DNA of 64,000 bases, taken from a virus. The notes under the pieces were generated by a model. The model worked only from the letters and a program-made list of their open reading frames with translations, ran no database searches and was not told the origin of the DNA. The stretch's first letter is position 1. The number at the start of each line of letters is the position of its first letter. The position numbers and the translations under genes were made by a program. The stretch lies in the IMG/VR virus record IMGVR_UViG_3300045988_110279. One strand, written 5' to 3'. This document shows positions 1 through 64,000 of the stretch, one piece after another.

Positions 1-111
1 ATAGTCTCCACGAATCATACGGAATTTTATAATATCCTGTTTTGGAATTAACTTTTTCTGTATATTTGTCAAGAATTGGGTCAATATCTTTAGAGCTAAG
101 GCGATACATAA

Positions 112-648
112 TTATACCTTCAATCTCTTGTTAAGTTCAGCAATTAGCTCCTCATTAGTAAAGTCACTAAGAGACTTCTCATTTTTATCAAGAATGAAAG
201 CCGACGCGAGCCCGCCGCTGCCGCCGTAGTTGCCGTGGCCCGCAGACCCACCGATGCCGACAATGCAAACGCAGTTCGAGGCCCAATTATCTTTCTCAGG
301 AGATCCCCAAGGGGTAACAAGCCAGAACCAATTCTTGATATGAGGAGTTAGAATATGATTATACTTGCGATATTCGTCGAAGGTAAGGGGTGCAACAGCG
401 GTATTTAGCGAACCATATCCTTTATATCCATCCATTGCAGTCAGGTCGACATCGCGCGGAATAGCCTTAATGCCAGTTTTCTTAAGCCAAGCCTCAGCGC
501 CCTTCCGCAATGTACTCTCTTTATAGTTATTAGAATTTCCAAAGATAAAATCAATTCCTACTTCAAGTGCAATTACGAAGGGGTTACCATCAATTTCGTC
601 AAGAACAAGGCACTTTACTCCATTTACAGTAATAGTCTCACCAATCAT
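112..648 (-). CDS. C-type-lectin-fold protein; remote DGR target carrying VR2 near its C-terminus
   Basis: Track ORF 112..714; likely start MIGETITVNG with RBS AAAGGAAG. The C-terminus ...NCVCIVGIGGSAGHGNYGGSGGLASAF is encoded by a GC-rich segment homologous to the DGR TR. Confidence 0.6.
   Translation of the reverse strand: MIGETITVNGVKCLVLDEIDGNPFVIALEVGIDFIFGNSNNYKESTLRKGAEAWLKKTGIKAIPRDVDLTAMDGYKGYGSLNTAVAPLTFDEYRKYNHILTPHIKNWFWLVTPWGSPEKDNWASNCVCIVGIGGSAGHGNYGGSGGLASAFILDKNEKSLSDFTNEELIAELNKRLKV
201..280 (-). repeat. DGR variable repeat VR2 (remote copy)
   Basis: About 80 bp homologous to the TR at 59341-59440. Almost all mismatches fall at TR adenines on the coding (-) strand, and the GGGCTCGCG-type 3' end is shared. 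Confidence 0.7.
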
Positions 649-664
649 ATTTCTCTTCCTTTCT

Positions 665-856
665 TTAATTAGAATACTCTTCAACCATTTGAGAAAGCAT
701 ATCAATTTCATCATCTGTTATGTTATCAAAAAAGATACCGTATTTTGCGCAGATTTGAGCTTGCTGAGATGGATCGTTCATAGTCCATGGCTTTGAAGCC
801 AATTCTCGAGCAGCCAGTTCAAAAGCGCCAGTGTATGCGAAAAATGACATATCCAT
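665..856 (-). CDS. hypothetical protein
   Basis: Track ORF with GGAGG RBS and TAA stop. Confidence 0.5.
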   Translation of the reverse strand: MDMSFFAYTGAFELAARELASKPWTMNDPSQQAQICAKYGIFFDNITDDEIDMLSQMVEEYSN

Positions 857-859
857 ATT

Positions 860-1294
860 TTATACCTCCTCTACAGAATCAAACTCATGAATTAAGATTG
901 CTCCATTGCTGATTTTTTCTGCGCAAATGATGTGTTTAATTTCATATTTATTTTCATCGGGACAGTAAACAATATGTCCACTTTTTAGCAAGGAAAGAAA
1001 GTCACTTTGATAGTAAGTACGACCTCCGAACTCGTTGCAAATTTTAAGGCGAATTTTATATCCTTCATCAACAGAATAGAGATCTCTTACATTATTATCT
1101 ACTTCGCATAATCGCCAAGTTGGGTCTCCATTATTAATGCTGACTCCAAGAACCGGAATAGGACTATAAGTTTCTTGAATAGCGAAGAATTTAGCTCTTT
1201 TGAGTTGGTCTGTATCAGAAAAGCCGAGGAACTCGCAGATTCTTACAGTGGAGTTCTTATATCCTTCTGATTTAATCAGTTCACTAATCTTCAT
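860..1294 (-). CDS. hypothetical protein
   Basis: Track ORF with RBS AAAGGAAG and TAA stop. Confidence 0.55.
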   Translation of the reverse strand: MKISELIKSEGYKNSTVRICEFLGFSDTDQLKRAKFFAIQETYSPIPVLGVSINNGDPTWRLCEVDNNVRDLYSVDEGYKIRLKICNEFGGRTYYQSDFLSLLKSGHIVYCPDENKYEIKHIICAEKISNGAILIHEFDSVEEV

Positions 1295-1351
1295 AACTTT
1301 TACTTCCTTTCCTTAACTTTCTATATATATTATATAATAATTTTATAAAAA

Positions 1352-1381
1352 AATAAAGACGCTCTTTTAAGAGCGTCTTTA
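1352..1381. terminator. hairpin terminator
   Basis: aaagacgctctt-ttaa-gagcgtcttt perfect stem flanked by A/T runs. Confidence 0.6.
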
Positions 1382-1524
1382 TTTTACTCAAGGTCGATTA
1401 CATAATTCTCTTGGATAAATGAATCTTCTGGAATATAGATGGTGTATTCAACAGACCGAGGTCCAAGTAAGAAATTTAAAACTGGGTTTTTGAAACGGAT
1501 TTTATTTTCTTCTATGTATGGGTC

Positions 1525-1890
1525 ATCATTTGTGTTCTTGATATAAGACTAATTTGCTTCAATAGATTTAGCAGTTATACCTTTATCTGTTTGATATAAG
1601 AATGAATAATAAAGCCCATCCTCTGTATAGTAACGACCTACATAGGAACTAAAATTATCATTTAAAGCAGTAATAGAATATGTTTGAGTGGTTTTCGCAG
1701 AATAGGTTGCGGGTTCAACAAAAATAACAATACCACAAATTATAAACATAATTAAGAAAGCGACGAATGCTGAAAGCACAACTCCGACAATGGTAGAGAA
1801 TAGATATTCTACAAAAGAGTCACAGTCTTTATAGAATATTATAAGAGATGTAACCATGAATAATATAAAGAACCCAATAGCTAGTGGCAT
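1525..1890 (-). CDS. membrane protein
   Basis: Track ORF 1549..1890 is hydrophobic. Its stop is TAG, so under recoding it extends 8 codons to a TGA near 1525. Confidence 0.45.
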
Positions 1891-1991
1891 GAGTAAAACC
1901 TCTTTTCTTATTTATATAAATATATTACCATATTTTATTAAGATACGCAAGTAAATCTTATGGATTATAACGAACCGTCATAATTTCTCAC

Positions 1992-2030
1992 GGATGCGGG
2001 AATTTTTTAGGCAGAGAAATTGGCAATCCC
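1992..2030. promoter_or_regulatory. inverted repeat gcgggaatt...aatcccgc containing an AATTGGCAAT motif
   Basis: Stem of about 8 bp. It contains the reverse complement of the ATTGCCAATTT motif found upstream of the recombinase gene. Confidence 0.3.
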
Positions 2031-2150
2031 GCGTTTTAAAAACGATCGGAATATCCAAAAGAGGTAAAAAATTGAGGTAAAATTTCATATGTACGTAGAG
2101 GAAGTATATCATGATTTTGAGAAAATATTTAGTTATTGGGTAAAGTTAAT

Positions 2151-2179
2151 TTGTTTTTACCCTTTATTTTTTATATAAT
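2151..2179 (+). promoter_or_regulatory. candidate promoter for gene 2198
   Basis: TATAAT at 2174-2179 with a weak TTGTTT -35 element 17 bp upstream. Confidence 0.3.
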
Positions 2180-2197
2180 ATAAGGAGGTGATAGAAG

Positions 2198-2836
2198 ATG
2201 AAAGGAAATATATCAAAAAGATTTCCTGCTAATGTAACTCTTGATACCTAGACTTTTTTAAATGACAAAAAGATTGATGGAGAATTATATGCGTTATTTT
2301 AGGAATTATCGTATGTAGATAAAAATGGATAGACAGTGGTTTCAAAAGATGATGTTCCTTCGTAGAATAGTCTATGTGAGAAACTTGGTATAAAAACTCC
2401 AAAGACTTATCGAGCGCACAGAGATTATCTTATAGCTTAGGGTTATATAATTGATGATGAAGAAAATAGGTAGTATATTCTTCCTATGAAAGAAGATATT
2501 TTTTTTATGATTCCATTGTAGACTTTGAGATTTATAAATGATACTTTGAAGGAATAGGTAATCAAGGTTTACACATATTTAGGGCAAAGATGGAAATATA
2601 AAGAATCTTTAGGCACGGATGAAAAATATAGTTTTACTCTTAAGGAGATCGGTGAACATATAGGATTAAAAACAGAAGGAAGTTCAAGAAATTCTTAGAT
2701 TGTGACAAATGCGCTACTGTGTTTGTCAAAGCTTGGTCTTATTGAGTATGAAAATTATTATGATTAGAGTAATGGTAAACCCGTTCCTCGTATGAGATTA
2801 ATCTAGTTTAATTTGACTATTGAGCTGAATGGGTAA
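2198..2836 (+). CDS. helix-turn-helix protein, putative replication initiation/organizer; 11 in-frame TAG codons
   Basis: RBS AAGGAGGTG then ATG. A continuous 212-codon frame ends at TAA only if TAG is sense, and the translation is protein-like (KLGIKTPKTYRAHRDYLIA...). Confidence 0.5.
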
Positions 2837-2878
2837 TTTTATCTATCTACGAAAGGGTAATTTTATCTATTTACGAGA
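2831..2878. repeat. tandem 24-bp direct repeat (iteron-like)
   Basis: gggtaattttatctatctacgaaa / gggtaattttatctatttacgaga, two adjacent copies immediately after gene 2198. Confidence 0.6.
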
Positions 2879-2930
2879 GGTAAAAAATCATATTATATCT
2901 AAATAATATACTAAATAATTTATCTAAGGG

Positions 2931-2978
2931 ACTTCGATATTTCTTCGAGCTCCGCTCTCAGAATATCGAAGTCCCATG
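2931..2978. promoter_or_regulatory. long inverted repeat (14-bp stem)
   Basis: gggacttcgatatt...aatatcgaagtccc, upstream of gene 3008. Confidence 0.5.
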
Positions 2979-3007
2979 TGCCCGCAATTATAATGGAGGA
3001 TAAAAAT

Positions 3008-3430
3008 ATGGAAGTATTTAAACCAATTAAGGTAGAAAATTATCAATTCGTGAAAAATGGATTAAATTAGTATGAACCAGTATTAGTTTACTTTAAAGAT
3101 GATGATGAAGAAGAAGGCAAGGTATATTTTGTAAAGAATAAATTTGATGATAAGTTAGAAGAATGGATGGAAGAGAATTTAAAGGTAGAAGGAAGAAGTA
3201 GAGTTATAGTAGATAAATATCATAATAGGATAAGTATAGATGTTTTTACTCAAGATTTAGAGGACTCTATAACCGATTTAGAAAAACGAATTGAAAAGTT
3301 AGAAGAAGGTTTTAGAGAAATCGAATTGAAAAATCGAGATAAAAATGGAGAGATATATGATTTGGTTGGAAGGATAAGAGAGATAAATAGAACTGGATAG
3401 AGATATAGATTATCTTTATATGAAGATTGA
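3008..3430 (+). CDS. hypothetical coiled-coil protein (recoded)
   Basis: RBS GGAGGA then ATG. In frame with track ORF 3167..3400. TAGs at 3068 and 3398 are read through to a TGA. Confidence 0.4.
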
Positions 3431-3564
3431 AAGAAATTAAAGGAAATTAAAAGGAGTTTATAAAATGGTGGAGTTGGGTGCCGATCGGGTCTAGGTATGA
3501 ACCATCACAACACTCGTCACAACGATCGTAAACCTAGCCTTCCGCGATTATAATATATATAAAA

Positions 3565-3590
3565 AGGAGAGAAGCTATAATACTTCTCTC
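3565..3590. terminator. bidirectional hairpin terminator
   Basis: ggagagaag-ctataatac-ttctctcc between convergent genes. Confidence 0.55.
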
Positions 3591-3616
3591 CTTTAATCTT
3601 TTTCCTCTTGTTTATC

Positions 3617-4060
3617 TTACTTCAAATGTCTCAAAAACTCCATGATATTGTCCTCATCAGTCTTAGCCTTATTCATACTACCTGCGAGAGCATCAGAAAT
3701 AGAGTCAACAGCAATGTCAATTACTTCATCAAGACTCTTTGCATTGACTACTCGAGCGGAAGTCTTAGCAGTTACAGTCATAGCTTGCATAAACTGCTTA
3801 ATATCATTTGCTGTCCACTTAGGATTGCTCTTGCTATAAACCAGCGCAGCTACACGACCAACGTCATCCTCAGTGAGAGACAAATCATCAACATTGCCAT
3901 AAAAAGTAGACTCAATCTCATCCAGAAGAATATCGCGTTCACGGTCTGCGGCGTTAGCCTCGGAGATTCTATTCATAGCATCGGTAAATGCCTTTGCAAT
4001 CTCCTCCTGAGTAGAACCATTCTGCATTGCATCACGAATCATAATCTCATAACTATTCAT
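3617..4060 (-). CDS. hypothetical protein
   Basis: Track ORF with protein-like composition and TAA stop. The overlapping plus-strand ORF is low-complexity and rejected. Confidence 0.55.
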   Translation of the reverse strand: MNSYEIMIRDAMQNGSTQEEIAKAFTDAMNRISEANAADRERDILLDEIESTFYGNVDDLSLTEDDVGRVAALVYSKSNPKWTANDIKQFMQAMTVTAKTSARVVNAKSLDEVIDIAVDSISDALAGSMNKAKTDEDNIMEFLRHLK

Positions 4061-4127
4061 AATAAGTTCTTTTAGTTAGAAAAAGCGTTATGATGCTTCT
4101 TAAACTAAAATCCTCCTTTTCTTTATC

Positions 4128-4160
4128 TTATGTATATATTATATTATATTTTTTATATAT
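4128..4160 (-). promoter_or_regulatory. candidate promoter for 3617..4060
   Basis: Minus strand reads TCGACA-17-TATAAT. Confidence 0.4.
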
Positions 4161-4239
4161 TGTCGAACCGATCGGGTCTAGATAAAAAGATCGCTTTAAC
4201 GGAATCCCGCGGAAAAGATTTTTACTTTTTAAATTGTTA

Positions 4240-4605
4240 GCAACATTTTTGCTATTGTTTGCTGTATCTTTAATAGTTTTAATTCTGTGAATATCAAGAA
4301 ATTTTGAGAAAAACGAGGCATTTTTTGCTTATTTTTAAGTAAATTTGTTAGAAAAATGCGCATTTTTGCAAGATTTTAGAGGTTTTTCGTTATATTTTGC
4401 GATAACAAGAGGTAAAGTCATGCGGGCCGATCAGTTTATCTAGCTAAAATCTCTATTTTTGAGCTATTTTTATCATAAAATCGTGTTAAACCGATCGGTT
4501 CCGCGAAAGAAATCTCTGGTCGTATTTGTTTTTCATAGGTATATCTTTGCTATTGCTAGTTGTATTTTAGAAAATTTTGGTACTGTGAATACTTGACAAT
4601 TTTAA
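4240..4605. repeat. pair of degenerate ~60-bp direct repeats
   Basis: tgctattgtttgctgtatctttaatagttttaattctgtgaatatcaag (about 4240) versus tgctattgctagttgtattttagaaaattttggtactgtgaatacttgac (about 4545). Confidence 0.5.
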
Positions 4606-4707
4606 GATTTTTATTATAAAAAATTGGACGAGAGAGCCAATATTGCTGGACCGATCGGAACTAGATAAAGGAAGAAGTAAAGTAGGGCCGATCGGTGTTT
4701 GGAAGAG

Positions 4708-4782
4708 GGCGTTATGAATTTTGGGAAAATCGCTATGAAGTTGCGTTATGGCCAAGTTGCTATGAAAATTTTGCGCTATGGT
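4708..4782. repeat. phased GC(G)TTATG / GCTATG(A/G) short repeats (5 copies, ~11-14 bp phasing)
   Basis: gcgttatgaa, cgctatgaag, gcgttatggc, gctatgaaaa, gcgctatggt. Confidence 0.5.
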
Positions 4783-4847
4783 CCGATCGGGGAAATTCGG
4801 GCCGAGTCGCCCGCGATCGGCCCGTCGAGTTTAGGAAATATAAAATA

Positions 4848-4871
4848 AAAAGAGAGGCCGAAGCCTCTCTT
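4848..4871 (-). terminator. intrinsic terminator
   Basis: agagaggc-cgaa-gcctctct followed by a T-run on the minus strand. Confidence 0.6.
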
Positions 4872-4874
4872 TTC

Positions 4875-5126
4875 TTAATCCTCGTTTTCTAAATTGATTT
4901 CTCCTATACAGTTACACCGTATCGGAGATTCAAAAACAAATTCATCTCCATATCCAACGATAGTTATTTCTCCATACTTTTTACAATACTCGTCTATCTT
5001 TTCGATTAGACTATTCCAATCTTTCTCTTGCGCTTTTTGTTTTCTAAGTGCCACTTCTTTATAGGCGGTAGCACTCAACCATTGCAACTCCTCATCATTC
5101 AGTTTGTTGAAATCAATATCAACCAT
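4875..5126 (-). CDS. hypothetical protein
   Basis: Track ORF, TAA stop. Confidence 0.55.
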   Translation of the reverse strand: MVDIDFNKLNDEELQWLSATAYKEVALRKQKAQEKDWNSLIEKIDEYCKKYGEITIVGYGDEFVFESPIRCNCIGEINLENED

Positions 5127-5143
5127 CTAAAAATCTCCTTTCT

Positions 5144-5596
5144 TTAATGAAAAATCTCAGCCGGAATTTCACTAAAAACTTGCTTAAATTGCTCCATAGT
5201 CAGTTCTCTTGCCGCTCTCTCAACCCTTTCTTTTGCCCAGTCGCAAACCATTTCGCAGGAAATAAATTTAATTTCATACCCAGTAATGGCGTAGATTTTA
5301 GGCGACCACTCAAATCTTTTTGTATCAGCCATATTTCCAGTTAAAATCATATATTCGCCGGTGGCTTGATTTTCTTCTGACTGTTCAACCCAACATTGAA
5401 CTATATTTTCAACATAGTTTTTTCCAGTTTTAACCGCTTCTTTTTCGGTTCGAGCATTGATTAAAAAGGTAGAAAGCATAATATCATCACGAAATGATAC
5501 CGTAAATTTATAAGGCTTCTTAGAGAAGATACCCTTGCGACCTTCACACCAAAAGGTAACTTGAAAATTAACACGAAATTGTTTTAAGCTTTCCAT
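5144..5596 (-). CDS. hypothetical protein
   Basis: Track ORF, TAA stop. Confidence 0.55.
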   Translation of the reverse strand: MESLKQFRVNFQVTFWCEGRKGIFSKKPYKFTVSFRDDIMLSTFLINARTEKEAVKTGKNYVENIVQCWVEQSEENQATGEYMILTGNMADTKRFEWSPKIYAITGYEIKFISCEMVCDWAKERVERAARELTMEQFKQVFSEIPAEIFH

Positions 5597-5768
5597 TTCT
5601 TTTATCTCCTGTAATAATCTTCAATATAAAATTTCATTTCTTTTTCTGTACTTTGTCTTAATACCGAATAAATAGTGGAAATGTCAAGGCAAGTTCTTTT
5701 AATTAAGAAACGAATGATAGAGTTTTTAAGTTTATTCATCATTTCTTTTACCTCCCTTCCATGGTTAA

Positions 5769-5797
5769 ATGATACCACATTTTCGGGAGAAAGTCAA
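5769..5797 (-). promoter_or_regulatory. sigma-A-type promoter TTGACT-17-TGgTATCAT
   Basis: Minus-strand -35/-10 with exact 17-bp spacer upstream of gene 5144..5596. Confidence 0.6.
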
Positions 5798-5806
5798 GCT
5801 GTCAAG

Positions 5807-5840
5807 TTGCACAAATTTTCAATTCAAAATTGTTGAAAAT
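5807..5840. promoter_or_regulatory. inverted-repeat operator TTGCACAA...TTGTTGAA
   Basis: One member of the repeated TTGCACAA-N-TTGTGCAA family, located just upstream of a -35 element. Confidence 0.5.
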
Positions 5841-5859
5841 GACAATAGAAGAAAAATTC

Positions 5860-5928
5860 GGACCGCGGCGCACGCAAGCGGTCCGCTCAAAATTTTGCAT
5901 AAAAAAATCTCCCCATAAGGGGAGATTT
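5860..5928 (-). terminator. tandem intrinsic terminators (GC hairpin 5860-5884; hairpin 5905-5928)
   Basis: Both stems are followed by T-runs on the minus strand. They lie downstream of gene 5933..6283. Confidence 0.6.
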
Positions 5929-5932
5929 TTCT

Positions 5933-6283
5933 TTAGTTGAGAATTATTGGATATGCCTTGCGAATAACCACCGTAACCATGGCCGGGGGAGTGTCGCACA
6001 AGAAACGATCATTTCTGATAAAACGACCAATTCCCATATTCTGCCACAAAGTCCGGTTTACATCCTCGTATCGTAGGGTATTATACTTGGAAAGTTTGAT
6101 ATGCCAATCATAGATAAAGGAACCATCTTCCGGCATGGTGTAATCTGGCGCCCGCTTATAATTTCTCGTATGCTCTGCGGCTCTGCGTTCAAGGTCATTT
6201 GTCGTACCAATCTTGAGAATATAGCGCCCCTTTTTGTCGATATAATGTCCGACATATAGGAACTCTTTTCCCCTTGTCTGCAA
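5933..6283 (-). CDS. GIY-YIG family nuclease
   Basis: FLYVGHY...YILKIGTTNDLERRAAEH matches the GIY...YIG...R...H(E) motif order. Confidence 0.55.
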   Translation of the reverse strand: MQTRGKEFLYVGHYIDKKGRYILKIGTTNDLERRAAEHTRNYKRAPDYTMPEDGSFIYDWHIKLSKYNTLRYEDVNRTLWQNMGIGRFIRNDRFLCDTPPAMVTVVIRKAYPIILN

Positions 6284-6339
6284 ACTAACTATAACTTGCC
6301 TCTTTTCTGGTAGGGCCGGGGTAGGCCGACCCTACCCCG

Positions 6340-6657
6340 TTATTTCTTCGGCTTACGCTTTTGCACAAGCGTCAACTCGAAACTATCCCCACCAATAGAA
6401 AACGCAATCTGTCTTTCCTTGTTAGTAATAGACAAGTCAGCGATAGAGAATTGACTGTTTTTTTCCAAAAACTCTGCCAATTCCGCAATTATACCGCCTT
6501 TCGTGGCGTTTGGCTTGCGTTGCCGTGTAGTGAACTTATATGCGGTTGGCTGTTTGCGCGTTCCAGCATGGGCAAACTTTTGAGCGATTTTCGCCTTTTC
6601 TGGCGGTAAATCGTATTCAGTCTTTTTATCAGCCTCTACCGCCTTATCATAGGCCAA
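6340..6657 (-). CDS. hypothetical protein
   Basis: Track ORF, TAA stop. GC hairpins flank it at 6302-6338 and 6762-6795. Confidence 0.5.
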   Translation of the reverse strand: MAYDKAVEADKKTEYDLPPEKAKIAQKFAHAGTRKQPTAYKFTTRQRKPNATKGGIIAELAEFLEKNSQFSIADLSITNKERQIAFSIGGDSFELTLVQKRKPKK

Positions 6658-6795
6658 TAAATCTGCCTCCTCTTCCGGCGTTAATTGCAGGGCTTTATAC
6701 CTTGCAATCCGTTCAGCGTCACTAATGCGACTGGATATAATATCACCCCCATATTATAAGTTAGGGCGGGGATTTTCACCCCGCCCTATACGGGG

Positions 6796-7206
6796 TTACG
6801 CCATCTTAAAGAGGGACTTGCCCTTCTTCTCCGTGCAGACTACTCGACCATCGAGTTTCAACTGCCGCACAAGAGCGGCGACCTTCTGGTTAGAATAGGC
6901 CGTCAGATCAGGAATAGCCTTAAAAATTTCCGTGCAGGTCACGCCATCGGTATCGGCGTCCAGACCAGCCAGATACTCCATAATCTGCTCCTTAAAGTTT
7001 TCGTTCTCCTGCTGGGTGGGAGTCAGCTTCTTGTCACCGCTGGAGCTATTCTTCTTACGCAGAAGCTCCAGCTCATGGTCAATGACAGTAATGGCCACCT
7101 CGATGGTAGTGCCATACTTTACCTCGCCGTCAGTCAAGAGGGCCTTAATGTCCTCAAAGCGCTGGGCCTTGGTAATGCGGATTTTCTTCTCGTCCATAAT
7201 ATACAT
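6796..7206 (-). CDS. hypothetical protein (possible C-terminal winged-helix)
   Basis: Track ORF. C-terminus reads KVAALVRQLKLDGRV. Confidence 0.5.
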   Translation of the reverse strand: MYIMDEKKIRITKAQRFEDIKALLTDGEVKYGTTIEVAITVIDHELELLRKKNSSSGDKKLTPTQQENENFKEQIMEYLAGLDADTDGVTCTEIFKAIPDLTAYSNQKVAALVRQLKLDGRVVCTEKKGKSLFKMA

Positions 7207-7245
7207 CCTTTCTGGTTTTTAGGACTGTCCTTGTCCTTTGATTAT

Positions 7246-7446
7246 ATTGTACCACACTATTTGGTACTTGTCAAGAGGTTTTTCAAACTTTTTTCAAGAA
7301 CTTTTGCTCTTTACTTGTTTGCCCTCTCAACCTCCCTTATAGTGTAACACACTTTGGAAAGTTTGTCAAGCCCTTTTTATTTAATTTTCAAGGTGCATTG
7401 CCTTGTTTTCTGTACTTATTATAGCACATCTTCAAAGGCTTGTCAA
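7246..7446 (-). promoter_or_regulatory. three tandem leftward promoters (P1 7246-7274, P2 7341-7369, P3 7418-7446)
   Basis: P1 is TTGACA-17-TACAAT, P2 is TTGACA-17-TACACT, P3 is TTGACA-17-TATAAT. All are on the minus strand. A 15-codon leader ORF with an AGGGAGG RBS lies between P2 and P1. Confidence 0.55.
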
Positions 7447-7553
7447 GAGATTCTTGAAAGATTTTTGAGAAATTCGCTGTCGCTGTCTGCCGTTCGTCTC
7501 TCTCACTTTCTGAATGTATTTTACCACAAGCAAAAGCAGATTGCAAGCGTCAA

Positions 7554-7632
7554 ATTGCACAAAAAATCTGAATTTTGGGAGAAAGTTTTTGTGCAGAATT
7601 TTACACAAAACGGAGCTGAAATTTTTGTGCAA
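7554..7632. promoter_or_regulatory. operator-like inverted repeats TTGCACAA / TTGTGCAG / TTGTGCAA
   Basis: Three half-sites of the same family. Confidence 0.5.
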
Positions 7633-7651
7633 CATTTACAAAGAAAAACTC

Positions 7652-7718
7652 GGGTCGCGCCGTTCCTGCGCGACCCGCTCAAATTTTGTATAAAAAAAGA
7701 AGGGCCGAAGCCCTTCTT
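7652..7718 (-). terminator. tandem intrinsic terminators
   Basis: gggtcgcgc...gcgcgaccc and aagaagggc-cgaa-gcccttctt, each followed by a T-run on the minus strand. Confidence 0.6.
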
Positions 7719-7900
7719 AACAGAAAATACAGTTATCCAGAAAATCAAACAGGTGTTCATCCTCAATGGGAACATTTACCAGCATATTTCCATCTTCGTC
7801 AATATCATCATGACACCATCCCATACGCTCAATAATTTGAATTGCCATATAAACGGCATCTGCGCACAGAGAAGAGGTATATACAGTTTTTGTTACCATT
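7717..7900 (-). CDS. small hypothetical protein (60 aa)
   Basis: Internal start MVTKT with a GAGGAGG RBS, inside track ORF 7717..8052. Confidence 0.4.
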
Positions 7901-8092
7901 TTATTCCTCCTCGAAATCATCAACTCCATATTGTCTCTGATATTCGTCACAGTCGAACCATGGCTCACCCAAAGAGCAACAAAGTGATTCCGTGTCAAAA
8001 TCTGGGCAGATAGTATCATAGATTTGTTCTGGGTCCATGCCTTCCTCGGCATAATGCGGGCAACTCCACCGCATACAATGAACTTGAGACAT
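7901..8092 (-). CDS. small acidic Cys-rich protein
   Basis: Track ORF of 63 aa. Confidence 0.4.
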   Translation of the reverse strand: MSQVHCMRWSCPHYAEEGMDPEQIYDTICPDFDTESLCCSLGEPWFDCDEYQRQYGVDDFEEE

Positions 8093-8119
8093 ATTATTTC
8101 CTTTCTGTCGGGCGGGGCT

Positions 8120-8911
8120 TTAAGCCCCTACCCGGATAGTTGGAATTGAACGCATACTTGCGGAAAGTTGACGCTGAAAATCTGTCATAGGTGGAAACTC
8201 TCTCTTATTCTCATACAGGGCCTTTCTCATGGGCTTATGCTGACGCATACAATACCACATGATTTCCGCCTCAATGAGAACATCCTCAAGCCCCGTATGA
8301 CTTTCTTCAAAATCGGTATTGCCAGAAATAAACCGCCACACGATTTCCGCAGTCTTACGAGGAACGCCATTGGCCTGGACATATCCGTTTTCCTGACAGA
8401 ATTTCTTATAAGTGGGCATATTGCAGATAACATCCTGTGTCATCTTCATAATGTCCCAGATTTCCACACTATCAAACGGGAACCAGTAGCGGAACTTGGA
8501 GCAAGTGACCCATCGTTGAGTGACCCGCAGAGCGTTATCGTCAAACCGGGCATTATAAGCAGCTACCTCTTTAATCCCGTATCGCTCGATGGTATCAAGC
8601 ATAGCCTGCCGGATTTCATAAGTTGTAGCCATCTTACGAGTGCCGGCCCGCAATTCTTCGACATAGCGGGGGATTTTCCAATTATAATAGGCCGTCCGCA
8701 TGAGATCCCGCTCATCGTTGAAAATGTCCCTATTTACAAAACTGGCAGTTTCATAAATATTGCCCTTGGTATCCACTACCGCCCATCCGCAATCATAGAC
8801 AAGAACGCAACTCATATCCATGCGGGCTTTGCCGTTTTCGTCAGTTTCAGTCAGTGTGTTAGCAGTTTCAGTATCAACCACCAAAACATAGTGTCTACGC
8901 TTATCAATCAT
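8120..8911 (-). CDS. DEDDh 3'-5' exonuclease (DnaQ/RNase T-like)
   Basis: Exo I motif VVDTETAN, Exo II motif AYNARFDDNAL and Exo III motif HTGLEDVLIEAEI. Confidence 0.75.
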   Translation of the reverse strand: MIDKRRHYVLVVDTETANTLTETDENGKARMDMSCVLVYDCGWAVVDTKGNIYETASFVNRDIFNDERDLMRTAYYNWKIPRYVEELRAGTRKMATTYEIRQAMLDTIERYGIKEVAAYNARFDDNALRVTQRWVTCSKFRYWFPFDSVEIWDIMKMTQDVICNMPTYKKFCQENGYVQANGVPRKTAEIVWRFISGNTDFEESHTGLEDVLIEAEIMWYCMRQHKPMRKALYENKREFPPMTDFQRQLSASMRSIPTIRVGA

Positions 8912-8943
8912 AATCTTTGACTTCCTTTCCTCTTGTTGAGTTT

Positions 8944-8972
8944 ATTATAGCACATATCATGCTTGATGTCAA
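8944..8972 (-). promoter_or_regulatory. promoter TTGACA-17-TATAAT
   Basis: Exact consensus on the minus strand upstream of the exonuclease gene. Confidence 0.65.
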
Positions 8973-9137
8973 GAGGAAAAGGAAATTTTTATTGCGATTT
9001 ACTGCAAGCTACTGGGCATTAGAACGGCCTATTCTAACGGCGTTCACTCGACTTACGACACAATATAAATTTACTTCCTTTACTTTCTAAGAGTTCGCGA
9101 CCTCTTGATTTCTTGGCCTTCCCCTCTTGACAAATAT

Positions 9138-9166
9138 ATAATACCATACTTTCGGGATAATTACAA
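9138..9166 (-). promoter_or_regulatory. promoter TTGTAA-17-TATTAT
   Basis: Cassette promoter. A short leader ORF with an AAAGGAAG RBS follows it. Confidence 0.4.
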
Positions 9167-9175
9167 GATGGCAAA

Positions 9176-9207
9176 TTGCACAAAATTTGCAAGCCAAAAT
9201 TGTGCAA
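9176..9207. promoter_or_regulatory. inverted repeat TTGCACAA-N16-TTGTGCAA
   Basis: Best-formed copy of the operator family. Confidence 0.55.
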
Positions 9208-9228
9208 CATCGACAAAAACAAAAACTC

Positions 9229-9300
9229 GGCTCGCCGCGTGCGCCAGCGAGCCGCCCAAACGATATTAAAGAGTAAAAATAAGAGGGCCGAAGCCCTCTT
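9229..9300 (-). terminator. tandem intrinsic terminators
   Basis: ggctcgc...gcgagcc and aagagggc-cgaa-gccctctt with T-runs on the minus strand. Confidence 0.6.
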
Positions 9301-9487
9301 AATATCCAAGATATTCTTTATTAATAATCTCGTCAAGCCAATAGCTCAAATCTTCAAGCGAAATATCGTCATCAATTTCATTGTCGGCCATAACCTGATC
9401 AATTTGACCAATGAGAATGGACGCATTTTTCAATACTTGTCGCTCTTCCTCGCTGAGGATAAGCCTATTAACCTTTCTAATCTTCAT
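9299..9487 (-). CDS. small acidic hypothetical protein
   Basis: Track ORF of 62 aa ending at the terminator. Confidence 0.5.
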   Translation of the reverse strand: MKIRKVNRLILSEEERQVLKNASILIGQIDQVMADNEIDDDISLEDLSYWLDEIINKEYLGY

Positions 9488-9527
9488 TTACAAAACTTCC
9501 TTTCTTATTTTAAGATTGACTGGTGGA

Positions 9528-9992
9528 TTACTCTACCAGTCGCCATAAGGCCGTAGGTAAATCTTCATGCGGTTCGATTGTTTCTCCTAAATGCCAACCA
9601 TCCCGCACACTTTTATTATCGTCAATCAAAATAAAATTGCTAACCCCCGGCTCGAAGTATTTTCGCACACAGTTTGCTTTTGTTGTGCCATATTCCACAA
9701 GGTGGACTTTATGTGCGGGGAAGTTGTATTTTGCAAGCCAAGTGCGCTTTGCATCACGGACAGCGGTTTTATATGAGTTAGAACTGTCTTTTGCAAGCCA
9801 ACTGATAACCCGAATTTCCCAGCCCTGCTCAATAAGTTTATTGAGAACGGTATTCAATTCTTCCATATCGCAAAGAGGTTTAGCGACTGTATATGGATAG
9901 GGGTTTTCATTCATTAAATCTTTCAGCCATCCATCTACGCCGTACAGGTCAGCGATTGTTCCATCCATATCAAAGCAGAGCATCTTTTTCAT
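9528..9992 (-). CDS. HAD-superfamily 5'-nucleotidase-like phosphatase
   Basis: N-terminal CFDMDGTIADL (the DxDGT motif I). Confidence 0.55.
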   Translation of the reverse strand: MKKMLCFDMDGTIADLYGVDGWLKDLMNENPYPYTVAKPLCDMEELNTVLNKLIEQGWEIRVISWLAKDSSNSYKTAVRDAKRTWLAKYNFPAHKVHLVEYGTTKANCVRKYFEPGVSNFILIDDNKSVRDGWHLGETIEPHEDLPTALWRLVE

Positions 9993-10024
9993 TTTGATTT
10001 ACTTCCTTTCTTTAGGTTGATTAA

Positions 10025-10053
10025 AGTATATCAGATTTCGGGATAGAAAACAA
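10025..10053 (-). promoter_or_regulatory. promoter TTGTTT-17-TATACT
   Basis: Cassette promoter upstream of gene 9528..9992. Confidence 0.4.
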
Positions 10054-10061
10054 GAGGCAAA

Positions 10062-10093
10062 CTGCACAAAATTTCGGCTGGAAAATTGTGCAA
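10062..10093. promoter_or_regulatory. inverted repeat CTGCACAA...TTGTGCAA
   Basis: Operator family copy. Confidence 0.5.
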
Positions 10094-10114
10094 CTTCTAC
10101 AAAAGAGAAAATTC

Positions 10115-10193
10115 GGCGCGCCACGCACGTTAGCGCGCCGCCGAGAAGCCTATTCAAAAAATGGGATAAAAAAGAGGGCCGAAGCCCTCTTTT
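10115..10193 (-). terminator. tandem intrinsic terminators
   Basis: ggcgcgc...gcgcgcc and aagagggc-cgaa-gccctctt. Confidence 0.6.
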
Positions 10194-10653
10194 ATCTTTC
10201 ACATATATTTGCAAGAAATCTTGCAGAAAGTTTAACCATGTCATGGACAGATTCTTCGTTATTGCTATTTTTATAGCAAATAAAACCAACCTGGTCGCCA
10301 TTCACAAGAATTGGTGTAATAAACATACTTTCCCATTTTGTCGCCGAACTGCGAATATCAATCCAGTCATCGGGAACTCTTGTAATTCCAAAGGAACGCG
10401 GCCCGCATAAAATTCCATCATTGTCAAAAATAGCCGCGGCGATTCCGTTAGATGAAAGGGCATTTTGCATTTGTTTAGCGTAAGAGGAAAATTCTCCCAT
10501 TATAGAATATTTCTTAAAAACTACGCCGCCATCTTCTTCAAGAAAAATCTCTAATGGGTCGCCTTCTCTAATATGAAGGCTTCTACGGATTTCCTTTGGA
10601 ATTACTATCCGGCCCAAATCATCAATACGGCGCACAATTCCAGTAGCTTTCAT
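10192..10653 (-). CDS. AbrB/SpoVT-family transcriptional regulator (N-terminal swapped-hairpin domain plus C-terminal GAF-like domain)
   Basis: MKATGIVRRIDDLGRIVIPKEIRRSLHIREGDPLEIF matches the AbrB/SpoVT N-domain. Confidence 0.75.
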   Translation of the reverse strand: MKATGIVRRIDDLGRIVIPKEIRRSLHIREGDPLEIFLEEDGGVVFKKYSIMGEFSSYAKQMQNALSSNGIAAAIFDNDGILCGPRSFGITRVPDDWIDIRSSATKWESMFITPILVNGDQVGFICYKNSNNEESVHDMVKLSARFLANICER

Positions 10654-10705
10654 TTTTATCTGCGGGAGTGCAAGATTTATAGTCTTGCACTCCCTTCCTC
10701 CATTC

Positions 10706-11098
10706 TTAATCCAGTTCTTTCAACATCCGTTCGAGGTCAGCTTTAGTACCACCCAACTCAAGCGTAAGAATAATTTCCGTTACGGCATTTTTCTCCCAGT
10801 CGCTAACTTCCCGCATGGCCTTTTTCTTCTCGTTCTCCATAGCGGGGTAAATACAATCCTGGCAAGCCTCTACCAGCCGGTCATTATATCTGCGGAAACT
10901 CATCCCCTTGTTTTTAACCTCCGAAAGAAGTTCGTCGTTAAGGGCTTTTACCGCCTGCTTAACTTTCTCCTGCATGATTTTACACTCTGTCTCATAAGCG
11001 GAAAAGGTTTCATGGACAGCCTGCCTCTTGATTTCAGCCTTTACTCCAACTTCCTTTTCAATATACTCCCGAACAACCTTACTAACACGCATTTCCAA
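10706..11098 (-). CDS. hypothetical protein
   Basis: Track ORF. Confidence 0.5.
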   Translation of the reverse strand: MEMRVSKVVREYIEKEVGVKAEIKRQAVHETFSAYETECKIMQEKVKQAVKALNDELLSEVKNKGMSFRRYNDRLVEACQDCIYPAMENEKKKAMREVSDWEKNAVTEIILTLELGGTKADLERMLKELD

Positions 11099-11144
11099 AA
11101 CTTCCTTTCTTAATTTTAATTTTTATTTATCGGGGTCGCCCCTT

Positions 11145-11180
11145 CCATGGTCTTATTGTACCATAGTTGGGGCGATTTGT
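11145..11180 (-). promoter_or_regulatory. promoter TTGACA-17-TACAAT
   Basis: Minus strand reads ggggTTGACAaatcgccccaactatggTACAAT. Confidence 0.6.
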
Positions 11181-11187
11181 CAACCCC

Positions 11188-11340
11188 TTACATCAAAGTT
11201 TTTGCAAGATACGCAAACATTAAAATCTCCGCCGCAAACATGATTTCAAGTCCTATGCAATCTCTTTCAATAGCGGCTACAAATTGCCATACCAGACATA
11301 GAACAAAAGCAATCAGAATTATCATGGTAAAAGTTGTCAT
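11188..11340 (-). CDS. small membrane protein (~50 aa)
   Basis: Internal start MTTFTMIILIAF with a GGGGTGAG RBS. Confidence 0.4.
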   Translation of the reverse strand: MTTFTMIILIAFVLCLVWQFVAAIERDCIGLEIMFAAEILMFAYLAKTLM

Positions 11341-11344
11341 ATAC

Positions 11345-11602
11345 TCACCCCGCAAAGGAAACTTCCGCAAAGTTGATATTGAAACGCTCCCATTCACTTT
11401 CCATACCTAACATCATATCATGGAAAAGGTCATCACGATTTTCATATCCATCTTCTTCCAGAATAGCCTCCCATTCTCCATCGTCATATTGATTTTCCAG
11501 ATAATCCAAAGCAGACTTGCGGGCGGCGATGGTATTAGACGCTACGCAGATAGGTTTATCGTCGTATCCGTCCGTGACCAAAATCATTTTCTTTTCTTCC
11601 AT
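11345..11602 (-). CDS. acidic hypothetical protein
   Basis: Start MEEKKM with RBS AAAGGAAAG, TGA stop. Confidence 0.45.
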   Translation of the reverse strand: MEEKKMILVTDGYDDKPICVASNTIAARKSALDYLENQYDDGEWEAILEEDGYENRDDLFHDMMLGMESEWERFNINFAEVSFAG

Positions 11603-11655
11603 GATTTTTTCTTTCCTTTCTTTCGAGGTGTTTCTGTCTCCCTCTTTCTGATAAT

Positions 11656-11684
11656 AATATACCACAGGCAAAGCAGAAAGTCAA
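11656..11684 (-). promoter_or_regulatory. promoter TTGACT-17-TATATT
   Basis: Cassette promoter. Confidence 0.45.
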
Positions 11685-11713
11685 GCGATTTTAGGAAAAA
11701 ATCTTTCGTCAGA

Positions 11714-11745
11714 TTGCACAACAATTCGAGCCTAAAATTGTGCAA
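11714..11745. promoter_or_regulatory. inverted repeat ATTGCACAA...TTGTGCAA
   Basis: Operator family copy. Confidence 0.5.
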
Positions 11746-11767
11746 ATTGCCTCTTGATAAAAAATTC

Positions 11768-11835
11768 CGGCCGCGCCTGTGGTGCACGGCCGGGCGAACA
11801 AATAAAAAAAAAGAACCTCCTGAATTTCAGGAGGT
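11768..11835 (-). terminator. tandem intrinsic terminators
   Basis: cggccg...cggccg and acctcctg-aattt-caggaggt. Confidence 0.55.
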
Positions 11836-11875
11836 CATTAATTTCTGCATACCAACAACTCCCTTTCTTTTGAGA

Positions 11876-12106
11876 AGTCAATCGGCATTTTCAACAATCT
11901 TTAATCCGTTTGCTTGGATAATTTTCATAGATTCTTCAAGCGAGGAATCAACCGATCCGCAGTCAATACAGATATATTTTCTACCATCTTTTACCATAGT
12001 AGTGAAATAGTATTCCTAACCGGAAGTAAGTCCCATTTGTTCACGCAAACGAATCGGAATCATAATTCTACCACTTGAATCTAATTTGCGAGAGAAAGTA
12101 GTTTCT
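11876..12106 (-). CDS. AbrB/MazE-like swapped-hairpin DNA-binding protein with one in-frame TAG
   Basis: MQETTFSRKLDSSGRIMIPIRLREQMGLTSG(TAG)EYYF... The frame is complete only if TAG is sense. No obvious SD. Confidence 0.4.
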
Positions 12107-12175
12107 TGCATTTTGATAAATAAATTCTAGTGACCTAGGCTCGTGCGAAAAACGACTCCATCACGGGAATCGCCG

Positions 12176-12313
12176 ATTTAGAACAATCGGAAGGAACATT
12201 TACCACTCGCAAGGCATTTTCTGGCAGAACTGAGACATAGGACAATTTTACAAGAATCCTAGTTCAAACAGAACTCCAAAATAACCGCAAGCGCTTTCAG
12301 CACTTCTAAGGTC
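12176..12313 (-). CDS. small Cys-rich protein (45 aa, one TAG)
   Basis: RBS AAAGGAG 8 nt before the ATG. Confidence 0.3.
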
Positions 12314-12516
12314 ATTAGAAAAACTCCTTTCTTTATTTTTCTATAATTATTATAATATATTTTTTTGAAAAAATCAATAGGGCCGGCATTACGCCAGCCC
12401 TAATCTCTGCAACCAAACCAGATGGTATTTACCAATGTGAAGTAGAACTGTGCCATATCCCTTATCCGTCCAGACAGTGGAGCCGATAGGATATGTGTGC
12501 GGTAAACGCTCAATAC

Positions 12517-12732
12517 TCACTTTAGTTCCACCTCCTCGAAAGCTCCAATTTTTAGCAGATAATTATATAAGGCTCTATCTTGCTTGTCACCGGTATTAAA
12601 ATCAAGTGTACGAACACAGCCGGTAACATTGGAATTGAGAGGATGACCCAAACACCAACCAGCCATATTACAAATTGTGTTTCCAAACTCCGCAGATTTT
12701 TCTACACTTTCAAATTTAATAACAGCAATCAT
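12517..12732 (-). CDS. hypothetical protein
   Basis: Track ORF of 71 aa. Confidence 0.45.
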   Translation of the reverse strand: MIAVIKFESVEKSAEFGNTICNMAGWCLGHPLNSNVTGCVRTLDFNTGDKQDRALYNYLLKIGAFEEVELK

Positions 12733-12755
12733 ATTTATTCCTCCTTTTTATCATG

Positions 12756-12786
12756 GGGAGTGGAGATTTATGGCCTCCACTCCCGC
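12756..12786. promoter_or_regulatory. intergenic hairpin gggagtggag...ctccactccc
   Basis: Perfect 10-bp stem between two minus-strand genes, immediately 5' of an RBS. Confidence 0.5.
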
Positions 12787-12794
12787 AAGTTTTC

Positions 12795-13034
12795 TTAACC
12801 ATCTACATAAATGATTAAATTGTTATCTCTTGCCTCAATGCCGGTTACCTGAAGTCCCAGAACCCATTCCTTAGATACCTCGATTACGTCTCCTCCCAGA
12901 GTTATTCTACCATCAGGTAATTCGTGGTAATGAGCTTGGGTATTCTTATTGATAATTTCGAATCCCTCCCCGTCAAAGAACATAGTATCTTCTGCAAGCG
13001 GAGAAAGTAACCAAGCAACCATATCTAAAGTCAT
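12795..13034 (-). CDS. hypothetical protein (79 aa)
   Basis: Start MTLDMVAW with RBS AAAGGAAG. Confidence 0.45.
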   Translation of the reverse strand: MTLDMVAWLLSPLAEDTMFFDGEGFEIINKNTQAHYHELPDGRITLGGDVIEVSKEWVLGLQVTGIEARDNNLIIYVDG

Positions 13035-13086
13035 TTTTTTACTTCCTTTCAAATTCTTTTTGTGGCCTGTCCCTTTGGACAAGTAT

Positions 13087-13115
13087 ATAATAACACATGG
13101 CAAAAGGAATGTCAA
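13087..13115 (-). promoter_or_regulatory. promoter TTGACA-17-TATTAT
   Basis: Cassette promoter. Confidence 0.55.
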
Positions 13116-13143
13116 GTAATTTCGGGAGAAAAACTTTCGTCGA

Positions 13144-13180
13144 ATTGCACAGACTTTCGGTCATATAATTGTTGAAATTG
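13144..13180. promoter_or_regulatory. degenerate operator inverted repeat ATTGCACAG...ATTGTTGAAATTG
   Basis: Family member. Confidence 0.4.
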
Positions 13181-13198
13181 CCGAATAAATAAAAATTC

Positions 13199-13287
13199 GG
13201 GCCGCGGCGCACGCTGGCGGCCCGGCGAAAAGTCAATATGGAAAAGTGCATAAAAATGACTGGCAATCTTTGTGTAGATTGCCAGTC
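13199..13287 (-). terminator. tandem intrinsic terminators
   Basis: gggccgc...gcggccc and gactggcaatc-tttgtgtag-attgccagtc, both with T-runs on the minus strand. Confidence 0.6.
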
Positions 13288-13300
13288 AAGTATTATTCCT

Positions 13301-13534
13301 TTACAGCTCCATGGTTTCCATGAGATAGCCCGTGCCCATCGGCACCTCCCGCAGATTGCTGGGACTTATACGCAACTTATATTTCCTATTGATTTTATTC
13401 GCCGCACTTGTCTTATCTCTTGCTTGGACAATTACTGGTATATGGAGTTTATTCAGAGTGGGCTTATTAAGACTGAAATATCCCATCTCTCTGCGCTTGC
13501 GGCCCATGGCGTCGATATAAGTCCCTCTATACAT
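13301..13534 (-). CDS. small basic protein
   Basis: Track ORF with AGGAGG RBS. Confidence 0.5.
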   Translation of the reverse strand: MYRGTYIDAMGRKRREMGYFSLNKPTLNKLHIPVIVQARDKTSAANKINRKYKLRISPSNLREVPMGTGYLMETMEL

Positions 13535-13547
13535 TTTTTTCCTCCTA

Positions 13548-13700
13548 TTATTTAGTCATGAGAACGAACATATTATATTCGCTGTGCTGTGGGTTTGGCT
13601 CACAGTTATCCGCCACTATATCAGCCCAACTAAGAACTGCCCAGAGTAGGAGAGCGGCACAAATGCCGCCTCCTATCCGCTTAATAATTCTCATTTCCAT
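13548..13700 (-). CDS. small membrane protein (50 aa)
   Basis: MEMRIIKRIGGGICAALLLWAVL with a GGAGG RBS. Confidence 0.35.
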   Translation of the reverse strand: MEMRIIKRIGGGICAALLLWAVLSWADIVADNCEPNPQHSEYNMFVLMTK

Positions 13701-13993
13701 TTCTTTGCCTCCTGTTCTTTAACCCATTCAGTACCGATTGTATCTCCGACCATAGCAATCTTATATTCGTCTTCGCTTGCAATTCTGGTATGCAGATTGC
13801 TATTGATAAACTTTCTATTGATATAAGCCCAGTGTGGCATATAGGCCACTCGCATGGCATTAAAAGCATCCAGGTCTAAGATGATGCCGTCCTCTACCTC
13901 TGCGGAACACACATTCATCTTATACCGCAAAAGTTTAATAAATTCACGCTTTCTAAAAGTAGGCCCAACGAACCACTTAATATAATTGTTCAT
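13691..13993 (-). CDS. hypothetical protein
   Basis: Track ORF with RBS GGGGAGAAAGG. Confidence 0.5.
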   Translation of the reverse strand: MNNYIKWFVGPTFRKREFIKLLRYKMNVCSAEVEDGIILDLDAFNAMRVAYMPHWAYINRKFINSNLHTRIASEDEYKIAMVGDTIGTEWVKEQEAKKWK

Positions 13994-14038
13994 AGTCTTT
14001 TATCCTTTCTCCCCGTATAGCCGTTAGGTCAGCTTCTT

Positions 14039-14185
14039 TTTAATCTACGATTTCTCCACTGGATAAATCTACAATCCAATGATTGGGATTGACTATCTCG
14101 TGACTGGCTTTCCATCTTGCCATTGAAAGGGTGGATGGTTCATAATAGCGCATTTTCTCATTGGCTAAAACCTGTAATTGATACA
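14039..14185 (-). CDS. small hypothetical protein (48 aa)
   Basis: RBS GAAAGGGG 7 nt before the ATG. Confidence 0.3.
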
Positions 14186-14260
14186 TATAGTATACCCCTT
14201 TCTTTTAATTATTATAACCCTGCCTTGCCTTGTGTTTTGCAAGGCAGGGTTTATAAACTG

Positions 14261-14634
14261 TTATCCTCTAATTTCTTCTTCTTGGGTCTTTGTCGCCCAA
14301 TCAAAAGAGGTACGAATATCGGAAGGTCTGCGGAATTGCTCTGCTTCGGCCTCTGTCCCGCCTAATGCCATAGCATAGGCTTTCCAGTCAACCGTTCCTT
14401 TTGCGGTAGTTTCTTTATATACCACCGCTTTCGCCTTACCCTGCATTTGTACCGTGCCATATAGATAACTTGTTTTGTCCGTAGCCTTAAAAGCCTTACC
14501 TAATCTGGAAAATAGCTCTTTAGCCTTAGCCTTAGCTGCTTTCTCCGCCGCCTCCGCCGCAGACTTAGCCATCTTAGCGGCCATATACTCCATAATAATG
14601 GCTCGATCTTCATTGGTAAAATCAATCTTTTTCA
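14261..14634 (-). CDS. hypothetical protein with Ala/Lys-rich coiled coil (possibly Gam-like)
   Basis: Internal start MKKIDFTNEDR within track ORF 14261..14698. The family assignment is speculative. Confidence 0.4.
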
Positions 14635-14688
14635 TACTCTTTTGACTCCCTTTCTTTTTGTGGTGTGGTTCTCTTTTGTTCTGTCTGT

Positions 14689-14717
14689 ATTGTATCAAAC
14701 CTTTAGCAGTTTGTCAA
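14689..14717 (-). promoter_or_regulatory. promoter TTGACA-17-TACAAT
   Basis: Exact consensus on the minus strand. Confidence 0.65.
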
Positions 14718-14842
14718 TACCTTTTTTGAAATTTTTTAATTTTCAAAGTGCCGTGCTTTTGTCTCTGTCCTACTGGACAAGTCCAGTTTACCACCAAAAT
14801 GTTCACTTGTCAATAGTTTTTTTGAAATTTCTTTCTCTCTCT

Positions 14843-14873
14843 TTTGCACAAAATAAATAACATCTTGTTGTGC
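14843..14873. promoter_or_regulatory. inverted repeat TTGCACAA...TTGTGCAG
   Basis: Operator family copy. Confidence 0.5.
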
Positions 14874-15085
14874 AGTTTGCATAAACCCTTTACGCGCGCG
14901 TATTCCTTTAGGGGTGTGCTTTCTTGCTTTCGTACTTTAACGAGTGAAAGAGGCCAACTACACTTCAATACTTTACCATGTGAAAGAGGGGCGTGTATTT
15001 TGGGAAAAACTGGAAATTTTTTTGTAAAATCGTTCTGCCACGCCATTTCAAAATCTAAATCGACTTTTCAATCTCAATAACGAAA

Positions 15086-15113
15086 AAGAGAGAAGAACTC
15101 ACTTCTTCTCTCC
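15086..15113 (-). terminator. intrinsic terminator
   Basis: gagagaag-aactcac-ttcttctc plus a T-run on the minus strand. Confidence 0.55.
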
Positions 15114-15130
15114 GCATTTACAATATAATC

Positions 15131-15370
15131 TTATCCATCGTCGGTTGCTTCAAAATTAAAAATCAAATTATATCCATCCTCAGTTTCTATCATTTCATAT
15201 CCTTTTAAGATATATCCATCCTCTAGTTTAATATTAGTCGCATCAGATCTCCACATTGTAGGAATATACTCTAGCCTTGGATAACGATCGTTCTCCTTTC
15301 CGCAAGCAGTTAACAACAATACGATTAATATTATGTTAATTATAAAGCTGATACTTCTTCCCAATTTTAT
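15131..15370 (-). CDS. lipoprotein (signal peptide with LTAC lipobox)
   Basis: TTG start after a GGAGG RBS gives LIKLGRSISFIINIILIVLLLTACG... It overlaps the 3' end of the PTH2 gene. Confidence 0.45.
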   Translation of the reverse strand: MKLGRSISFIINIILIVLLLTACGKENDRYPRLEYIPTMWRSDATNIKLEDGYILKGYEMIETEDGYNLIFNFEATDDG

Positions 15371-15773
15371 CAATTTCTTCCGCCTCCATTGGCCTAAATC
15401 CAATACACGTCAAAGTCCCTTCCGGGCCTTCACGCTCTAACTCCGTCCTACAAGCATCATAAATAAGCCAGTAGTCTTTATTCTCTTCCCATCCTAATTC
15501 TTTAGCCATTGCAACAGCTTTTAGCAAATCATTCTTATTCTTCGCTCTACAAACTACTTTGGTCTCCGCTTCCGCTATCCAATTATGGAATAAGTCTCTA
15601 TCGAGGCTTATTCCTATATGATACATAAGACCGTCTCTTTCTTTAACAACTTCTTTACTTCCCCAATATAACTTTTCCAAAAGAAAAGCAATAGAAGCAT
15701 GGGAAACTTGTGCGGCAAGTTTCCCTGGAGACATATTTAAGTCTCGCCTCGCAATAATTAATTGCTTGAACAT
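15336..15773 (-). CDS. peptidyl-tRNA hydrolase, PTH2 family
   Basis: LIIARRDLNMSPGKLAAQVSHAS... with C-terminal ...TLTCIGFRP...KKYQLYN, resembling PTH2 (KMVLVVRxDLKMGKGKxAAQCSHA). Confidence 0.65.
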   Translation of the reverse strand: MFKQLIIARRDLNMSPGKLAAQVSHASIAFLLEKLYWGSKEVVKERDGLMYHIGISLDRDLFHNWIAEAETKVVCRAKNKNDLLKAVAMAKELGWEENKDYWLIYDACRTELEREGPEGTLTCIGFRPMEAEEIDKIGKKYQLYN

Positions 15774-16525
15774 TTTTCCAAAACCTCCAAGAAAATTCTA
15801 AAATTGCGGGAATTGCGGTTTGGAATCGCAAAATAGATATTTGGAATATTATAATTGCGGGCTGCGCTTACGAGCAAGGTGGCGACCGTTGATGGATCTT
15901 GCATAAAAACACCACAGCCCCAGGCTCCCGCGATTAAATTTTCCACTCCCTTAGCCTCGGCAATCCGATACATAAAATTAATTCTCTCTTCCATTATCCT
16001 ATTGTTTAGAGAAAGAGGAACTTGCTGATAAGTATGTGCTGTTCTATAATTAGGAGAAGCACAAGTAATTACATCAGCTAATTTTCTACCATTGTCTTTT
16101 TCAAAGACTACATCAGGAGTATAGATAGCTCTATCAAGATATAGGGCTCGATTTAGTCTCTGTCTATTCCATGCGTAATAAGTATCATCAAAAGCAAGAA
16201 GAATAGGATAAAGGTTGCTTTCGTGACACAATGCCTCTTCTTGTGCAGAGCTGCCTCCAAGGAAGTAACCACCTGGATGTTTATAGCTTGCATAATTTAA
16301 GATTGCGGTCTTGCTCCGATCGGTTAAACCAAATAGACAGGATACGCTATCTTGGTCTTTAAGATAAAAGGTATTATGGTAGGTTTCTTGCGGTTTTAGC
16401 GGAAAAGGAAGATTGGGGCCAAAAATTTCAGAGTTTATAATTGCGCGATCTGTATCTTCCTTGAGTCTCACTTTAATGTCTGCGTAATGCGATTGCGCGT
16501 GTTGTTTGAGCTCTTCTCGTTTCAT
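15758..16525 (-). CDS. macrodomain protein, bacterial PARG-like (DUF2263/TIGR02452-like)
   Basis: HPGGYFLGGSSAQEEALC resembles the PARG GGG-x6-8-QEE signature. Confidence 0.5.
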   Translation of the reverse strand: MKREELKQHAQSHYADIKVRLKEDTDRAIINSEIFGPNLPFPLKPQETYHNTFYLKDQDSVSCLFGLTDRSKTAILNYASYKHPGGYFLGGSSAQEEALCHESNLYPILLAFDDTYYAWNRQRLNRALYLDRAIYTPDVVFEKDNGRKLADVITCASPNYRTAHTYQQVPLSLNNRIMEERINFMYRIAEAKGVENLIAGAWGCGVFMQDPSTVATLLVSAARNYNIPNIYFAIPNRNSRNFRIFLEVLEKCSSN

Positions 16526-16559
16526 TTGCAGTTTCCTTTCTTCCGTGCGGTTGGGCAGA

Positions 16560-16748
16560 AGTGGATAATTTAATTATCCCAATCTTCAAATAAAGTGTGT
16601 AAACTATTTGTTTCCGCCGCTAATCTCTTTAAATATTCTTTAAGCATTTTATTTTCTTTAACTTTAATTGCATAATCGCAAGTATTGTCGCAGTCTGGTG
16701 TGTACTACCGACCGAATCTATTATAACAATAATCAATGCAAGGACACA
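16560..16748 (-). CDS. small Cys-rich protein (one TAG)
   Basis: MSKMCPCIDYCYNRFGR(TAG)YTPDCDNTCDY... Confidence 0.25.
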
Positions 16749-16750
16749 TT

Positions 16751-17098
16751 TTACTCATATTTACATCCATTCATTCTACAGTCTATTGTACATTGCCCTG
16801 AAGCCCCTTCACAAGGAATAGCATCAGGATAGTATTCGAAATAAGACGAGGTTAATAGAACTTCATACCCAAGTTCCCGCAGTATTCTCTCTGCGACATA
16901 CCTATCTCTTAACTTAATCCATTCTTCTCTGTTTACTTTTGTTTCTCTATCTATTTGATTTGAGGTGTCTACATCCACAGTTATAGTTCCATCACTAATA
17001 GAGATGGCCTCATCCAACCTTCTAAACCATTTTTTAAAGGGATTTTGAATATGCAATATATCTTCAGCATATTTGTCAAAATCTTCCGAAAATTTCAT
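16751..17098 (-). CDS. hypothetical protein
   Basis: Internal start MKFSEDFDKY of track ORF 16751..17191, placed so as not to overlap FolD. Confidence 0.4.
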   Translation of the reverse strand: MKFSEDFDKYAEDILHIQNPFKKWFRRLDEAISISDGTITVDVDTSNQIDRETKVNREEWIKLRDRYVAERILRELGYEVLLTSSYFEYYPDAIPCEGASGQCTIDCRMNGCKYE

Positions 17099-17121
17099 TA
17101 TCTTTGTGCCTGTTTCGCTAA

Positions 17122-17885
17122 CTATAAACAATTTTTCATCAACCCCAATCTTGTTAATAGACCTACTCCTCCGGGGACAGGAGTTGACCATACCTTATTT
17201 TTACTTGCAATTTCATCAATTTCTACAAAGTCTCCAAGAATAATTCCTGCTTCATTTCTACGAATACCAACATCTATAACAATAGCATTAGGACAGGCTT
17301 CTCTTGTTAAGCTAAATTTTCCTACCGCAGAGATAATTAAATCCGCTTGTCTTGTTAAATAGAGTTTTGTGTTTATATCTGTTTTACTGTGACACATTGA
17401 TACGGTCATATTTCTATCTAGAAGAGCTTTAGCCATTGGCTTTCCTACAATATCGCTTCTTCCCAAAACAACAGCAGATTTACCTTCGTAGTTAAAGCCA
17501 CATTTATCCAAATAATCTATAATTCCTCTTACTGTTGCTGGAGTAATATTACTCATTGGATTTAATCCATCTGCATCTTTAGAAACAGGTATTTGATTAT
17601 AATTGAAATCAATCCCGTCTGCTATTGGCATTTGGACTATTACAGCATCCCAATCTTTCGCATGGTCTAAAAATAACTTTAATTCTACTGAACTATTAGC
17701 TCTAAATACTTCTGCTTTCCAACCAAGAGCATTAAAGTCTTTTATTTTATTACGAATATAAATTTGATTTGCGGGATCCTAGGCCGTCGCGTCGATAATC
17801 ATGAGAGAAGGAATTGCAGATCTATCAACCAGCAATTTCTCTATCTCTTGTTTAAAATACTCTTTTATATTAATCTATTTCGTCA
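17122..17885 (-). CDS. folD: bifunctional methylenetetrahydrofolate dehydrogenase/cyclohydrolase FolD; two in-frame TAG codons
   Basis: The C-terminal 169 aa (track ORF) match FolD: VVLGRSDIVGKPMA...VIDVGI...TPVPGGVG. The N-terminus DATA(TAG)DPANQIYIRNK and VIVQMPIADGID is recovered only by reading TAG as sense. Confidence 0.7.
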
Positions 17886-18280
17886 TTCTCTGGTTCTAGC
17901 CTCCATGGATCATCAGTATAATAATCTATCATATCATAAAAAGATATACCCTACTCGCTGTCTACTTCTAACACCTAATGAGGTAAGCACTATAATTCGT
18001 ACTAAAAATCTTTATTTATATGATGTGTTGTATAAATATGGACAGCATAAGGTCTCCCGTCTGTAATTCCCTATATATCCCACATATTAATAATGTTCTA
18101 TTGAAATGTCTCTTGGGCATACTATGGAGATACAGCGATACATACAATTAAAATATTAAAATAATACTATGCGTTTTTTGGTAGTGCATTGTAAGGTTCA
18201 TCGAAGAACATTTCTTTATATTCCTCCTACTATTTTCTATTTATATTATAGCATTATAATTTTAATTAATCAAATAAGAT

Positions 18281-18309
18281 TTGACAATCTAGTATTTTTT
18301 TGTTATTAT
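18281..18309 (+). promoter_or_regulatory. rightward promoter TTGACA-17-TATTAT
   Basis: Upstream of the first plus-strand late-module gene. Confidence 0.55.
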
Positions 18310-18333
18310 ATGAGTATAAAAGGAGATGACAGT

Positions 18334-19380
18334 ATGATAAAATTAGATTATACTATTGAGTCTCCAGAAGAGCGAAAAGCGCTTGTCGAAAAAATAATCG
18401 AAGAAAATCCGGATCTTACTCCGAGTTATTTAGAAATATTAGCAGATTATTTAGTTCTATGTATGGAAAAGCAAGAGAAGAAAGAAAAGAATATATTAAC
18501 AGATAATAGAATGGCTACTGTTAATAAAAGAGAATGTTCTTTCGAAGGGCTTGCGTCATAGATGGAAAATGGCGAGGATGGCATTTATGGTTTAATGTCA
18601 GAAAATAAAAATGTTATATTTTAGCCAAAGATTTCTATTACACAGAAAGATTTAGATACTATACCATGTTTAAAATAGTTGAGAGAAACCATTAATGTCT
18701 GGGAGGGCGCTTTAAAACGCGCTGCTGGGACAAAATAGGCATATATGATGAAAAAAGCATTAATAGAGATGCGAAAAGATTAGTATATCATTAAGCAAGC
18801 ATATTAGAAACCTATTATACCATGTAAATTAACGAGATCCGTAAGAACTCATATTCCTCTTGATGATTAGAGTTATCTTAATGGACAGGAGGTAGTGGTA
18901 AAGGGTATTTCGCTAATGGACGCCAATGTTGTTTCTGCTATTTTATGCAATTATTCAAAATTAAAAGAGGATAGTTATGATTAGTTTGAGGGAGATACAT
19001 GGTATTTAATTCAATCATTTGAAGAAATATGTGATAAAGCTCTCAAAGACTTTCCAATCTATTTACGAATTGTTGAACTCAAAATTGATAAAAAGTAGAA
19101 TAACGAAATATAGGAAATATTAAAAAATGAGTTTGGTAAAACATATAGCGTTGAATATATTTCTAGCCTATGGAGAAATAAGATTCCTAAACTCATTGCG
19201 GAAGAGGCTTTAGAAGATTTTTTACGTTGGTAGTATAAACAAAAAGGATACCCAATGAAAAAATGTTCTAAGTGTGGGCAATTAAAGCCAGCCCATAATC
19301 AATTCTTTTCAAAGAATAAGACAAGTAAGGATAATTTGTATAGTATCTGTAAGCGCTGTCGCAATAAGAAAAGAGGTTGA
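18334..19380 (+). CDS. hypothetical protein with C-terminal CxxC...CxxC zinc ribbon; ~13 TAG codons
   Basis: RBS AAAGGAGA then ATG. In frame with track ORF 18169..18561, ending at TGA 19378. Confidence 0.5.
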
Positions 19381-19386
19381 TTATAA

Positions 19387-20556
19387 ATGAGCCATTATTG
19401 TAAAAAATGTGGTAAAACTATGGATGATACATAGTTTTATACATCAAAAAATTTAGAGAAGTATCCTCCAGATGGAAAGATGGATATTTGTAAAAAGTGT
19501 CTTACTATGCACGTAGATAACTGGGATCCAGAAACTTATAAATGGATTTTATAGGAGATTGACGTTCCATATATTAAAGAAGAATGGAATGGTTTATTGG
19601 AAAAATATGGAAAAGATCCAAAGAAAGTTACTGGATTAACTATTATTGGACGCTATTTATCTAAAATGAAATTAAAGCAATGGAATAAATACACTTGGGC
19701 AGATACAGAAACGCTAGAGAAAGATTCCATTGATAAAAAAGTTCTTAATATGAAGGCTCAAGGATTTACAGAAGATGAAATTCAAGAGCAGTTGTCTATT
19801 GATAGAACTCCTCCAAAACCAAAAGAATTAGAGGATGTTTAGGCCCCTGTAGGAACTCCAGAATATGAAGATCCAGAGGAAGATGATGATTTTGGTGATT
19901 AGCTAACCGAAGAAGATAAATTAGTATTACGTCTTAAATGGGGCCGCGGATATTCTTGGGAAGAAAGAGTAAGAATGGAGCAGCTTTACAATGATATGAT
20001 GAGTTCTTATGATATTCAAGGAGCAGGTCATAAAGATACTCTTATTATGGTATGTAAAGCTAGTTTAAAAGCAAATTAGTTAATTGATGCTGGAGATATT
20101 GATGGCTTTTAGAAGATGCAAAAAGCCTATGATAGTTTAATGAAAAGCGGCAAATTTACGGCTGCTTAGAACAAAGGCGAATCCGGTGAATTTGTAGATT
20201 CAATAGGTGAATTGGTAGCCCTTTGCGAAAGAGAGGGTTTTATTCCTAGATATTATACGGAAGGGCCCCAAGATAAAGTAGATAGAACTCTTTAGGATTT
20301 ACAGCAATATACTCATACTCTAGTTACAGAGGAAATGAATCTTGGTAATATGATCGAAGCTTCGTTAAGAGAAATAGTTAAAGACAGAGAACGCGAGGCA
20401 AATATTGATGTTGAAGATAGCGATGAGGATGAAGATTTATTTAATTACGAGCATCCAGAATTAACAGAAGAAGATTATCAAGAGTATGAAGATATGAAAG
20501 AGTCGGAAAGAGACAAAGATGAGGAAATGTTAAATAATATATTAAAGGAGGTTTAA
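19387..20556 (+). CDS. hypothetical protein with N-terminal zinc ribbon and acidic C-terminus (terminase small subunit by position?)
   Basis: MSHYCKKCGKT...CKKC. Frames 19597..19842 and 20335..20556 are joined by TAG readthrough. Confidence 0.45.
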
Positions 20557-20559
20557 TAT

Positions 20560-22305
20560 ATGGCATTAAAAGATTTATTAAACCTTTCAAATAATAATAA
20601 GAAAATTGGCCTTTCCGAAGAAAGAGTTCGTGCGATAATTCCAGCAGCAAGATAGTATATAGCTTTTTGGAGAGAATATCCAGATATGTTTATTGACTTT
20701 TTGTAGACCGGCGGAGACGATACAAGAAAAAAAGAAATTAATTTTTATTTTTATTAGAGAGTTTTCTTGCGGGCGGCTATGAGATATAAGTATGTATACA
20801 TGGTATTTCCTCGTGCCTATTCTAAGTCATTCTTATCAGTAACGGTGCTTATGTGTAGATGTATATTATATCCTGGATGTAAGCTATTCATTACTTCTGG
20901 TGGAAAAGAACAGGCAGCAGGTATAGCAAAAGAAAAAGTCTAGGAAATTTGTAATGCGATTCCCGCGCTTTAGAGAGAGATTGATTGGCGAAGAGGTAAG
21001 ACTTAGGAAGGAAAAGATTATTGTAAGTATATCTTCAAAAATGGATCTTATTTTGACAACGTTGCTGCTAGAGAATCTTCTCGTGGTAAGCGTAGACATG
21101 GAGGATTAATTGAGGAGTGCGTTGGTGTAGATGGGGATATTTTAAATGAAGTTTTAATCCCTCTAATGAACGTTGATAGAAGATGTTTAGATGGATCTGT
21201 TCATGAAGAAGAAACACTCAATAAATCCTAGATTTATGTTACTACTGCGGGGTGGAAAAACACATTCCCATATAATAAGTTGATTACTTTGCTAGTGCGC
21301 ATGATACTAGAACCCGAAAAGAGTATTGTAATGGGCGGAACATGGAGAATTCCTGTGCTAGTGGGATTGCAATCCCGCAACTTTGTATAGGAGTTAAAAC
21401 AAGATGGTACATTTAATGAAGCATCATTTGATAGAGAGTATGAATCTAAATGGAGTGGCACCGTAGAAGATGCCTTCTTTAATGGTGATGCTTTTGATAG
21501 AAGTAGAAAATTGCTTTAGCCTGAATATGAATCTTCCGGGCGCTCTTCTGCTCAAGCATATTATGTTCTTTCTGTTGATGTAGGAAGAAAGAAATGTCAA
21601 TCTGTTGTATGTGTATTTAAAGTAACCCCTCAGTCTCAAGGACCAGCGATTAAGTCTCTTGTTAATATATATACTATGGATGATGAACATTTTGAAGATT
21701 AGGCAATTAAGCTAAAAAGATTATATTATGATTATAAAGCTAAAATTATTGTTATTGACGGTAATGGACTTGGTGCTGGATTGATGGATTATATGGTTAA
21801 ACCACAAATAGTGCCAGATACCAATGAAGTTTTTCCTGATTTTGGTGTAGCTAATGACGAAGATGGAGAATACAAACGATTTAGAACAGATAATACAGAA
21901 TATGATGCTATTTATGAAATTAAGGCAAATGCGCCAATTAATACCGAAGCCCATAGCAATGTTTAGACATAGTTGCGGGCTGGAAAGTTAAGATTTTTAA
22001 TCGACGAAAAAGTTGCTAGAAATAAATTACTTGGTACCAAGAAAGGTCAAGCCATGAAACCAGAAGAGCGGGCAGAATATTTAAAACCATTCACTTTAAC
22101 TTCTATATTAAGAGAAGAAATGCTAAATTTGCGAGAAGAAAATGAGGGTGTAAATATTATTTTAAAACAGGCAAATAAGTCTGTGCCCAAAGATAAATTC
22201 TCTGCGCTTGAATATGGATTATATTATATTAAATAGGAAGAAGATAGTAAACGCAAGCGTAAAAGTAGAAGATTTTCAGATTTTATGTTTATGAGTGAGG
22301 TGTAA
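20560..22305 (+). CDS. terminase large subunit
   Basis: 581-aa frame (track fragments 21781.., 21973..) with ATPase-like and nuclease-like regions (...VIDGNGLGAGLMDYMV...). Many TAG codons. Confidence 0.6.
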
Positions 22306-22308
22306 GAT

Positions 22309-22665
22309 ATGAAGGCCAGTCGTGGAGAAATTAAAATTCATGAGATATTAGAGCAAAATGGCATGAACTTTAAAGAAGAGTATGAGTTTCCTGGGCTGAA
22401 AGCACCAAGTGGCAGGCCACTTCGTTTTGATTTTGCTGTTTTTGATGATGATGGAAATCTTGATTTTTTAATTGAGTATCAGGGTAAATAGCATTATTAG
22501 GCTGTTAGTAAATTTGGTGGAAATAGAGGATTATACCAATAGAAATATAATGATAATCAAAAGCGTAGATTTTGTGCATTAAAAGGTATTACCCTTATTG
22601 AAGTTCCCTATACGGAGGAAAATATCATCTCTTATGATTATTTAATGAGTAAAGCTGGATATTAA
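22309..22665 (+). CDS. small endonuclease-like protein (Vsr/PD-(D/E)xK-like) inserted between terminase and portal
   Basis: LRFDFAVFDDDGNLDFLIEYQGK(TAG)HY... Confidence 0.35.
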
Positions 22666-22682
22666 CACCTGGAGGTGATATT

Positions 22683-24308
22683 TTGTTAAAACGTCGATAG
22701 GAAGAAATAAGAGCTAAAGGTTTTGATCTACTGGATCGAGGTATTATTACTCGTTATCAATAGGAAGAAGATTTTTTGAACTATGATACTGTTGATTATG
22801 CAAAAATGCGAGTTGGATTACGGTCTGTTGATGATGCGCTTATTAATCTAGGCACATATAAAAAGATAAATAGAAATTATGGAGATAAAAAGTTTGTATT
22901 AAATGCTATTTATAAGCATGATTACAAGACTTTAAGAGAGATTTCTAATTACTTTTATGAAAGTAGCGGTATTTATTATAGATTATGTAAATATTTAGCC
23001 TTCTTATATAGATTTGATTGGTATATTACTCCATACACAGTAGATGCGTAGAAAGATAAAGATAAGCTATTGAAAGATTTTTCAAAGGTCTTGCTTTACC
23101 TTGATAAATCTAGTGTGAAGAGAATGCTTGGAAATATATCATTAGATATTATTAAAGAAGGAGCTTATTATGGTGTAATTGTTGATTTTGGAGATAGATT
23201 TGCAATTTAGAAATTACCAGCTTCATATTGCAGAAGTAGATATTTCTAGGGCCCTAATCCAATAGTAGAATTAAATCTTTAGTTTTTTGACACTTATTTT
23301 GCCAATCCGCAATATAAAATCTAGATATTAAAGATTTTTCCACAGGATATTCAAAAGGCATATATTCTTTATAAACAGGGAAAATTAAAAGGGGATTATC
23401 CAGGTGATACTACTGTATGGTATCCACTAGATCCTAGTATTTCTGTAAAGTTTAGTCTAAATGATAATGAATTTCCTTTTCTAGCTGGGGTTATTCCTTC
23501 TATTATTGATTTGGATCAAGCACAAGAATTAGATCGTCAAAAGACAATGCAACAATTATTAAAAATTATTATTTAGAAGTTGCCTCTTGATAAAAATGGA
23601 GATTTGATTTTTGATGTTGATGAAGCAAGGGATATTCATAATAATGCTGTAACTATGTTAAAACGAGCTATTGGTGTAGATGTATTAACAACTTTTGCAG
23701 ATATTGAAAAAATTGATACAAAAGATAATAATTCTAATACAACGACAGACGATTTGGAAAAAGTTGAACGTACAGTTTATAATAACTCAGGTGTAACTCA
23801 TAATTTGTTTAATGCAGATGGCAATATTGCAGTTACAAATTCTATTTTGACAGATGAATCTAGCGTAAGAGATATTCCTCTCATGTTTACAGATTTATTA
23901 AATCGAGTAGTAGAGAAATTTAATCGCAAAAATCATTATGAGTTTAGAGCGGAAATGTTAGAAACTACCTAGTTTAATTATAAAGAGTTATCTAAATTAT
24001 ATAAAGAGCACGCTCAACTGGGTTATTCTAAGATGTTGCCGCAGATTGCTTTAGGTCACTCTCAATCAAGTATATTAGCTACATTAACATTTGAGAACGA
24101 AGTATTGAATTTAGCAGAAATTATGATTCCGCCTATGAGTTCTAATACCAGAAGCGGAAAAGATTTGGGTAATAATAATTAGTCATCTAAAACTAATTCT
24201 TAGAATAAGTAGACAAGTTCAACTAATACTGATGGAGCCGGCAGGCCCAAAAAAGAAGATGGCGAAAAGTCAGATAAGACAATAGCTAATCAAGAAAGTT
24301 CGTCATAA
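22683..24308 (+). CDS. portal protein
   Basis: TTG start 7 nt after GGAGGTGA. The 541-aa frame joins track ORFs 22776.. and 23580.. Typical position after terminase. Confidence 0.6.
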
Positions 24309-24322
24309 AGGAGGGATTAAAC

Positions 24323-25582
24323 TTGCATATTAGTGTTCCCATTTTAAATACGATGGAATATATTTAGAACACTTAGATTTCTCCTCTAGTTAGTAAAGGT
24401 GTCTGCAAAGTTTGCTACGTTGGGTAGCAACCTAACCGCAACCATACTGTAATTACCAAAGAAGTGGCCGCGGAAATGGGACGTAAACTACCAGGAAGTC
24501 CTATTGTTGGATATTTTAATCATGAAATAAATGATTTTGAAGGCCACAACAGAGAAATTATTGTTCGAGATGGTAAGTTTGCTATTGTTGATACTACAAG
24601 ACCATATGGATTTGTTCCTACAAATGCAAATGTATGGTTTTAGAAGTTCAATGATGAAGGCGTAGAAAGAGAATATCTTGTGACAGATGTATACATTTGG
24701 ACTAGCGTTTATCCAGAATCTAAAAGAATCCTGGAGAATGGCAATAACCATTCTATGGAATTGAATGAAGAAAATCAATCAGGATTTTGGACAAAAGATG
24801 ATAAAACAAATGAAAGAATCTTTATCTACAATGAGGCATTGATTGAGAAATTATGTGTTCTCGGAGAAAATGTTGAGCCTTGTTTCGAGGGAGCTCAATT
24901 TAGTTCTCAATTTTCTTTGGAGAATAATCAAGAGTTTTAGAAACTTAAAACTATGATGTATTCTATGATGGATCAATTAAAAGAAACTTTAAATAAAGGA
25001 GGCTCTCAAGAACCTATGGAGAATGAGAAGAAAGTACCTACTGATTTCGAGAAAAATACTCCAAATCCAGAGGAGGATAAGAAGAAAAAGACTTCTGAAA
25101 ATCCTGCTCCAGCCCCAGAGGGAGAAAAAGAAAAGAAAAAGGATGCTCCTCAAGGTAAGAAGTACAATCTTGAAGAAGTAACAGAATATACAGAGTTACT
25201 TACAAAGTTTACCGATTTAGAGACTAAATATTCTGCTCTTGAGCAAGAAAAAACTAATCTAGATAATGAAGTTACAGCACTAAGAGAATTTAAACTTAAT
25301 GCTGAACGTCAAAGTAAACAACAAATGATTGATAGTTTCTATATGTTAAGTGATGAGGATAAGAAAGATGTCGCTGAGCATATTGATACTTATTCTTTAG
25401 ATGATATTGAAGCTAAATTATCTATTCTTTGTGTTAGAAATAAAGTAAATTTCAATCTTGAAGAAAAGCATAAAGAAGAAGATAATACCCCAAAGGGACT
25501 TTTTAATTTAAATAATCCAGAAACTGACAACGTTCCTGATTGGGTAAAAGCAATTCGTGAAACTGCTAAAAGCAGTATTTAA
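24323..25582 (+). CDS. scaffolding protein (K/E-rich coiled-coil C-terminus; N-terminal domain possibly protease-like)
   Basis: TTG start after AAAGGAGGG. In frame with track ORFs 24680.. and 24953.. Confidence 0.45.
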
Positions 25583-25595
25583 GGAGGATTAAAGA

Positions 25596-26285
25596 ATGGC
25601 TAAGAGTTCTAAAAGATTAGGTAATGCCACTTTTGTCCAGTATGGATATGGTCAAGTGGAGCCAAACCATCTTTCCGCTCCAAGAAATGGTCAAGTATAT
25701 GCTCAGCTTCCCGCAGCTAGCACTATTGAGATTCTTGAGAACGGTCAATTTGTAAAGTATAATTATGCAAAAGGCGTATGCGATTTTAGTACAGAAGCTA
25801 CTTCTGGCGCTTGGATGATGGTGTTTAATGAAGTAAAGATTTATAGAGATCGCGAAACTGACGCTGATTTTGCTATGATTAAGGATAATTATAATGCTCG
25901 TGTATATAGTCCAATTGGACAAACAGTTTCTACACTTGCTACAATAAGTGATTATACCGGAGAAGCTGTACGCGAAGGTAGTGATGTAGCATATAAGAAA
26001 AATATGGAGACATTTACTTATCCTGCATTGATGCCAGAAGGAACTAAAATGGTACCTCGCGTAATTAAGATTAGTATTGGTGATATTTGGACTACTAATA
26101 CCATTAAGGCTAATGCTGGAGAACTTGCAGTAGGCGATCGTCTAAAGATTGATACTGATGGATATTTAACTAAAGATACTGAAACTTCTGCTAAAGGTGG
26201 AGATTTAGATCCTATCTTTGCAGTAGTAAAAGTGTATACTATGCCAGATCTTCAACCTGGTGTAAAAGTACAGCGTGTAGGTTAA
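25596..26285 (+). CDS. TAG-free capsid-associated protein (decoration/auxiliary?)
   Basis: Track ORF of 229 aa with a strong RBS and no TAG codons. Confidence 0.4.
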   Translation: MAKSSKRLGNATFVQYGYGQVEPNHLSAPRNGQVYAQLPAASTIEILENGQFVKYNYAKGVCDFSTEATSGAWMMVFNEVKIYRDRETDADFAMIKDNYNARVYSPIGQTVSTLATISDYTGEAVREGSDVAYKKNMETFTYPALMPEGTKMVPRVIKISIGDIWTTNTIKANAGELAVGDRLKIDTDGYLTKDTETSAKGGDLDPIFAVVKVYTMPDLQPGVKVQRVG

Positions 26286-26304
26286 TTGGAAGGAGTGAAG
26301 AAGA

Positions 26305-27357
26305 ATGTTAGATAAAGCTAATTTACTTAGTTTAATGAAAACTGTCGCTAATGCAAATCCTTCTGGTACCTATAGCTATCAAGGAGAGTCTTTTAGCTAT
26401 GACGCTTTAAATACCACTTTGCGTAATGAGCTAAATGAATTTGTTGGCACAGATGAACTTTATAGAGAAAATAAAAATACTCTATTCTCTTTAATTGAGC
26501 AGACTATGGATGAAGTTGTTCCTAATCGTTTACTCAATTCTTATGGCAATTTTGCTGAGATTAGAACTTTCGCACAAGGCGACAAGCCTGTATTTACTCG
26601 TAGAACTGGACTTACTCGCGCTAAGCAATTCATTACTCGTGTGGGGCTTGCTGGTGTGTATGAGACCTTTAAGCTTGGTTCTGAGAGCTTCGAAGTTGGA
26701 ACAAGCGCCATTGGTGGAGCTGCTCGTATCGGATTTGAGGAGTTCCTTGATGGAAGAGTAAACTTTGCAGAACTTACTCAAATTGTAACAGAGGGTATGC
26801 AAGAGCTTATTTATAGAGAGATTGCTCAAGCTCTTATGGGTTCTATCAATCAGCTTCCCGCGGCAAACCGTTGTGCTGTTGCTGGTTTTGACGAACCAAC
26901 TATGGATTATCTTGTAAATACTGCTACTGCTTATGGTCAACCAACTATTTATTGCACTCGTGAGTTTGCAGTAAAAATGATTCCAGATAATGATGCTTGG
27001 ATTTCTGACAATATGAGAGATTAGTATTGGGGAACTGGTTATCTTGCAAATTACAAGGGAACTAGAGTGGTAATTCTACCTCAAACTCTTGAAGATGAGA
27101 CTAACTCCAAAAAGATGATTGATCCAGGTTATGCTTGGATTATTCCTGGTGGAGCTGAGAGCCGTCCTGTAAAAGTTGCTTTTGAGGGTACTACCCACGT
27201 GCGCGAACGCGATGATAATGACGACTGGTCTCGTGATATTCAGGTTTACCGTAAGGTTGGTGTCGGTGTAATGATGGCGAATAACATCTTCTCTTATGTT
27301 GATACTGAACTTCAAGGCGAGCTTGATAATACTAACCCAAATCCAAATAATGGTTAA
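26305..27357 (+). CDS. major capsid protein (HK97-fold sized, 350 aa; single TAG at 27022)
   Basis: Track ORFs 26305..27024 and 27067..27357 are the same frame joined by one TAG. Position is between scaffold and a terminator. Confidence 0.6.
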
Positions 27358-27363
27358 TTGACA

Positions 27364-27400
27364 GGGGATAGGGAAATATCCCTATCCCCTTTTATTTATT
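27364..27400 (+). terminator. intrinsic terminator after the capsid gene
   Basis: ggggataggg-aaata-tccctatcccc followed by TTTTATTT. Confidence 0.7.
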
Positions 27401-27421
27401 GAGAAAAAGGAGATAAAAATT

Positions 27422-27955
27422 ATGAAAAATAGTTGCACTGTTTATAATAAGAGCGCAGGTCGTGTTGTATATAGATTGCCTGAATTGGGCGTGCGCCGTA
27501 TGTTTTACCCTGGAGAACACAAGGAACTTGAAGTATCTGAACTAGAAAAGCTAGTACAAACGCCTGGAGGCCGCAAATTAATTTATAATTACTTACTTGT
27601 AGATGATAGAGAGATTGTTAAATATCTTATTAATGGTAGGGTTGAACCAGAGTATTGGATGAAAGAAGAAGAGATTGATTCTTGGATGAATACGTGTTCT
27701 TTAGATGAATTTAAGGATGCTCTTGATTTTGCTCCAGAAGGCACTAAAGATCTGATTAAATCCCATGCTATTTCTCTTCCTTTAAATGATATGTCTAAAA
27801 GAGATGCTTTGGAAAAACAATTAGGATTTAATGTTACTAAAGCATTAGAATTAACAGCAGATGATAAAAAGAATCCTAAGGAAGAGAAACCTGTAAGAAG
27901 AGTGTCAACTACAAGTGAGGATGCTCCAAAACGCAGAGTAGCTATTTCTGATTGA
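27422..27955 (+). CDS. hypothetical structural protein (TAG-free)
   Basis: Track ORF. Confidence 0.5.
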   Translation: MKNSCTVYNKSAGRVVYRLPELGVRRMFYPGEHKELEVSELEKLVQTPGGRKLIYNYLLVDDREIVKYLINGRVEPEYWMKEEEIDSWMNTCSLDEFKDALDFAPEGTKDLIKSHAISLPLNDMSKRDALEKQLGFNVTKALELTADDKKNPKEEKPVRRVSTTSEDAPKRRVAISD

Positions 27956-27974
27956 TATAAGGGAGGTTATAGCC

Positions 27975-28517
27975 ATGGATAATAAGAAATATCCAATTTA
28001 GGGCGATCCGACCCCCTTTGAAGAAATTTATGATAGATTTTTTGGCAAAATTACTGATGATATGTATATGGAATGGACATAGGAAGATACTGAAAAAGAT
28101 TTGTATAACATCCTAATGGATGCACTTCCTGGTTTTGAGTTCCCTCGTTTTCCATTATACAGTTTTACCAATATAGAAAATAATGATGAAGAGACTGGAA
28201 TAGCAACTATTATTCCAGCCTTTTCTGCACATTTAACGATAGAAGAAATAAATATTCTTGCTATTCTAATGTATAATACTTGGTTACAACGCCAGGTGGC
28301 TTCAATAGAATAGACGAGAATGAAATATTCTGGAACAGATTTTAAAATGACTTCCTAGGCCAATCATTTAGCCAAATTAATAGAGTTGAAAAAGGAAGCA
28401 GAACGTCAAAGTCATCATATGCAGCGTCTCTATAAAAGAAGAAAACTAATTGATAATCAAGGCTCTTATAAATCAAACTGGTCAACATTAAGAGAGATGA
28501 GTGTTTTTGATGGATAA
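27975..28517 (+). CDS. head-tail connector/completion protein (putative)
   Basis: ATG after GGGAGG. Includes track ORF 28101..28313. Confidence 0.4.
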
Positions 28518-28818
28518 ATATGATATTAATTTCCCATTAGAAACAAAAGAGTAGGATTTAAAGAGATTGATTAATTAGTTATGGAAGTTAATTCCAATGA
28601 GAGAGAATAATGAAGACTGGGTAAATCATTTGAATGTAATAACAGAAGAAATTAGTGGATTAGTTAAAATGTATAAAGATAGAGTTGAGGGACTTATTTT
28701 ATTGTCTAAACTGGAAGGGTTATCTTCAAATGTCTGTAATGATTTTATGATTTATCGAAAAACAGTCTTTAGATGTATTGATTTGTTGGCGTAGGTGATT
28801 AGAGATGACGAATCTTGA
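28510..28818 (+). CDS. hypothetical protein
   Basis: Overlaps the previous gene by 8 nt (ATGGATAA). Includes track ORF 28597..28794. Confidence 0.35.
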
Positions 28819-29797
28819 ATTAATGCGAAAAAGATTTGAATGGTAGGGTGGTATTCACTAGGAAGATAGAATGATCAAAGATAAATGGAGAACTCTTTAG
28901 AAAGCATTATTATATTCTTATCAAGCCTGTACTGTTCAATTAGTCTAGAAGTCAACCTAGGTTTTAGATGCAACGTTAGATGCTGTTGATCCAGATATGA
29001 ATATTTATCCTATGTGTCGTGCGCTTATTAATCCAGATAAAGTGAAACAGGACTATGATGATAAGATAATCTCCATAGATCATATTAATCAATATGAGCC
29101 TGGAGATGTCTTTGAGTGGAAAAAAACTGGCACTCATTGGATAATTTATCTTGAAGAAATAACTGAGGACGCTTATTTTAGAGGGGAAATAAGACGTTGT
29201 AGATATAGAATTAAGTTTAAAGATTAGAAAGGGAATTGGTGTTAGACTTGGGCTGCGATTCGAGGTCCAGTTGAAACCCAAATCGAGTCTATTTAGAAGA
29301 ATCAAGAAAGATTGGATAAACCTAATCTTAGCTTAAACATACTTATGCCAAGAAATGAAAAAACTATTCATGCTTTTGATAGATATAGTGAATTTTTGTT
29401 CGCTGGAAGATGTTGGAAAGTTTAGGCTCCAGATGATATAAGTATGAAGAATGTAATTGAAGTGAGTGCAGAAGAAGATTATATAAATAGAGATACTGAT
29501 GATATAGAAAATAGTATGAAAGATGGTTTAATATTCGAACCAGAAGATCCTACTCCAAATAGCGGGATTATGGGAGAGACTTTTATTAAACCAATGATAG
29601 AAGAATCTTATTCTGTAGAAGAAGCTAATGGAGCTTGGTCAATATTAGAAAAGAATGTTCCTGTAACTTTATGTCCAAATGGAAATAAATCTGTTTAGTT
29701 GGTGTGGAATAAAACTACTCATGGTCAATTCACTCTAGTATGGAAGAAGGATAATACTGTACTGGAAAAAGTTATTGTAGTAGAATCTTTATTTTAA
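28805..29797 (+). CDS. hypothetical structural protein (330 aa)
   Basis: Joins track ORFs 28997.. and 29444.. through TAGs. Confidence 0.45.
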
Positions 29798-29812
29798 GGA
29801 GAGTGAATTGAA

Positions 29813-30349
29813 ATGAAAAAAAATACTTATGAGTATCCTAAATCTAGTTTGTTAGGTATGTAGAAAGATGCTTCTCTGATTATGGAAAGAATACTTTCTA
29901 ATTAGAATGTTTTGAAATTATTAACTTATAATACTAGAGATTGGAAAAGTAAACCGACCGTTACAGGAGATATGATAAAGGAAATGATTGATACTAAGTA
30001 GATTTCTGCTGTTCCTAAGATAAAGGTTGATAGACCAGAAAAATCTTATTTAAGATTGATTTATGGCACTATGGTTAGAAATTCTACAAATCCTGAATAT
30101 AGAGATAATACATTTGGTATTGATATTATTTGTCATTATGATAATTGGGATTTGGGAGATTATGATTTACGACCTTATCGAATTGCGGGAGAGATAGATT
30201 CAATGCTTGATGGAACTCATTTAACGGGTATAGGAGAGCTAGAATTTGTATCAGCTACGCCATATATATATGATGAAGAATTTGCTGGTTTGTCTCTAAC
30301 ATATCTTGCTATTCGCGGAAATGAAGATAAGGTAAATCCGCTTGCTTGA
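29813..30349 (+). CDS. hypothetical structural protein
   Basis: RBS AAGGAGAG. Includes track ORF 30056..30349. Confidence 0.45.
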
Positions 30350-30365
30350 TTATAGATTAGCTTTA

Positions 30366-31091
30366 ATGGCCGGAATTGATATTCCCATTCCTGAATTACA
30401 ACTTACTATTCACGTTCCCGTCATTAAAGAGATAGCTCTTATGGGAGAGACAAAATTTTTTATGGCAGTTCAATATTTATGTTTAGATAAAGAATCATTA
30501 ATATAGGACGAAACTCTTTTATCATCATTAACTAATTTTCAAGTATTGATGAAGGTGTTAGAATAGTCACAGGATAAAGATAAAAAAAATGCTGTTATTA
30601 TGCTACTTACATTATTATTTCCTGATTATATACCAGTAATAACTAGAAATTCAATAATTTTAACTAAGCAAGGAGAAAATTAGCCTTTGTTAATAGATGA
30701 TAATAACTTTGATATTTTTCAAAGCGTACTAAAAGAGATTTTGTGTGTAAACAGTCTATTTTAGGGAAATAATGTTATCTATAATCCAGCTAATGACCGA
30801 GCTAAAGAAATTGCTGAAAAGTTAATGCGCGGTAGACGAAAAGTAGCAGAAATCAAAAGCAAAGGAAATAATGAGAGTGTTCTAACACGCTATATATCTA
30901 TCTTGACAATCGGATCTAATACGATGAGTTTAGAGGATTGCTTAAATCTAAATATGTTTTAGATATTTGATTTGATGGAAAGATATAATGCGTTTATTGA
31001 ATGGGATGTTGACTTGCGGGTTCGTCTTGCGGGCGGCAAACCAGATAAACCAGTTGAATCATGGATGCGAGATATACATCCTAAAAATTAA
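30366..31091 (+). CDS. hypothetical structural protein (241 aa)
   Basis: Continuous frame with 5 TAGs, ending at TAA before the AAGGAGG of the next gene. Confidence 0.4.
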
Positions 31092-31105
31092 GGAGGAATT
31101 AGCTC

Positions 31106-32497
31106 ATGCGTTTTGGTATTCGTGAGATTTGCGATGTAGTACTTCGTGCCAAAAGCTATCAGACTTTAGGTAATCGTAAGTTCTATAAAAATGAACCAGT
31201 TTTGTACTTTGACACTTTAAGAACCTCTACTCTTGAAGGTGCTGCAACAACTGTATACGCACAGGGCGGACGTGGATATACTAGATTGATTGCTTGGGAA
31301 GGTGAGCGTACTCTAACATTTACAATGGAAGATGCTTTACTTTCTCCAGAGAGCTTCTCTATTCTTTCTGGTGCAGGTCTGCTTGATGCAACAAAAGAAG
31401 CTCCAATTTACGTTCATCAAACTTCTCAGGTAGAAGTTGAAACAGCTAACACTATCGTAATTCCTGATAAAGCCTGTTGGAATGGATTTGCAGATCATGA
31501 AAATGAAATGTATCATCGTTCTGCTGACATTTTTGTAATGGTATTAGGAGATGATGGTCAAGTTAATGCTGAACCATGCATTCCTGTTTCTGTTTCTTAT
31601 ACAGAGGACGGAAAATCAACTTTAACTTGCTATTCTCATGCGGGAGTGCTCCCATCTGGTACTATCGTTTTAGTTGACTATTATGTAAAGCGCACTGGTG
31701 GTGCCCAGATGATTGAGATTACCGCTGATAAGTTTGGCGGAAACTATTATCTTGAAGCTTCTACTCTATTCCGCCGTGAGAGCGATGGCGTAGATATGCC
31801 TGCTGAATTTATTATTCCTAACTGTAAGGTTCAGAGTAACTTCACATTCAGCATGGCTGCTAACGGTGATCCATCTACCTTTACATTCACAATGGACGCT
31901 TTCCCAGACTACACTAAGTTTGATCAAACTCATAAAGTTCTTGCCGCTATTCAGGTAATTACTGATGAAACTGGAGAAACCGAAGGTTCTCGTGAGCCAT
32001 GCTCTGAGAATGTTGGTACTTATGAGAGTGAAGCCGCTGATGTAACTGTAAATTTTGTTTCTAACAGTGCCACAGAGGCGGAACTTGATGTAACTGGTAC
32101 TGTAACAGGAAAGGCTTATGATACTGAGGCTTATGGAGATACAATTCCAGAAGCCGCACAAATTAGCCTCCAAATTCCAGTAGAGAGCGATAGTACCAAG
32201 TATACTGTAGTAACAACTAACCCAGCATATGAGAAATACTTCTCTACTGATGACCGTATTGAGGGCAATACAAAGACTCAAACCGTAGATGGCGCAGAAT
32301 TGGCAGATGGCCTATTAGTAATTCTTACTAAGGAGAGTAATACAACTCCTATTACAGCTAAGATTACTAAGATTAACGGAGACTTTGAGAAGAGTTATAC
32401 TATTAATAACAAGCTCAGTTTTGCAGAAAGCACAAGCACTTATTCTGGCGCAAAAATGCGCAATAAGTTAGTCTCTGTTAGCGACGACACCATTTAA
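31106..32497 (+). CDS. major tail protein (tube or sheath-like, with Ig-like insert); TAG-free
   Basis: Track ORF of 463 aa with a strong RBS and its own terminator. Confidence 0.45.
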   Translation: MRFGIREICDVVLRAKSYQTLGNRKFYKNEPVLYFDTLRTSTLEGAATTVYAQGGRGYTRLIAWEGERTLTFTMEDALLSPESFSILSGAGLLDATKEAPIYVHQTSQVEVETANTIVIPDKACWNGFADHENEMYHRSADIFVMVLGDDGQVNAEPCIPVSVSYTEDGKSTLTCYSHAGVLPSGTIVLVDYYVKRTGGAQMIEITADKFGGNYYLEASTLFRRESDGVDMPAEFIIPNCKVQSNFTFSMAANGDPSTFTFTMDAFPDYTKFDQTHKVLAAIQVITDETGETEGSREPCSENVGTYESEAADVTVNFVSNSATEAELDVTGTVTGKAYDTEAYGDTIPEAAQISLQIPVESDSTKYTVVTTNPAYEKYFSTDDRIEGNTKTQTVDGAELADGLLVILTKESNTTPITAKITKINGDFEKSYTINNKLSFAESTSTYSGAKMRNKLVSVSDDTI

Positions 32498-32503
32498 TTT
32501 TAA

Positions 32504-32538
32504 GGGAGGACTTAATAAAGTCCTCCCTTTTTCTTTTT
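32504..32538 (+). terminator. intrinsic terminator
   Basis: gggaggac-ttaataaa-gtcctccc plus a T-run. Confidence 0.7.
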
Positions 32539-32556
32539 ATAAGGAGATATAGGAGT

Positions 32557-33999
32557 ATGGATGTTAATATTTATGATTATGTATAGCGTTGGTCTTTAAA
32601 TTATATTGTTTATCATAGTAGTCATTTAAGAGAATACGGAGATGTAGAGTCCGCAAATATTCTCTTTAGTGGATAGTATCAAGAGGCAATGAGTAAAATG
32701 AAGACTGCGGGAATTGAGACTTAGATTGTATCAATTCAAGAATAGATGCGGTCTAAAGGTCCAGTTGCCGCGAGTGGGTTAAGAGTTTTGAGTGATTTAT
32801 AGATTGGTACCTTATTGGATTCTACTCTTGATTAGATCGCGGCAGGTATCAATGAAGGAATTGAATTAGCCGGTGGATAGGTAAATTTTGAGAATTATAA
32901 TACTATATTACAATAGGCTGGCAATTTTAATAATTTGTTGGCTAATGGGGCACCTGATATAAAAAGAGTTAATGATTTTTTTAGATTATTGATATAGGCT
33001 CTTATGAAAGCCAATATGATAAATGTCAATGTTCTTGATGCTTTAGCCTAGATAGGAAGATCGCTAATTGGTACTAGTTTTTAGATAGATAATTCTTAGC
33101 AGCACTATGTTATGTCCATTGAAGATGGGGATATCAATGTAGCGAAAGAAGTAATAGATTCGTTGAGTAGAGCGGTTTCAAGATTAAATGAAGGTGGAAG
33201 TGTAAACTCTAGATCTTTTGCTAATACAATATCATATATTTTTAGAAAAGTTATTGGAAATTAGATTAGTCAAGCTATAGTCGCAGAAGGTATATCTATT
33301 GGAATTAATACTGCGGATAGTATATTAGATACTGCTATTAAGTAGTCTGGTGGGAAATTAAAGTGGGTTGATAGAGGATAGAATACTACTTCTGACAATG
33401 GAAGTAGAGGTGCTGTTAAAGTTTTTAATAATGATGTTTTTAATTTGTCAGTAACTAAGGGTAATCAAGTATTTAATATAGAAATTAGTGCTAATGTTAA
33501 TGCAAAGTGGTAGAATAAAAAGAAATCTGCAAATAGAATTTAGGTTTTTTCAAATATGAATGTAGGGGATTATTTTTCTGGTTAGCCAGAAAAATATCTT
33601 GCTTATAATATGATTGCTCATAGATTCACTGGATCAGATTTTGAAGAATCTTTTAATAATATTCGTGCATCGGTAGCCGCCTCATTTTTTAATGAATGGG
33701 TTTCTTCTGGCGGTCTAGCTTCTTCTAAAGGACATCTTGGTCAGTTACTTATTGTTAATGGTAAAGTTTTTTCTATTTAGCGTATTATAAATAATATTTG
33801 TGATGACATAGTTCGCAATAGCGGTCATGAAATAGTTTCTATTGGGGGAGAAAATTCTACTGGTAATAAGTGGTATGGAAATACTGGTCCAAATGTATTA
33901 GACGCTTTAACTCGTAGTAATATAGTTAATGAAGTTATAAGTAAATTAACAATTTCTGCTACATTAAACAATAATATATTGTCTAAATACGCATATTAA
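32557..33999 (+). CDS. hypothetical tail-associated protein (480 aa, ~24 TAG codons)
   Basis: RBS AAGGAGA. Continuous only with TAG as sense; reads naturally with Gln at the TAG positions. Confidence 0.45.
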
Positions 34000-34003
34000 A
34001 AAC

Positions 34004-34032
34004 TTGACAATAGTTAATTTTTCTAGTATAAT
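34004..34032 (+). promoter_or_regulatory. promoter TTGACA-17-TATAAT (perfect consensus)
   Basis: Minus 35 at 34004-34009 and minus 10 at 34027-34032, upstream of the chaperone and tape-measure genes. Confidence 0.6.
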
Positions 34033-34064
34033 AAAAATATAAATGAGATAAAGGAGTTTTTACA

Positions 34065-34604
34065 ATGAGTGAAATTACTTTTAAAGATTTGGGTTTGGAG
34101 CCTAAAATTAAATATACAGAAGTAAAAATTGGAGAAGATAAGATTTTATCTGTGGTTAATTATCTTCCGATTGCAGATAAAACAAATCTTATTACTTTTG
34201 TCGCAGATTTAGCGATAGATGAGATGACTGGGTGTTTTAGTCCGGTAAGAGTAGAAACTTATTTTGCTATTGCTATTTGCAGATGGTATGGTGGAATTGT
34301 TTTTGAGCAAGAAGATGTGCATGAAAATATTGCCAAAACTTATGATACACTAGAGACTAATGGTGTTATTGATGCAGTTAGAAGTGCTATTCCAGTAGAT
34401 GAATTGTCTTTTATTGAAGACTTAGTTAGAGATACTTTAAGCGATATAGCAAGATATAATAACTCTGCCGCAGGCATTATCCAAATGATGAATAAAAATG
34501 CTTCTGGATTAGATACATATATTACTGATATAATGGAAAAAATTAAAAATGGTGAGAATCTTGAAACTTTATCAGTAATTAAAGATGTGGTTGGAAAAGA
34601 TTAA
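34065..34604 (+). CDS. tail assembly chaperone (putative); TAG-free
   Basis: Track ORF of 179 aa immediately upstream of the tape-measure gene. Confidence 0.4.
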   Translation: MSEITFKDLGLEPKIKYTEVKIGEDKILSVVNYLPIADKTNLITFVADLAIDEMTGCFSPVRVETYFAIAICRWYGGIVFEQEDVHENIAKTYDTLETNGVIDAVRSAIPVDELSFIEDLVRDTLSDIARYNNSAAGIIQMMNKNASGLDTYITDIMEKIKNGENLETLSVIKDVVGKD

Positions 34605-34642
34605 TAAATCTAATATAATTTACAAATTAGATAGAGAATTAA

Positions 34643-34684
34643 AAGGCTCTTGAGATATAATTCTCAAGAGCCTTATTTGTTTTA
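34643..34684 (+). terminator. hairpin terminator/attenuator before the tape-measure gene
   Basis: aaggctcttgaga...tctcaagagcctt plus a T-run. Confidence 0.55.
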
Positions 34685-34709
34685 TGGGTGATAAAGGAGG
34701 AAAAGGATT

Positions 34710-37700
34710 GTGGCTAATAATAGAAGATTAAATTATTAGATTGGGTTTGATGTTGATACTGCTGAACTTTACAGAGCAGTAAACGAGGCAGTTCAATCTT
34801 TAAATAAAATCAGTGCCGGTTCTAAAGTTACAGCAGAATTGCGACAAGCTTCTTAGTCTGCGCTAGAGTTATCTACTTATATGCATTAGGCATTTAATCA
34901 AGGGACTGGAAAGTTAGATTTAGTAGCTTTTGAAAATAGTTTAAAATCTAGCGGAAGAACTCTTAAAGATTATGCCAACTCGTTAATTTCGATTGGTACC
35001 GAGGGGCAAAAGGCTTTTTTAAATGTAGCAACAGCGATTCAAAAAGCGGAGCTTCCAGCATTGCGCACTGGCAAAATATTTGATTAGTTATGGATTACTA
35101 TGAAAAATACTATGAGATGGCAGATTACCTCCACCGCGTTAAATAGTTTTGTGGGAACCATAGAATCAGCTTATGGGTATGCACAAGATCTAAATGAATC
35201 ATTAACAAATATTCGTATAGTTACTGAAAATTCTGCGGAAGACATGGCTAAATTTGCTCAATAGGCAAATGAAGCAGCAAAAGCATTAAGTACAACTACT
35301 GTTGAATATAGTGATGCTGCTTTGATTTATTATCAATAGGGTCTTACTGAATAGGAAGTTTTAGATAGAACTGAAACTACTATTAAAATGGCTAATGCCG
35401 CAGGAATTAGTGCATAGACCGCTTCGGATCAGCTGACCGCAGTTTGGAACAACTTCTATGATGGAAGTAAGAGTCTTGAATATTATGCTGATGTAATGGT
35501 GCGTTTAGGCGCCGATACAGCGTCTAGCTCTGATGAAATTTCAGAAGGTATCCAACAATTTGCCTCTGTAGCAGATACAGTTGGATTAAGTTACGAATAT
35601 GCTGCTTCTGCTCTTGCTACTGTCACTGCTACGACACGTGAGTCTGCTAATACAGTAGGTACAGCATTTAGAACTTTATTTGCTCGTATCCAAGGCTTAA
35701 ATCTTGGAGAAACTCTCGATGATGGCACTACATTAAATAAATATTCTAAAGCTCTTGAAAAAGTGGGTATTGATATTTTTGATGTTAATGGTGAGATTAA
35801 AACTATGGATACCTTACTTGATGAAATGGGTTCAAAATGGGAGACCTTATCTAATGACTAGTAGATTGCTTTGGCTTAGACCGTAGCCGGAGCTCGCCAA
35901 TATACTCGTCTTATTGCACTTATGGATAATTGGGATTTCTTTTAGGAGAATTTAGCTAGTGCTTATGGAGCAGAGGGATCTCTTTAGGAACAGGCAGATA
36001 TTTATGCTGAATCTTGGGAAGCTGCTAGAGATAGAGTAAAAGCATCTGCTGAGGATATTTATGATAGTGTCATAAATCCAGATTTGTATATAAATGCAGA
36101 TAATGTCTTAACTCCATTTTTATCTGGTATTGCAGACGCCATTGATGCAATGGGAGGGTTAAATGGTATTTTAGCTAGTACCGCTTTGTTGATTAATGGG
36201 ATTTATGGAAATAAGATTGCTGAATCAATGCGTTCTATGGTGGCTAATATAAAAGTTCTATCTGGATTAGAGTAGAATAGAGCGAGAAATTTGTAGGCAT
36301 CAGCGGCTGAGATAGCAACTCAATTAGGCTTAACAAACTCTATGTCTTAGGCTGAAAAAAATCTTTTTAATATTATGGTTGACTAGGCTAATATATAGGG
36401 CCAAATAAATAGTAACTACGACGCGATGGATGCTAATGGTCGTAGATTAATTTAGACAGAACAGTTAAAATTAAGTATTTTGCAAGATTAGTTAAAGACA
36501 TATTCTTAGTAGTAGATTTAGTCTAGGGAAAATGTATTAAATCTTAGAGATACTATTTATTTTAATATAGGAATAAAAGATGGCTGGCAAGAAGAAGTTA
36601 AAGCAGAAATAAATAAATTTAATAGTAGAAATAAAAGTAATCAAATTTAGTTAAATATAAGAGCTAATAGTAACCTTGATAAAATTTATAATGATGTTAC
36701 TACTTAGTTAACTAGTTTAATTTAGCAATCTACAAAACTTGATACAGTGTATCAAGAATTTAAAAAACTTGAAAGCGCTGGAACTGCGACTAGAGACAGC
36801 CTTCGTAATTTATTATCTAGTGTTACGGGCAAAGAACATAATTATGCTTAGATTGAATGGCTGACTTAGCAATTAGAGGGGTTAAAAAATTAGTCTCAAA
36901 ATGCAAAATTGCAAATTCGTGAACTTGGGACTATTTTATAGACTATGGGAGCCGATCCAAGAGTAGTTACTTCTTATATTAATGAATTAACAAAATTGGA
37001 GTCTGTTACTGCAAGAACAACTGAACAAGAGGCTCGATATTAGGAATTGTTAGCGAAGTTCCCTAGTGTAATTACAAAAGCATTAATACCAACGAGAGAT
37101 TGGGCTACAATATTGGTTTAGGTTGGAAGTTCTCTTTCTAGTTTAACTATGATTATGAATGCTTTTTAGAGCATTGGAAGAATTTTTTCTGATGAAGATA
37201 TGACTTCAACTGAAAGAATTGTAGCTTTGTTTACTTCTCTTGGTATGTTACTACCCTCTATTATTTCTGTTTATAAAACTTTAAATATGTTAACTACTGC
37301 TCATGCTGTTGCAGCAGCGGCGGACGCCGCGGCAACATCAGTAGAGGCTTTAGCGACAGAATAGCTTGCTATGGCGAAGCAGAAAGCCGCTATGGCTTCC
37401 GGCATCTTAACTGCTGCAATTATGGTAGCAATAATAGCGATTACTGCAATAACAAGTGCTATAAAAGCATAGCATGAAGCAACCTTGGCTGCTGCTTAGG
37501 CCTCTATTGATGCGGCAAATGCAAAAAAAGAAGAAGCACAAGCGAATAGAGAGTTAATTCAATCTACTCAAAATGCCTTATCTACTTATCAAGAAACTGG
37601 GGATGGAAAAGAAGAGTTAGATGATTTAACTCGTTAGTTGGCTGAAGCGTATGATTTAGAAGGCAGTGCATTAGCTAGACTAAGTGGATAGTATGAAGAT

Positions 37701-40700
37701 TATAATAGTGTTTTAAAAGCTGCTCAAGAAGCTCAAAGAAGAGAACTTTAGGAAACTTTGTAGTCCCAAGAAGAAGCGTTACGTGCGAATGAAACTCTCA
37801 TTCTTGAAACCGCGAGAGAGGGCGTGGGCCACGTATATTTTGGTGGAAATTATGAGGGGTCTTTTACTGGTTTTAATGATTTTTGGAATGGCACCGAAGA
37901 AGATACTGCATCTAATATTCTTCTCAATAATGTGGACGCTTTATATAGTAGTTGGAATGACAATGTAATTGGCGGAAGAAGAAACTTAGCTTTTTCTATA
38001 GACCCAAATAATACAGAAGAATTAATTAATTTTTATGATCAATTAAATAATGCTATTAATTTGATGAATAATAGCATGACTGTTTCGGAAAGAGGAGTAT
38101 CTGGACTTTACAATGCTGCTGTTGAGTGGCGAGATAAAATGGAAGAGGTTGTCACTCAATATAAAGAAACTAAAGAGAGTATAAATGTTATTCGGGTATA
38201 GCTTGGAGAGTTTAATAATTAGACTATTACCGATGATCAAGTATCAAGTTTAGCGTAGTATAAAATTTGGGTTAACGAAGTTACAGAGGCGCTCACTTCT
38301 GCTGGATATGAAGGCGAAGAATTAAACGATATAATCAATGATTTAGTATCTACTTCTCTGAATCCTGATATTAGTGGCTTTAAAGATATTTATGACGCAA
38401 TTTTAGAGGTTGAAGAATTAGTCAATGATGAAGAATTAAAAAGTAATCTTGAATCTATTTTTACAGATGAAAATTATGATACTTCTGTATTAAATTTATT
38501 AAATTGGGGTGCTTTAACATAGGAGACTTTTTAGGATGCCTATGACAGTGCTAAAAAATATACTGATGCTATTTCCGAAGTTGAAAACGCAACAGAATCT
38601 TTAACTACTGCACAATCTGCCTTAGAAACTCTTGGAGATAGAGATTTAGATCGAGAAGGATTAGAATCACTTTCTAAAACTGTTGATTGGGGAAATCAAG
38701 AAAAAGGAATTATTGATTTTAATTAGTTCCTTGCTATGACTTTAGTTGAACAATAGAGTTATTTATAGAGGATTATAAATGAGTCCTATTAGGCTGTCAA
38801 TAATGGATTAATAGATTAGATTAGTGAAGCAAAAAAGAGAATAACTGAGCAATAGGATATTTTAAATCAATATAGCGATTCTGAATTAGAACGTGCAGAA
38901 AAAGTTGTTTATGCTTGGGAACAAGTTCGAGAAGCGTATAATGATTATCAAGGTAGCTTAAATGGCGGAGAAGAATTTAATCTTGATAATTATACGATTG
39001 ATTGGGATTTGTTAGGTGAAAATTTTGATTGGGAATCTTTTAAAACCGAAACTGCGGATAACGTAGCTAGTGCATTTGAGTATGGGACAAAAGAAGCTCA
39101 AGATAAAATTGATACTGTAACTTTAGCAGAGTAGCTAATTAGTAGTTTATAGGATGATATAGATTCTAGCACAGCTTAGTTACAAATAAATGCAGAATTA
39201 AATTTTTAGAATCAATTAGATTAGATTGAAAATTCCGTTGATGGAATTGTAAGTGTATTCGATGCTATTTCTGATGGAGTAAGCTAGACTACCAATGAAG
39301 CTGGAGAACAAGTTTGGAGTTTTAGTAGAGAAGCAGCTAAGGCTATTGAATCTATCTATCCAGGTTTTATAGCTAACGCGGAATTATTAAGGGATGGTAC
39401 ATTTGCTTTAACAGATGAGATGTATCAAGCATTTTATAATAGTTCTTAGGGGCAATTAGCTGTTGATGCTGATACCAAATCTAATATGCTTCAAAATCTT
39501 ATTTCTCTTTTAGAGGCTAAACGAGGAGAGGCTGAAGCTTCGCTTAAGATCGCTGATCAGCTAGCTTCTGGAGAATTAACTATAAACGAATTATCAGATG
39601 AGCAGAAGAGAACTTTATTAGCGGGATATGTAAATGCTTAGAATCTTGCTAATGGAGAAATGTTAGATGATTAGGTCAATAGTTTAACCGCACAAGATAC
39701 AAATTAGTAGACTTTATGGACTAATGTTAGCGAGTATTCTGCTTAGGGCGCGCAGAACATGAGTACTAATGTATAGTTAAATACTCAAAATGTTCTTGCT
39801 AATCTTGAAAAAATTAGAGATGCGGCATATGCTACTGGAATTCAAGTATCTCAAATAGGAACTGATAATGTTACTAAGCAAGATTTTGATACTTCTGCTG
39901 TTTCTTTTGATAGTTCGGCTGCAACAACAATAGATACGAGTAACGCTGATGATTTCTTAAATTCTTTAGCTGCAAATTTAGATGTAGAACCTGTAACCGC
40001 AGACGATTTAAATATTTATGGTGATGCTAGTGAGGCACTTGAAGCTAAGCAATCTTAGGCAGTTGGAGAAGCGCTAAGGGCCATTTATTAGGGGAGTATT
40101 GATGGGTATAATGAGGCTATAGCAGCAGCAAAAATAGCCTAGAGCAAATTATTAGATTCTATTGATGGAGCTATAGAAGGAGTAAAGGGAAGTTCAAGTG
40201 GCGGAGATAATGAAGGCACTAAGTATGACGAAGAAGATGAAAAGACTCTAAAGGATATTGAAGATAGATACCATGAAATAACTCGCGAAATTGAGAATTA
40301 GAACGATTTATTAGATGATATTGGAAATAATATAGATAGAGCCTATGGCGCCAATAAACTTCAAGCATACTAGAGAGAACTTCAAGAATTAGAGAAATAG
40401 CAAGCTAATTATAACAAACTACTTAATGAAGCTGAAACTTATCTTACAAAAGACTAGGCAGATCTTCAAGGGTTGTTTAATAATTCTCTTATTTTTGATG
40501 AAAATGGAGAAATTGAAGGTTATCAAGCTGTTCTTCAATCTATAATAGATGATTATAATAACAACTTCTTGGCAGATTATAATGCTTTCTTGGCTACTTT
40601 CAGTAATCTTACCAAAGATGAATAGGAAGCTAGATAGGCAGAATATGATAGTTGGCAGTTACAAAAGGAAGCTGCTGATGAATTATTCCAAGCTCGTTAG

Positions 40701-43436
40701 GATGCTCTCGCCCAATACGAAGAAACTCTTGACAAAATTCAAGAAGTAAAGGACGAATAGGAAGAGTTAGAAAGAAATATTGCAGATAATAGATTGAACT
40801 AGATTGAATATAAACTTGAAGTTGTAATAGAAATAAAAGATGCTAAAGATGCTGTTCGTGAATTAACTAAAAAGATCGCAGAATCATTTGGTGACGAATT
40901 AACTCATGGTATTGAAGTCGCTCGTATTGATGAAAATAGTATGAACGAAAATATGAAAATAATCAAGGATTATGAAGAAACACTTAAGAGTTATCAAGAA
41001 GAATTGGCTAACGCAACGGATGCGACTGATATTGATGGAATTATAAGTAAAATATCTGATTTATAGGGTAAAATAATTTCTACCGCAGAAGCTCTACTTG
41101 ATTGGGTAGAGGGTCTTGAAGAAATGTTGCCAGATGCATTAGACGCTGCATCTGAAAGATTCGCTGAATTTACTGATCAACTTGATCATAATGAATCAAT
41201 TCTTGGACTTATAAAAGAATTGTATACACTTTAGGGAGTTACATATAAAACCGAAGAAGGATTTGAATAGCTCCAAAAAGTAAGCGAAGAGACAATGAAA
41301 GCTCAAATAGCAAATGCGCAGTTAAATAAATAGTGGTATGACGGTATTAAATAGGAACTTTTAGAAGCTTAGAGTGCGTTAGATGCATTAGATGGCGATG
41401 AAACAGATCCAGCATATGATGGTTTAAAAGCTAATCGAGATGCATTATTAGAAGAATATAATGAAGCTCAATAGGCGATGTTAAGTTCCGCGCAAGCCGC
41501 TATGGAAACTGCACAAGAAATGTATACTTAGGCTATTGAAAGAGCCGTATATGAATTTGGATAGGCGGTTTCTGGTGGAGTTGGCTTAGATTTGCTACAA
41601 GACAAGTTCGATCATTATATTGAGCAAGAAGATAGATATTTAGATAAAGTAAATGAGGCATATGAAGTATCTTCTTGGTATAATAAACTTCAATAGGATA
41701 TTGATAAAGCTACTAATTCTAAAATGAAAGATTAGTTGAAATAGTTACAAGAAGAAATTGATATTCGTAGAGAGAATAATACTTTATCTGAATATGATCT
41801 AGAAATTCTTGAAGCCAAGTATAATGTTCTTTAGGCCCAGATGGCTCTTGAAGATGCTCAAAACGCAAAAAATCAGCTTAGATTAGTGAGAGATAGCCAA
41901 GGTAACTGGAATTATCAATACACCGCAGATGCGAGCTAGATAGCGGATGCGGAATAGAATTTACTTGATGCAGAGAATGAATGGTATAACATAGCTAAAC
42001 AATAGGTTGAAGATGTTACTGGAGAAATTATTTCTACTTGGCAGGAATGTCAGGATAAAATAAAAGAGATTTATTCTGATATGACCTTGACTGACGAGGA
42101 AAGATCTGCCCGCGCGCAAGAAATCTATTCTTATTATACGCAGAAGGTTAAGGATCTAGAGAACGAAAAACAGATTGCTATTTAGGATATGACCGAAGCC
42201 GGCAATAAAGCCTTAATTGATATGGCTATTGTTGCGGGAGACGAGGTAAGTGACCTAACTGGAATTACAAGTCAAGAAATTTAGGATATTATAGCTAATT
42301 CTGGCTCTAGTATTATTGATTTGTTATTATCTGATAATGAATAGATTCAAGATATAGTTGGAAGTAATACAAAACTTATTGATTTATTTGATAATGTTTT
42401 CGCAAAAGATCTTGCTAATATGACTTCTAATGCTGGAAATTTTGAAGATTTTCTATCTAAGGCCATGGACGAAGCAAGTGGAGCGATGGAAGATTATCAA
42501 ACTACTGTCTCTGGAGTTGCAGATTAGACTGGAACAAGTCTTGATGATTTAGAAGGTTATCTTGATGATGTTACAACTTCTACAGAGTTATGTTCTGATG
42601 CAGGATCGGAAGCTGTCACTTAGATGTTAGAATAGATAAGCACTATTCAAGATTTAAGTCAAGAATATTTAGACATGGCTAAATCAGTTAGAGAATATAT
42701 AAGGGCTCTTGAGGAGGCTGCTAGAGCAGCTGGAAATACAATAGAAAGCGCTGGAGGAATAGATAAAGATGATTTACCTCCCGCTAATTCAGATCAATCT
42801 TCTGATAATAACTCTAGCAATAGTAATAGCGGATCTTCCAGTGGAGGAGCTGGAAGTGGCAATGGAATCCCAGAAGTAGGAGACGAAGTCATTTATACTG
42901 GTGGAACTTATTATCATGATTCTTATGGCACAGATCCAGCAGGTAGACGTGGGCCCGGCAAGAAAGTTAAAATAACTAATATAGCTAAAGGCAGACCATA
43001 TCCGATTCATGTATAGTCTAATAATTCTGCATATGGCTGGTTAAAAGAAAGTCAAATAAGCGGATTTGATACAGGAGGTTATACTGGAGAATTTGATAAT
43101 GCTAAATTAGCTTTCTTGCACGAAAAAGAGTTAGTTTTAAATCAAGAAGATACGAAAAATATTCTCGCGGCGGTTTCTGCTATAAGAGCTTTTGAACCTA
43201 GTTTTATAGCTTCTATAGAGAAAGCGCTTGATGGAAATGCACTATCTATTTCTAATCTTATGGCATCAAGATTAGGATCTAATACTTAGATTACTCCAGC
43301 AGATAACACAGTTGAACCGTATATAAATATTGAGCGAGTTGAGTTCCCAAATGCGACATCTTCTGATGAAATTCAAGATGCTATTCGTAGTTTGGCTGAT
43401 GATGCTACTCAATGGGCAAATAGAAGAAAGGGATAA
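34710..43436 (+). CDS. tail tape-measure protein (~2908 aa)
   Basis: GTG start after AAAGGAGG. Track ORFs 35496.., 36084.., 37824.. and 42675.. are all in this frame, and I saw no TAA/TGA between them. A TM segment (AIMVAIIAITAITSAI) and Q/E/A-rich coiled coils are present. Confidence 0.6.
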
Positions 43437-43487
43437 TAGGGGAGATTTCCTCCCCTATTATCCCTATGAGAAAAAGGAGGATAAATA

Positions 43488-46400
43488 ATGAATACTGCTT
43501 CTGAATCTATCTTTTAGACGATAGATATTCTAGTTGATAAAGCACTATCAAAATTAACTTATGATAAGACTATTTCAGCAGAGATTAGTAGTATTGTTAA
43601 TCTTGATAGCGGAGAGTATAAAGTTAAATATTCTGGAAATATAGTTTCTGCTTTTGCGGATGATGTAAAAAAGCAGTATAAAGTAGGGGATACTGTATAT
43701 GTTACTATTCCCCAGGATGATTTATCTGCAAGAAAAAGAATTGTTTGTAAGACAAATGAACAATCATTATCATATGGAGAGATGCTGTCGCTTTCTAATT
43801 CAATAATAGAAAAAAGCCCAACATTTGATACAATGTATGATTATGACAAAGATGCGGAAAGGGGCGTCGTAGCAGGCGCACCAGCAGATAGTGATTTAAG
43901 TTAGTAGATTATTTATAGTGGTAATGAAGAAGGATATCATGGACTATTCCAATAGTATGCAAATAACAATGAGCTTATTAGAATAAAAGCCTCTTTCTTA
44001 ACTACTTTCCATTGTGAACACACCAAAGGAAATTATGGTTTAGATATATAGTTCTTTACAAAAAGTGGAGATATAGTTTCTTATAAGCTTGATTTAAGTT
44101 CTTTTAATGGAGACCCCTATCGCTTTTAGGTCTACAGCCCGCAATCTGTGGTTATTAAGGCTCAAAAAAATTATTTAACTGGACTTAAATAGATTAAGTT
44201 ATTTGAAGAAAATTTTGTCTATGATCGTTATGTGGAATCTGGTGTAGTTACAGATAAAGAGAATAGAACTGTATCTAACATTTTTGTAAAGGATATAGAA
44301 ATTTAGTTTGTTGAACAGAAAGATTTAACAGATAATTTATATTATTTAGATATTTCGACCCCGCAAGGAAATTCATTTACCAATGAGATCTCTTCTCTTG
44401 ATTTAGTTGGTCGATTAATTTATTAGGGCGACAATATAATGGATGAACAAACTTGTAAATGTAAGTGGTTTGAACGAGATGTAAGTGTTTTGTTAGGTAG
44501 CGATTCTTACGATAAAAATGGTGGTGTAGGATGGGCTCCCGTCACAGCGTCTGAGAGCAATACGATGACACTTAAGGCTGAGCAAGTGAAACATTAGAAG
44601 TAGTATAAATTAGTGGTTATATATAATGATAGCGTAACATTGAGTGCGGAAGTAATGATATATAATTTAACAAGTAACTATGATTTTTAGCTTAAACAAA
44701 CAACAGTAGGAGAAGATATCATCATTCAAATTTAGAACAATGTGGATAACACCGTTCTTATTGGAGATTGGTATATGCTTTATCCAGATGGAAGCTATAC
44801 AGCAGTTGGATTATAGCAAAATTCCATCACAGTTACTAATTTGTTATTGTACTCTTCTGTTACTTTTATTTGTGGAGTTTATAATAAAGAACATACCGAG
44901 ATTATCTCTGTATTAGAACATCTTGTCACAAATAGCTCTTCTGAAGAAGATGTAACAATCACCTATAATGGAGAAGATACATTCAGATATGATGCAAATG
45001 GAGATATAGCTATTGAAGACGCTGAAAAAGAACGCACTCTTCAAGTTGTTTTAACTTGGAAAGATGGTGTAGGAACTTCTTATAAAGTAGAATGGATTGG
45101 TCCAGATGGAAAAGATATTACTAATTCAAGATATAATCCTAGCGAGTCTATGATTGAAAACCTCTGGGTTGACAATAGTAATATTTTACATTATACTATT
45201 AAGTAGAAGTATAAAGTTAATTTTAATAATAATACTATTTTGGTTCGTATTGTCACTATGGATGAGCAAGAATATTCTTTCCGAAAAGAAATTCTATTCT
45301 TAAAAGATGGTGATTAGGGTACAAATGGTACTACGTATGTAAGTGCTATTAGACCATTTGATCCTGACACTGGATTGAAACTATCTGGATTAACTCCATT
45401 AGTTTATAGAGATGAATCTTGGGTAAATGAATTACCTATAAGATGCTATGTATATAAAGATGGAGAATTAATCAATAATAATGGTAATTACACTCTATCT
45501 TATAAATGGACTGGTGTTAATATTGAATTGCGGGAAGGCGAGAATGATGACCGCAAAATAGCAAGTGGTACAACACGATTAATTTCAAATTCCGCAGGTG
45601 GATATGTAAAAGTTTAGGTAACTATTAATGACAATAAGAATAATAGAGCCTATGAAATTTATTGTAATTATCCTATTGATGTTGCTGTTAATTTTAGTGA
45701 TGATGAATTAAATAATATTGATATTAGTTCTATTCCTTCTTATATTAAATATACTGCGTCTGGTGTTAATCCATCCTTTTATAGCAATAACATTGAGTTT
45801 ATTGTTAATAATTAGGATTATAGTCGTAATATTTCTTCTCTTGTAAAAGAAATTTTAACAGTTGAAGAAAAAGATAATCTTTACTATCTTGAACCTGCAT
45901 CTAGTTTTATTTTTGAAGATAATAGTATTGCTTTATTAAAATGTGAATACGAAGGAAAATATATCTACCATCCCGTTATTTTATATCTTGATACATATGG
46001 CAATGAGCTAATAAATGGATGGGATGGCACATAGCTACAAATTGATGAAGAAAATGGTTAGTATATCTTAGCTCCATAGATTGGAGCAGGAGAGAAAGAT
46101 AGTTTTAATCGTTTTACTGGTGTAGTTATGGGAAAAGATAGTGTTCAAGATAAAATAGGTTTATATGGTTATAAAGCTGGAGTTAATACTTTTGGTTTAA
46201 TGGAAAATGGAACAGCGTTTTTTGGAGCTAAAAGTGGTGGAGGATAGATTATTATTGATGGAACTTCAGCGAAGATTTATGGTGGAGGGAATTCTTCAGA
46301 AGAAGGTGGAGATGCCTCTAATGGAATGACTATTACTCTTGCTGATCTTAAAGCAGATGGATCTACTGAAGCTATAAAGATTGGCGGAGGAGCTTTTACA

Positions 46401-47402
46401 GTAAAATATAATGGAACTGTAAAAGCAACCAATGCAGAAGTTTCAGGGACTATTTACGCCTCTTCTGGTAAAATTGGAGGAACGAAAACAGGATCTAATG
46501 GTTGGACTATTGAAACCAATAGACTATATAGCGGCTCTGGCTCAACGAGAGTTGAATTAAATAGCCAATCTCCAACCAATACTTCTACTCCTACTAATAA
46601 TAATGATTTTGCTATTTGGGCAGGAAGTGCTACAGCATCAAGTGCTAAATTTTCTGTTTCTAAAGGCGGATTAATTACTGCTAAATAGGGAAATATTGGA
46701 GGTTGGATTCTTTCTTCTAATAAGTTAACTAGTGATAATTATAGAACTGGAATAGCGAGCTCTGGTACTTATCGTTTTTGGGCAGGAGCTAGTTCTAGCA
46801 GTACGGCAGATAGACCAGTTTTCTCTGGATCTTCTTACTTTTATGTTACTAGCTCTGGAGAAATGTAGTGTAAAAATGCAACGATTAATGGTTCAATTTA
46901 TGCAGATAATGGTGAGATTGGTGGCTGGATCATCAGTTCAAATAGAATTTCTGGAGGAAGAACTACACTATATTCAAATGGTAGAATTGTGTGTGATGAT
47001 TTTGAATCAGACAATGTAGATATTAGCGGAGATATTAATGCAACTACTTTGACTTGTGATAATGGTGAGATTGGTGGCTGGATCATCAGTGAAAGCGGAT
47101 TGGAAAATGGTGCCACAAGACTATATAATGGTTTAGTTTAGACGAATCAAGTAGATATATTTTTAGATAATCGTTGGAGAAATAAGCTGGGAACTTTAGG
47201 ATATGTTGAAGGAGAAGATGATTATGGTCCTACTGAGAATATTGGTATTCTTACTGAAAGAGGAGATCATAGTATTATTTTAAAATCTTCTAGAAACATA
47301 GCTCTACGAACAGAAGGTGGCGGAATATGGATAACTGGAGGAAGTCTAAATGTAAATGTTTCTAAAGAAAATTAGCACGGTATCTATGCCCAATTTGCGT
47401 AA
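43488..47402 (+). CDS. large tail tip/baseplate protein (1304 aa) with repeated GEIGGWIIS motifs
   Basis: In frame with track ORFs 44841.., 45375.. and 46326... Contains an exact 34-bp internal repeat at about 46905 and 47066. Confidence 0.5.
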
Positions 47403-47416
47403 GGAGTTGATAGTAT

Positions 47417-48157
47417 ATGGGTTCTGTAACTTTACATTCTCCTTCTTACTCTAGTGTTGGATAGAGATATGCTTCAATAAGTTGTACTGCGGTAGGATGG
47501 GTATATCCAAGTGATTCTGGAACGACTACTACGGGAGATAGTAAAAACGGTTCTAGAACTACTATTTCTTATAGCAATACAGTATGGAGTTGGAGCTTTA
47601 GCGATGGAGGCAGCTCTAGTTCAAAAGAACCAACTCATAATTTTACTGGTTTAACCGCGGGAAGGGCAAACACAGTTAGAGGTACATTAAGTGCTAGATG
47701 TACGAAAACCACTACTGTAACTCGATGGTCTACTCATAGAGAAGAAGTAGGAAAAGATGAAAATGGAAATCCAATCTATGAAGATGTAACAACAACTACT
47801 GGGCCAACTACGTCTAGGACAACAGTTAGTTTAGGATCTGCATCTGATAGTGTAACTGTATATACACAACCAACTAGCTTTTCTTTTGGGTGCAGTCCTG
47901 GAGATTATATGGCAGACTATGCTACAGCCAGCAAATGGAATTAGTTAGCCGACTAGGTTGGCAAATATAAAAGTTGGAGAAACTAGTCAAATCAGTATTC
48001 TTCATACAATAATTTAAAAGTTTCTCGTGGTGATTGGATAACTGCGAGTGTTTATAATTCTATGGCATCTGCTTGCGGGACTTCAAGAGTTACCGCAGAT
48101 AAAACTTTGATTAGTGCAGCTTTATTTGAAGCTTTAGCAGATGCGGTTTCACCATAA
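47417..48157 (+). CDS. hypothetical tail protein (246 aa, Ser/Thr-rich)
   Basis: RBS AAGGAG, 4 TAGs. Confidence 0.4.
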
Positions 48158-48177
48158 GAGAAAAAGGAGTCTTAATT

Positions 48178-48549
48178 ATGAAAATGTTAAACAAGGATAT
48201 TTTGGAAGCAGTTGAGAATTTAAATTCTACAATACAAGATTGCTCGCTTCTTCCCGCGAGTGTATCATATGCAGTAATAAGAAATTTTAAAATTCTTTCT
48301 CCTATTGCTGAGGATATTTATAACGAACGAAAAAAGATTATTGAAAGATATGGAGAAAAAGTTGATGATATAACCTATTAGATTTCAGAGGAGAAAAGGG
48401 AAGCGGCTAATCAAGAATTAAATGCTTTATTGGCGGTTAATACTAGCGTTCCATTAGCGACTTTTTCTATTGATATTTTATAGGGGTATGATATTCCTTT
48501 AAAAGTTATGAATACTCTATATTTTATGGTGGAGGCTGACGAGGAGTAA
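48178..48549 (+). CDS. hypothetical protein
   Basis: Track ORF 48178..48381 extended through TAG to a TAA inside the hairpin at 48529-48563. Confidence 0.4.
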
Positions 48550-48634
48550 AACTCGTCAGCCTCTTGGCCAATTATATTTATAAAAAATATAAGATTTTTT
48601 AAATATTTTAGATGAGAAAAAGGAGGCGTTAATT

Positions 48635-51424
48635 ATGCCAATTAGTATTTATCCGCCTACTTTGTAGAGTACATAGCCAGCATTTCTTTCTAGCGTGAAC
48701 GTATATTAGATAAATTTTACGCTATAGTCAATTACGTCTTTTAATGACATAGGTCATGTACAAGTGCGGCTAGTTCGTTAGTCTAATAATAAAAGTATTG
48801 TAAATACAGACCAATATCCAGATGGAACTATTTATAAAGCTCCTTCTGCGATAGGGTCTTTAGGAAATCAATATTTTGTATCAATTAATAGAAGCGAATT
48901 AGCCGAATCTTGGTAGCCAGGCTATTTATACAAAGTACAAATGCGTTTTGGTATAAATCCAATGTATACTTCGTTATCAGAATTTGCCACTTGGAAACAA
49001 TAGCAGATAGATGCGGGAGCCTTTTCTGAATGGTCTACTGTAATGATAATCAAGGCTATAGATACACCAATTATTAAAATAGAAAACGATGAAGCTAAAC
49101 GAGAAGATGTTATATCTACTGAAAGAATAGAGGCAACTCTTACTCCTTTGTTTATAGGAAGCTTTAATATTAGCTCTGCTAGTAATGAATTATTGGATAG
49201 ATATAAATTTGATTTGTATGAAGGAGCCTCTAAAGATCCCAATTATTTACTTGAAACATCTGGATGGTTATAGCACAATGGTTCTATTAATAATACCGAT
49301 ACTTATAGATTTAAAACCGTGTTAACTAATAATAAAAGCTATACAGTAGTCTATTCTATTATTACTATCAATGAATATGAAGGAGAATCAGAGCCTTATA
49401 ATTTTTCAGTTAATAGGACCTATTTGGGAGATTTAGAGGGAGTATCTATTAGAGTTGAGGATAATGATGTATATTGTCGAGAAAATGGTTGTATAAAGAT
49501 ATTTTGTACCGCTAAAAATGGACTTAGTGGTAGTTATGTAATAACAAGAAGTTCTGAAAAAAGTAATTATTAGATATGGGAAGATTTAAAATATCTTAAA
49601 TTTTCTAATCAAGTATTAAATGATTCAGTTATTCATGTTGATTTTGCTATTGAAAGTGGTATAAGATATAAATATGCCATACAATAGGAAAATTCAGCAG
49701 GGTTGCGGACTTCTTAGGTATATGATACAAGTAACCAAGGTAGAAGTGTTGATTTCCAATATAGCTATATTTATAGGGATAATATATAGTTAAAGTTATC
49801 TCTTAATTAGACATTATCCAGCTTTAAACATACTACTTTAAGAAGTAAACAAGATACCTTAGGAAGTAAATATCCTCATTTGGTTTAGAATGGTAAGGCT
49901 TATTATGCAGAGTTTCCAATTTCTGGATTAATAAGTTTTTAGATGGATGAAGATTAGACATTTTTCTCTTTAAAAGATGATGGACTTTATTACAATAATG
50001 AATTAGTAATTCCCAAAGACAAATTTATTAAAAACAATGTAACCAGAGGAAAATGTCAAGAGAAGTAGGAAACTTATTCTGAAGTTTCTACAGATGAAAA
50101 TAAATTATCTATCTCAACTAGTTTAACAAATGATAATATTTTTATTGAAAGAATATTTAGAGAAAAAGTGGAAGAATTTTTAAACGATTTTAATTATAAG
50201 CTCTTTAAATCTTCTACCGAAGGAAATATAATTATAGGCTTGCTGAATGTATCTTTGACTCCGAATAATACGGTCGGCCGCATGATTTACTCTTTTTCTG
50301 CTACTGCGTATGAAGTTTTAGAGAATACCATAGAAAATTTAAATGAAGTTAATATAATAAATATTGGTAAATTTGAAAGTTTGGCTAGCGAAGATAGAAT
50401 AAATTCTTTCGGATAGTTAAGTGGAATTTATGGTAGAAATATAGATTTATATGCGAAGATAAGAGAGCAGGAAGAAGTTAGTATAGGCGGAGGATATAAA
50501 CTTAATTTAATTCAAGTTACAGATATTTAGATTGAGCAATATCCAAAAATAGATTTGACTGCACGATTACTAGAATTAGAAGCTCTTAAATCTGAAGCCG
50601 CGGGAGATGACGAGGATACTTCTGAATATGATAGACAGATTTAGGAATGTAAAGATTTGATTCTCGCTCTTAATGGCCCTGAATCCGCGACTATCGAAAT
50701 TAATGTTAATGGTTCAAGAATTTTAGTTGCTCCAAATAGAGTTTATCATTTAAATGAAAATGTAAATTCTTTATCTTTGTCCGCATCTAGCGTTCCTATT
50801 ATTGTAAATTATGTTTGCTAGTTGAATTAGGTTGAGGACGTTTCTGTTGGAGTCGTTTCTGCTATTGATGCTTCTCGCATTTGGGGATAGATTTCTGGAA
50901 TTTTTACTGGTACAGATGGAGTTTTAAAATTCTATAATTACGATTATAGAAACAGTGAAACTTATCGTATATTTAGTAATGTTCCACCAAATATGGAAAA
51001 GTTTTTAGTTAAGGATAAATAGGGAGATACTATTGTTGATAATATAACCTTTAATCTATATAAAACCATTAATATTTACGAGATAATAAAAGAAGAGACA
51101 TAGAAACAAGTTGAGCTTATATACAATACTCATTTTGAATTAAATGATGATGGATAGTTGACAGATGGCGAGATTTATTATACTTTTAGTGATATTGTTT
51201 TACTTGACATTGAGGCAGATGAAGGAACTACCCTTTTAATTAGTTCTAGTCCAGATGGAAGTAATCCGTCTATTATAAAGATTGGCTCAACTGGAAGGTA
51301 TACTCTTAATCCATTAGATAATATGGTTAAATATATAGCTTTAGAAAGTGCTTAGTTTTGTGTAATAAATTATAAATGTTTAACAAATCAAATGCGCATG
51401 AAGGTGGAATAGTATTATGTTTGA
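48635..51424 (+). CDS. large baseplate/minor structural protein (929 aa)
   Basis: RBS AAAAGGAGG. In frame with track ORFs 49043.., 49319.., 50168.. and 51158.. Confidence 0.5.
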
Positions 51425-53321
51425 TTATTTAAATGATATGGATTTCCTTATAGCTCTTGATAAATTAAATATTAAAACTCATTACGCAAAAATTATTTTA
51501 CTTTCTTTTGATGAAAAACCTATTAGAGAAATATAGGGCAACATAACTGCTGGTAGTTTAAGTGTTAATGGATCGTCCTCTGTTCGTAGAACAATTAACC
51601 TAACTATGTTGGCTAATGAGAATAATAGCGATATTGAAAATATAGATAATGAGATTTCAATAAACAAGAAGGTTAAAGTTTTTGTTGGATATAATAATCC
51701 GTTAAAGTCTTATGCAAGATATGGAGATATAATTTGGTTTCCTTGTGGATTATTTGTTTTATCTAACGCATCGGCAGCAAGATCCACTTCTGGATGGACA
51801 ATCTCTATAAGTGGAAAAGATAAAATGTGTTTACTCGATGGAACCGCAGGAGGGACGTTTCCAGGCTCCATAACCTTTCATGAAAGTTATATATAGAAAA
51901 AAGATGGAGATATAGAAATTGTATATCCAACTATCTTTCAAATTATATATGAAGCAGTCAACCATTGGGGCGGAGAGGCTATAACAAATATTATTATTAC
52001 TGACATAGAAGAAACTTGTAAGATGTTGGTTAAATATATAGGAGATAAACCCATATATTTTAGCAATAATTATGAAAGTATGGACTTTTCTCCAAGCACT
52101 GATTTTCCTTATATGATAAGTTATGGATAGGATGCTGGATATAGAGAAACTGAATTTACTTATCCGGGAGAATTAATTTTAGATGCTGGAGATACTGTAA
52201 CTACTCTATTAGATAAAATAGTTGAAGTTCTTGGAAATTTTGAGTATTTTTATGATATAGATGGTCGCTTTATCTTTTAGGAGATAAAGAATTATCTTAA
52301 TACTGGAAGTCCTTTAACAGAGTTATCTCCAGAAAATTATGTAAAGAGCTATAATAATGCTAAGTTTTTATACTCTTTAACCGATCTTGATACTACTACA
52401 GCCATAACCCGCAGTCCAAAGTTTGATAATATAAAAAATGATTTTTATGTTTGGGGAAAGAGAACCACTACATCTGGAGTAGAAGTTGATATTAGGTATC
52501 ATCTTGCTATTGATACCAAACCAATAATTGACTTAGCAGGATATTATATGTGGGCTGTGAGTGATAAAGAGACGGGATTAATTATAAGATATGATTTTAA
52601 TAATATATCTTCTGATTATTCAATATCAGGATATGAAGTAGAATTAGTTGGATCTCCGTGCGATGAGTGGAGAGAGGAATTATATCGTAGAGCATTAAAC
52701 GCACAAGTAACAAATAGTGTATATGATAATTACTATGACTCTGAATTAATCGCCGAATGGCGCAATTTATATAATCCACTAAATGAGAAATGGGATGAAT
52801 ATAATCATTGGAATCCAGATGTATTTAATAATCCAGGAAATTTAAACTATTGGCTAGATTTTATAGATACCGGTTCAGAAATTGGAAAATATTCAATAAA
52901 TGAGATAGGTAGAAGGACTAAAGTAATTAATAGTTCTGATATAACTTCCGTATATAATATAGAAGCTCCTGATATTATATTTATTGAAGGATTAGACCAG
53001 GATTTGATAGCAGAATATAGAGGAATTGGTTAGAGATTTTTTGTTCTTACTTCTGAGTATTATAATTTATTTTCAATAAGCTCCACAAATGCAAGTTGTT
53101 TTGATAAAATTAGAGAAATGTTGTATTAGAATTTAAATTATAATACAACTATATCCATTACTTGTTTACCAAAATATTATATGGAACCAAATAATATTCT
53201 TTATGTTGAAGATAAAGACAGTGGACTTAGTGGAAATTATTAGATAACCCAATTCACTTTACCTCTTTCATATAATGGAACTATGAGTATTACAGCCACG
53301 GAAGTATTAACAAGAGTATAA
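51417..53321 (+). CDS. baseplate protein (634 aa)
   Basis: RBS GAAGGTGG. In frame with track ORFs 51606.. and 52548... Confidence 0.5.
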
Positions 53322-53337
53322 GGAGGAGTAGGAGATA

Positions 53338-53928
53338 ATGCCAACTGTTGGTCAAATATATTATAATGTAATAGATAACAACAGTGGTAGTTATGTTTCT
53401 AGTGGGTAGAATATATTCAGTGATATTGTTGTCCAAGTGGGGGCCTCTCAATTTAATAAAGTTGGAGTATAGGCTCCTGCTGGGACTAAGATAGTTATGA
53501 ATGAATCAAAAACTATTATGGTTGGTAGAACTGGAATATATGAACTAGATGATGACATAGCTATTACTAATATGTATTTTATTAGACCTAGAAAGTATGA
53601 GAAAGACGAAGAAGCATCTCAGTAGGCTATTGAACAAGGAACTGCGGGAATGCAAGCCGCAGATAAAAAAAGGAGTGAAGATTTGGAGAGATTTTATAAA
53701 GAAAATCCAGATATGCCAGATCAAGATACCGATCCAGAAGGGTATAAGGCTTATTGGGACGCATATAATAATATTCAGACTGCTTATATAGAGGCTTATT
53801 AGACAGCATTAAGCTTATATAATCAGGGGGTAAATGGCATTTATGTACTACCAAATCCTGATAATGTTGATGCTCCAGAAAATTATTAGGATTTATATAA
53901 TGTCATTATTGACTTTATTTATGTATAA
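53338..53928 (+). CDS. hypothetical structural protein (196 aa)
   Basis: RBS AGGAGGAG. Confidence 0.4.
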
Positions 53929-53942
53929 GGAGGTGTCAAACT

Positions 53943-55853
53943 ATGGAGAGTTTCTATGGAGGACCTAAAGGTATAGATTTTGAAATTAAGCAAATCTTTA
54001 CTAGTAAATATTAGATGGATAGAGATTTAACAAAGGGTTGGACATCTTCTATTTTCCCTGGAGATTTCGTTATTGTATCGTATGGTTTGCCAAGTGATGC
54101 AAATTATGATATTTATAAGAATGAAGATTTATAGAATTATGGTAAAAGTTATAACTCTACCCTTTGGAAAAAAGTTTTTAATGATAAAGATGGAAGTGGG
54201 TCTGCGGGCGGCCTAAGCTATGAGATGCAGGCTTCCATGACAGGAAATACACCAAGAATTAGCCTACATGATACAGAAGTTCTTGATGCCGATAAAGATC
54301 CAAATGTAGTTTGGGATAATACAGATTTAGATAGATTGTGGCTAACTTTTTAGTTACCTTAGAGTCAAAATATTCAATTAGGTGAAACAACCGTTCTAGA
54401 TTGCAATAAAAATCCTAGTGTGAAATTAGATACAACAGATATAAATAATCCAAGTTTAAAATTATCTTTGCCACAATCACAAGTTATTGAAACGGCGCTA
54501 GTTGAATTATTAAATGTTGGAGAGGAACCTACAGTATCCTTAGAAACGTCTGGTTCTTATTCTATAAATAGACCGGCAATTAAATTCCAATTACCTGTAT
54601 CTCAATCATTATAGGAAGGAACTACAACAGTTCTTGATTCTAATGAAACACCATATTTTGAGATAAATTTTGATGATATAAATAAGCCAGTTATTAATTT
54701 CTTTTTACCTCAAAGCTAGGTAATGGGAAATCCAGAGACTATTATTGTAGGTCCAGAGGAAAACCCATCAGTTTAGATAGATAATACTAATATTAATTCT
54801 CCGGTATTAAAATTTAGTTTACCAGAATCTATTAAGTTTTATTATGGTGAACTATTAGGGGAAAGAACTGCTGGGACTTATGAAGAAACGAATGAAGCTT
54901 TTGCAGATTATAATATTGGTGATTATTATATTAATGCACCGACCGGTTTTATTTACAAGGTAACAAAGAAGTCGGGTACAACTTGCACTTTCCAATATGT
55001 TGCTTGTATTTAGTCTCCATTACCTGAAATAGAAGTAACAAAATTAGATCCTTATACAAATGGTGGTAGCGAGTATGAACCAACTGCACCTACTGTAGTA
55101 AGAGAATTTACTAATACGGAAGAAACCGCTTGGAAACTTATCTTTGGGCTGCCATCCGCGGTTAAATACGGAGTTTCTTTTGATTTTATAGGAATTGATG
55201 AAGAGGGATCTGTCTCTAGTAAGATTATTTCTTCTGATACAGTAAATCTTGATTTCTAGATTCCAAGAGGATCTAAATTATTTGCTGGATTAGCTGTTTC
55301 TGATACATCTTTAAATGTTACTGTTGATGGAGCTAAAACAGGAGATTTGTATTTAAATACTGATACAGGAGATATTTATTCATTAAGCTCTAATGGAACA
55401 TGGGTTAAGAATAAAGGAAACTTAAAAGGTCCTGTTGGAGAAGCTCTTAAAATAGTTAAAAGTTACACTATTAACGAAACTGAAACAATTAAGGATTCTT
55501 TATAGAATGGCGTAAATTACATCGAAGAAAATTACGATGGAGAAATCAGCGCAGAGGATATTTTCTCTATTACTTGGGTTGAATATGAGACTAATTAGGA
55601 AACTTCTTATTGGTATTATAAAGCAGCCGATGGAGTATGGGGAAGAGTTCAACTAACCGGAGGTATTGCTAACCTTATTGATAATGATTATAATAATGAA
55701 GATGGCGGAGAGGTAACAAATAAAACTTATAGCGTTCATTATATCAACACTTTAATCGGTGGAGCTATTACAAATAAAGATAGATAGACATATTCTGCCG
55801 AATAGATAGAAGAGTTGTTATCTTGGGGAAGTTTTAGTGATTTAATACCTTAA
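53943..55853 (+). CDS. tail fibre/receptor-binding protein with three tandem ~40-aa repeats
   Basis: Repeats PSVKLDTTDINNPSLKLSLPQSQV / PYFEINFDDINKPVINFFLPQSQV / PSVQIDNTNINSPVLKFSLPES. In frame with track ORF 54420.. Confidence 0.5.
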
Positions 55854-55886
55854 TTTATATTTAGAGAGTATAAAGGAGGGCCTAAA

Positions 55887-56669
55887 ATGGCTTTATTTAA
55901 GATTTTTCGAGGACCAGAAGATAATTTGAATAGTGTACCTCTTCATGAAGGATACGCTTATTTCACAGAAGATAAAGGAAATCTCTTTATTGATATTAGT
56001 AATGAAGAAGGTGGGCGTTTGCAGGTAAATGCCTATGCTGCTCAAGTTCTAAAGAATGATATTACTGAGATTGATATTGATGATATTTTTCTTAAAAATA
56101 TGACTGCCACTGTAGCTCAGGGCGGAACTGGACATAATAGTCTAACTGTAAATGCTTTATTAATTGGTAATGGAACTAATGCGGTAAAGATGGTTGAAAT
56201 TGCGGCTGGTTAGATTGTTATCGGAAATAGCGAGAATGGTGTAACAGGATTGCAAGGAACTGGCGCTTTATTTGCCGCTACAGCTGGCGCTCCGCAATTT
56301 GGAACGCTTCCAATTTCAGTTGGTGGAACCGGGGCAATTAATGCAGCAGGGGCGAGAACTAATTTAGATGTGTATAGCAAATTGGAAACAGATAACTAGA
56401 TTAGTGGAAGTACTACGGCAGCTTATCCAGCAACTCTTTCTGCATCAGGTTGGGTATTAAATGAAGATATGTATACATATACTTATTCCAATACTTCTTT
56501 AACTTGCGGAAAAGCAGGTAATGTGCCACCTATTATTAGTTATACTTCTAATCTTGAAGAGTATAGTAAAATTGATCACGCTGATGCATCAGTTGGGGTT
56601 GGAATTACCTTTTATACAAAAGAAAAACCAACAAATGATATTGCTATTATTATCATTGATGTAAAATAA
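55887..56669 (+). CDS. tail fibre protein (conserved N-terminal MALFKIFRG...QGGTG module)
   Basis: Track ORFs 55887.. and 56469.. are joined by TAG readthrough. Confidence 0.55.
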
Positions 56670-56720
56670 AAAAAATGGGGAGAACCTTTGAAATTAAGGT
56701 TCTCCCCATTTTTTTTATTT
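56669..56720. terminator. strong bidirectional terminator between convergent blocks
   Basis: aaaaaaaatggggagaacc-tttgaaattaa-ggttctccccattttttttat. Confidence 0.75.
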
Positions 56721-57173
56721 CTCGCAAGGAGGTTTACTATATAAATGATAATGCGGTTTTTCTTCTCCAAACCATTTCCATCTTAGGTAGTCGTCTAATA
56801 CTATTGCCAAAAGGCTTAAAAAGAACCAGGCGATAGAGAATGGTAAACAAATCTACCCCATAAAATTCAATGGAACGTGAGAATAATCCCAAATACCTAA
56901 GCCTAGTTTTACATTTAATACTAGACCAAAGATTAATTCTAAAGCAGTTATGATTAAAGAGCCTTTTACTCCTTGAGTAAGAATAGATTCTTCCCAAAGA
57001 ACGTTCTCATTCATTAGTCCTATTAATAAAAAGCATAAGCCGCCCAATAAGAACATAGACCAATGACAAGTTCCAAAGCTGATAAAAGTTTTATAGAGGA
57101 ACTCTATACCGTAATATAGAGTTCCTCCAACTGCAAATAGAATTATATTTTTACTCACTGTCGGTATCTTCAT
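56715..57173 (-). CDS. multi-pass membrane protein (holin-like?); one TAG
   Basis: Track ORF 56853..57173 extended through TAG: ...LNFMG(Q)ICLPFSIAWFFLSLLAIVLDDY... Confidence 0.4.
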
Positions 57174-57813
57174 AGTTTAATTCAATAGCTTTTAATTTAT
57201 CTATTGAATCAGCTTCGAATATCTAAGTTTTATATTCTTGCATTAAATGATATTTGGGATATACCACATTTAAAATAGCTAAACTTAGAGCGGATAATTG
57301 CTCTAAACTCCATGGCACACATTCTTCGTGTCGAGCGTGCCACTCAAGCGTAGGATTTTCTACTTCAGCCGCGAGAGCGACTTGATATTGATTGAGATTT
57401 AAGCTAATCTCAGACTGGTCCTCCTACGTAATTCCATATTCTTTTCCATCAACCCAAGTTAGTGGGTGGGTAGCAAGATACTCTGCGAATAGTTTCTTGT
57501 TTTCCTCTTGTTTGTCATACTTTGCCTAATCTAAATCAGAAGTGAATGTTCCATCTTCTTGATTATATATTGAATAATTAGGAGTAACATCTGATGGAAT
57601 TGTTTCTATCTCTAATACTTTTACAGCATTAGATTGATTTAATACATCGGCTTTAATTAGAGTATAATGTGTATCTCCATTTGAGCCGATAACCCCAGTT
57701 CCCTCTTCTTCCTCGCAGGCAACGACAATACCATTTGAGGATTGCAGTTTAATGTAACGTGCTTCTGAAAGAATATCAACTACTACATTCTCTCTATTTA
57801 ATAGAATATACAT
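57151..57813 (-). CDS. hypothetical protein (220 aa)
   Basis: Track ORF 57526..57813 extended through TAGs. Its stop overlaps the start of the membrane-protein gene. Confidence 0.4.
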
Positions 57814-57989
57814 TACTTTATTTCAACTCCTTTAAATAATGAACGAAAATAATTGTCCATATCTTGAATTATATAAAAACAAGTTCCTTTAGAAATATGT
57901 GCCCTCCAACCTTGATAGGATTTCTAAATTTCATCTGTTGAAATTTTACCCTCTAACCATAGCGCTTGCATTTTCTTTAACTTTCTGCG

Positions 57990-59031
57990 CTAATGAGCCA
58001 CTTTCTTTTTAAAAGGAATTTGTATTATATGATTAGTGTCTGTGAGATAAAAGTTCCACTTTAAGTATTTTAATGGAGCGTGACGTTTGCCGTCCGCATG
58101 AATAGGAGAGATTCTAGTAATAGTAGTCTTTTTCTTATTCATCTTTAATCCTTGCTTATTTAAGCGAACTTCTATTCTCTTTTCACATTCGGCTAAGTAT
58201 TGACTGTCATTGTGGAATAAATATAAATCATCCATATAACGACCATAATACTTAATATGTAACTCTTCTTTGATGAAGTGGTCAATTTCGTTCAATGCTA
58301 GCAATGCGAATAATTGTGATGTTTGACTTCCTAATCCAAGACTTTTATTATCATATTCATAGTATTTGCGGCCAGGCTTAAAATTAGTGGTACTAATTCT
58401 CGTGTATTTGTGCCGTTTACTAATATAATAATCTTTTCCTGGTATGGGAGAGGAATCTTTTGTTAGCTTAAAAGAAAATGTATCTATTAAATAACAGCAT
58501 AGTTGATAAATTCTTTTATCTTTTATCAAACGTTTAGCCGCTTTCTTTAAAGATTTATGGTCAATAGAATCAAAATATTTTTGAATATCAATTCTTAACC
58601 CATAAAAATCTTTTCCTAATCCATATTCTCTATGAGCTTGTTGAAGATGTTTCTTTACTCTTTTTAAAGCAAAGTCTATTCCTTTTTCCTCTTAAAGTAG
58701 CACAATTATCGTAGATAAATCTAGGAGTTAATTCTGGTAATAAAACTTGTTCACATAACGCATTTTGTACCAGTCTGTCGTTGATATGACACGCTCTTAT
58801 ATCTCTTGGTTTGCCTCGTTCGATTATCGAAAAACAACTAAACACAAGCTATTCGTATTCACACGCTCGCAGATCAGCTTCTGTTTTTAAAATTGTTTCT
58901 ATCCTATTCTCTTCAAAATTAATTGTACTATCTTTCCATCGAACGTTTCGGCATACCTTATAAGACGCATCATACATAGTGTCAAAACTACAAAAACGCT
59001 CGAAAGTAGTATCTTGATTTATTTCAGACAT
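57990..59031 (-). CDS. DGR reverse transcriptase (contains one sense TAG and an apparent +1 frameshift in an A5 run near 58683-58687)
   Basis: RT motifs 1-2 (RDIRACHINDRLVQNALCEQVLLPEL), A (DFYGLRIDIQKYFDSIDH), a DGR-type motif 4 (LGLGSQTSQLFALLALNEID) and YMDD. Three track ORFs (58849.., 58630.., 57990..) cover it. Confidence 0.75.
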
Positions 59032-59340
59032 ACTTTCTCCTTATCATGTAGCTATAGTGGTAGCTACTCGAGCTCCACGTCTACAGTCTTACTTTATCCA
59101 CTTTTTCAGTGAAATGGTTAAGTTCTCCTTAGATGAAAAGGCAGATCTACCTATAGTATATTATTCGATAGTTGTAGAGCAAAGCTCTTTAATGGTCTCT
59201 CAATCTCTTCCCCACATAGTGAGTGCAATCCAGAGTAAACCTTAATTAGATGGATAATAATATACTCCGGGGTACTATTTAGGCGTTGCTCGTTTGCGCT
59301 GCTCCGCAGCTTAACTCGCAACATGATAGCTCCATCTAAT

Positions 59341-59440
59341 CCGGCGCGAGCCCGTTGCTGTTGTTGTAGTTGTTGTTGTTCGCAGATCCATCGTTGTTGA
59401 CATTGCAAACGTTGTTCGAGTTGTTGTAGTTACGGGACCG
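59341..59440 (-). repeat. DGR template repeat (TR)
   Basis: Adenine-rich on the minus strand. It is homologous to 60064-60163 and 201-280, with mismatches confined almost entirely to TR adenines. Confidence 0.8.
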
Positions 59441-59626
59441 AAAGATACAGAACTTAACCGCAGAAAAATATTATCGACCTCTCCTATGGGTTTTAGGAGC
59501 CGAATATCTATGCTCGACTATAAGTTTATCTCTATTTTTTCTATCTTGGATTGATTCTTTTACTTTCTTAGTCAATCTAGCTAGATGTTCAAAAGATCTT
59601 CTTTTCTTTTTGCTGTTCTGAGCATA

Positions 59627-59965
59627 CTAATAAATACATAGGTCGATTTGTCGAAATATACTATCACAATATTCAATCGCTCTATTGTGATATTCATTTC
59701 TTTTTGTAAGGGTTTCTTTATCTTTTAAGTTTATCCTACACGCCTCATAACAGCAAGCGTGTATACCCTTTCCGCATTTAATTATATCGTACCCGAACGC
59801 TTGAAGAGGTTGACCCTCTCCAAGCAGTCCAGGTTTGCAGATTTGTTTTCCATCCTTATCAAATTCTCTAGGACGAGTTAAGACTAAAATGTAGCCAACC
59901 AATTCACGGGCTTTATAAAGACAGTCTTGTTTTGATAGGTGTCTATCCTTTACTTTTACAGACAT
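59627..59965 (-). CDS. avd: Avd-like accessory variability determinant (basic, 112 aa)
   Basis: Track ORF. Assigned from its position between the target gene and the TR, and from size and charge typical of Avd. Confidence 0.45.
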   Translation of the reverse strand: MSVKVKDRHLSKQDCLYKARELVGYILVLTRPREFDKDGKQICKPGLLGEGQPLQAFGYDIIKCGKGIHACCYEACRINLKDKETLTKRNEYHNRAIEYCDSIFRQIDLCIY

Positions 59966-60000
59966 TTAAAATTTCCCTCACTTGAATATATAATTTTTTT

Positions 60001-60055
60001 ATTGGACAATTTAACCTTAACTGTCCCGAATTGTTATTTTGCTGTATTATCCAAT
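60001..60055. promoter_or_regulatory. inverted repeat immediately downstream of VR1 (attggacaat...attatccaat)
   Basis: 10-bp stem with 1 mismatch and no U-tract on the gene strand. It sits where DGR hairpin/cruciform elements are found. Confidence 0.4.
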
Positions 60056-61804
60056 GACGAAAGCCGGCGCGAGCCCGCCGCTGCTGTAGTCGGTGTAGCC
60101 GCCCGCAGACCCATCGGTGTAGACAATGCAAACGCTGCCCGAGTTGCCGTAGTAACGGGACCGTTCCCAATACCACATCGTTGAATTCGTCAACGAACCA
60201 TTGGCGTTCATCTGGTATTTAACTCTAGTAGAGTTGCTTGTATAGTAACTATAGGCCGTCTAACTTCCTCCAACAGTCCACTCCTAATAAGAACTAGCAT
60301 AGCCGCTAGAGCTAGTAAATCCCATCTCACATTCAGAAGGTAGCCAACATTTTGCAGTTGTTTGAACATCCGCAGTATTATTCTAATTACCATTACTAGC
60401 AGAACTTGTCTTCTTAGTAACAGATTTAATAGAAGCGGTTGCGCTACATCTATTACCAAAATCATTGCACAAGGATTGAGCGGTTGAACCATTCCATAAC
60501 GCGTTACTACCAAATGATGTACTGTTAGGTAAAGTTCCCGCAGTCTGGAAAGTTAATGTTCCAGTTCCATCCTAATCAGCACCAATACAAATCATTGTAG
60601 CAGCGTTGGCACCAAGTACCGCACTAGAAAGACTTACAAGTTTCTTTTTACCTACACATTTCTTTCTTTCACTGGAAGAAGCCTTAGCTGCCCAGGTCTT
60701 TAATCCAGCCCACCACTTAGCATCACCAGTAGCAGTTTCAGAACCCCACTCCCAATAGCTTGCTGTTACTGTAACAGTCTTGTTACCTGGAGCAGTATGG
60801 TTAGTTCCGGCCGCAACTTTAATAGTAATCGTGGTAGAAGAAATAGCTGTACTGCCATCACCTTTAATAGTAAGAATATTACCACTTAAAGAGAGGGTAA
60901 GACCAGTAACACTAGTTGGAGTATAGCTAATAGCTCCATCTCCCGCGCGAGTAATAGTAACTTTAACGCCAGCACTATAATTATCTCCATCAAGAGCAAC
61001 AGAAGTTGGATTTACGGTTAAACTACCCGCGGCTTTATTAATAACCCAGTTTACATCAAGATTATCGGTTGTCTTATCAGCCCATCTATAGTTGCTCTTT
61101 AGAGTAAATGTAGCTGTATAAGTTCCTGCGTTAGTAGCGGAAGTAGTTCCACCAATCGTCATATAAGTGGTATTGAAATTATTCCAATAAGAAGTTCCAC
61201 TTACTGATTGACTATTACCTGTATAGGTAAGATTACTTTTCCAGGTTGGTTTAGCGACAGATTTACGCTCAACAGTTACCGTAAATTTCGCAGATTGAGT
61301 TACTTCATTCTCTGTATAAGAAACAGTAATTTGCTAGCTGCCAACTGTAGTTAAGGATGTTGGTGAGCACGTATAACCTGTGACAGCCGCGCTTTTACTA
61401 TCAGAGTAACTCGCTGTAACTACCATTCCTGTTGTTTGAAGGGTGTCGCCATATTCATAGGTCATCTTAGTTGGATTAGTAATAATCTAAATACTAAGAA
61501 GTTTATGAATAACAGTTACCTTCTAGGTAGTTTGACAAGTTTCACCGAGTTCTGAATAAGTAATAGTTACTTCAGTAACTCCATCTGTTAAAGGACTGGG
61601 AGTAACTTGATATCCAGTTACTTCTGCTGTTGTTACAATAACGCCATCCATGCCGTAAGATGCGGTAACTACCATTCCAGCAGGATTAAATGTGTCACCA
61701 GCAAGATAGCTTGTTTTATTAGGGGGAGTGGTTACTTCAATTTTTACAAGAGAAAGAGAGCCTCCACCTTTTCCACCCTACTCAGCTAAAATACATTTAG
61801 GCAA
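60047..61804 (-). CDS. DGR target protein: Ig-like repeats plus C-terminal C-type-lectin-fold variable domain (585 aa, 5 TAGs)
   Basis: TTG start 7 nt after a GAAGGAGGT RBS. Track ORF 60572..61162 is one in-frame segment. C-terminus reads CWLPSECEMGF...VCIVYTDG... Confidence 0.6.
60064..60163 (-). repeat. DGR variable repeat VR1
   Basis: Encodes ...WYWERSRYYGNSGSVCIVYTDGSAGGYTDYSSGGLAPAF at the 3' end of the target gene. A to N differences relative to the TR. Confidence 0.8.
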
Positions 61805-61978
61805 ATTGTTTACCTCCTTCTATCTAGCTATTGCTATAAACAAATCTAAATTACTAGATAGAAGGTCGAGGATGGAAGCGATCTTCGCTCCAGTCTTTTA
61901 GAAAGTCATTAACAATTTCCGAGAAAAAGTACACTTTTTAACAGGAAAAATACTTCTTCTGTCTAGATAATAAAAAAT

Positions 61979-62009
61979 TGGGAAAAGGGTAAGAAACCCT
62001 TTTCCCAAA
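61979..62009. terminator. hairpin ttgggaaaaggg-taagaaa-cccttttcccaa
   Basis: Perfect 12-bp stem in the divergent intergenic region, with a T-run on the minus strand. Confidence 0.5.
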
Positions 62010-62129
62010 AGTGAGTATCTTACTCTTTTCAAATATATATGAAAGAAAGAGTAGATAAATTATATATAGTTGACCAAGTTCAGTAAAGTGTACTTTTTTA
62101 AAGATTTTAGATGAAAGGAGAAAATATCT

Positions 62130-62768
62130 ATGGAATGTATTTTAACTGGATAGGTTAAAAATCAAAATGCTATTACCGTACCAGGCGGCGGTAGCGCAGA
62201 AATGGGAGAAACATTAGGGTTAGGGCCTTATACTATTGAATTTGATGAAGAAGATAATGAAAATCTTACTGCATCATCAATAGAATATAATAATGAAGCT
62301 TCAAGTATGAAAGCCACTAATGTTCAATCAGCTATTGATGAGCTTTTTACCGATGTCAGTGAGGGCAAAACCCTAATAGCGACCGCAGTCACTGACAAGG
62401 GAGTAGAAACTGCGGCAACCGATAGTTTTTCAACTATGGCAGATAAGATAGGATAGATTACAACAGAAACCCCTATAGAAACAGTAGATGTTATATTCGA
62501 GTCATTGAGAGGTATAAGTGGAGGTACAGTGATAATAGAATATGAAAATGCACCAATGTCAGTATGGGTAATGCAGAAAAATAATTATAAAGTAATAAAA
62601 AATAGCATTTTAACTATAAATGCCGGTTCTTCTTCAGGGCTCAAAATTACTCCCCAGTCTGCATATGAAAGTTTGGGGGCTATATTAATAAATAATAATT
62701 ATCAAGTTATAGCATATAAAATTATTGGTCCCGCTACAATTACTTCTACTGGAGGTAATATTGATTAA
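62130..62768 (+). CDS. tail fibre-like protein (212 aa)
   Basis: RBS AAAGGAGA. Track ORFs 62202.. and 62505.. are joined by TAG. Confidence 0.45.
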
Positions 62769-62790
62769 ATTTAGGAGGTAGTATTATACT

Positions 62791-63189
62791 ATGATAAAAG
62801 TAAATGGGAAAAAGGTTGCTGGAATAGGGTAGCCTGGATTAAACGGCAAATCTGCTTATGAAACAGCTAAAGAAGGAGGGTTTACTGGAACTGAAAAGGA
62901 GTTCAATACTATATTAGCAAATTCTGCACTTAAACCTATTATTAAATTGATAACTCTATATTCATCAGCTTGGTCTAATAATACTCAAACAGTAAATATA
63001 ATTGGAGTATTGAGCGATGAGGGCAAATAGATAATTTGTCCAACTCCAACAATAAAAGATATAGATATATATAATAATTCAGGCATTTAGTGTATAAATC
63101 AACAAGAAAATAGTTTAACTTTTAAAGCCCAAAAAATTCCAGAAAATGATATATAGATATATATAATTTTGTAGGAGGTGCGAACATGA
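62791..63189 (+). CDS. tail fibre-associated protein with GQPGLNGKSAYETAKEGGFTGTEKEF motif
   Basis: RBS AGGAGGTA, TAGs as sense, TGA stop overlapping the next ATG. Confidence 0.45.
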
Positions 63190-63434
63190 TTATTAACCAA
63201 ACTTTTCAGACGGAAAAGTATTCAATAATAGATAAAACAAGCCTTCAATATGGCTATCCAGTAAGAGCAACCCCTGGGGAAATTGTTTACAGCAGTCCTA
63301 TGAGTGCAGGAATATCAGATAATGTATATTTAATAAAAGATGGAAGCTCTATTGATAATGTTTATTCAGATGGTAGATATAAATTTATAATGCCAGAAGG
63401 TGATGTTTTGATTGCTAGAGATTATCCTTGGTAA
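63186..63434 (+). CDS. hypothetical protein (TAG-free)
   Basis: Track ORF. Confidence 0.45.
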   Translation: MIINQTFQTEKYSIIDKTSLQYGYPVRATPGEIVYSSPMSAGISDNVYLIKDGSSIDNVYSDGRYKFIMPEGDVLIARDYPW

Positions 63435-63468
63435 TCTTATATATATTATATAATAAAATTTTATATAA

Positions 63469-64000
<532 letters not shown>

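What the first reader, a model, noticed from the sequence alone, without database searches (positions are those of the whole stretch)
11876..17885. A few early-array genes carry isolated TAG codons (AbrB-like 11876..12106, FolD 17122..17885, small ORFs at 12176 and 16560): candidate suppressor-dependent expression switch
Within the otherwise TAG-free leftward array, a second AbrB/MazE-like DNA-binding protein has one TAG and FolD has two. Both would be truncated unless the suppressor is present. For a regulator this would make its production conditional on the recoding machinery, a possible timing device.
Basis: inference. Interest (0 to 1): 0.6.

Follow-up and report, generated by a model that had tools for sequence, protein, structure and literature searches.

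The report
Amber codons gate a phage regulator
In a gut phage that reads the stop codon TAG as glutamine, five genes on its leftward strand, including a small AbrB-type DNA-binding regulator and a 38-residue peptide gene just upstream of it, keep in-frame TAGs while their early-gene neighbours avoid TAG completely, so they can only be made in full once the phage's suppressor tRNA is working; this is a clear new example of an already published idea.

Summary
The in-frame TAGs are real, lie in real genes, and are conserved in over 30 independent assemblies. Corrections to the finding:
- FolD (17098..17886) has three TAGs, not two. Its true stop is TAA.
- A fifth gene was missed: 17870..18211, with 8 TAGs.
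- The "small ORF at 12176" is a conserved Cys-rich micro-gene (38 aa in relatives). It sits in the same transcription unit as the AbrB-like gene.

TAG means Gln here. When orthologues replace a TAG, CAA or CAG is the commonest replacement. No tRNA lies in the window, but close relatives carry a tRNA(CUA) about 25 kb beyond its left edge.

The leftward array has two parts:
- A proximal operon (18.2 to 15.1 kb) that tolerates TAG (12 of 37 Gln-like codons).
- A block of sigma-70 promoter/terminator cassettes (14.8 to 4.8 kb) with 0 TAG in 65 Gln-like codons, against 49% in late genes.

The only exception in that block is the micro-ORF/AbrB2 unit, with one TAG per ORF. All 29 close relatives whose DNA was read keep one TAG in AbrB2, at codon 25 or codon 32. 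In nine distant lineages the unit is about 10-fold richer in TAG than its neighbours.

Suppressor-dependent, probably delayed production is well supported by inference. Selection for timing is plausible but unproven. The general model was published by Borges et al.

The parts
12349..12377 (-). Promoter-like site TTGATT-17-TATAAT of the micro-ORF/AbrB2 transcription unit. It directly follows the upstream terminator (12402..12378).
   Evidence: 10/12 match. The hexamers are conserved in relatives. Function is inferred.
12178..12315 (-). Micro-ORF with SD AAAGGAG and an in-frame TAG at codon 19 (12259..12261). In most relatives it encodes a 38-aa Cys-rich peptide, MTLEVLKALAVILEFCLNqDSCKNCPMAQFCQKMPCEW. 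The window copy has a 1-nt deletion in an A-run, which gives a 45-aa frameshifted tail.
   Evidence: Between L008 and L100 there are 16 synonymous and 3 non-synonymous codon differences, and 18 of 22 substitutions fall at third positions, including after the TAG. TAG at codon 19 is invariant in the 19 distinct close sequences. Gene callers report it as a 38-39-aa gene in distant loci.
12148..12190 (-). Structured spacer. Hairpin 1 (12190..12173) is variable and sometimes absent. Hairpin 2 (12172..12153) is followed by U5 (12152..12148) and looks like an attenuator.
   Evidence: In close relatives the stems are invariant and variation is confined to the loops. Hairpin 2 is kept in 12 lineages, with some two-sided changes (CG to UA in 3). 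It is weak (-4 to -9 kcal/mol) and was not listed by the terminator scan.
12121..12139 (-). Conserved box CCTAGGTCACTAGAATTTA, 9 nt upstream (its 3' end) of the AbrB2 ATG. AbrB2 has no Shine-Dalgarno sequence.
   Evidence: It is nearly invariant across lineages in which AbrB2 is only 57-72% identical. Its role is unknown.
11878..12111 (-). AbrB2, a 77-aa AbrB/SpoVT/MazE-like protein with one in-frame TAG at codon 32 (12016..12018).
   Evidence: All 29 close relatives whose DNA was read have exactly one TAG. It is at codon 32 (with CAA at 25) or at codon 25 (with CAA, AAA or an Arg codon at 32).
11814..11836 (-). Intrinsic terminator that closes the AbrB2 unit.
   Evidence: 10-bp stem followed by T9.
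16570..16770 (-). Cys-rich 66-aa ORF with a TAG at codon 22 (16705..16707).
   Evidence: The TAG is conserved at the same position in both clades, and the divergent clade has a second one.
17098..17886 (-). FolD (methylene-THF dehydrogenase/cyclohydrolase), 262 aa. TAGs lie at codons 4 (17875..17877), 36 (17779..17781) and 255 (17122..17124). The TAA stop overlaps the next gene's ATG (TAATG).
17870..18211 (-). First gene of the leftward proximal operon.
   Evidence: Its product is 55-71% identical in relatives, which carry 3-6 TAGs.
15087..15113 (-). Terminator that ends the proximal operon. The operon contains orf113, FolD, orf115 (16751..17098), cys66, PARG, PTH2 and the 15131 gene.
4875..14635 (-). 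TAG-free early block of 22 small genes, excluding the AbrB2 unit. They sit in repeated cassettes made of a terminator, a TTGCACAA..TTGTGCAA inverted repeat and a near-consensus sigma-70 promoter. The block includes a TAG-free SpoVT/AbrB paralogue at 10192..10653.
18310..56669 (+). Rightward packaging/structural block. TAG makes up 49% of its Gln-like codons.

Best explanation
The window is part of a roughly 105-150 kb gut phage that is distantly related to phAss-1 and to Enterococcus phage EF1, and probably infects Clostridia. It uses genetic code 15, in which TAG means Gln.

Its genes fall into two translation classes that are set gene by gene.
- Suppressor-independent genes have no in-frame TAG. 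They include the sigma-70 cassette block at 14.8-4.8 kb, plus PARG and PTH2.
- Suppressor-dependent genes carry in-frame TAG. They include the late block, orf113, FolD, cys66 and the two-ORF micro-ORF/AbrB2 unit.

Early in infection the host's RF1 should terminate at UAG. The micro-ORF would then yield 18 residues. AbrB2 would yield a 31-residue fragment that lacks half of its DNA-binding fold.

A phage tRNA(CUA) lies outside the window. In relatives it sits behind a consensus sigma-70 promoter. Once it accumulates, both ORFs would be read through and the AbrB-type regulator would appear. This would make it a delayed regulator inside an early region.

Shown here:
- the meaning of TAG;
- the gene-specific TAG pattern and its conservation;
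- the anatomy of the unit;
- the existence of the suppressor in relatives.

Inferred:
- truncation before suppression;
- the delay;
- what AbrB2 regulates.
For: Code and meaning of TAG:
- ORF coverage rises from 0.44 to 0.93 when TAG is read as sense.
- Where window TAGs are replaced in orthologues, the replacement is CAA or CAG in 24 of 50 cases. Where relatives' TAGs are replaced in the window, it is CAA or CAG in 39 of 58 cases.
- AbrB2 swaps TAG and CAA between codons 25 and 32.

Suppressor:
- A tRNA(CUA) is found in 5 close relatives, on the same strand and downstream of a ~27-tRNA array. It scores 59.8 bits in Rfam.
- A 12/12 sigma-70 promoter lies about 440 nt upstream of it.

Classes:
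- Early block: 0 TAG in 65 Gln-like codons. Late block: 286 in 583. P = 3e-18.
- Proximal operon: 12 in 37.
- Orthologues keep the same per-gene pattern.
- Early genes in relatives sometimes end in TAG.
- The early block has near-consensus promoters and terminators.

The AbrB2 unit as an exception:
- Every one of the 29 close relatives whose DNA was read has one TAG in AbrB2. TAG at micro-ORF codon 19 was seen in all 19 distinct close leader sequences and in the 2 MAG contigs.
- At least 8 different TAG positions occur across the family: micro-ORF codons 3, 10, 19, 29 and 32; AbrB2 codons 25, 29 and 32.
- In nine distant lineages the unit has 7 TAG in 68 Gln-like codons, against 4 in 380 for its neighbours. 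Odds ratio 10.8, P = 3e-4.

Fold:
- PDB sequence hits to AbrB cover residues 1-31.
- The model places helix 20-26 and beta-hairpin 36-49 after the TAG.
- The top fold hits are AbrB and SpoVT.
Against: - No expression data exist, so 'early' and 'late' are inferred from promoters, terminators and gene content.
- The suppressor tRNA was found only in relatives, because the window's own genome is not complete here.
- Four distant lineages (L102, L106, L110, L111) have no TAG in the unit. At least L111 is still recoded, with one TAG in FolD. The gate is therefore dispensable.
- The micro-ORF is disrupted in 6 of the 19 distinct close sequences, including the window's copy.
- Exactly one TAG among four Gln codons is also what neutral late-gene usage would often give.
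- The AbrB assignment is below Pfam thresholds, and the structure model is only moderately confident (pLDDT 67).
Confidence: 0.6

Rival explanations
1. Neutral tolerance. The AbrB2 unit, FolD, cys66 and orf113 are expressed, or needed, only at middle or late times for transcriptional reasons. By then the suppressor is already abundant. TAG is then just a synonymous Gln codon that drifts in and out, and it does not set the timing.
For: - TAG number and position drift in FolD (3 to 6) and orf113 (3 to 8).
- TAG positions in the unit move, and some lineages have none.
- The unit's promoter (TTGATT -35) lacks the TTGCACAA..TTGTGCAA cassette found at the typical early promoters. It could therefore belong to a different temporal class.
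- The unit's TAG share (about 10-40% of Gln-like codons) lies between the early and late shares.
Against: - The unit has a sigma-70-type promoter that host RNA polymerase should recognise from the start.
- None of the 29 close relatives has lost the AbrB2 TAG, although a single TAG-to-CAG transition would remove it. When the TAG left codon 25 it reappeared at codon 32.
- PARG and PTH2 sit in the same operon as FolD and stay TAG-free in all relatives. The TAG content is therefore set per gene rather than per transcript.
Confidence: 0.25
2. A code-switch sensor that works by attenuation. The micro-ORF would act as a leader ORF whose TAG decides where ribosomes stop. Stopping at the TAG would leave hairpin 2 and its U-tract free to terminate transcription. 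Read-through to the natural stop, 8-28 nt before hairpin 2, would melt the hairpin region and let RNA polymerase run into AbrB2. AbrB2 is then gated a second time by its own TAG.
For: - The arrangement of an SD-driven micro-ORF, hairpin(s), a U-tract, a conserved box and an SD-less AbrB2 is conserved across all lineages.
- The spacer DNA is more conserved than the AbrB2 coding sequence.
- In L106 and L109 the stop codon lies 8-10 nt from hairpin 2.
- In the window's frameshifted copy the stop falls inside the loop of hairpin 1, 6 nt from hairpin 2.
- The leader folds better than shuffled sequence (z = -2.7).
Against: - Hairpin 2 is weak (-4 to -9 kcal/mol), and the terminator scan did not list it.
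- Covariation is slight.
- Several lineages have no TAG in the micro-ORF.
- The peptide sequence itself is under purifying selection. This suggests a functional peptide rather than a mere leader.
- The micro-ORF is broken in 6 of 19 close variants, and this is apparently tolerated.
Confidence: 0.1
3. Artefact or decay. The TAGs would be sequencing errors, or nonsense mutations in dying genes.
For: The window's micro-ORF copy does carry a frameshift, and a few relatives carry other indels or a lost start codon.
Against: - The same TAGs recur in over 30 independent assemblies.
- Purifying selection continues downstream of the TAGs.
- Domain matches span them.
- The genome as a whole is recoded.
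Confidence: 0.02

Closest known systems
Stop-codon recoding as a translational regulator in gut phages (Borges et al., bioRxiv 10.1101/2021.08.26.457843, later Nat Microbiol 2022; also the code-15 crAss-like phages, PMC9523058)
   Same: - TAG is read as Gln in a phage whose host presumably uses the standard code.
- A suppressor tRNA is encoded by the phage.
- Early genes are free of in-frame TAG, and structural genes are rich in it.
- The proposed mechanism is the same: TAG-bearing genes wait for the suppressor.
   Different: That work highlights lysis and structural genes as preferentially recoded, and integrases as TAG-free. Here the gated element is a small transcription-factor unit (micro-ORF plus an AbrB-like gene). 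It has its own sigma-70 promoter, sits inside the TAG-free block, has movable TAG positions and shows lineage-wide enrichment. None of this appears in the papers I could search.
phAss-1 / proposed Phassvirus group (PMC10607447)
   Same: - These are human-gut phages of about 136 kb that read TAG as Gln.
- They carry tRNA-Sup(CTA) genes and a large set of tRNAs (36 in phAss-1).
- Their predicted hosts are Clostridia.
- The virion structural protein is about 53% identical over the part that aligns (about 47% of the query), and one 58-nt DNA stretch matches.
   Different: The relationship is distant, with no megablast similarity beyond those 58 nt. That paper reports which ORFs carry TAG. It mentions neither early-block avoidance nor an AbrB-like gene (0 occurrences of 'AbrB' or 'early').
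AbrB / SpoVT / MazE swapped-hairpin DNA-binding proteins
   Same: The N-terminal motif RKLDssGRImIPirLRe aligns with AbrB residues 1-31. The predicted helix and beta-hairpin follow the order seen in the AbrB N-domain. The top fold matches are AbrB, SpoVT and archaeal-virus AbrB-like proteins.
   Different: - Both Pfam scores are just below the curated cut-offs.
- The C-terminal ~25 residues and the invariant ICIDCG motif are not AbrB features.
- No adjacent toxin gene is present, so it is not a MazE-type antitoxin module.
- DNA binding is untested.
Leader-peptide transcription attenuation (trp, pyrBI, ermC type; from general knowledge)
   Same: A short, well-translated upstream ORF ends close to a hairpin and U-tract that lie in front of the regulated gene.
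   Different: No alternative anti-terminator pairing could be identified. The hairpin is weak. The upstream peptide is itself conserved. The proposed input, decoding of UAG, has no precedent that I know of. This is only a resemblance.

Membership tests
Genetic code 15 (TAG to Gln) recoded phage | Genes are fragmented under the standard code and become whole when TAG is read as sense. | tested here: met
   Coverage by ORFs of at least 100 aa rises from 0.44 to 0.93. One 2908-aa ORF contains 101 TAGs.
Genetic code 15 (TAG to Gln) recoded phage | In-frame TAG aligns with Gln in homologues. | tested here: met
   CAA/CAG is the commonest replacement, in 24 of 50 and 39 of 58 replaced sites. AbrB2 codons 25 and 32 swap TAG and CAA. 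TAGs in the micro-ORF fall at Q positions of other lineages.
Genetic code 15 (TAG to Gln) recoded phage | The phage encodes a suppressor tRNA with a CUA anticodon. | tested here: inconclusive
   None is present in the window. One is present in 5 close relatives and in more distant ones. Its sequence alone does not show which amino acid it carries.
Genetic code 15 (TAG to Gln) recoded phage | Peptides show Gln at TAG positions. | not testable with these tools
   This needs proteomics.
AbrB/SpoVT/MazE (SpoVT-AbrB domain) proteins | A sequence match to the family models at the curated threshold. | tested here: not met
   MraZ scores 22.3 against a cut-off of 23. MazE_antitoxin scores 21.5 against 24.7. 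Supporting but weaker evidence: phrog_4681 at E = 6e-8 and PDB AbrB at E = 0.008.
AbrB/SpoVT/MazE (SpoVT-AbrB domain) proteins | The swapped-hairpin beta-alpha-beta fold. | tested here: inconclusive
   The model has pLDDT 67. The top Foldseek hits are AbrB, SpoVT and AbrB-like proteins, but at E = 0.009-0.2. The fold needs a dimer, and no dimer was modelled.
AbrB/SpoVT/MazE (SpoVT-AbrB domain) proteins | DNA binding or transcriptional regulation. | not testable with these tools
FolD (bifunctional methylene-THF dehydrogenase/cyclohydrolase) | Both the catalytic and the NAD(P)-binding domains are present. | tested here: met
   PF00763 scores 36.4 bits (cut-off 32.8). PF02882 scores 131.3 bits (cut-off 27). 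phrog_7320 matches at 4.6e-48.
Intrinsic terminator / attenuator (spacer hairpin 2) | A GC-rich stem immediately followed by a U-tract. | tested here: inconclusive
   A 7-bp stem followed by U5 is conserved in 12 lineages. It is weak, and the scan did not report it.
Early (host-RNA-polymerase-dependent) gene class | Consensus host promoters and expression at the start of infection. | tested here: inconclusive
   Ten sigma-70 sites matching 10-12 of 12 positions, and strong terminators, lie on the - strand. Timing cannot be tested.

The most novel reading that the evidence does not exclude
The micro-ORF/AbrB2 unit may be a dedicated sensor of the phage's own genetic-code switch. Decoding of the UAG in a conserved upstream micro-ORF would decide whether ribosomes reach the hairpin and U-tract in the leader. 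That in turn would decide whether AbrB2 mRNA is completed. A second UAG inside AbrB2 would gate its translation. The AbrB-type regulator would then report 'suppressor active' back to transcription, for example by shutting off the early cassettes.
Probability: 0.12. Interest if true: 0.75.

Novelty: new member of a known kind. Interest (0 to 1): 0.5.

Why it matters
The idea that recoded phages use in-frame stop codons as a clock rests mostly on the contrast between structural or lysis genes and everything else.

This locus offers a sharper test. It is a single small regulator unit, driven by a host-type promoter and embedded among genes that purge TAG completely. Yet it keeps a TAG in every close relative, even when the TAG changes position. 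That points to per-gene selection on TAG content.

It also provides a compact reporter: 77 codons with one TAG, plus a 38-codon partner ORF with one TAG. With this reporter, suppressor-dependent timing could be measured directly.

If the regulator acts on the repeated early-promoter cassettes, it would link the code switch to the shut-off of early transcription.

Tried and rejected
- Suppressor in the window. ARAGORN at default and relaxed thresholds found none, and relaxed settings gave only noise.
- Known RNA family for the conserved leader. Rfam at gathering thresholds found nothing in the window, and the E-value mode returned only sub-threshold sRNA noise. No theta or HDV-like ribozyme was found near the suppressor in L031 at gathering thresholds.
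- Close annotated phage. Megablast gave only one 58-nt hit, to phAss-1.
- The 'small ORF at 12176' as non-coding. I first read it this way because of frame-breaking indels. I withdrew that reading after the synonymous/non-synonymous count in wider relatives.
- TAGs in the orf124 and orf146 orthologues of clade B. These turned out to be a TAG that acts as the stop codon, and an upstream extension that overlaps FolD.
- A miscount of 17 TAGs in the proximal operon. It came from a frame error of mine and was corrected to 12.
- Function of the micro-peptide, cys66 and orf113. Pfam and PHROGs gave nothing usable.
- Identity of the suppressor from sequence similarity. It is 68-71% identical to the phage's Gln(UUG), Trp and Leu tRNAs alike.
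- Host. Two ~148-kb contigs binned with Oscillospiraceae and Eubacterium MAGs are probably whole phage genomes, which is weak evidence only.

Full report
**What the window is.** Reading TAG as a sense codon raises coverage by long ORFs from 0.44 to 0.93. TGA as sense has little effect.

The + strand block from about 18.3 to 56.7 kb encodes packaging and virion proteins, including a terminase-like protein, a virion structural protein and a 2908-aa giant protein. TAG supplies 286 of its 583 Gln-like codons.

Where orthologues in related contigs have replaced a TAG, the commonest replacement is CAA or CAG: 24 of 50 sites in one direction and 39 of 58 in the other. Glu comes a distant second. The window is therefore a code-15 (TAG = Gln) phage.

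Its nearest annotated relatives are remote. One virion protein is about 53% identical to phAss-1 over the part that aligns, and about 40% identical to Enterococcus phage EF1. Only a 58-nt stretch matches at the DNA level.

**The observation.** All coordinates below are on the - strand.
- AbrB-like gene: 11878..12111, 77 aa, TAG at codon 32.
- Small ORF "at 12176": 12178..12315, TAG at codon 19.
- Small ORF "at 16560": 16570..16770, 66 aa, Cys-rich, TAG at codon 22.
- FolD: 17098..17886, 262 aa, TAG at codons 4, 36 and 255.

After that TAG, the tail LAKQAQR followed by TAA TAA is conserved in all seven relatives. The Pfam NAD-binding domain match also runs through it.

One further - strand gene was missed: 17870..18211. 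It is 113 aa, is preceded by GGAGG and has 8 TAGs. Its product is 55-71% identical in relatives, which carry 3-6 TAGs.

**The genes are real and the TAGs are translated.**
- FolD matches both FolD Pfam domains above threshold, and a phage FolD family at 5e-48, across its TAGs.
- AbrB2 matches phrog_4681 across its TAG. It matches B. subtilis AbrB over residues 1-31.
- A structure model built from 22 homologues has pLDDT 67. It places a helix at residues 20-26, a beta-hairpin at 36-49 and a helix at 58-67.
- Its best PDB fold matches are AbrB, SpoVT and AbrB-like archaeal-virus proteins, although the E-values are weak.
- Termination at codon 32 or 25 would therefore remove half of the fold.

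I first took the micro-ORF for non-coding leader, because some copies carry indels. Between relatives L008 and L100, however, it shows 16 synonymous and 3 non-synonymous codon differences. Eighteen of 22 substitutions fall at third positions, including downstream of the TAG. Gene callers report a 38-39-aa product in distant loci.

It is therefore a conserved 38-aa peptide with five cysteines, MTLEVLKALAVILEFCLNqDSCKNCPMAQFCQKMPCEW. The window's copy, like that of L088, has lost one A from an A-run and has a frameshifted 45-aa form.

**Where the suppressor is.** The window has no tRNA gene. I walked along related IMG/VR contigs, which are 98-164 kb long. About 7 kb beyond the window's left edge, on the same strand as the leftward genes, lies an array of about 27 tRNAs, in some contigs with a tmRNA.

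After the array comes an AAA-ATPase gene that already contains TAG. A tRNA with anticodon CUA follows about 6 kb further on. It is flanked by tRNA-Ser and tRNA-Leu genes and scores 59.8 bits in Rfam.

In contig 3300045988_091188 this tRNA lies about 36 kb downstream of AbrB2. A perfect TTGACA-17-TATAAT promoter sits about 440 nt upstream of it.

**Architecture of the leftward strand.** It has two parts.

1. A proximal operon runs from a promoter near 18245..18273 to a terminator at 15113..15087.
   - Gene order and TAG counts: orf113 (8), FolD (3), a 115-aa gene coupled to FolD by a TAATG overlap (0), cys66 (1), a PARG-like gene (0), a PTH2 peptidyl-tRNA hydrolase (0) and a small gene (0).
   - Overall 12 of its 37 Gln-like codons are TAG, not clearly different from the late block (P = 0.06).
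   - Within the operon, the TAG-free genes stay TAG-free in all relatives. TAG content is therefore set gene by gene.

2. A distal block runs from 14.8 to 4.8 kb.
   - It is built from repeated cassettes. Each has a GC-rich terminator, a TTGCACAA..TTGTGCAA inverted repeat and a near-consensus sigma-70 promoter, followed by one to a few small genes with strong SDs.
   - Its 22 genes have 0 TAG against 65 CAA/CAG. The probability of this under late-gene usage is 9e-20 (Fisher P = 3e-18).
   - Off-frame TAG triplets are plentiful in the same genes (57).
   - In relatives, a few genes of this block end in TAG as a stop codon.
   - This is what one expects of genes read with the host's standard code.

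**The exception inside the TAG-free block.** The micro-ORF/AbrB2 unit has these parts:
- its own promoter, TTGATT-17-TATAAT at 12377..12349, without the cassette's inverted repeat;
- the micro-ORF;
- a 95-nt spacer containing two hairpins, the second followed by U5;
- a conserved box, CCTAGGTCACTAGAATTTA;
- AbrB2, which has no SD;
- a strong terminator at 11836..11814.

Each ORF has exactly one TAG. Against its early neighbours in the window the unit gives P = 0.004.

All close relatives keep one TAG in AbrB2. These are 7 IMG/VR contigs, 20 metagenome contigs and 2 MAG contigs.
- It is at codon 32 with CAA at codon 25, or at codon 25 with CAA, AAA or an Arg codon at codon 32.
- It is never at both codons and never absent. 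Recombinant alleles exist.
- TAG at micro-ORF codon 19 is invariant in every close sequence examined.

I examined nine more distant lineages, in which AbrB2 is 57-72% identical.
- TAGs occur at micro-ORF codons 3, 10, 29 and 32, and at AbrB2 codons 25, 29 and 32.
- Four lineages have none.
- Across these nine, the unit has 7 TAG in 68 Gln-like codons. Neighbouring genes have 4 in 380 (odds ratio 10.8, P = 3e-4).

TAG therefore enters and persists in this unit far more often than in the genes around it.

**Most likely mechanism.** Three things are shown: TAG encodes Gln, TAG presence is a stable per-gene property, and a tRNA(CUA) exists in the lineage.

The following is inferred. At the start of infection, RF1 terminates at UAG. 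orf113, FolD, cys66, the micro-peptide and AbrB2 are then made only as fragments. The TAG-free cassette genes, PARG and PTH2 are made in full. As tRNA(CUA) accumulates, the TAG-bearing genes come on.

For AbrB2 this would produce a delayed DNA-binding regulator from a promoter that host polymerase can use at once. What it regulates is unknown. The repeated inverted repeats at the early promoters and its own palindromic box are candidate targets.

This is the mechanism proposed in general terms by Borges et al.. The new element here is its application to a regulator unit embedded in the early region, together with comparative evidence for per-gene maintenance of TAG.

**Rivals.**
- TAG may be merely tolerated because these genes matter only late. 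Supporting this are the drift of TAG number in FolD and orf113, the TAG-free lineages, and the unit's distinct promoter. Against it are the absence of any TAG loss among the close relatives and the relocation of the TAG rather than its loss.
- A bolder reading is that the micro-ORF is a leader whose UAG controls an attenuator (hairpin 2 plus the U-tract). The anatomy fits. However, the hairpin is weak (-4 to -9 kcal/mol) and the terminator scan did not flag it. Covariation is slight, the peptide itself is conserved, and the micro-ORF is broken in 6 of 19 close variants.
- Sequencing error and gene decay are excluded by recurrence and by purifying selection.

**Verdict.** I rate this a well-documented new member of a known kind. 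It has moderate interest as a compact, testable case of suppressor-gated expression.

Noticed in passing
window 4793-13231 (- strand); copies near 5772-5892, 7620-7684, 9141-9261, 10036-10147, 11659-11800, 13087-13231: A regulatory cassette of about 150 nt is repeated 6-7 times. Each copy has a GC-rich terminator, an inverted repeat (TTGCACAA, about 16 nt, TTGTGCAA) and a near-consensus sigma-70 promoter with an extended -10. The inverted repeat looks like an operator shared by the early units. The AbrB2 unit's promoter lacks it.
   Followed up: partly
window 12112-12215 (- strand) and the same region in L008-L113: The spacer between the micro-ORF and AbrB2 is more conserved at the DNA level than the AbrB2 coding sequence. 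It contains two hairpins, a U5 tract and an almost invariant box, CCTAGGTCACTAGAATTTA. AbrB2 has no Shine-Dalgarno sequence, unlike nearly every other gene in the array. Rfam finds no matching family.
   Followed up: partly
window 15336-15773 and 15758-16525 (- strand): A PTH2-type peptidyl-tRNA hydrolase and a microbial PARG-like (poly-ADP-ribose glycohydrolase) gene overlap each other in the same operon as FolD. Both are TAG-free in all relatives. Relatives also carry a tmRNA in their tRNA array. This is a notable set of translation-rescue functions for a recoding phage.
   Followed up: no
window 25596-26285, 27422-27955, 31106-32497, 34065-34604 (+ strand): Four genes inside the heavily recoded late block have no TAG at all. 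One of them is the virion structural protein at 31106-32497, with 12 CAA/CAG and 0 TAG. This may reflect avoidance of TAG in the most highly expressed virion genes.
   Followed up: no
window 34710-43436 (+ strand): A single 2908-aa ORF contains 101 in-frame TAGs. It is followed by a 1304-aa ORF with 26 TAGs.
   Followed up: no
L031 1-18600 and L022-L024, L030-L034 (relatives, beyond the window's left edge): An array of about 27-32 tRNAs spans about 12 kb, in some contigs with a tmRNA (tag DNDYFENYLAA). The CUA suppressor is not in this array. It lies in a second small cluster (Met, Ser, Sup, Leu, Cys) about 7 kb further on. L024:5200-5287 looks like a tRNA-Tyr(GTA) with a long variable arm that ARAGORN did not call.
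   Followed up: partly
L005/L012 clade orthologue of window 14261-14635; L106 3988-4125; L108 8234-8662: Some early-block genes in relatives end in TAG, which is used as a genuine stop codon. Once the suppressor is active they would acquire read-through tails, for example 24 extra residues in clade B.
   Followed up: partly
window 12243-12247 (A-run in the micro-ORF) and the CAGAAAATG run in relatives L092, L095, L096: Length changes in short A-runs shift the micro-ORF frame in several assemblies. In L092 and L095 the shifted frame runs through the spacer and fuses in-frame with AbrB2. Database proteins P0006, P0007 and P0012 are such fusions. It is unclear whether these are real variants or assembly errors.
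   Followed up: partly
window 17096-17100 (- strand): The FolD stop and the start of the next gene overlap as TAATG. FolD's last TAG lies only 8 codons upstream of this coupling junction.
   Followed up: no
window 6000-15000 compared with the rest: The TAG-free early block has a higher G+C content (0.40-0.51 per gene) than the late block (about 0.30-0.35). It is also mosaic among relatives, with several genes replaced or only 26-60% identical. The TAG-bearing genes within the leftward region have late-like G+C (0.30-0.41).
   Followed up: partly

Follow-up and report, generated by a model that had tools for sequence, protein, structure and literature searches.

Peptidyl-tRNA hydrolases of the Pth2 type are known from archaea and eukaryotes, with structures for the enzymes of Sulfolobus solfataricus (1XTY), Thermoplasma (Ta0108, 1RLK), Pyrococcus (1WN2) and human (PTRH2/Bit1, 1Q7S), and these share with the protein described here an N-terminal GK(L/I)AAQ(V)xHA motif and a C-terminal D-A-x-x-T-E motif. 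Bacteria have their own Pth1, which is an essential housekeeping enzyme of unrelated fold and sequence and which carries out, on peptidyl-tRNA and N-acetyl-aminoacyl-tRNA, the same reaction that is predicted for phage PTH2. Pth recycles drop-off products and frees nascent chains in bacterial ribosome quality control. Among phages, PTH2 has been described across the group 2/3 jumbo phages, with rescuing ribosomes and recycling tRNAs as its proposed role (Iyer et al. 2021, PMC7824862). Examples are gp325 of phiCD211, ORF295 of XacN1, the PTH2 of phiM12 and H1_150 of Enterococcus phage H1, all of the same family as the protein described here and, like it, the products of accessory genes. The code-change machinery described for recoded phages, with suppressor tRNAs, release factors (among them release factor 2) and aminoacyl-tRNA synthetases, lies as our gene does in the part of the genome that can be read in the standard code, and the text of the survey that lists it mentions no hydrolase (Borges et al.).

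The window, that is the whole stretch of DNA that was analysed, comprises 64 kb of a phage genome of about 146 kb, the other 80 kb or so lying outside it. A sequence-only reading had taken the phage to be stop-codon-recoded, and this stands. With TAG taken as a sense codon, the coverage by ORFs of at least 100 aa rises from 44% to 93%, a single ORF contains as many as 101 TAGs in frame, and the 33 ORFs whose stop codons were examined end with TAA (29) or TGA (4) and never with TAG. The residues found in relatives opposite the TAGs of the window are Gln (309), TAG (234) and Glu (74). Judged by these alignments and reading frames, the gut phage is recoded from TAG to Gln, i.e. it uses genetic code 15. 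When 22 kb were compared by megablast with the GenBank phages the sole match was 58 bp to phAss-1, so the phage itself is absent from that collection. MAG binning makes Oscillospiraceae, Lachnospiraceae or Eubacterium candidate hosts. Neither a suppressor tRNA nor a release factor gene was found near PTH2 in the window; ARAGORN gave no tRNA and Rfam no RNA family in these 64 kb, neither a suppressor tRNA nor a ribozyme or another RNA.

The PTH2 gene (15336..15773, minus strand) runs from ATG to TAA without any in-frame TAG and encodes 145 aa, including the quoted LIIARRDLNMSPGKLAAQVSHAS. A GGAGG (15788..15784) is placed 10 nt 5' of the ATG. The assignment to the PTH2 family, which the sequence-only reading had staked on a profile search, is borne out, since the protein matches Pfam PF01981 over its full length (profile positions 1-115 of 115, E=1.2e-22, 80.8 bits and thus far above the cutoff of 23), has the Pth2 fold and keeps K18, D106 and T110. 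Sequence matches include six Pth2 crystal or NMR structures. The AlphaFold model has a pLDDT of 85.2 and a pTM of 0.80, and in a Foldseek search of the PDB its best 14 matches are all Pth2 with probability 1.0; the target-normalised TM is 0.52-0.85 for these, and 0.76-0.85 for the crystal chains, to which the archaeal and eukaryotic proteins named above belong. Among 24 homologues D106 and T110 never vary and K18 hardly does, and the three residues align with the GK..AAQ and D-x-G-x-T motifs of the solved proteins. We take the conserved Lys and Asp to be the counterparts of the active-site residues Lys18 and Asp86 of Sulfolobus Pth2, presumably with the roles that mutagenesis has given to those. 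There are also differences from the archaeal and eukaryotic enzymes: the identity is only 22-32%, the gene belongs to a phage whose bacterial host possesses a Pth1, and helix 1 is followed by an insertion of some 25-30 aa, which the model shows as a lengthened helix and a beta-hairpin with a pLDDT of 67-77, below that of the rest of the model. The insertion is lineage-specific, varies in length from 25 to about 90 aa among relatives, and could, going by the model, alter the substrate. The NCBIfam equivalog cutoffs for archaeal Pth2 are not reached (NF003314, 82.2 against 126 bits; TIGR00283, 66.2 against 82). By sequence, the phage protein is placed in a divergent bacterial and phage subfamily with an insertion, not among the orthologues of the archaeal housekeeping enzyme.

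In the window PTH2 stands between two other genes in a unit with overlapping reading frames, in the order PARG, PTH2, lipoprotein, terminator. The upstream gene (15758..16525, minus strand, 255 aa), which at its stop shares 16 nt with the start of PTH2, encodes a macrodomain ADP-ribose glycohydrolase of the microbial PARG (TIGR02452) type. It matches PF10021 (E=6.6e-26) and TIGR02452 (171.7 bits, cutoff 50) as well as the bacterial PARG structures 5zd* and 3sig, keeps the GG..GGxxAQEE signature and GAWGCGVF, and aligns by its HPGGYFLGGSSAQEE with NPGGGFLGGAQAQEE of Deinococcus PARG 5zdg; the catalytic signature GGG-X6-8-QEE is present. A small predicted lipoprotein gene follows PTH2, and 18 nt past its stop a terminator-like hairpin with an 11-bp stem and a T run (15087..15113, minus strand) is predicted to close the unit. 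TAG makes up none of the 12 Gln codons of the three genes, against 254 of 513 in the late genes (P=2.7e-4). The operon lies in a TAG-free, standard-code arm which is probably early, and it can for this reason be translated by the unmodified host apparatus. Further upstream on the same strand are a conserved ORF (16751..17098, about 116 aa from MKFSEDF), which is TAG-free and syntenic in relatives and had no match in a Pfam search, and the first gene of the minus-strand arm, encoding a FolD-like methylene-THF dehydrogenase/cyclohydrolase (17098..17889), which contains 3 TAG codons in frame and keeps its synteny with PTH2 throughout the phage family. Kinase, phosphatase and ligase genes do not adjoin PTH2 in the window.

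That PTH2 would be unusual in a phage, as was first assumed, has to be given up. Besides its publication from jumbo phages, a tblastn search found PTH2 in 34 GenBank phage records, all of at least 130 kb and several of them annotated as peptidyl-tRNA hydrolase, with 28-37% identity to our protein over 87-99% of the query. In IMG/VR, where the loci were ranked by similarity to the query and one lineage dominates, at least 151 loci encode a relative. The window PTH2 is a further member of an enzyme class already described in large and jumbo phages. Many of these phages appear to use the standard code. The cultured phages phiCD211, XacN1 and H1 have intact standard-code gene annotation and PTH2 regions without recoding signal. 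About 60 IMG/VR relatives with 49-58% identity (group 3) give no sign of recoding within 20 kb of flanking sequence, a provisional classification as the 10-kb flanks resemble early or accessory regions and the late genes fall outside them. Altogether about 100 PTH2 loci lack a recoding signal, judged from flanks of 4-10 kb.

The gene neighbours in these phages are often concerned with tRNA. Arrays of 10-21 tRNA genes flank PTH2 at five loci (L038, L066, L080, L082, L083) and 6 tRNA genes at another (L063). RtcB is 1.1 kb from PTH2 in phiCD211, and in phage H1 PTH2 adjoins the folate-pathway genes for DHFR and FolD, and a tRNA-Glu gene follows 3.4 kb downstream. In one group 3 locus (L041) the order is RNA ligase, AAA_33 kinase/HD, a predicted phosphoesterase (identified by motifs, with no Pfam match), one small ORF and PTH2, so that the gene there adjoins a tRNA-repair cassette of the polynucleotide kinase/phosphatase and RNA ligase kind, which is not the case in the window. 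The jumbo-phage genes differ from ours both in the code that their annotation and PTH2 regions indicate and in standing near RtcB, tRNA or folate genes instead of in an operon with PARG and lipoprotein genes.

The explanation that we favour, and consider somewhat more probable than its negation, is that PTH2 is an accessory enzyme for general peptidyl-tRNA recycling and ribosome rescue which supplements the host enzyme and is not recoding machinery. Translation of the three-gene unit would need only the unmodified host apparatus and probably takes place early in infection. The predicted Pth2-type esterase would cut the ester by which a nascent peptide, or an N-blocked amino acid, is attached to the 3'-terminal adenosine of the tRNA, and the freed tRNA would go back to the pool. 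By adding to host Pth1 it could keep tRNAs and ribosomes available as peptidyl-tRNAs accumulate during infection from drop-off, from stalled ribosomes or from attack by the host on tRNA. Drop-off where TAG is poorly decoded, as was originally suggested, would be one source among several, and the gene would stand outside the code-change machinery and be dispensable to the phage, in which it differs from bacterial Pth1. The tRNA-centred surroundings in phages without recoding signal suggest such a role by analogy; the neighbour here is PARG-like and not a tRNA or RNA-repair gene, and the argument from context is therefore borrowed from other phages. A literature search found no activity assay of any phage PTH2.

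A more specific role in recoding would be that PTH2 clears the peptidyl-tRNAs or 50S-peptidyl-tRNA complexes that arise from pausing at UAG, to the benefit of the TAG-rich late genes, and that the pausing comes from competition between a suppressor tRNA-Gln(CUA) and release factor 1. We hold the clearing role to be quite unlikely, and likewise this cause of the pausing, although the clearing role fits with what is established about Pth. PTH2 occurs, with 43-100% identity, throughout a broad family of Clostridia phages of 90-150 kb that are TAG-recoded (L001-L024, L089, L090, L112, L139, L141, L143, L145). In L066, a recoded contig independent of this family, a tRNA-CUA gene is found 770 bp upstream of PTH2, and tRNA-Pro and two tRNA-Gln genes stand directly before it. 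Such retention and adjacency would be predicted by a role linked to recoding. In two family members PTH2 itself has an in-frame TAG (L112, and L090 where codon 4, an invariant Gln, is TAG), so that the enzyme must there be translated in the recoded state with suppression active. Against such a role, the recoded family amounts in essence to a single evolutionary lineage, and L066 is the only clear independent case among 139 loci. The group 3 relatives and the three cultured phages have PTH2 without recoding signal in its region, the recoded phage phAss-1 is absent from the tblastn matches, the described code-change components include no hydrolase, and we found no paper that links peptidyl-tRNA hydrolase with phage recoding. 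In some recoded relatives the gene is damaged or absent from its locus. Two of them carry deletions of 9, 17 and 20 nt and a frameshift (L001/L002), an allele present on 18 contigs (L003-L005) has a 108-nt internal deletion that removes the core strand and helices, and L142, with both FolD and PARG, lacks a PTH2 gene within 4 kb. The homologues of 92-109 aa could have been gene calls cut at in-frame TAGs, but DNA alignment shows that the deletions and the frameshift are real. Moreover, PTH2 of our phage sits in a TAG-free, probably early block, and termination by release factor 1 at UAG frees the peptide on the ribosome, for which Pth is not required. Co-occurrence with recoding, the proposed check, gives a mixed picture: PTH2 is retained across a broad recoded family, but it is also present in phages annotated in the standard code and broken or missing in recoded relatives. 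A gene for code change should co-occur with recoding across independent recoded lineages and be absent from standard-code relatives, and within flanks of 4-10 kb, with phylogeny uncorrected, PTH2 is not confined to recoded phages and not found in every one of them.

The PARG neighbour could tell another story, and the recurring pairing of PARG with PTH2 is the most interesting loose end of the analysis. The two proteins might jointly undo the chemistry of host toxins on the translation apparatus, which we regard as unlikely; that the macrodomain would strip ADP-ribose from modified RNA or protein is doubtful to the same degree, as is the hydrolysis by PTH2 of N-acetylated or otherwise blocked aminoacyl-tRNAs, or of peptidyl-tRNAs stranded by tRNA cleavage. 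The overlap of the two genes, the intact catalytic signature of PARG, and the fact that PARG stays adjacent to PTH2 or within about 1 kb across the phage family, rearranged gene orders included, argue for a connection. So do two loci without recoding signal and with otherwise unshared neighbours (L062, L103), where a PARG homologue is about 2 kb or less from PTH2, and L140, where a PARG homologue comes directly after a kinase-phosphatase-RNA-ligase fusion. In XacN1 a YbiA-like protein is encoded near PTH2, as is a Nudix hydrolase, and we take both to be ADP-ribose-processing proteins. It also counts in favour that Pth1 reverses TacT acetylation (bioRxiv 10.1101/2021.12.20.473312). However, PADLOC gave no defence, anti-defence, toxin or antitoxin match for the five neighbourhood genes, PARG is missing from the vicinity of most PTH2 loci outside the family, and the literature search found no paper that connects PARG and peptidyl-tRNA hydrolase in phages. 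Among seven PARG homologues sampled, the four with PTH2 nearby are all of this family, and of the other three, which include one family member, none has PTH2 within 4 kb. It is still harder to believe that the pair is a coupled module which the recoded Clostridia phages need to sustain recoded translation; the version in which it removes ADP-ribosyl and acyl or peptidyl groups from tRNA 3' ends at UAG-stalled ribosomes seems improbable, and so does action on the stalled 50S-peptidyl-tRNA complexes that accumulate at UAG. Finally, PTH2 might be a decaying or repurposed passenger that has kept the Pth2 fold, e.g. as a binding module or for another acyl-ribose ester, and lost peptidyl-tRNA hydrolysis. 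The broken alleles, the missed equivalog cutoffs and the variable insertion would agree with this, but the window ORF is intact with K18, D106, T110 and the whole core conserved, intact alleles dominate (clusters of 96-176 member sequences against 1-3 for the shortened ones), and 43-60% identity across divergent phages indicates purifying selection. We think it very improbable.

If PTH2 only supplements host Pth1, it is another case of large phages carrying genes for the maintenance of translation. There is in any case a gain for annotation, as phrog_1866, a further profile match of the protein, is labelled "unknown function" and many GenBank homologues are "hypothetical". Should the retention of PTH2, alone or with PARG, instead reflect a cost of stop-codon reassignment, it would be a new component of natural code switching and an experimental handle for measuring how recoded phages cope with stalled ribosomes; as part of a coupled module with PARG, PTH2 would be a previously unrecognised accessory of natural genetic-code switching.

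The predicted lipoprotein gene at the end of the unit (15131..15373, minus strand, 80 aa) overlaps the 3' end of PTH2 in another frame, as had been noticed in the sequence-only reading, which also named its LTAC lipobox. The mechanical ORF call extends to a TTG at 15403 (15131..15403) and would give an overlap of 68 nt. The start is probably the TTG at 15373, which has a GGAGG (15387..15383) 9 nt 5' of it and coincides in position with the ATG or TTG start of the lipoprotein in relatives, and this shortens the overlap to 38 nt. The signal peptide MIKLGRSISFIINIILIVLLLTA is followed by the lipobox Cys and a mature part of about 56 aa. Its positively charged n-region (M-IKLGR), its hydrophobic h-region (SISFIINIILIVLL) and LTAC, which fits the lipobox [LVI][ASTVI][GAS]C, are those of a predicted signal peptidase II substrate. 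The 31 homologues found all come from this phage lineage. Two clades keep the lipobox Cys without exception, with LTAC, LVAC and LTGC as variants, and the second clade keeps the lipobox (LTGC, LVAC) and the overlap with PTH2 at 42-47% identity of the lipoprotein. This conservation, together with the independent gene calls in relatives, rules out a chance ORF in AT-rich DNA. The structure model (pTM 0.32) is of low confidence and too poor for a fold search. In its general design the predicted lipoprotein resembles Llp of phage T5 and Ltp of Streptococcus phage TP-J34, which block reinfection and are likewise short lipoproteins with a signal peptide and a lipobox encoded by early or accessory phage genes; similarity in sequence or structure to them was not detected, the latter with the low-confidence model. 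The gene illustrates neatly how the start of a new gene can be overprinted on an older gene's conserved C-terminal tail.

The region 15131-15773 holds two ORFs, both on the minus strand. One of them, 15336..15773 (-), runs from ATG to TAA with a GGAGG 10 nt 5' of the start, and its 145 aa include the sequence in which the sequence-only reading had seen PTH2, an archaeal-type peptidyl-tRNA hydrolase. That homology is solid, since profile, sequence and structure all match. The Pfam profile PTH2 (PF01981) is covered completely with E=1.2e-22 and 80.8 bits (the cutoff is 23), phrog_1866, labelled 'unknown function', is also matched, and the NCBIfam archaeal Pth2 models match as well, but under their equivalog cutoffs (82 vs 126 and 66 vs 82). 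Six Pth2 proteins were found in a sequence search against solved structures, and both motifs, the N-terminal GK-LAAQV-HA and the C-terminal D-A-x-x-T-E, align with them. The AlphaFold model, with 24 homologues as input, has a pLDDT of 85 and a pTM of 0.80; its best 14 Foldseek matches in the PDB are all Pth2 at probability 1.0, with target-normalised TM values of 0.76-0.85 for crystal chains and 0.52 for one NMR entry. At the positions of the Lys, Asp and Thr conserved in solved Pth2 enzymes the protein has K18, D106 and T110, of which the last two are invariant among the homologues and K18 nearly so. The protein differs from archaeal Pth2 by an extra 25-30 aa after helix 1, modelled at lower confidence as a helix extension and a β-hairpin, and this insertion grows to ~90 aa in some homologues.

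The other ORF has a mechanical extent of 15131..15403 (-), and its product, M-IKLGR-SISFIINIILIVLL-LTAC-GKEND..., has a signal peptide with canonical n-region, h-region and lipobox. In a second clade (L012-L024, PTH2 58-61% identical) the ORF is kept with position and frame relation unchanged, at 42-47% identity and with the lipobox LTGC; the Cys, a Pro-Arg and two D/E-G-Y motifs are invariant across the clades, and gene callers have predicted the ORF independently on other assemblies. The gene is real, and its product a predicted lipoprotein. The start of the gene in the second clade is an ATG at the position adjoining TTG 15373 of the window, which has a GGAGG 9 nt 5' of it, and we therefore set the start there rather than at TTG 15403. 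The lipoprotein gene overlapping the 3' end of PTH2 was thus rightly recognised from the sequence, lipobox included, but the overlap is then probably 38 nt and not 68 nt. The C-terminal tail of PTH2 (EIDKIGKKYQLY) is conserved also in phages that lack the lipoprotein, so the lipoprotein start looks overprinted on the older gene. The detectable homologues of the lipoprotein are 31, all from the lineage of the window phage; no Pfam domain was found in the family, and the structure model (pTM 0.32) is too weak for use. A block of reinfection could be proposed for it only by analogy with small lipoproteins from other phages. Relatives without the gene include L003, L010, L011 and L014, and in another, L006, a deletion between both GAGGATGGATA repeats has shortened it. 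In the relative L017 (10359-11165) a deletion joins the lipoprotein ORF in frame to a PARG-like ORF, giving 268 aa with a lipoprotein signal peptide.

PTH2 is the central gene of a compact unit. Its start overlaps by 16 nt the stop of a microbial-type PARG gene (TIGR02452 ADP-ribose glycohydrolase macrodomain, 15758..16525 (-)), which scores 171.7 bits where the cutoff is 50; its signature GG..GGxxAQEE and its GAWGCGVF loop can both be aligned with PARG structures from Deinococcus and Thermomonospora. The 3' end of PTH2 is overlapped by the lipoprotein gene, and an intrinsic-terminator-like hairpin with an 11-bp stem lies at 15113..15087 (-), 18 nt past the lipoprotein stop. The genome around this unit is stop-codon recoded, as had been read from the sequence. 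Coverage by ORFs of at least 100 aa in the window rises from 44% to 93% once TAG is counted as sense, which also yields a contiguous plus-strand late block (18160-56669) with a sigma-factor-like gene, a portal gene and virion protein genes, and TAG is the terminal stop of 0 of 33 ORFs. In homologous proteins of relatives the TAG positions of the window are aligned with Gln (309), TAG (234) and Glu (74); the background frequency of Gln is 2.4%, so TAG encodes glutamine. Neither tRNA genes nor Rfam families were found within the 64-kb window, and a suppressor tRNA, if phage-encoded, must sit in the remaining genome. The use of TAG is divided: it accounts for 254 of 513 Gln-type codons in 15 late genes, and for 0 of 72 in the arm 112-17098 (18 minus-strand ORFs). 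In the three-gene unit it is 0 of 12 (probability 2.7e-4 at the late-gene rate), and PARG, PTH2 and lipoprotein can thus be translated by the unmodified host apparatus.

Two more minus-strand genes are found upstream of PARG, a conserved ORF without assigned function and a FolD-like gene (17098-17889 (-)) that has three in-frame TAGs. All ORFs examined downstream of the FolD-like gene on this strand are without TAG; the boundary between standard-readable and suppression-requiring genes thus also runs inside one co-oriented gene string, and does not just coincide with the change of strand. The late block opens with a sigma-factor-like gene (18325-19380 (+), phrog_5767, E=1e-38) whose C-terminal end is HNH/zinc-ribbon-like and which has 11 in-frame TAGs, so that a late transcription factor itself would depend on suppression, a possible timing gate. 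A single ORF of 2913 aa at 34695-43436 (+) contains 101 in-frame TAGs, and the next, of 1305 aa, 26.

The contigs of near relatives are 139-149 kb, two of them fall into MAG bins of Oscillospiraceae and Eubacterium, and farther homologues occur in assemblies of Lachnospiraceae, Butyrivibrio and Christensenella. YonG/YonD-type domains, known from SPbeta-like phages, are present in relatives. The MAG binning and the GGAGG ribosome-binding sites point to a host among the Clostridia.

PTH2 was thought to be unusual in a phage, and rare it is, with tblastn matches in 34 of 50,697 GenBank phage records, all of at least 130 kb and at 28-37% identity (Clostridioides phiCD211, Xanthomonas XacN1, Sinorhizobium phiM12 and relatives, Enterococcus phages and Salicola SCTP-2). 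It is not new, however: several of these already carry the label 'peptidyl-tRNA hydrolase', and Iyer et al. 2021 (PMC7824862) described PTH2 in jumbo phages of their groups 2 and 3 and proposed that it acts in peptidyl-tRNA hydrolysis and ribosome rescue following tRNA damage. At least 151 IMG/VR loci carry the subfamily of the window, and a search of a large protein collection gave 2258 homologues at E<=1e-5. In phage loci without recoding signal the neighbours of PTH2 are tRNA-centred. In phiCD211, RtcB is at a distance of 1.1 kb. Enterococcus phage H1 has it between DHFR and FolD, with a tRNA-Glu gene 3.4 kb downstream; FolD is there 1.3 kb from PTH2, and no recoding signal is seen. IMG/VR phage loci such as L041 have an RNA ligase, an AAA_33 kinase/HD, a metallophosphoesterase (predicted from motif alone, without Pfam match) and a small zinc-ribbon protein ahead of PTH2, an order reminiscent of the classical tRNA-repair set. 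At five loci (L038, L066, L080, L082 and L083) PTH2 has arrays of 10-21 tRNA genes beside it, and at L063 an array of 6. Such neighbours support a tRNA-directed function and the published interpretation of tRNA recycling and rescue.

On the best-supported reading, which we think somewhat probable, PTH2 is an active Pth2-type esterase, made early from the standard-code-compatible PARG-PTH2-lipoprotein operon, which would recycle peptidyl- or N-blocked aminoacyl-tRNAs and so sustain translation in infection. Drop-off at TAG may be one source of substrate, but would not be the reason for the existence of the gene. The sequence-only reading had offered the rescue of drop-off peptidyl-tRNAs at poorly suppressed TAG codons as a plausible role; a role specific to recoding we find unlikely. 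A recoding signal was found at 32 of 139 loci, ranked by similarity to the query and visible in their flanks only. Nearly all of the 32 belong to one broad family that has late genes, FolD and other neighbours in common with the window, and in which PTH2 identity goes down to ~43%; L112 is a member, and so are four loci found via PARG and scored separately (L139, L141, L143 and L145). One recoded contig is clearly independent (L066, IMG/VR, 193 kb), and there PTH2 stands at the end of an array of 19 tRNA genes, 770 bp past the one with the anticodon CUA (9140-10444: tRNA(CUA), tRNA-Pro, tRNA-Gln(CUG), tRNA-Gln(UUG), PTH2). Production in the recoded phase is also indicated for L090, an uncultured Eubacterium MAG contig of 147,780 bp, where codon 4 of PTH2 (85% identical; 6002-6013, ATG TTT AAA TAG TTA...) is TAG and all other homologues have Gln, a recent CAA-to-TAG change in an early gene otherwise without TAG, and for L112, which has another in-frame TAG. 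The enzyme can there only be produced once suppression works, and is consequently not a prerequisite for establishing the new code. Against a recoding-specific role, moreover, 20 kb of flank gave no recoding signal at ~60 IMG/VR loci with PTH2 49-58% identical, none was seen in the flanks of many bacterial or MAG loci, and the PTH2 regions of the cultured phiCD211, XacN1 and H1 have none, with genes annotated intact. The TAG-recoded gut phage phAss-1 (136 kb, three suppressor tRNAs) is absent from the tblastn matches, and the text of the recoded-phage survey (Borges et al.), in which the code-change machinery consists of suppressor tRNAs, release factors and synthetases, never mentions a hydrolase. 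Even within the recoded family, several lineages carry a broken PTH2 or have none at the locus. Deletions of 9, 17 and 20 nt plus a frameshift are seen in L001 and L002, and in L003-L005 an internal deletion of 108 nt takes out a core strand with its flanking helices (an allele on 18 contigs); the recoded L142 has FolD and PARG and no PTH2 within 4 kb. Intact alleles form clusters of 96-176 member sequences and truncated ones of 1-3, so the gene appears useful, yet dispensable.

The recurring company of PARG may point to another role, a counter-defence in which the two enzymes would reverse modifications made by the host to its translation apparatus, either instead of tRNA recycling or as an extension of it. 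Throughout the recoded family, even where the order is inverted, PARG and PTH2 adjoin or have only the lipoprotein gene between them (in L141 one further small ORF), and outside it a PARG homologue lies within ~2 kb of PTH2 in L062 and in L103, a Butyrivibrio MAG, neither with recoding signal or with other neighbouring genes common to the family. XacN1 has genes for a YbiA-like protein and for a Nudix hydrolase close to PTH2. PADLOC, however, gave no match for the five genes of the PTH2 neighbourhood, and our literature search found no paper linking PARG with peptidyl-tRNA hydrolase in phages. We consider counter-defence doubtful, and comparably possible to a recoding-specific role. In L062 (3819-4850; contig GC 50%) a protein of 343 aa ends in the PTH2 domain, which follows a ~190-aa N-terminal domain without Pfam match; the PARG homologue is two genes 5' and a metallophosphoesterase-like ORF (at motif level only) directly 3'. 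In L140 (1772-4777), a 108-kb contig without recoding signal, a PARG homologue (43% identical) is directly 3' of a gene for 722 aa in which kinase (AAA_33), metallophosphatase and T4-type RNA ligase are fused, a hint that PARG-like proteins of this subfamily may be at home among RNA-repair genes.

The window also contains a diversity-generating retroelement, with a reverse-transcriptase gene at 57813-58691 (-) (phrog_1423, E=1e-53), an AAC-rich template repeat of 103 nt at 59338-59440, and a variable repeat at 60061-60163, at the 3' end of a 616-aa ORF (60047-61897 (-)). The repeats are 79% identical, with core differences almost only at template adenines, and both the reverse-transcriptase gene and the 616-aa ORF have in-frame TAGs. 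In the early arm, the ORF 10192-10719 (-) combines an AbrB/SpoVT-like antitoxin-type N-terminal domain (phrog_4681, E=4e-20) with a C-terminal extension of ~100 aa.

Follow-up and report, generated by a model that had tools for sequence, protein, structure and literature searches.

What might a phage of gut bacteria gain from encoding a bacterial-type PARG? The question is raised by a 64 kb window (64,000 nucleotides, the whole stretch of DNA analysed here) of the ~146 kb genome of a TAG-recoded SPbeta-like siphovirus. The phage origin of the DNA, already claimed in an earlier note on the sequence, is borne out by the TAG recoding itself, by a YonF-like terminase and a DGR, and by 100% identity to an IMG/VR contig; the probable host, as judged by binning, is an uncultured member of the gut Clostridia. 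The gene in question occupies the minus strand at 15758..16525, exactly where the earlier note had placed it, and runs from an ATG start to a TAA stop, encoding 255 amino acids with no in-frame TAG codons. A Shine–Dalgarno-like AAGGA (16534..16538, minus strand, read from the sequence) lies 9-13 nt 5' of the ATG. For a long time it was unclear what enzymes of this type act on in bacteria; work from 2025 then demonstrated that they reverse the ADP-ribosylation of RNA and shield cells against a toxin that targets RNA.

That the phage protein is a member of the bacterial-type PARG family is virtually certain. It matches the family along its full length and exceeds both curated thresholds: the score is 91.9 bits for Pfam PF10021 ('PARG_cat_microb', DUF2263; threshold 23.5, E = 6.6e-26) and 171.7 bits for NCBIfam TIGR02452 (threshold 50, E = 2.2e-50), the latter match covering residues 17-245, or 229 of the 255 residues. 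Sequence matches in the PDB are to PARGs only, with those from D. radiodurans (E = 3e-24) and T. curvata (E = 1e-21) among them. The AlphaFold (AF2) model of the protein (pLDDT 94.1, pTM 0.91) comprises a macrodomain core with the PARG-specific N-terminal helical extension and superposes on the solved bacterial PARGs, which also lead the fold matches: in Foldseek, 3sig/3sih/3sij give TM 0.81-0.84 (E = 1e-17 for 3SIG) and the 5zd* entries 0.73-0.79, whilst non-PARG macrodomains reach no more than 0.57. The earlier note had called the protein a PARG-like macrodomain and had proposed profile searches and structure prediction as the means of checking this, a fold outside the macrodomain class being the result that would count against it. 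Profiles above cut-off and a high-confidence model uphold the family call, and the objection from fold fails because the best matches are two solved bacterial PARGs (TM 0.78-0.84). PHROGs v4 contains no family for the protein.

The catalytic loop, PGGYFLGGSSAQEEALC (residues 84-100; 16226..16276, minus strand, from translation and alignment), includes Q95, E96 and E97 and aligns with PGGGFLGGAQAQEE of D. radiodurans PARG, QEE falling on QEE. G85, G91 and all three QEE residues are invariant in a 62-sequence alignment (A1). The signature had been described in the earlier note as GGG-x6-8-QEE; the QEE part stands but the GGG part does not, the phage sequence being GGY-x7-QEE (G85-G86-Y87). Only 14 of the 112 homologues with a locatable motif among the 120 closest have glycine at the third position (the others have M, F, Y, L, K, Q etc.), and the third glycine is therefore no family constant in the PARG clade sampled here. 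The diphosphate-binding loop GAWGCGVF (residues 200-207; 15905..15928, minus strand), located by alignment A1 and by comparison with D. radiodurans, contains the invariant residues G203, G205, V206 and F207, and the form G-A-[WFY]-G-x-G-V-F is kept in 112 of 120 homologues. The protein is very likely to be an active enzyme.

At the ribose-cap position the alignment places N241 (codon 15803..15805, minus strand), which is at least 90% conserved in alignment A1. Profile alignment sets N241 on T267 of the wild-type D. radiodurans chain (...DNHPQhpTLGAF), beside a two-residue insertion, and the alignment to the T267K chain ends just short of the cap position. The cap residue of T. curvata PARG is reported to be an arginine (R268), which limits that enzyme to exo-glycohydrolase activity. 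In D. radiodurans and, by alignment, in the phage protein the residue is instead small and polar, suggesting that the phage site may be open and D. radiodurans-like.

The D. radiodurans enzyme, DRB0099 (PDB 5ZDA-5ZDG), belongs to the same Pfam and NCBIfam families as the phage PARG, is of similar length (~250 aa) and shares with it the catalytic loop PGG-x-FLGG-x3-QEE and an identical diphosphate loop, at ~27-29% identity and a Foldseek TM of ~0.78; the two differ in that DRB0099 has GGG where the phage protein has GGY. T. curvata PARG (3SIG), the best structural match, has the same macrodomain core and N-terminal helical extension. Both it and S. coelicolor SCO0909 are 23-24% identical to the phage protein, and both are cellular whereas the phage PARG is viral. 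SCO0909 and DRB0099 reverse RhsP2 2'-OH and Tpt1-type 5'-phosphate RNA ADP-ribosylation and protect cells from RhsP2, and a ligase and a polynucleotide kinase are encoded in the same operon as DRB0099 (PMC11833690).

Clade membership bears directly on one target that the earlier note had offered as an example, namely DNA ADP-ribosylated by DarT-like enzymes. A phage protein mimicking DarG would act on bases of phage DNA to which DarT-type toxins have attached ADP-ribose and would take that group off again, and phages do carry orphan antitoxin-like hydrolases that act against DarTG (PMC11825919; PMC11481870; PMC13309987). These anti-DarTG hydrolases (a T4-like NADAR and the DarG-like proteins of ICP1 and a chimallivirus) erase host-made nucleic-acid ADP-ribosylation and thus provide a functional precedent for anti-defence, but they belong to the NADAR or DarG/TARG1-type clades, with base N-glycosidic specificity, whereas the phage protein falls in the PARG clade. 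No PADLOC model matched it at E<=0.01, and its PDB sequence matches and top fold matches, being to PARGs, place it outside the DarG/TARG1/ALC1-like macrodomains. Thymidine-linked ADP-ribose is reversed by DarG/TARG1-type macrodomains and guanine-linked ADP-ribose by NADARs, whilst PARG-type enzymes are reported to be specific for ribose 2'-OH- and 5'-phosphate-linked ADP-ribose (PMC11833690; PMC12879935). These bond specificities, the lack of a PADLOC match and the RNA/tRNA neighbourhoods described below make DarT-like DNA modification the least likely of the suggested targets, and a DarG mimic scarcely credible.

The PARG gene is part of a leftward six-gene transcription unit that adjoins the structural module. 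A cluster of sigma-70-like promoter candidates (18245..18340, minus strand; consensus matches only) lies in the divergent intergenic region, and the first gene (17870..18211, minus strand) is a small ORF of 113 aa with eight in-frame TAG codons that is kept in six lineages. Next comes a FolD-like methylene-THF dehydrogenase/cyclohydrolase gene (17098..17886, minus strand; PF02882 E = 2.6e-38 and PF00763 E = 6.9e-9, both computed on a TAG-to-Q translation), which forms a full reading frame only when its in-frame TAG codons are translated and which relatives have at the same position. Between FolD and PARG lies a 115-aa ORF (16751..17098, minus strand), helical and with a C-terminal four-cysteine motif; it has no Pfam match, and all 25 of its homologues belong to the phage group of the window. 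PARG is followed by a gene for a 145-aa PTH2-type peptidyl-tRNA hydrolase (15336..15773, minus strand; PF01981 E = 1.2e-22), whose product matches archaeal Pth2 structures with E-values down to 7e-15. The last gene is a small lipoprotein-like ORF with an LLTAC lipobox (15131..15403, minus strand; start codon uncertain), which is kept in two lineages and has no family match in Pfam, PADLOC or PHROGs, and the unit ends at a terminator-like hairpin (15087..15113, minus strand, from the sequence) with an 11 bp stem and a T run. In PADLOC and PHROGs nothing matched the neighbours of unassigned function, and a DNA-level search of the phage collection with the 14-18 kb region gave no matches.

PARG and PTH2 are translationally coupled: the first 16 nt of PTH2 are also the last 16 of PARG, a GGAGG site lies inside the PARG 3' end, and the same overlap is found in lineages L001 and L002. 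Operon layout and overlap alike are kept in relatives of 64-92% identity. Neither gene has an in-frame TAG, compared with 8-13 in the late genes, and both are therefore translatable under the standard code, before the code switch; on this ground PARG could be expressed early. A tie between PARG and stop-codon recoding as such was considered and rejected, as PARG loci appear in TAG-recoded, TGA-recoded and standard-code phages alike (by a rough long-ORF test).

It might be supposed that the gene is a passenger or auxiliary metabolic gene of Clostridia origin, under weak selection and without any role in conflict, serving for example to clear spontaneous adducts. Homologues are indeed plentiful in the likely host class (more than 545 genome matches in gut Clostridia, 35-45% identical to the phage protein), and the gene adjoins the metabolic gene FolD. 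Against this, dN/dS between the PARG gene and its relatives is 0.07-0.24, indicating strong purifying selection, its position is kept even between phage lineages with identities as low as 45%, and PARG recurs independently in unrelated large phages (Lak, phage G and huge phages), being present in at least 278 IMG/VR contigs as well as in Lak megaphages and phage G. We regard a passenger gene as improbable, and a conflict or repair role for the phage PARG as, on balance, likely.

Clues to the nature of that role come from the genes that surround PARG. Of the 29 viral lineages with a PARG, 13 have an RNA- or tRNA-handling gene no more than 1 kb away from it, compared with six lineages at 1-3.5 kb and four beyond 3.5 kb, distance, in bins of unequal size, being the only control on these counts. 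Within 1 kb, PTH2 is found in 5/29 lineages, a PF09414 RNA ligase in 3/29 and a Pnkp-Rnl1 fusion in 1/29, with Thg1, RlaP-like NTase, YqeY, RNase T-like and Metallophos (phosphoesterase) genes also seen. Metallophos proteins are functionally ambiguous; if they and RNase T are left out, the count is 11/29. Several of these loci are cassettes, with the orders Metallophos .. YqeY-PARG-RNase T-RNA ligase (L070), PARG-homing endonuclease-Thg1 (L074) and Pnkp/Rnl1-PARG (L005), and an RNA ligase or polynucleotide kinase-phosphatase adjoins PARG in L005, L070, L079/L080 and L087. Amongst 37 bacterial PARG lineages from gut Clostridia the commonest neighbours are Metallophos (five), Thg1 (three), Tpt1/KptA (two) and RNA ligase (two). 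Genes for tRNAs themselves are near PARG in only two of the 29 viral lineages, plus phage G, and were therefore dropped as evidence.

Relatives of both DRB0099 and the phage PARG adjoin RNA ligase and polynucleotide kinase genes. The window PARG itself has neither beside it, its neighbours being FolD, the 115-aa ORF, PTH2 and the lipoprotein-like ORF; where DRB0099 is linked to ligase and kinase, the phage gene is linked to PTH2 and FolD. The gene does not lie in an RNA-repair cassette of the DRB0100-DRB0099-DRB0098 type, and PTH2, the one shared tRNA-related partner, is therefore all that connects this locus to RNA repair. Taken together, the gene neighbourhoods in the window phage and its relatives point to RNA and tRNA, not to DNA.

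Protein is the classical alternative to RNA. Were the phage PARG a protein de-(poly/mono)ADP-ribosylase, it would clear PAR or terminal ADP-ribose set by a host PARP-like or ART defence, or by a TA toxin, and so restore the function of host or phage proteins. PARG-clade enzymes remove protein-proximal ADP-ribose poorly, and neither a PARP nor an ART gene is a recurrent neighbour of PARG in the 29 viral or 37 bacterial lineages. The intact active-site motifs would allow this activity, which is the canonical one for the family in T. curvata, D. radiodurans, H. aurantiacus and C. difficile CD160 PARGs (PMC8120803; PMC5966428). Functional PARP/PARG pairs are also known in Clostridia, the probable host class, but bacterial PARPs are scarce (28 sequences from 27 species), in contrast to the abundance of PARG homologues in Clostridia (PMC5966428). 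We consider a classical protein substrate unlikely.

The mark might alternatively be of the phage's own making, with an ART encoded elsewhere in the ~146 kb genome and the PARG serving to limit or time its action. T4, for example, encodes the ARTs Alt, ModA and ModB, and writer/eraser pairs are common in ADP-ribosylation systems. ARTs and macrodomains often occur together in large phages (PMC9503650), and the window shows 64 kb of this genome. No ART was found, however, among the scanned window proteins or within +/-10 kb of PARG on related contigs, and Pfam identified no ART, PARP, Sir2 or TIR among the window genes scanned, all of them outside the late-gene block at 22-56 kb. A weak match of the 115-aa ORF to the ADP-ribosyltransferase toxin C3larvin (E = 0.087), which hinted at a writer beside the eraser, was rejected: the catalytic arginine is unaligned, the protein is too short, and an AF2 model built with 19 homologues is helical (pLDDT 73) with no fold match at E<=0.001. 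An eraser of the phage's own marks accordingly seems a poor prospect.

More doubtful still is the degradation of ADP-ribose-derived messengers, a role that the earlier note had also raised, such as the Thoeris signal gcADPR (1''-2'/1''-3' O-glycosidic bond), or of other ADP-ribose derivatives. The bond chemistry would be the same as in PAR, the TAG-free gene sits in a position compatible with early expression, and NAD-related neighbours (SIR2, CinA and an AAA_28 NadR-like kinase) do occur in other lineages, albeit sporadically and in one lineage each. Yet the recurrent neighbours are RNA repair genes rather than NAD or signalling genes, the PARG pocket takes extended rather than cyclised ADP-ribose, and our literature search found no connection between PARG and gcADPR.

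What the phage PARG probably does, then, is strip ADP-ribose from RNA or protein and thereby keep translation going during infection. RNA as the main substrate is a real possibility that falls a little shy of probable. The explanation of the locus as a whole that we prefer, tentatively and at not quite an even chance, is that of an ADP-ribose eraser acting on the RNA of the translation apparatus and paired with PTH2, in counter-defence or in repair; the anti-defence role put forward in the earlier note is thus an inference. The enzyme would bind terminal ADP-ribose and, by means of the QEE glutamates, cleave at ribose C1'' either the O-glycosidic bond of a ribose(1''->2')ribose linkage or the ester that joins ADP-ribose to a phosphate. 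In this way it may remove ADP-ribose placed by host ADP-ribosyltransferases on translation-apparatus RNA, candidate marks being RhsP2-type 2'-OH adducts on tRNA or structured RNA and Tpt1/KptA-type 5'-phosphate caps. PTH2 would meanwhile recycle tRNAs stranded as peptidyl-tRNA, and the two together could form a translation-protecting pair for counter-defence or repair. In large phages PTH2 has been read as contributing to the rescue of tRNAs and ribosomes (PMC7824862).

A bolder version is that PARG and PTH2 form a module dedicated to countering a gut-Firmicutes immune system not yet described, in which an ART disables tRNA or structured RNA through 2'-O- or 5'-phosphate ADP-ribosylation, PARG strips the adduct and PTH2 frees tRNAs trapped as peptidyl-tRNA. 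This is speculative and we think it rather unlikely. RhsP2 and its relatives are interbacterial toxins, the target of CmdT is adenine N6, and we know of no anti-phage defence that attaches ADP-ribose to RNA at the 2'-O or the 5'-phosphate; nor did our literature searches find a characterised phage PARG. If the dedicated two-enzyme module were real, phage PARGs would represent the first case of a counter-defence enzyme directed against RNA ADP-ribosylation, and could be used to track down the host system.

The phage PARG belongs to an already known family, and its interest lies in where that family turns up: purifying selection maintains the same type of enzyme in numerous large phages of the gut, repeatedly beside tRNA or RNA-repair genes, suggesting that RNA ADP-ribosylation is a battlefield between phages and gut Firmicutes also. 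The 255-aa protein offers a concrete and easily expressed means of testing this; should it prove false, the gene would simply be one more macrodomain hydrolase annotated in a phage. Macrodomains have been reported in ~1% of siphovirus-morphotype genomes (PMC9503650). Unannotated PF10021-type homologues, 28-40% identical to the phage PARG, are encoded by Bacillus phage G (gp114), Prevotella Lak megaphages and the huge phages LR756502/LR756511, all of them 0.5 Mb jumbo phages or megaphages as against the ~146 kb of the SPbeta-like siphovirus described here. The surroundings of gp114 in phage G include folate/thymidylate genes, tRNA genes and a second macrodomain (gp122).

The minus-strand ORF at 15758–16525 is exactly that marked out in the earlier note, running from ATG to TAA over 255 amino acids with an AAGGA ribosome-binding site 9–13 nt 5′ of the start codon, and its family match lies far beyond chance. 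The protein clearly belongs to a family that is already known and characterised structurally: it matches PF10021, the microbial-type poly(ADP-ribose) glycohydrolase (PARG) catalytic domain (E=6.6e-26; 91.9 bits, cut-off 23.5), NCBIfam TIGR02452 over almost its full length (E=2.2e-50) and the PARGs of solved structure from Deinococcus radiodurans (E ~3e-24) and Thermomonospora curvata (E ~1e-21). The peptide previously read as a GGG-x6-8-QEE signature (residues 84–100, PGGYFLGGSSAQEEALC) does contain the QEE triplet but not the GGG element, the sequence being GGY-x7-QEE. The motif could be located in 112 of the 120 closest homologues, only 14 of which have glycine at its third position (M, F, Y, L, K or Q occupies it in the rest). 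These motif-bearing homologues retain QEE as well as the diphosphate loop G-A-[WFY]-G-x-G-V-F. Invariant columns in a 62-sequence alignment, including N77, G85, G91, Q95, E96, E97, G203, G205, V206 and F207, cover both the catalytic and the diphosphate loop. Codon comparison with relatives at 66–99.6% identity gives dN/dS values of 0.07–0.24, and the gene is thus under purifying selection. On one related contig (L012, UViG_3300045988_068993, 6001–6855) the PARG frame extends to 285 amino acids, with 94% identity and a dN/dS of 0.6, suggesting a 3′-proximal frameshift or indel, due either to misassembly or to decay of the copy.

The proposed macrodomain fold is upheld by an AlphaFold2 model built from the 62-sequence alignment (mean pLDDT 94.1, pTM 0.91), since Foldseek ranks bacterial PARGs first among PDB structures: T. 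curvata PARG (E=1.4e-17, TM 0.81–0.84) is followed by that of D. radiodurans (TM 0.73–0.79), with other macrodomains and eukaryotic PARG catalytic domains at 0.57 or below. In a profile alignment N241, with conservation of at least 90%, falls at D. radiodurans PARG T267. At the equivalent site T. curvata PARG carries an arginine ‘ribose cap’ that renders the enzyme exo-only; with asparagine here, the phage site may be open and D. radiodurans-like. Removal of DarT-type ADP-ribose from DNA, offered earlier as an example of an anti-defence role, is disfavoured: the enzymes that erase such marks are NADARs or macrodomains of the DarG/TARG1 type (PMC11833690, PMC12879935, PMC11825919), and the window protein belongs to the PARG clade and has no PADLOC match.

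The element carrying the gene is a ~146 kb TAG-recoded, SPbeta-like siphovirus whose host probably belongs to the gut Clostridia. Between 18 and 56 kb the plus strand is nearly devoid of long ORFs under the standard code; reading TAG as sense yields an unbroken late operon. Throughout the recoded region (18160–56669, plus strand, with scattered minus-strand genes) long ORFs emerge only if TAG is not treated as a stop, among them plus-strand ORFs of 2,908 (34710–43436) and 1,304 (43488–47402) amino acids. In-frame TAGs number 8–13 per late gene and zero in most leftward genes at 5–16.5 kb; no suppressor tRNA was found within the 64-kb window. Homology identifies a YonF-type large terminase of 581 amino acids (20560–22305) with counterparts in large siphoviruses of Firmicutes (Brevibacillus Sundance, Lactococcus phiL47, SPbeta and big Clostridioides phages), and YonB, YonD and YonG Pfam families are present in relatives. 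A PARG 100% identical to that of the window lies on a 146,360-bp IMG/VR contig (L015), and copies at 90–91% identity lie on contigs of ~148 kb that were binned with MAGs of Oscillospiraceae and Eubacterium. GC content is 0.40–0.43 at 6000–14000, against 0.30–0.35 elsewhere in the window; this block contains TAG-free minus-strand genes, among them those for AbrB/SpoVT-like regulators (10192–10653 and 11878–12111), a phrog_20187 protein (8120–8911) and a T5orf172-domain protein (5933–6283).

The PARG unit runs leftward, divergent from the structural operon, from promoter-like sites at 18245–18340 to a terminator-like hairpin at 15113–15087 (minus strand). Its first gene is a 113-amino acid ORF with eight in-frame TAGs; then come, on the minus strand, FolD (methylene-THF dehydrogenase/cyclohydrolase, 17098–17886), complete only with TAG read-through, a Cys-rich 115-amino acid ORF (16751–17098), PARG and, directly after it, the peptidyl-tRNA hydrolase PTH2 (15336–15773; PF01981, E=1.2e-22), with a small lipoprotein-like ORF last. 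PARG and PTH2 share 16 nt, as they do in relatives at 64–92% identity, with a GGAGG site within the PARG 3′ end. Neither contains a TAG codon, in contrast to the late genes, so translation of both can precede the code switch, consistent with early expression. FolD has in-frame TAGs despite sharing their operon, at whose head it is retained in six PARG lineages. The 115-amino acid ORF has 25 homologues, all within the same phage group; its WIKLRDRYVAERILRELGYEVL helix is invariant, its C terminus bears a C-x6-C-x3-C-x4-5-C motif, and it gave no match in Pfam, PHROG, PADLOC or a fold search. Its similarity to C3larvin (E=0.087) was the single lead to an ADP-ribosyltransferase (ART) and was ruled out by structure prediction, which tells against PARG and an ART of the same phage forming a writer/eraser pair; such a pair, which we consider improbable, might be completed by an ART gene outside the window, which covers only 44% of the phage genome.

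PARG homologues are rare among GenBank phages, occurring in 20 of 50,697 records (Lak megaphages, Bacillus phage G gp114, two huge phages and one faecal contig), and have no PHROGs family. At least 278 IMG/VR contigs, mostly of 90–280 kb, carry them, and by a rough long-ORF test these appear TAG-recoded, TGA-recoded or standard in code. With a PARG identity threshold of 70%, ninety viral loci group into 29 lineages. The order FolD-x-PARG-PTH2 is common to the SPbeta-like group (FolD in six lineages, PTH2 in five, all within 1 kb). Neighbours in other lineages include a PF09414 RNA ligase (three lineages, each time no more than 1 kb away), a Pnkp-like kinase/phosphoesterase/Rnl1 fusion, Thg1, RlaP-like nucleotidyltransferases, YqeY, RNase T-like exonucleases and calcineurin-like phosphoesterases. 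In 13 of the 29 lineages an RNA- or tRNA-related gene is found no more than 1 kb from PARG (11 if the ambiguous Metallophos and RNase T families are set aside); such genes occur at 1–3.5 kb in six and beyond 3.5 kb in four. Among 37 bacterial lineages (homologues at 35–45% identity from gut Lachnospiraceae, Oscillospiraceae and Erysipelotrichaceae) the commonest neighbours are Metallophos (five), Thg1 (three), Tpt1/KptA (two) and RNA ligase (two), with no recurrent PARP or ART. Protein de-PARylation, the canonical PARG activity, is a less likely alternative: PARP/PARG pairs occur in Clostridia (PMC5966428), but the neighbourhoods lend it no support. For breakdown of gcADPR-type signals, conceivable on chemical grounds, there is no support.

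Published work on PARG and PTH2, combined with these neighbourhoods, makes removal of ADP-ribose from RNA of the translation apparatus the best-supported explanation. The bacterial-type PARGs SCO0909 and DRB0099 were the sole hydrolase type tested that reversed 2′-OH RNA ADP-ribosylation by RhsP2, whose C1″-O-2′ bond is that found in PAR; such PARGs also strip 5′-phosphate ADP-ribose added by Tpt1/KptA and shield E. coli from RhsP2, and the operon of DRB0099 also encodes a ligase and a polynucleotide kinase (PMC11833690). In large phages, PTH2 has been interpreted as a tRNA/ribosome rescue component (PMC7824862). Family, fold, motifs, selection and gene linkage are established by the present analysis, whereas activity, substrate and advantage to the phage are inferred: the phage PARG would be made early in infection and, together with PTH2, would act to erase ribose- or phosphate-linked ADP-ribose from such RNA. 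Phage macrodomains are well documented, but they were reported in only ~1% of siphoviruses and PARG-type members were not singled out (PMC9503650), and the literature searched yielded no characterised phage PARG. The conserved PARG–PTH2 coupling and RNA-repair neighbourhoods offer a testable hypothesis, that RNA ADP-ribosylation features in phage–host conflict.

Two viral loci merit mention. One (L017), from a related phage whose local genes look standard-code, has a tRNA cluster 5 kb downstream of PARG that includes a CTA-anticodon tRNA (11525–11599), a TAG suppressor that ARAGORN labels tRNA-Pyl. In Bacillus phage G (60154–72963) the homologue bears no annotation beyond the name ‘gp114’. Upstream of it are tRNA genes, and a few kb away are thymidylate synthase, DHFR and a second macrodomain (gp122, Appr-1-p processing); the first two of these echo the FolD linkage of the window PARG. 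The window also contains a minus-strand diversity-generating retroelement (57813–61843), comprising a reverse transcriptase (57813–58529/58691; RVT_1, E=1e-10), a 103-nt template repeat (~59338–59440) and a variable repeat (60061–60163) at the 3′ end of a Big_3/DUF6273 target gene (60047–61843); all mismatches between the two repeats fall at template adenines, mostly in AAC codons.

Follow-up and report, generated by a model that had tools for sequence, protein, structure and literature searches.

A diversity-generating retroelement rewriting two receptor-like proteins of a gut-type phage

Organization of the minus-strand cassette

The window analysed here, a stretch of 64,000 nt from the virus record IMGVR_UViG_3300045988_110279, carries on its minus strand a unit in which a large target gene ending in a variable repeat (VR1), an accessory gene in the Avd position, a template repeat (TR) and a reverse transcriptase (RT) gene follow one another, with two further genes (57813-57151 and 57173-56715) behind them. 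An earlier note on this DNA had read the layout as a diversity-generating retroelement (DGR); both the order and the identification were right, and every feature it described was found in its place. The element further includes a second, remote variable repeat (VR2) and a pair of covarying RNA elements that lie between TR and the RT gene. The minus-strand unit likely ends at a perfect inverted repeat of 25 bp (56664-56720), a bidirectional terminator-like hairpin that is not a component of the DGR. No GenBank phage matched the cassette by megablast. Beyond the cassette, the segment at 62466-63438 is not simply inverted in two related loci, L003 and L004, but replaced.

Target gene 1 (60050-61804, minus strand) begins at a TTG that is preceded by the ribosome-binding site AGGAGG, and codes for 584 aa. 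The product matches phrog_37900 of PHROGs, and Pfam assigns to it Big_3 Ig-like repeats (5.8e-14) followed by DUF6273 (1e-10) at aa 432-584, in agreement with the Ig-like, lectin-like target that had been proposed; this C-terminal DUF6273 domain carries VR1. An exact look-up of a 54-aa ORF bearing VR1 returned no record. Target gene 2 (112-648, minus strand), which harbours VR2 at a distance of 59 kb from the TR/RT cassette, encodes a small stand-alone protein of 178 aa with a C-terminal helix. Translation starts from the ATG at 648; homologues do not use another ATG further upstream, at 714. The protein matches phrog_9958 and the C-terminus of target 1 (BLASTP E = 3e-5), it has more than 300 homologues, of which those listed are almost all 178 aa long, and at 90% identity its cluster comprises 573 distinct sequences. 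The VR2 protein of the window itself did not reach E 0.1 against DUF6273, which was a weak match in 91 of 110 homologues (best E 4.6e-5), and the link of this protein to the C-type-lectin-like DUF6273 is an indirect one. For the targets generally, a C-type-lectin fold is suggested by the Pfam DUF6273 assignment together with published C-type-lectin-like models of this domain (PMC10743442); an AlphaFold2 model of the VR2 protein, built on 110 close homologues, was unusable (pLDDT 37).

The accessory gene (59471-59965, minus strand) encodes a protein of 164 aa and pI 9.7, with one in-frame TAG at codon 113, and its predicted fold is a basic four-helix bundle with a beta-hairpin insert. The small basic ORF that the first reading had put in the Avd position is Avd-like by position, charge and predicted fold, but not by sequence similarity to known Avd proteins. 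No such link came from single-sequence or profile searches of the PDB, from Pfam, from a profile search of 1.84 billion proteins or from Pfam scans of the most distant members, and NCBIfam contained no Avd model matching the protein.

Both RNA elements lie in the spacer downstream of TR. The first (59244-59341, minus strand) is directly 3′ of TR, in the position of the BPP-1 Sp, and consists of an 11-bp closing helix (59341-59331 with 59254-59244) around a three-tier stem-loop (59322-59285). Analysis of 10 distinct sequences by RNAalifold and pair counts found 92.5% of cells paired, against 29-58% in slid controls, and compensatory changes at nine pairs; none of 500 shuffles was as good. Just before the ribosome-binding site of the RT gene comes the second, a conserved stem-loop (59048-59084, minus strand; helices 4 and 5 of alignment A8). 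It shows compensatory changes in 7 of 11 pairs, and its observed score was likewise reached by 0/500 shuffles. A search of Rfam with 57500-62200, TR-proximal RNA included, returned nothing near threshold.

The RT gene is spread over two frames, a 5′ part (58684-59031, minus strand; codons 1-116, of which codon 61 is a TAG read as sense) and a 3′ part (57813-58682, minus strand; codons 117-405 and a TAA, with TAG sense codons at 347 and 369). The RT motifs LGLGSQTSQLFA, NEID and YMDD all fall within the ORF 57990-58529, as had been described, and the 3′ part carries LGLGSQTSQ (motif 4) in addition to YMDD, LGSQTSQ fitting the DGR motif [LIV]GxxxSQ. The end of the gene had been set at 57990, which is 177 nt too early: the TAG there is a sense codon, and the ORF continues to the TAA at 57815-57813. 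The product matches Pfam RVT_1 (1.3e-16) and phrog_1423 (3.5e-84). Its placement, taken from best PDB and phage matches rather than a formal phylogeny, is with DGR RTs. The best solved relative is the RT of the BPP-1 DGR (bRT, 8ub7, E = 5e-15), in an alignment that crosses the frameshift junction (query aa 11-162), and group II RTs (1.6e-7) and retron-type RTs (4e-4), an affinity with which would have spoken against a DGR according to the earlier note, rank behind it. The nearest annotated phage RTs come from the DGR phages nd12 (35% identity), Shimadzu, Toutatis, Lelie (29%) and Bordetella.

The RT, Avd-like and VR1-target genes all need TAG as a glutamine codon for their translation. In the frame map, target 1 contains TAG in frame 8 times but neither TAA nor TGA, which upholds the sense use of TAG noticed in this gene before; the Avd-like gene has one, the RT gene three and one late ORF up to 101, and TAG (292) is about as frequent as CAA (290). 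Across the TAG columns of 35 RTs, CAA or CAG was aligned in 258 of 477 cases, and at the three TAG sites of the RT in the window every relative has TAG, CAG or CAA save two, which have ATG at one site. Most homologues of the Avd-like protein have Q at the TAG position. A tRNA search of the window found none, so no suppressor tRNA (anticodon CTA), and none of the seven tRNAs in an array just outside the window in the source contig is a suppressor, in searches that covered all but about 73 kb of the genome. Such a tRNA has been reported in only 13% of TAG-recoded genomes (PMC9610469). The remote target gene 2 has zero in-frame TAG, so that the timing of its expression may differ from that of target 1.

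Adenine-specific differences between the repeats

TR (59341-59440, minus strand) is 35% adenine. Read in the frame of VR1 it includes 14 AAC codons, and 34 of its 35 adenines stand at codon positions 1-2. VR1 (60064-60163, minus strand; 100 nt) forms the last ~33 codons of target 1, and the direct repeat 59338-59440/60061-60163 was recovered independently of the earlier note. Tabulating mismatches by TR base, a check which that note had suggested, gave 21 differences in the 100-nt core. Of these, 20 fall on adenines of TR (13 A>G, 5 A>T, 2 A>C) and one on a T, which makes 20/35 A sites versus 1/65 non-A sites (Fisher p = 1e-10). VR2, to which the note had merely alluded, was located at 201-280 on the minus strand. 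It is homologous to the 3′ 80 nt of TR (59341-59420), from which it differs at 20 positions, 19 of them adenines (19/28 A versus 1/52 non-A, p = 1e-10). No third VR was found within the window.

The same bias holds beyond this genome. Each of the 23 related loci in which TR and VR1 were tabulated has a VR1 of its own, and the two repeats differed at 421 of 836 A sites versus 5 of 1464 non-A sites. Inside each subgroup of relatives TR is identical or nearly so, while the VRs differ. The loci L003 and L004 have 17 differences in 13,215 nt, 16 of which are VR1 sites at TR adenines. Among 110 homologues of the VR2 protein, high variation was confined to 13 sites in aa 125-145, with 9-15 residues per site, plus one with 5. 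Furthermore, non-adenine variants of TR (GGGCTGG, GGACTGG and GTTAAC) recur in VR1 and VR2 of the same genome, which supports a one-way transfer from TR to the VRs. A conserved TR beside VRs that differ in every related contig indicates that the DGR is active in this lineage of related phages and that diversification of the VRs is ongoing there.

These differences also bear on whether the locus is a DGR at all. NCBIfam, which has no DGR RT model, gave as the top matches of the RT a group II maturase, at 73.9 bits, and Drt3a, at 50.6 bits, as might be expected of a group II intron, retron or defence RT lying next to an ordinary duplicated segment that resembles a TR/VR pair. However, both scores are far under the respective cut-offs of 300 and 200 bits, and Rfam gave no intron or retron RNA family. 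This reading, which we regard as extremely improbable, is refuted by the affinity of the RT to a DGR enzyme, by the adenine-specific mismatches in the window and its 23 relatives, and by VR hypervariability alongside a conserved TR, as in the VR1 differences between L003 and L004.

The 3′ boundary of VR1 (60057-60076, minus strand) is IMH-like: after the GC-rich GGGCTCGCGCCGG comes CTTTCGT. In the window as in its relatives, GGGCTCGCGCCGG is followed by CTTTC(G/A)T in every VR1 and VR2 examined and by ATTAGAT in every TR. In VR2 the continuation is CTTTC, as in VR1, and its GC-rich element has a C>T change at 204 that is absent from the five relatives examined. On the BPP-1 model, the ATTAGAT of TR would stand in the IMH* position and the VR boundary may function as an IMH. 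A hairpin or cruciform of the BPP-1 kind was sought directly 3′ of the VRs, but the stems found there were weak and not conserved (z about -1).

We therefore consider that two receptor-like proteins of this gut-type phage are rewritten at adenine-templated positions by a DGR, and we put the probability at roughly 0.9 that the element is a two-target phage DGR of the BPP-1 type, in a phage of ~147 kb that reads TAG as glutamine in its late genes. By analogy with the established BPP-1 model, the minus-strand unit would be transcribed, the RT and the Avd-like protein would bind the structured RNA 3′ of TR, and TR would be copied into cDNA with misincorporation opposite template adenines. The cDNA would then take the place of VR1, which lies 723 nt upstream, and of VR2 at a distance of 59 kb, guided by their common GC-rich/CTTTC 3′ boundary, so that rewriting would be limited to the ligand-binding loop of both DUF6273-type, lectin-like proteins.

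A frameshift in the reverse transcriptase gene

The two frames of the RT are due to a single extra A at 58683-58687 (minus strand), where a run of five A (A5) takes the place of four (A4) and frame 0 reads GGA-AAA-AGG. This +1 frameshift had been missed, and the earlier description of the DGR as complete does not strictly hold, as the present copy has no intact RT ORF. The frameshift bears on the function of this copy and not on the identity of the element. The RTs of relatives are 1215 nt long in a single frame, and the lesion is missing from at least 38 of 43 related RT sequences: loci L001-L034 gave full-length RT matches with lengths that are multiples of three, and L041, L046, L047, L049 and L050 align to the intact reference RT free of gaps. 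All eight relatives aligned at the A5 site lack the extra base, and the RT of L048 retains A4 there. Otherwise, A5 was found only in L045 (JGI contig, 3300029736), which was reached by protein look-up, an exact search for the A5 allele in IMG/VR and JGI metagenome contigs having given 0 matches. The window and L045 are identical over 6.3 kb apart from VR1, with 23 differences, all at adenine sites.

By a narrow balance, we prefer a genuine and recent mutation to an assembly error as the origin of the extra A. If so, the DGR of this genome would be disabled, or at best leaky, in a lineage whose DGR appears to be active. Three near-identical relatives carry independent RT lesions (L005, CGA>TGA at codon 55; L044, -1 at codon 143; L048, -1 at codon 222), which shows RT loss to be natural in the lineage, and natural RT loss has been reported for the DGR of a recoded gut phage (bioRxiv 10.1101/2023.08.07.552389). 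A5 is also present in an assembly of another pipeline and source (JGI 3300029736), though the reads behind L045 may be the same ones, assembled anew. Furthermore, A5 is the sole coding indel outside the variable repeat over 7-8 kb against relatives of 99.4-99.6% identity, and because other coding indels are absent, the window does not look like an error-prone assembly. We give somewhat less than even odds to a sequencing or assembly error that conceals an intact RT and a fully functional DGR. An error is conceivable at this site, a single-base gain within a homopolymer in a sequence whose identical source contig, NODE_89, has low k-mer coverage (cov 7.98). A complete difference in VR1 between the two A5 assemblies is also what a working RT would give, and the lesion-free majority of related RTs points the same way.

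L045 shares A5 yet has a wholly different VR1, which speaks against a frameshift allele that is simply dead. It is possible, although improbable, that A5 is real and RT is still made, either by a +1 slip at GGA-AAA-AGG or in trans from co-infecting A4 phages; near-identical A4 alleles (L049 and L050, one SNP per 2.6 kb away) do co-circulate. On the slip route, the Lys tRNA would re-pair with AAA one base downstream while the rare AGG stalls the A site, the next codon, GGA, would bring back the RT frame, and homing would go on despite A5. The candidate +1 slip segment is GGAAAAAGGAAT. AGG is rare in this phage (2.0 versus 20 per 1000 codons for AGA), and AAA-AGG occurs in frame a single time in 15,488 codons. 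Shifts of +1 at a slippery codon followed by a rare AGG are established in other systems, namely CUU-AGG-C of Ty1 and AGG-AGG in E. coli. However, all other relatives have an in-frame A4, so that there is no conserved programmed shift signal, the proposed site has no stimulatory element, both assemblies may stem from one heterogeneous sample with A4 and A5 genomes, and A4>A5 may have arisen twice. We think it similarly unlikely that homing persists on a real A5 allele, by leaky slip or trans RT, while VR2 has been frozen by the point mutation in its GC-rich IMH-like element. The idea starts from two observations, a VR1 rewritten independently in the two A5 assemblies and a VR2 protein identical on three contigs; if true, it would amount to a natural genetic dissection of a DGR in which RT dosage is separated from target-site requirements. 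The recurrent RT lesions and an A5 allele with a rewritten VR provide a small natural experiment on DGR loss and retention.

Comparison with known systems

Every element of the present architecture has already been published for gut phages. DGRs in TAG-recoded gut phages have been described before, as have remote VRs, targets with DUF6273 and the natural loss of an RT, so that this DGR is a new member of a kind already known, and the current understanding of DGRs is unchanged by our findings. Its value is as a clean, well-populated two-target DGR of a stop-codon-recoded gut phage with dozens of relatives. Current DGR detection models overlook the Avd-like accessory gene, and this sequence-divergent protein and the covarying TR-proximal RNA could serve to widen them.

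Among the closest known systems is the DGR of Bordetella phage BPP-1 (mtd-avd-TR-brt), with which the element shares the order of target with VR, accessory gene, TR, spacer and RT, an AAC-rich TR with adenine-specific changes in the VR, a GC-rich 3′ boundary with a difference between VR and TR just downstream (IMH versus IMH*), and a structured RNA between TR and RT. Its RT is closest to bRT among solved RTs, and its accessory protein is likewise a basic four-helix bundle by prediction. Unlike BPP-1, it shows low RT identity with an insertion of ~50 aa located between aa 163 and 229, an accessory protein (164 aa) that contains a beta-hairpin insert and does not resemble Avd in sequence, a spacer of 310 nt where BPP-1 has ~140 nt, no conserved hairpin after the VR, a target domain that is DUF6273 behind Ig-like repeats rather than that of Mtd, a second VR 59 kb off, and genes that need TAG = Gln.

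The targets resemble those of the Faecalibacterium prophages Lelie, CP11, Roos and Pioen (PMC11792537) and the gut phages nd4 and nd12 (PMC10743442), which also combine one large Ig-repeat target with one small DUF6273-only target and have the VR in the C-terminal part of a DUF6273 domain modelled as C-type-lectin-like. The present phage differs from these in its RT, with an identity of just 29-35%, in its TAG-recoded genome of ~147 kb, and in its small target, which is encoded in a TAG-free region at a distance of 59 kb from the cassette. In the ‘tentaclins’ of nd4 and nd12, DUF6273 is at the N-terminus, whereas in the present target it is at the C-terminus. As in the gut Caudoviricetes with distant repeat pairs (PMC9610469), one copy of the repeat is remote from the RT.

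The TAG-recoded phages that persist in the infant gut (bioRxiv 10.1101/2023.08.07.552389) have a comparable DGR, with several in-frame TAG in the RT gene, which lies beside the recoded gene of a structural target; the VR at the 3′ end of this target gene changes by mutation over time. In one of them a natural deletion of 502 nt removed the RT and the VR then froze. The lesion described here is an insertion of 1 nt, and the VR1 of a second assembly with the same A5 allele is different, contrary to what a simply frozen state would predict.

Template, variable repeats and reverse transcriptase

The minus-strand element is a diversity-generating retroelement (DGR) in both mechanism and membership, as the earlier note had proposed, and the identification is carried by adenine-specific mismatches, a reverse transcriptase (RT) of DGR type and a target gene bearing a variable repeat (VR). 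A repeat finder returned a single direct repeat in the 55–64 kb region (59338-59440 and 60061-60163), within which lie the 100 nt cores of the template repeat (TR; 59440-59341, minus strand) and of VR1 (60163-60064, minus strand), where the reading from sequence had placed them. The cores differ by 21 mismatches in 100 nt, 20 at TR adenines and one at a T (20/35 adenine sites vs 1/65 non-adenine sites, p = 1e-10), and the adenine changes comprise 13 A>G, five A>T and two A>C. With respect to the VR1 frame, 34 of the 35 TR adenines fall on codon positions 1 or 2, and 14 TR codons are AAC. Scanning with the non-adenine TR positions revealed one additional copy in the whole window, VR2 (201-280, minus strand), which corresponds to the 3′ 80 nt of the TR; when its mismatches were tabulated by TR base, as had been suggested, adenines accounted for 19 of 20.

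With its frame repaired and TAG read as glutamine, the RT matched Pfam RVT_1 and phrog_1423. Its best solved relative was the BPP-1 DGR RT (8ub7; 5e-15), in an alignment that passes unbroken over the frameshift junction and outranks those to group II intron RTs (1.6e-7) and retron-type RTs, so that the original assignment to the DGR class stands. The closest annotated phage RTs share at most 35% identity, and come from DGR-bearing gut phages and Bordetella phages. Compared with the BPP-1 bRT, the window's enzyme has an insertion of approximately 50 aa between fingers motifs (58340-58545, aa ~163-229), the length of which is constant across relatives.

Variation throughout the lineage follows the same pattern. 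When TR and VR1 were tabulated in 23 related loci, the TR varied little or not at all within subgroups, and no two loci had the same VR1, with differences at 421 of 836 adenine sites versus 5 of 1464 other sites. Two IMG/VR relatives from separate metagenomes, L003 and L004, differ at 17 of 13,215 positions, 16 of which are in VR1 at TR adenines. The non-adenine TR variants GGGCTGG, GGACTGG and GTTAAC recur in VR1 of the same contig, and in contig 080502 a TR variant also recurs in VR2, 56 kb away; information therefore flows from the TR to both targets. Across 110 VR2-protein homologues, only 13 sites at aa 125-145 are highly variable (9-15 residues per site, plus one site with five), and the 90%-identity cluster of the window's own VR2 protein holds 573 distinct sequences.

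Target 1 consists of Big_3 Ig-like domains followed by a C-terminal DUF6273 domain with VR1 at its end, in agreement with the predicted lectin-like, VR-bearing C-terminus behind Ig-like repeats; published modelling gives DUF6273 a C-type-lectin-like form in which the VR is a surface hairpin (PMC10743442). The VR2 gene product, 178 aa in nearly all homologues listed, aligns to the target 1 C-terminus (E = 3e-5). DUF6273 is weakly matched by 91 of the 110 VR2-protein homologues, and the window's own VR2 protein did not reach E 0.1 against this domain.

Gene boundaries and TAG recoding

In a three-frame map with the stop codons separated, the cassette genes were interrupted by TAG alone. Target 1 (61804-60050, minus strand, 584 aa) contains eight in-frame TAG codons, bearing out the suggestion that TAG is a sense codon there, the gene in the Avd position (59965-59471, minus strand, 164 aa) contains one and the RT (59031-57813, minus strand, 405 aa) three. 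Because TAG is the only interruption, the TAG at 57990, where the RT had been thought to end, is a sense codon, and the gene actually stops at the TAA at 57815-57813. Alignments indicate that TAG is decoded as glutamine: in the TAG columns of 35 aligned RTs, 258 of 477 non-TAG codons are CAA or CAG; the window's three RT sites hold TAG, CAG or CAA in all relatives bar two (ATG, at one site); and the TAG position of the 164-aa protein is Q in most homologues.

The window as a whole is phage, with portal, virion proteins and tail fibres, and its use of the genetic code falls into two parts. In-frame TAG is absent from minus-strand ORFs at 1-17 kb, and plus-strand late ORFs at 18-57 kb contain up to 101, the number found in ORF 34710-43436 (2908 aa). 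TAG (292) is about as frequent as CAA (290), and CAG is rarer (80). No tRNA genes were found within the window. An array of seven lies 7-10 kb beyond the window start in the identical ENA contig (L040, 17633-19899), comprising Ile-TAT, Leu-CAA, Asn, Leu-TAG, Leu-GAG, Asp and Glu; no TAG suppressor is among them.

A frameshifted RT beside a rewritten VR1

The earlier note had called the DGR complete. Every other defining feature examined is present, Avd by predicted fold and the IMH boundary by sequence pattern only, but the RT of the window copy is not intact: codons 1-116 and codons 117-405 occupy adjacent frames, with the junction GGAAAAAGG at 58689-58681. The extra base is missing from all eight relatives for which this junction was aligned, which read GGAAAAGG or an equivalent, and all 34 IMG/VR relatives gave full-length RT matches with lengths that are multiples of three. 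Versus relatives 99.4-99.6% identical over 7-8 kb, the extra base is the sole coding-region indel outside the variable repeat. Over 10.6 kb the window matches ENA ERZ826732 NODE_89 (147,132 nt, coverage 7.98) at 100% identity, and the same allele, five adenines rather than four at 58683-58687 (A5 rather than A4), was found in JGI contig 3300029736 (L045; 147,203 nt).

Other copies that share 98% identity or more with the window's RT carry independent lesions, one nonsense (L005, CGA>TGA at codon 55) and two 1-nt deletions (L044, codon 143; L048, codon 222), giving four different lesions, the window's included, among roughly 20 near-identical sequences. Most copies retain an intact RT (L001-L004, L041, L049-L050 and eight others).

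L045 matches the window across 56627-62965 except in VR1, which differs at 23 positions, 23/23 adenine-templated. Both genomes carry A5, and at least one homing event therefore separates two lesion-bearing genomes. VR1 lies 1.4 kb from the A4/A5 site. Several explanations are possible. The two A5 assemblies may be drawn from one heterogeneous population, or slippage from A4 to A5 may be recurrent. RT could also be provided in trans by co-circulating A4 phages such as L049 and L050. Finally, leaky +1 decoding could occur at the AAA-AGG site (GGAAAAAGGAAT), a possibility favoured by the rarity of AGG in this phage (2.0 per 1000 codons versus 20 for AGA).

The window's VR2 has a C>T change at 204, in the GC-rich boundary, that is absent from 5/5 relatives, and its protein sequence occurs in identical copies on three contigs; both observations are consistent with a frozen VR2, although the samples may not be independent. 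Many short contigs of the window phage begin or break at the VR1 3′ edge, which is what assemblies fragmented by VR heterogeneity within a sample would show. Window position 60077 is where L049 and L050 begin, and L060, a related contig, has N inside VR1.

Accessory elements, neighbouring features and known systems

All VR1 and VR2 examined have GGGCTCGCGCCGG followed by CTTTC(G/A)T, and all TRs have GGGCTCGCGCCGG followed by ATTAGAT, which as a sequence pattern only appears to be an asymmetry of the IMH/IMH* type. A conserved hairpin 3′ of the VRs was not found. Two conserved elements that show compensatory changes lie in the 310 nt between TR and RT: element 1 (59341-59244, minus strand) has an 11-bp closing helix starting from the last TR base and enclosing a three-tier stem-loop, and element 2 (59084-59048, minus strand) lies directly before the RT ribosome-binding site. 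In each, pairing covers approximately 92-93% of cells, and both sides are changed in 9-10 pairs; 0/500 shuffles reached the observed values, slid controls were 29-58% paired, and Rfam gave no match at either element. By likeness to the BPP-1 Sp RNA, the elements may position the RT/Avd complex and the priming site.

The small basic ORF taken for Avd has the expected position, pI (9.7) and predicted fold, a four-helix bundle whose first two helices are separated by a beta-hairpin (pLDDT 90), but no sequence match in Pfam, PHROG, NCBIfam or PDB. Because helical bundles are promiscuous in fold searches, we grade this 164-aa protein as Avd-like only, by predicted fold and position. Its family is small, with 91 proteins returned by one search and 28 representatives by another that covered 1.84 billion proteins.

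Downstream of the RT, 56715-57813 holds two co-oriented genes in an order shared by the related locus L041: the first (220 aa) has an ATG overlapping the RT stop (TAATG) and a weak DUF4376 match, and the second encodes a 152-aa membrane protein (PF06541, phrog_20274). At 56664-56720, between the converging plus-strand tail-fibre gene and minus-strand DGR unit, the arms of a 25-bp inverted repeat match perfectly around a 7-nt loop, with runs of A and T at the flanks; this forms a bidirectional terminator-like hairpin, and the few non-coding indels versus close relatives concentrate there. The minus strand also has a strong terminator-like hairpin at 61978-62008, made of 13 pairs with a T run after them and lying approximately 175 nt before the start of target 1; it could act as an attenuator or terminate an upstream unit, and a promoter-like site (62087-62059) lies upstream of it. 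A serine DNA invertase gene (phrog_125) runs from 63505 to the window end, adjoining tail-fibre-like ORFs (62130-62768 and 62725-63189). L003 and L004, otherwise 98% identical, have unrelated sequence of similar length in place of 62466-63438. The region 62130-64000 may thus be a second tail-fibre variation system, by cassette exchange or inversion, beside the DGR.

Much of this organization is already in the literature, including RTs and adjacent structural targets that are both recoded, a naturally lost RT in the DGR of a recoded gut phage (bioRxiv 10.1101/2023.08.07.552389), distant VR copies, and pairs of large and small DUF6273 targets, as in Faecalibacterium prophages (PMC11792537). New but minor, in comparison with these systems, are the sequence-divergent Avd-like family, the covarying spacer RNA, the remote target in a TAG-free part of the genome and the puzzle of the frameshifted RT.
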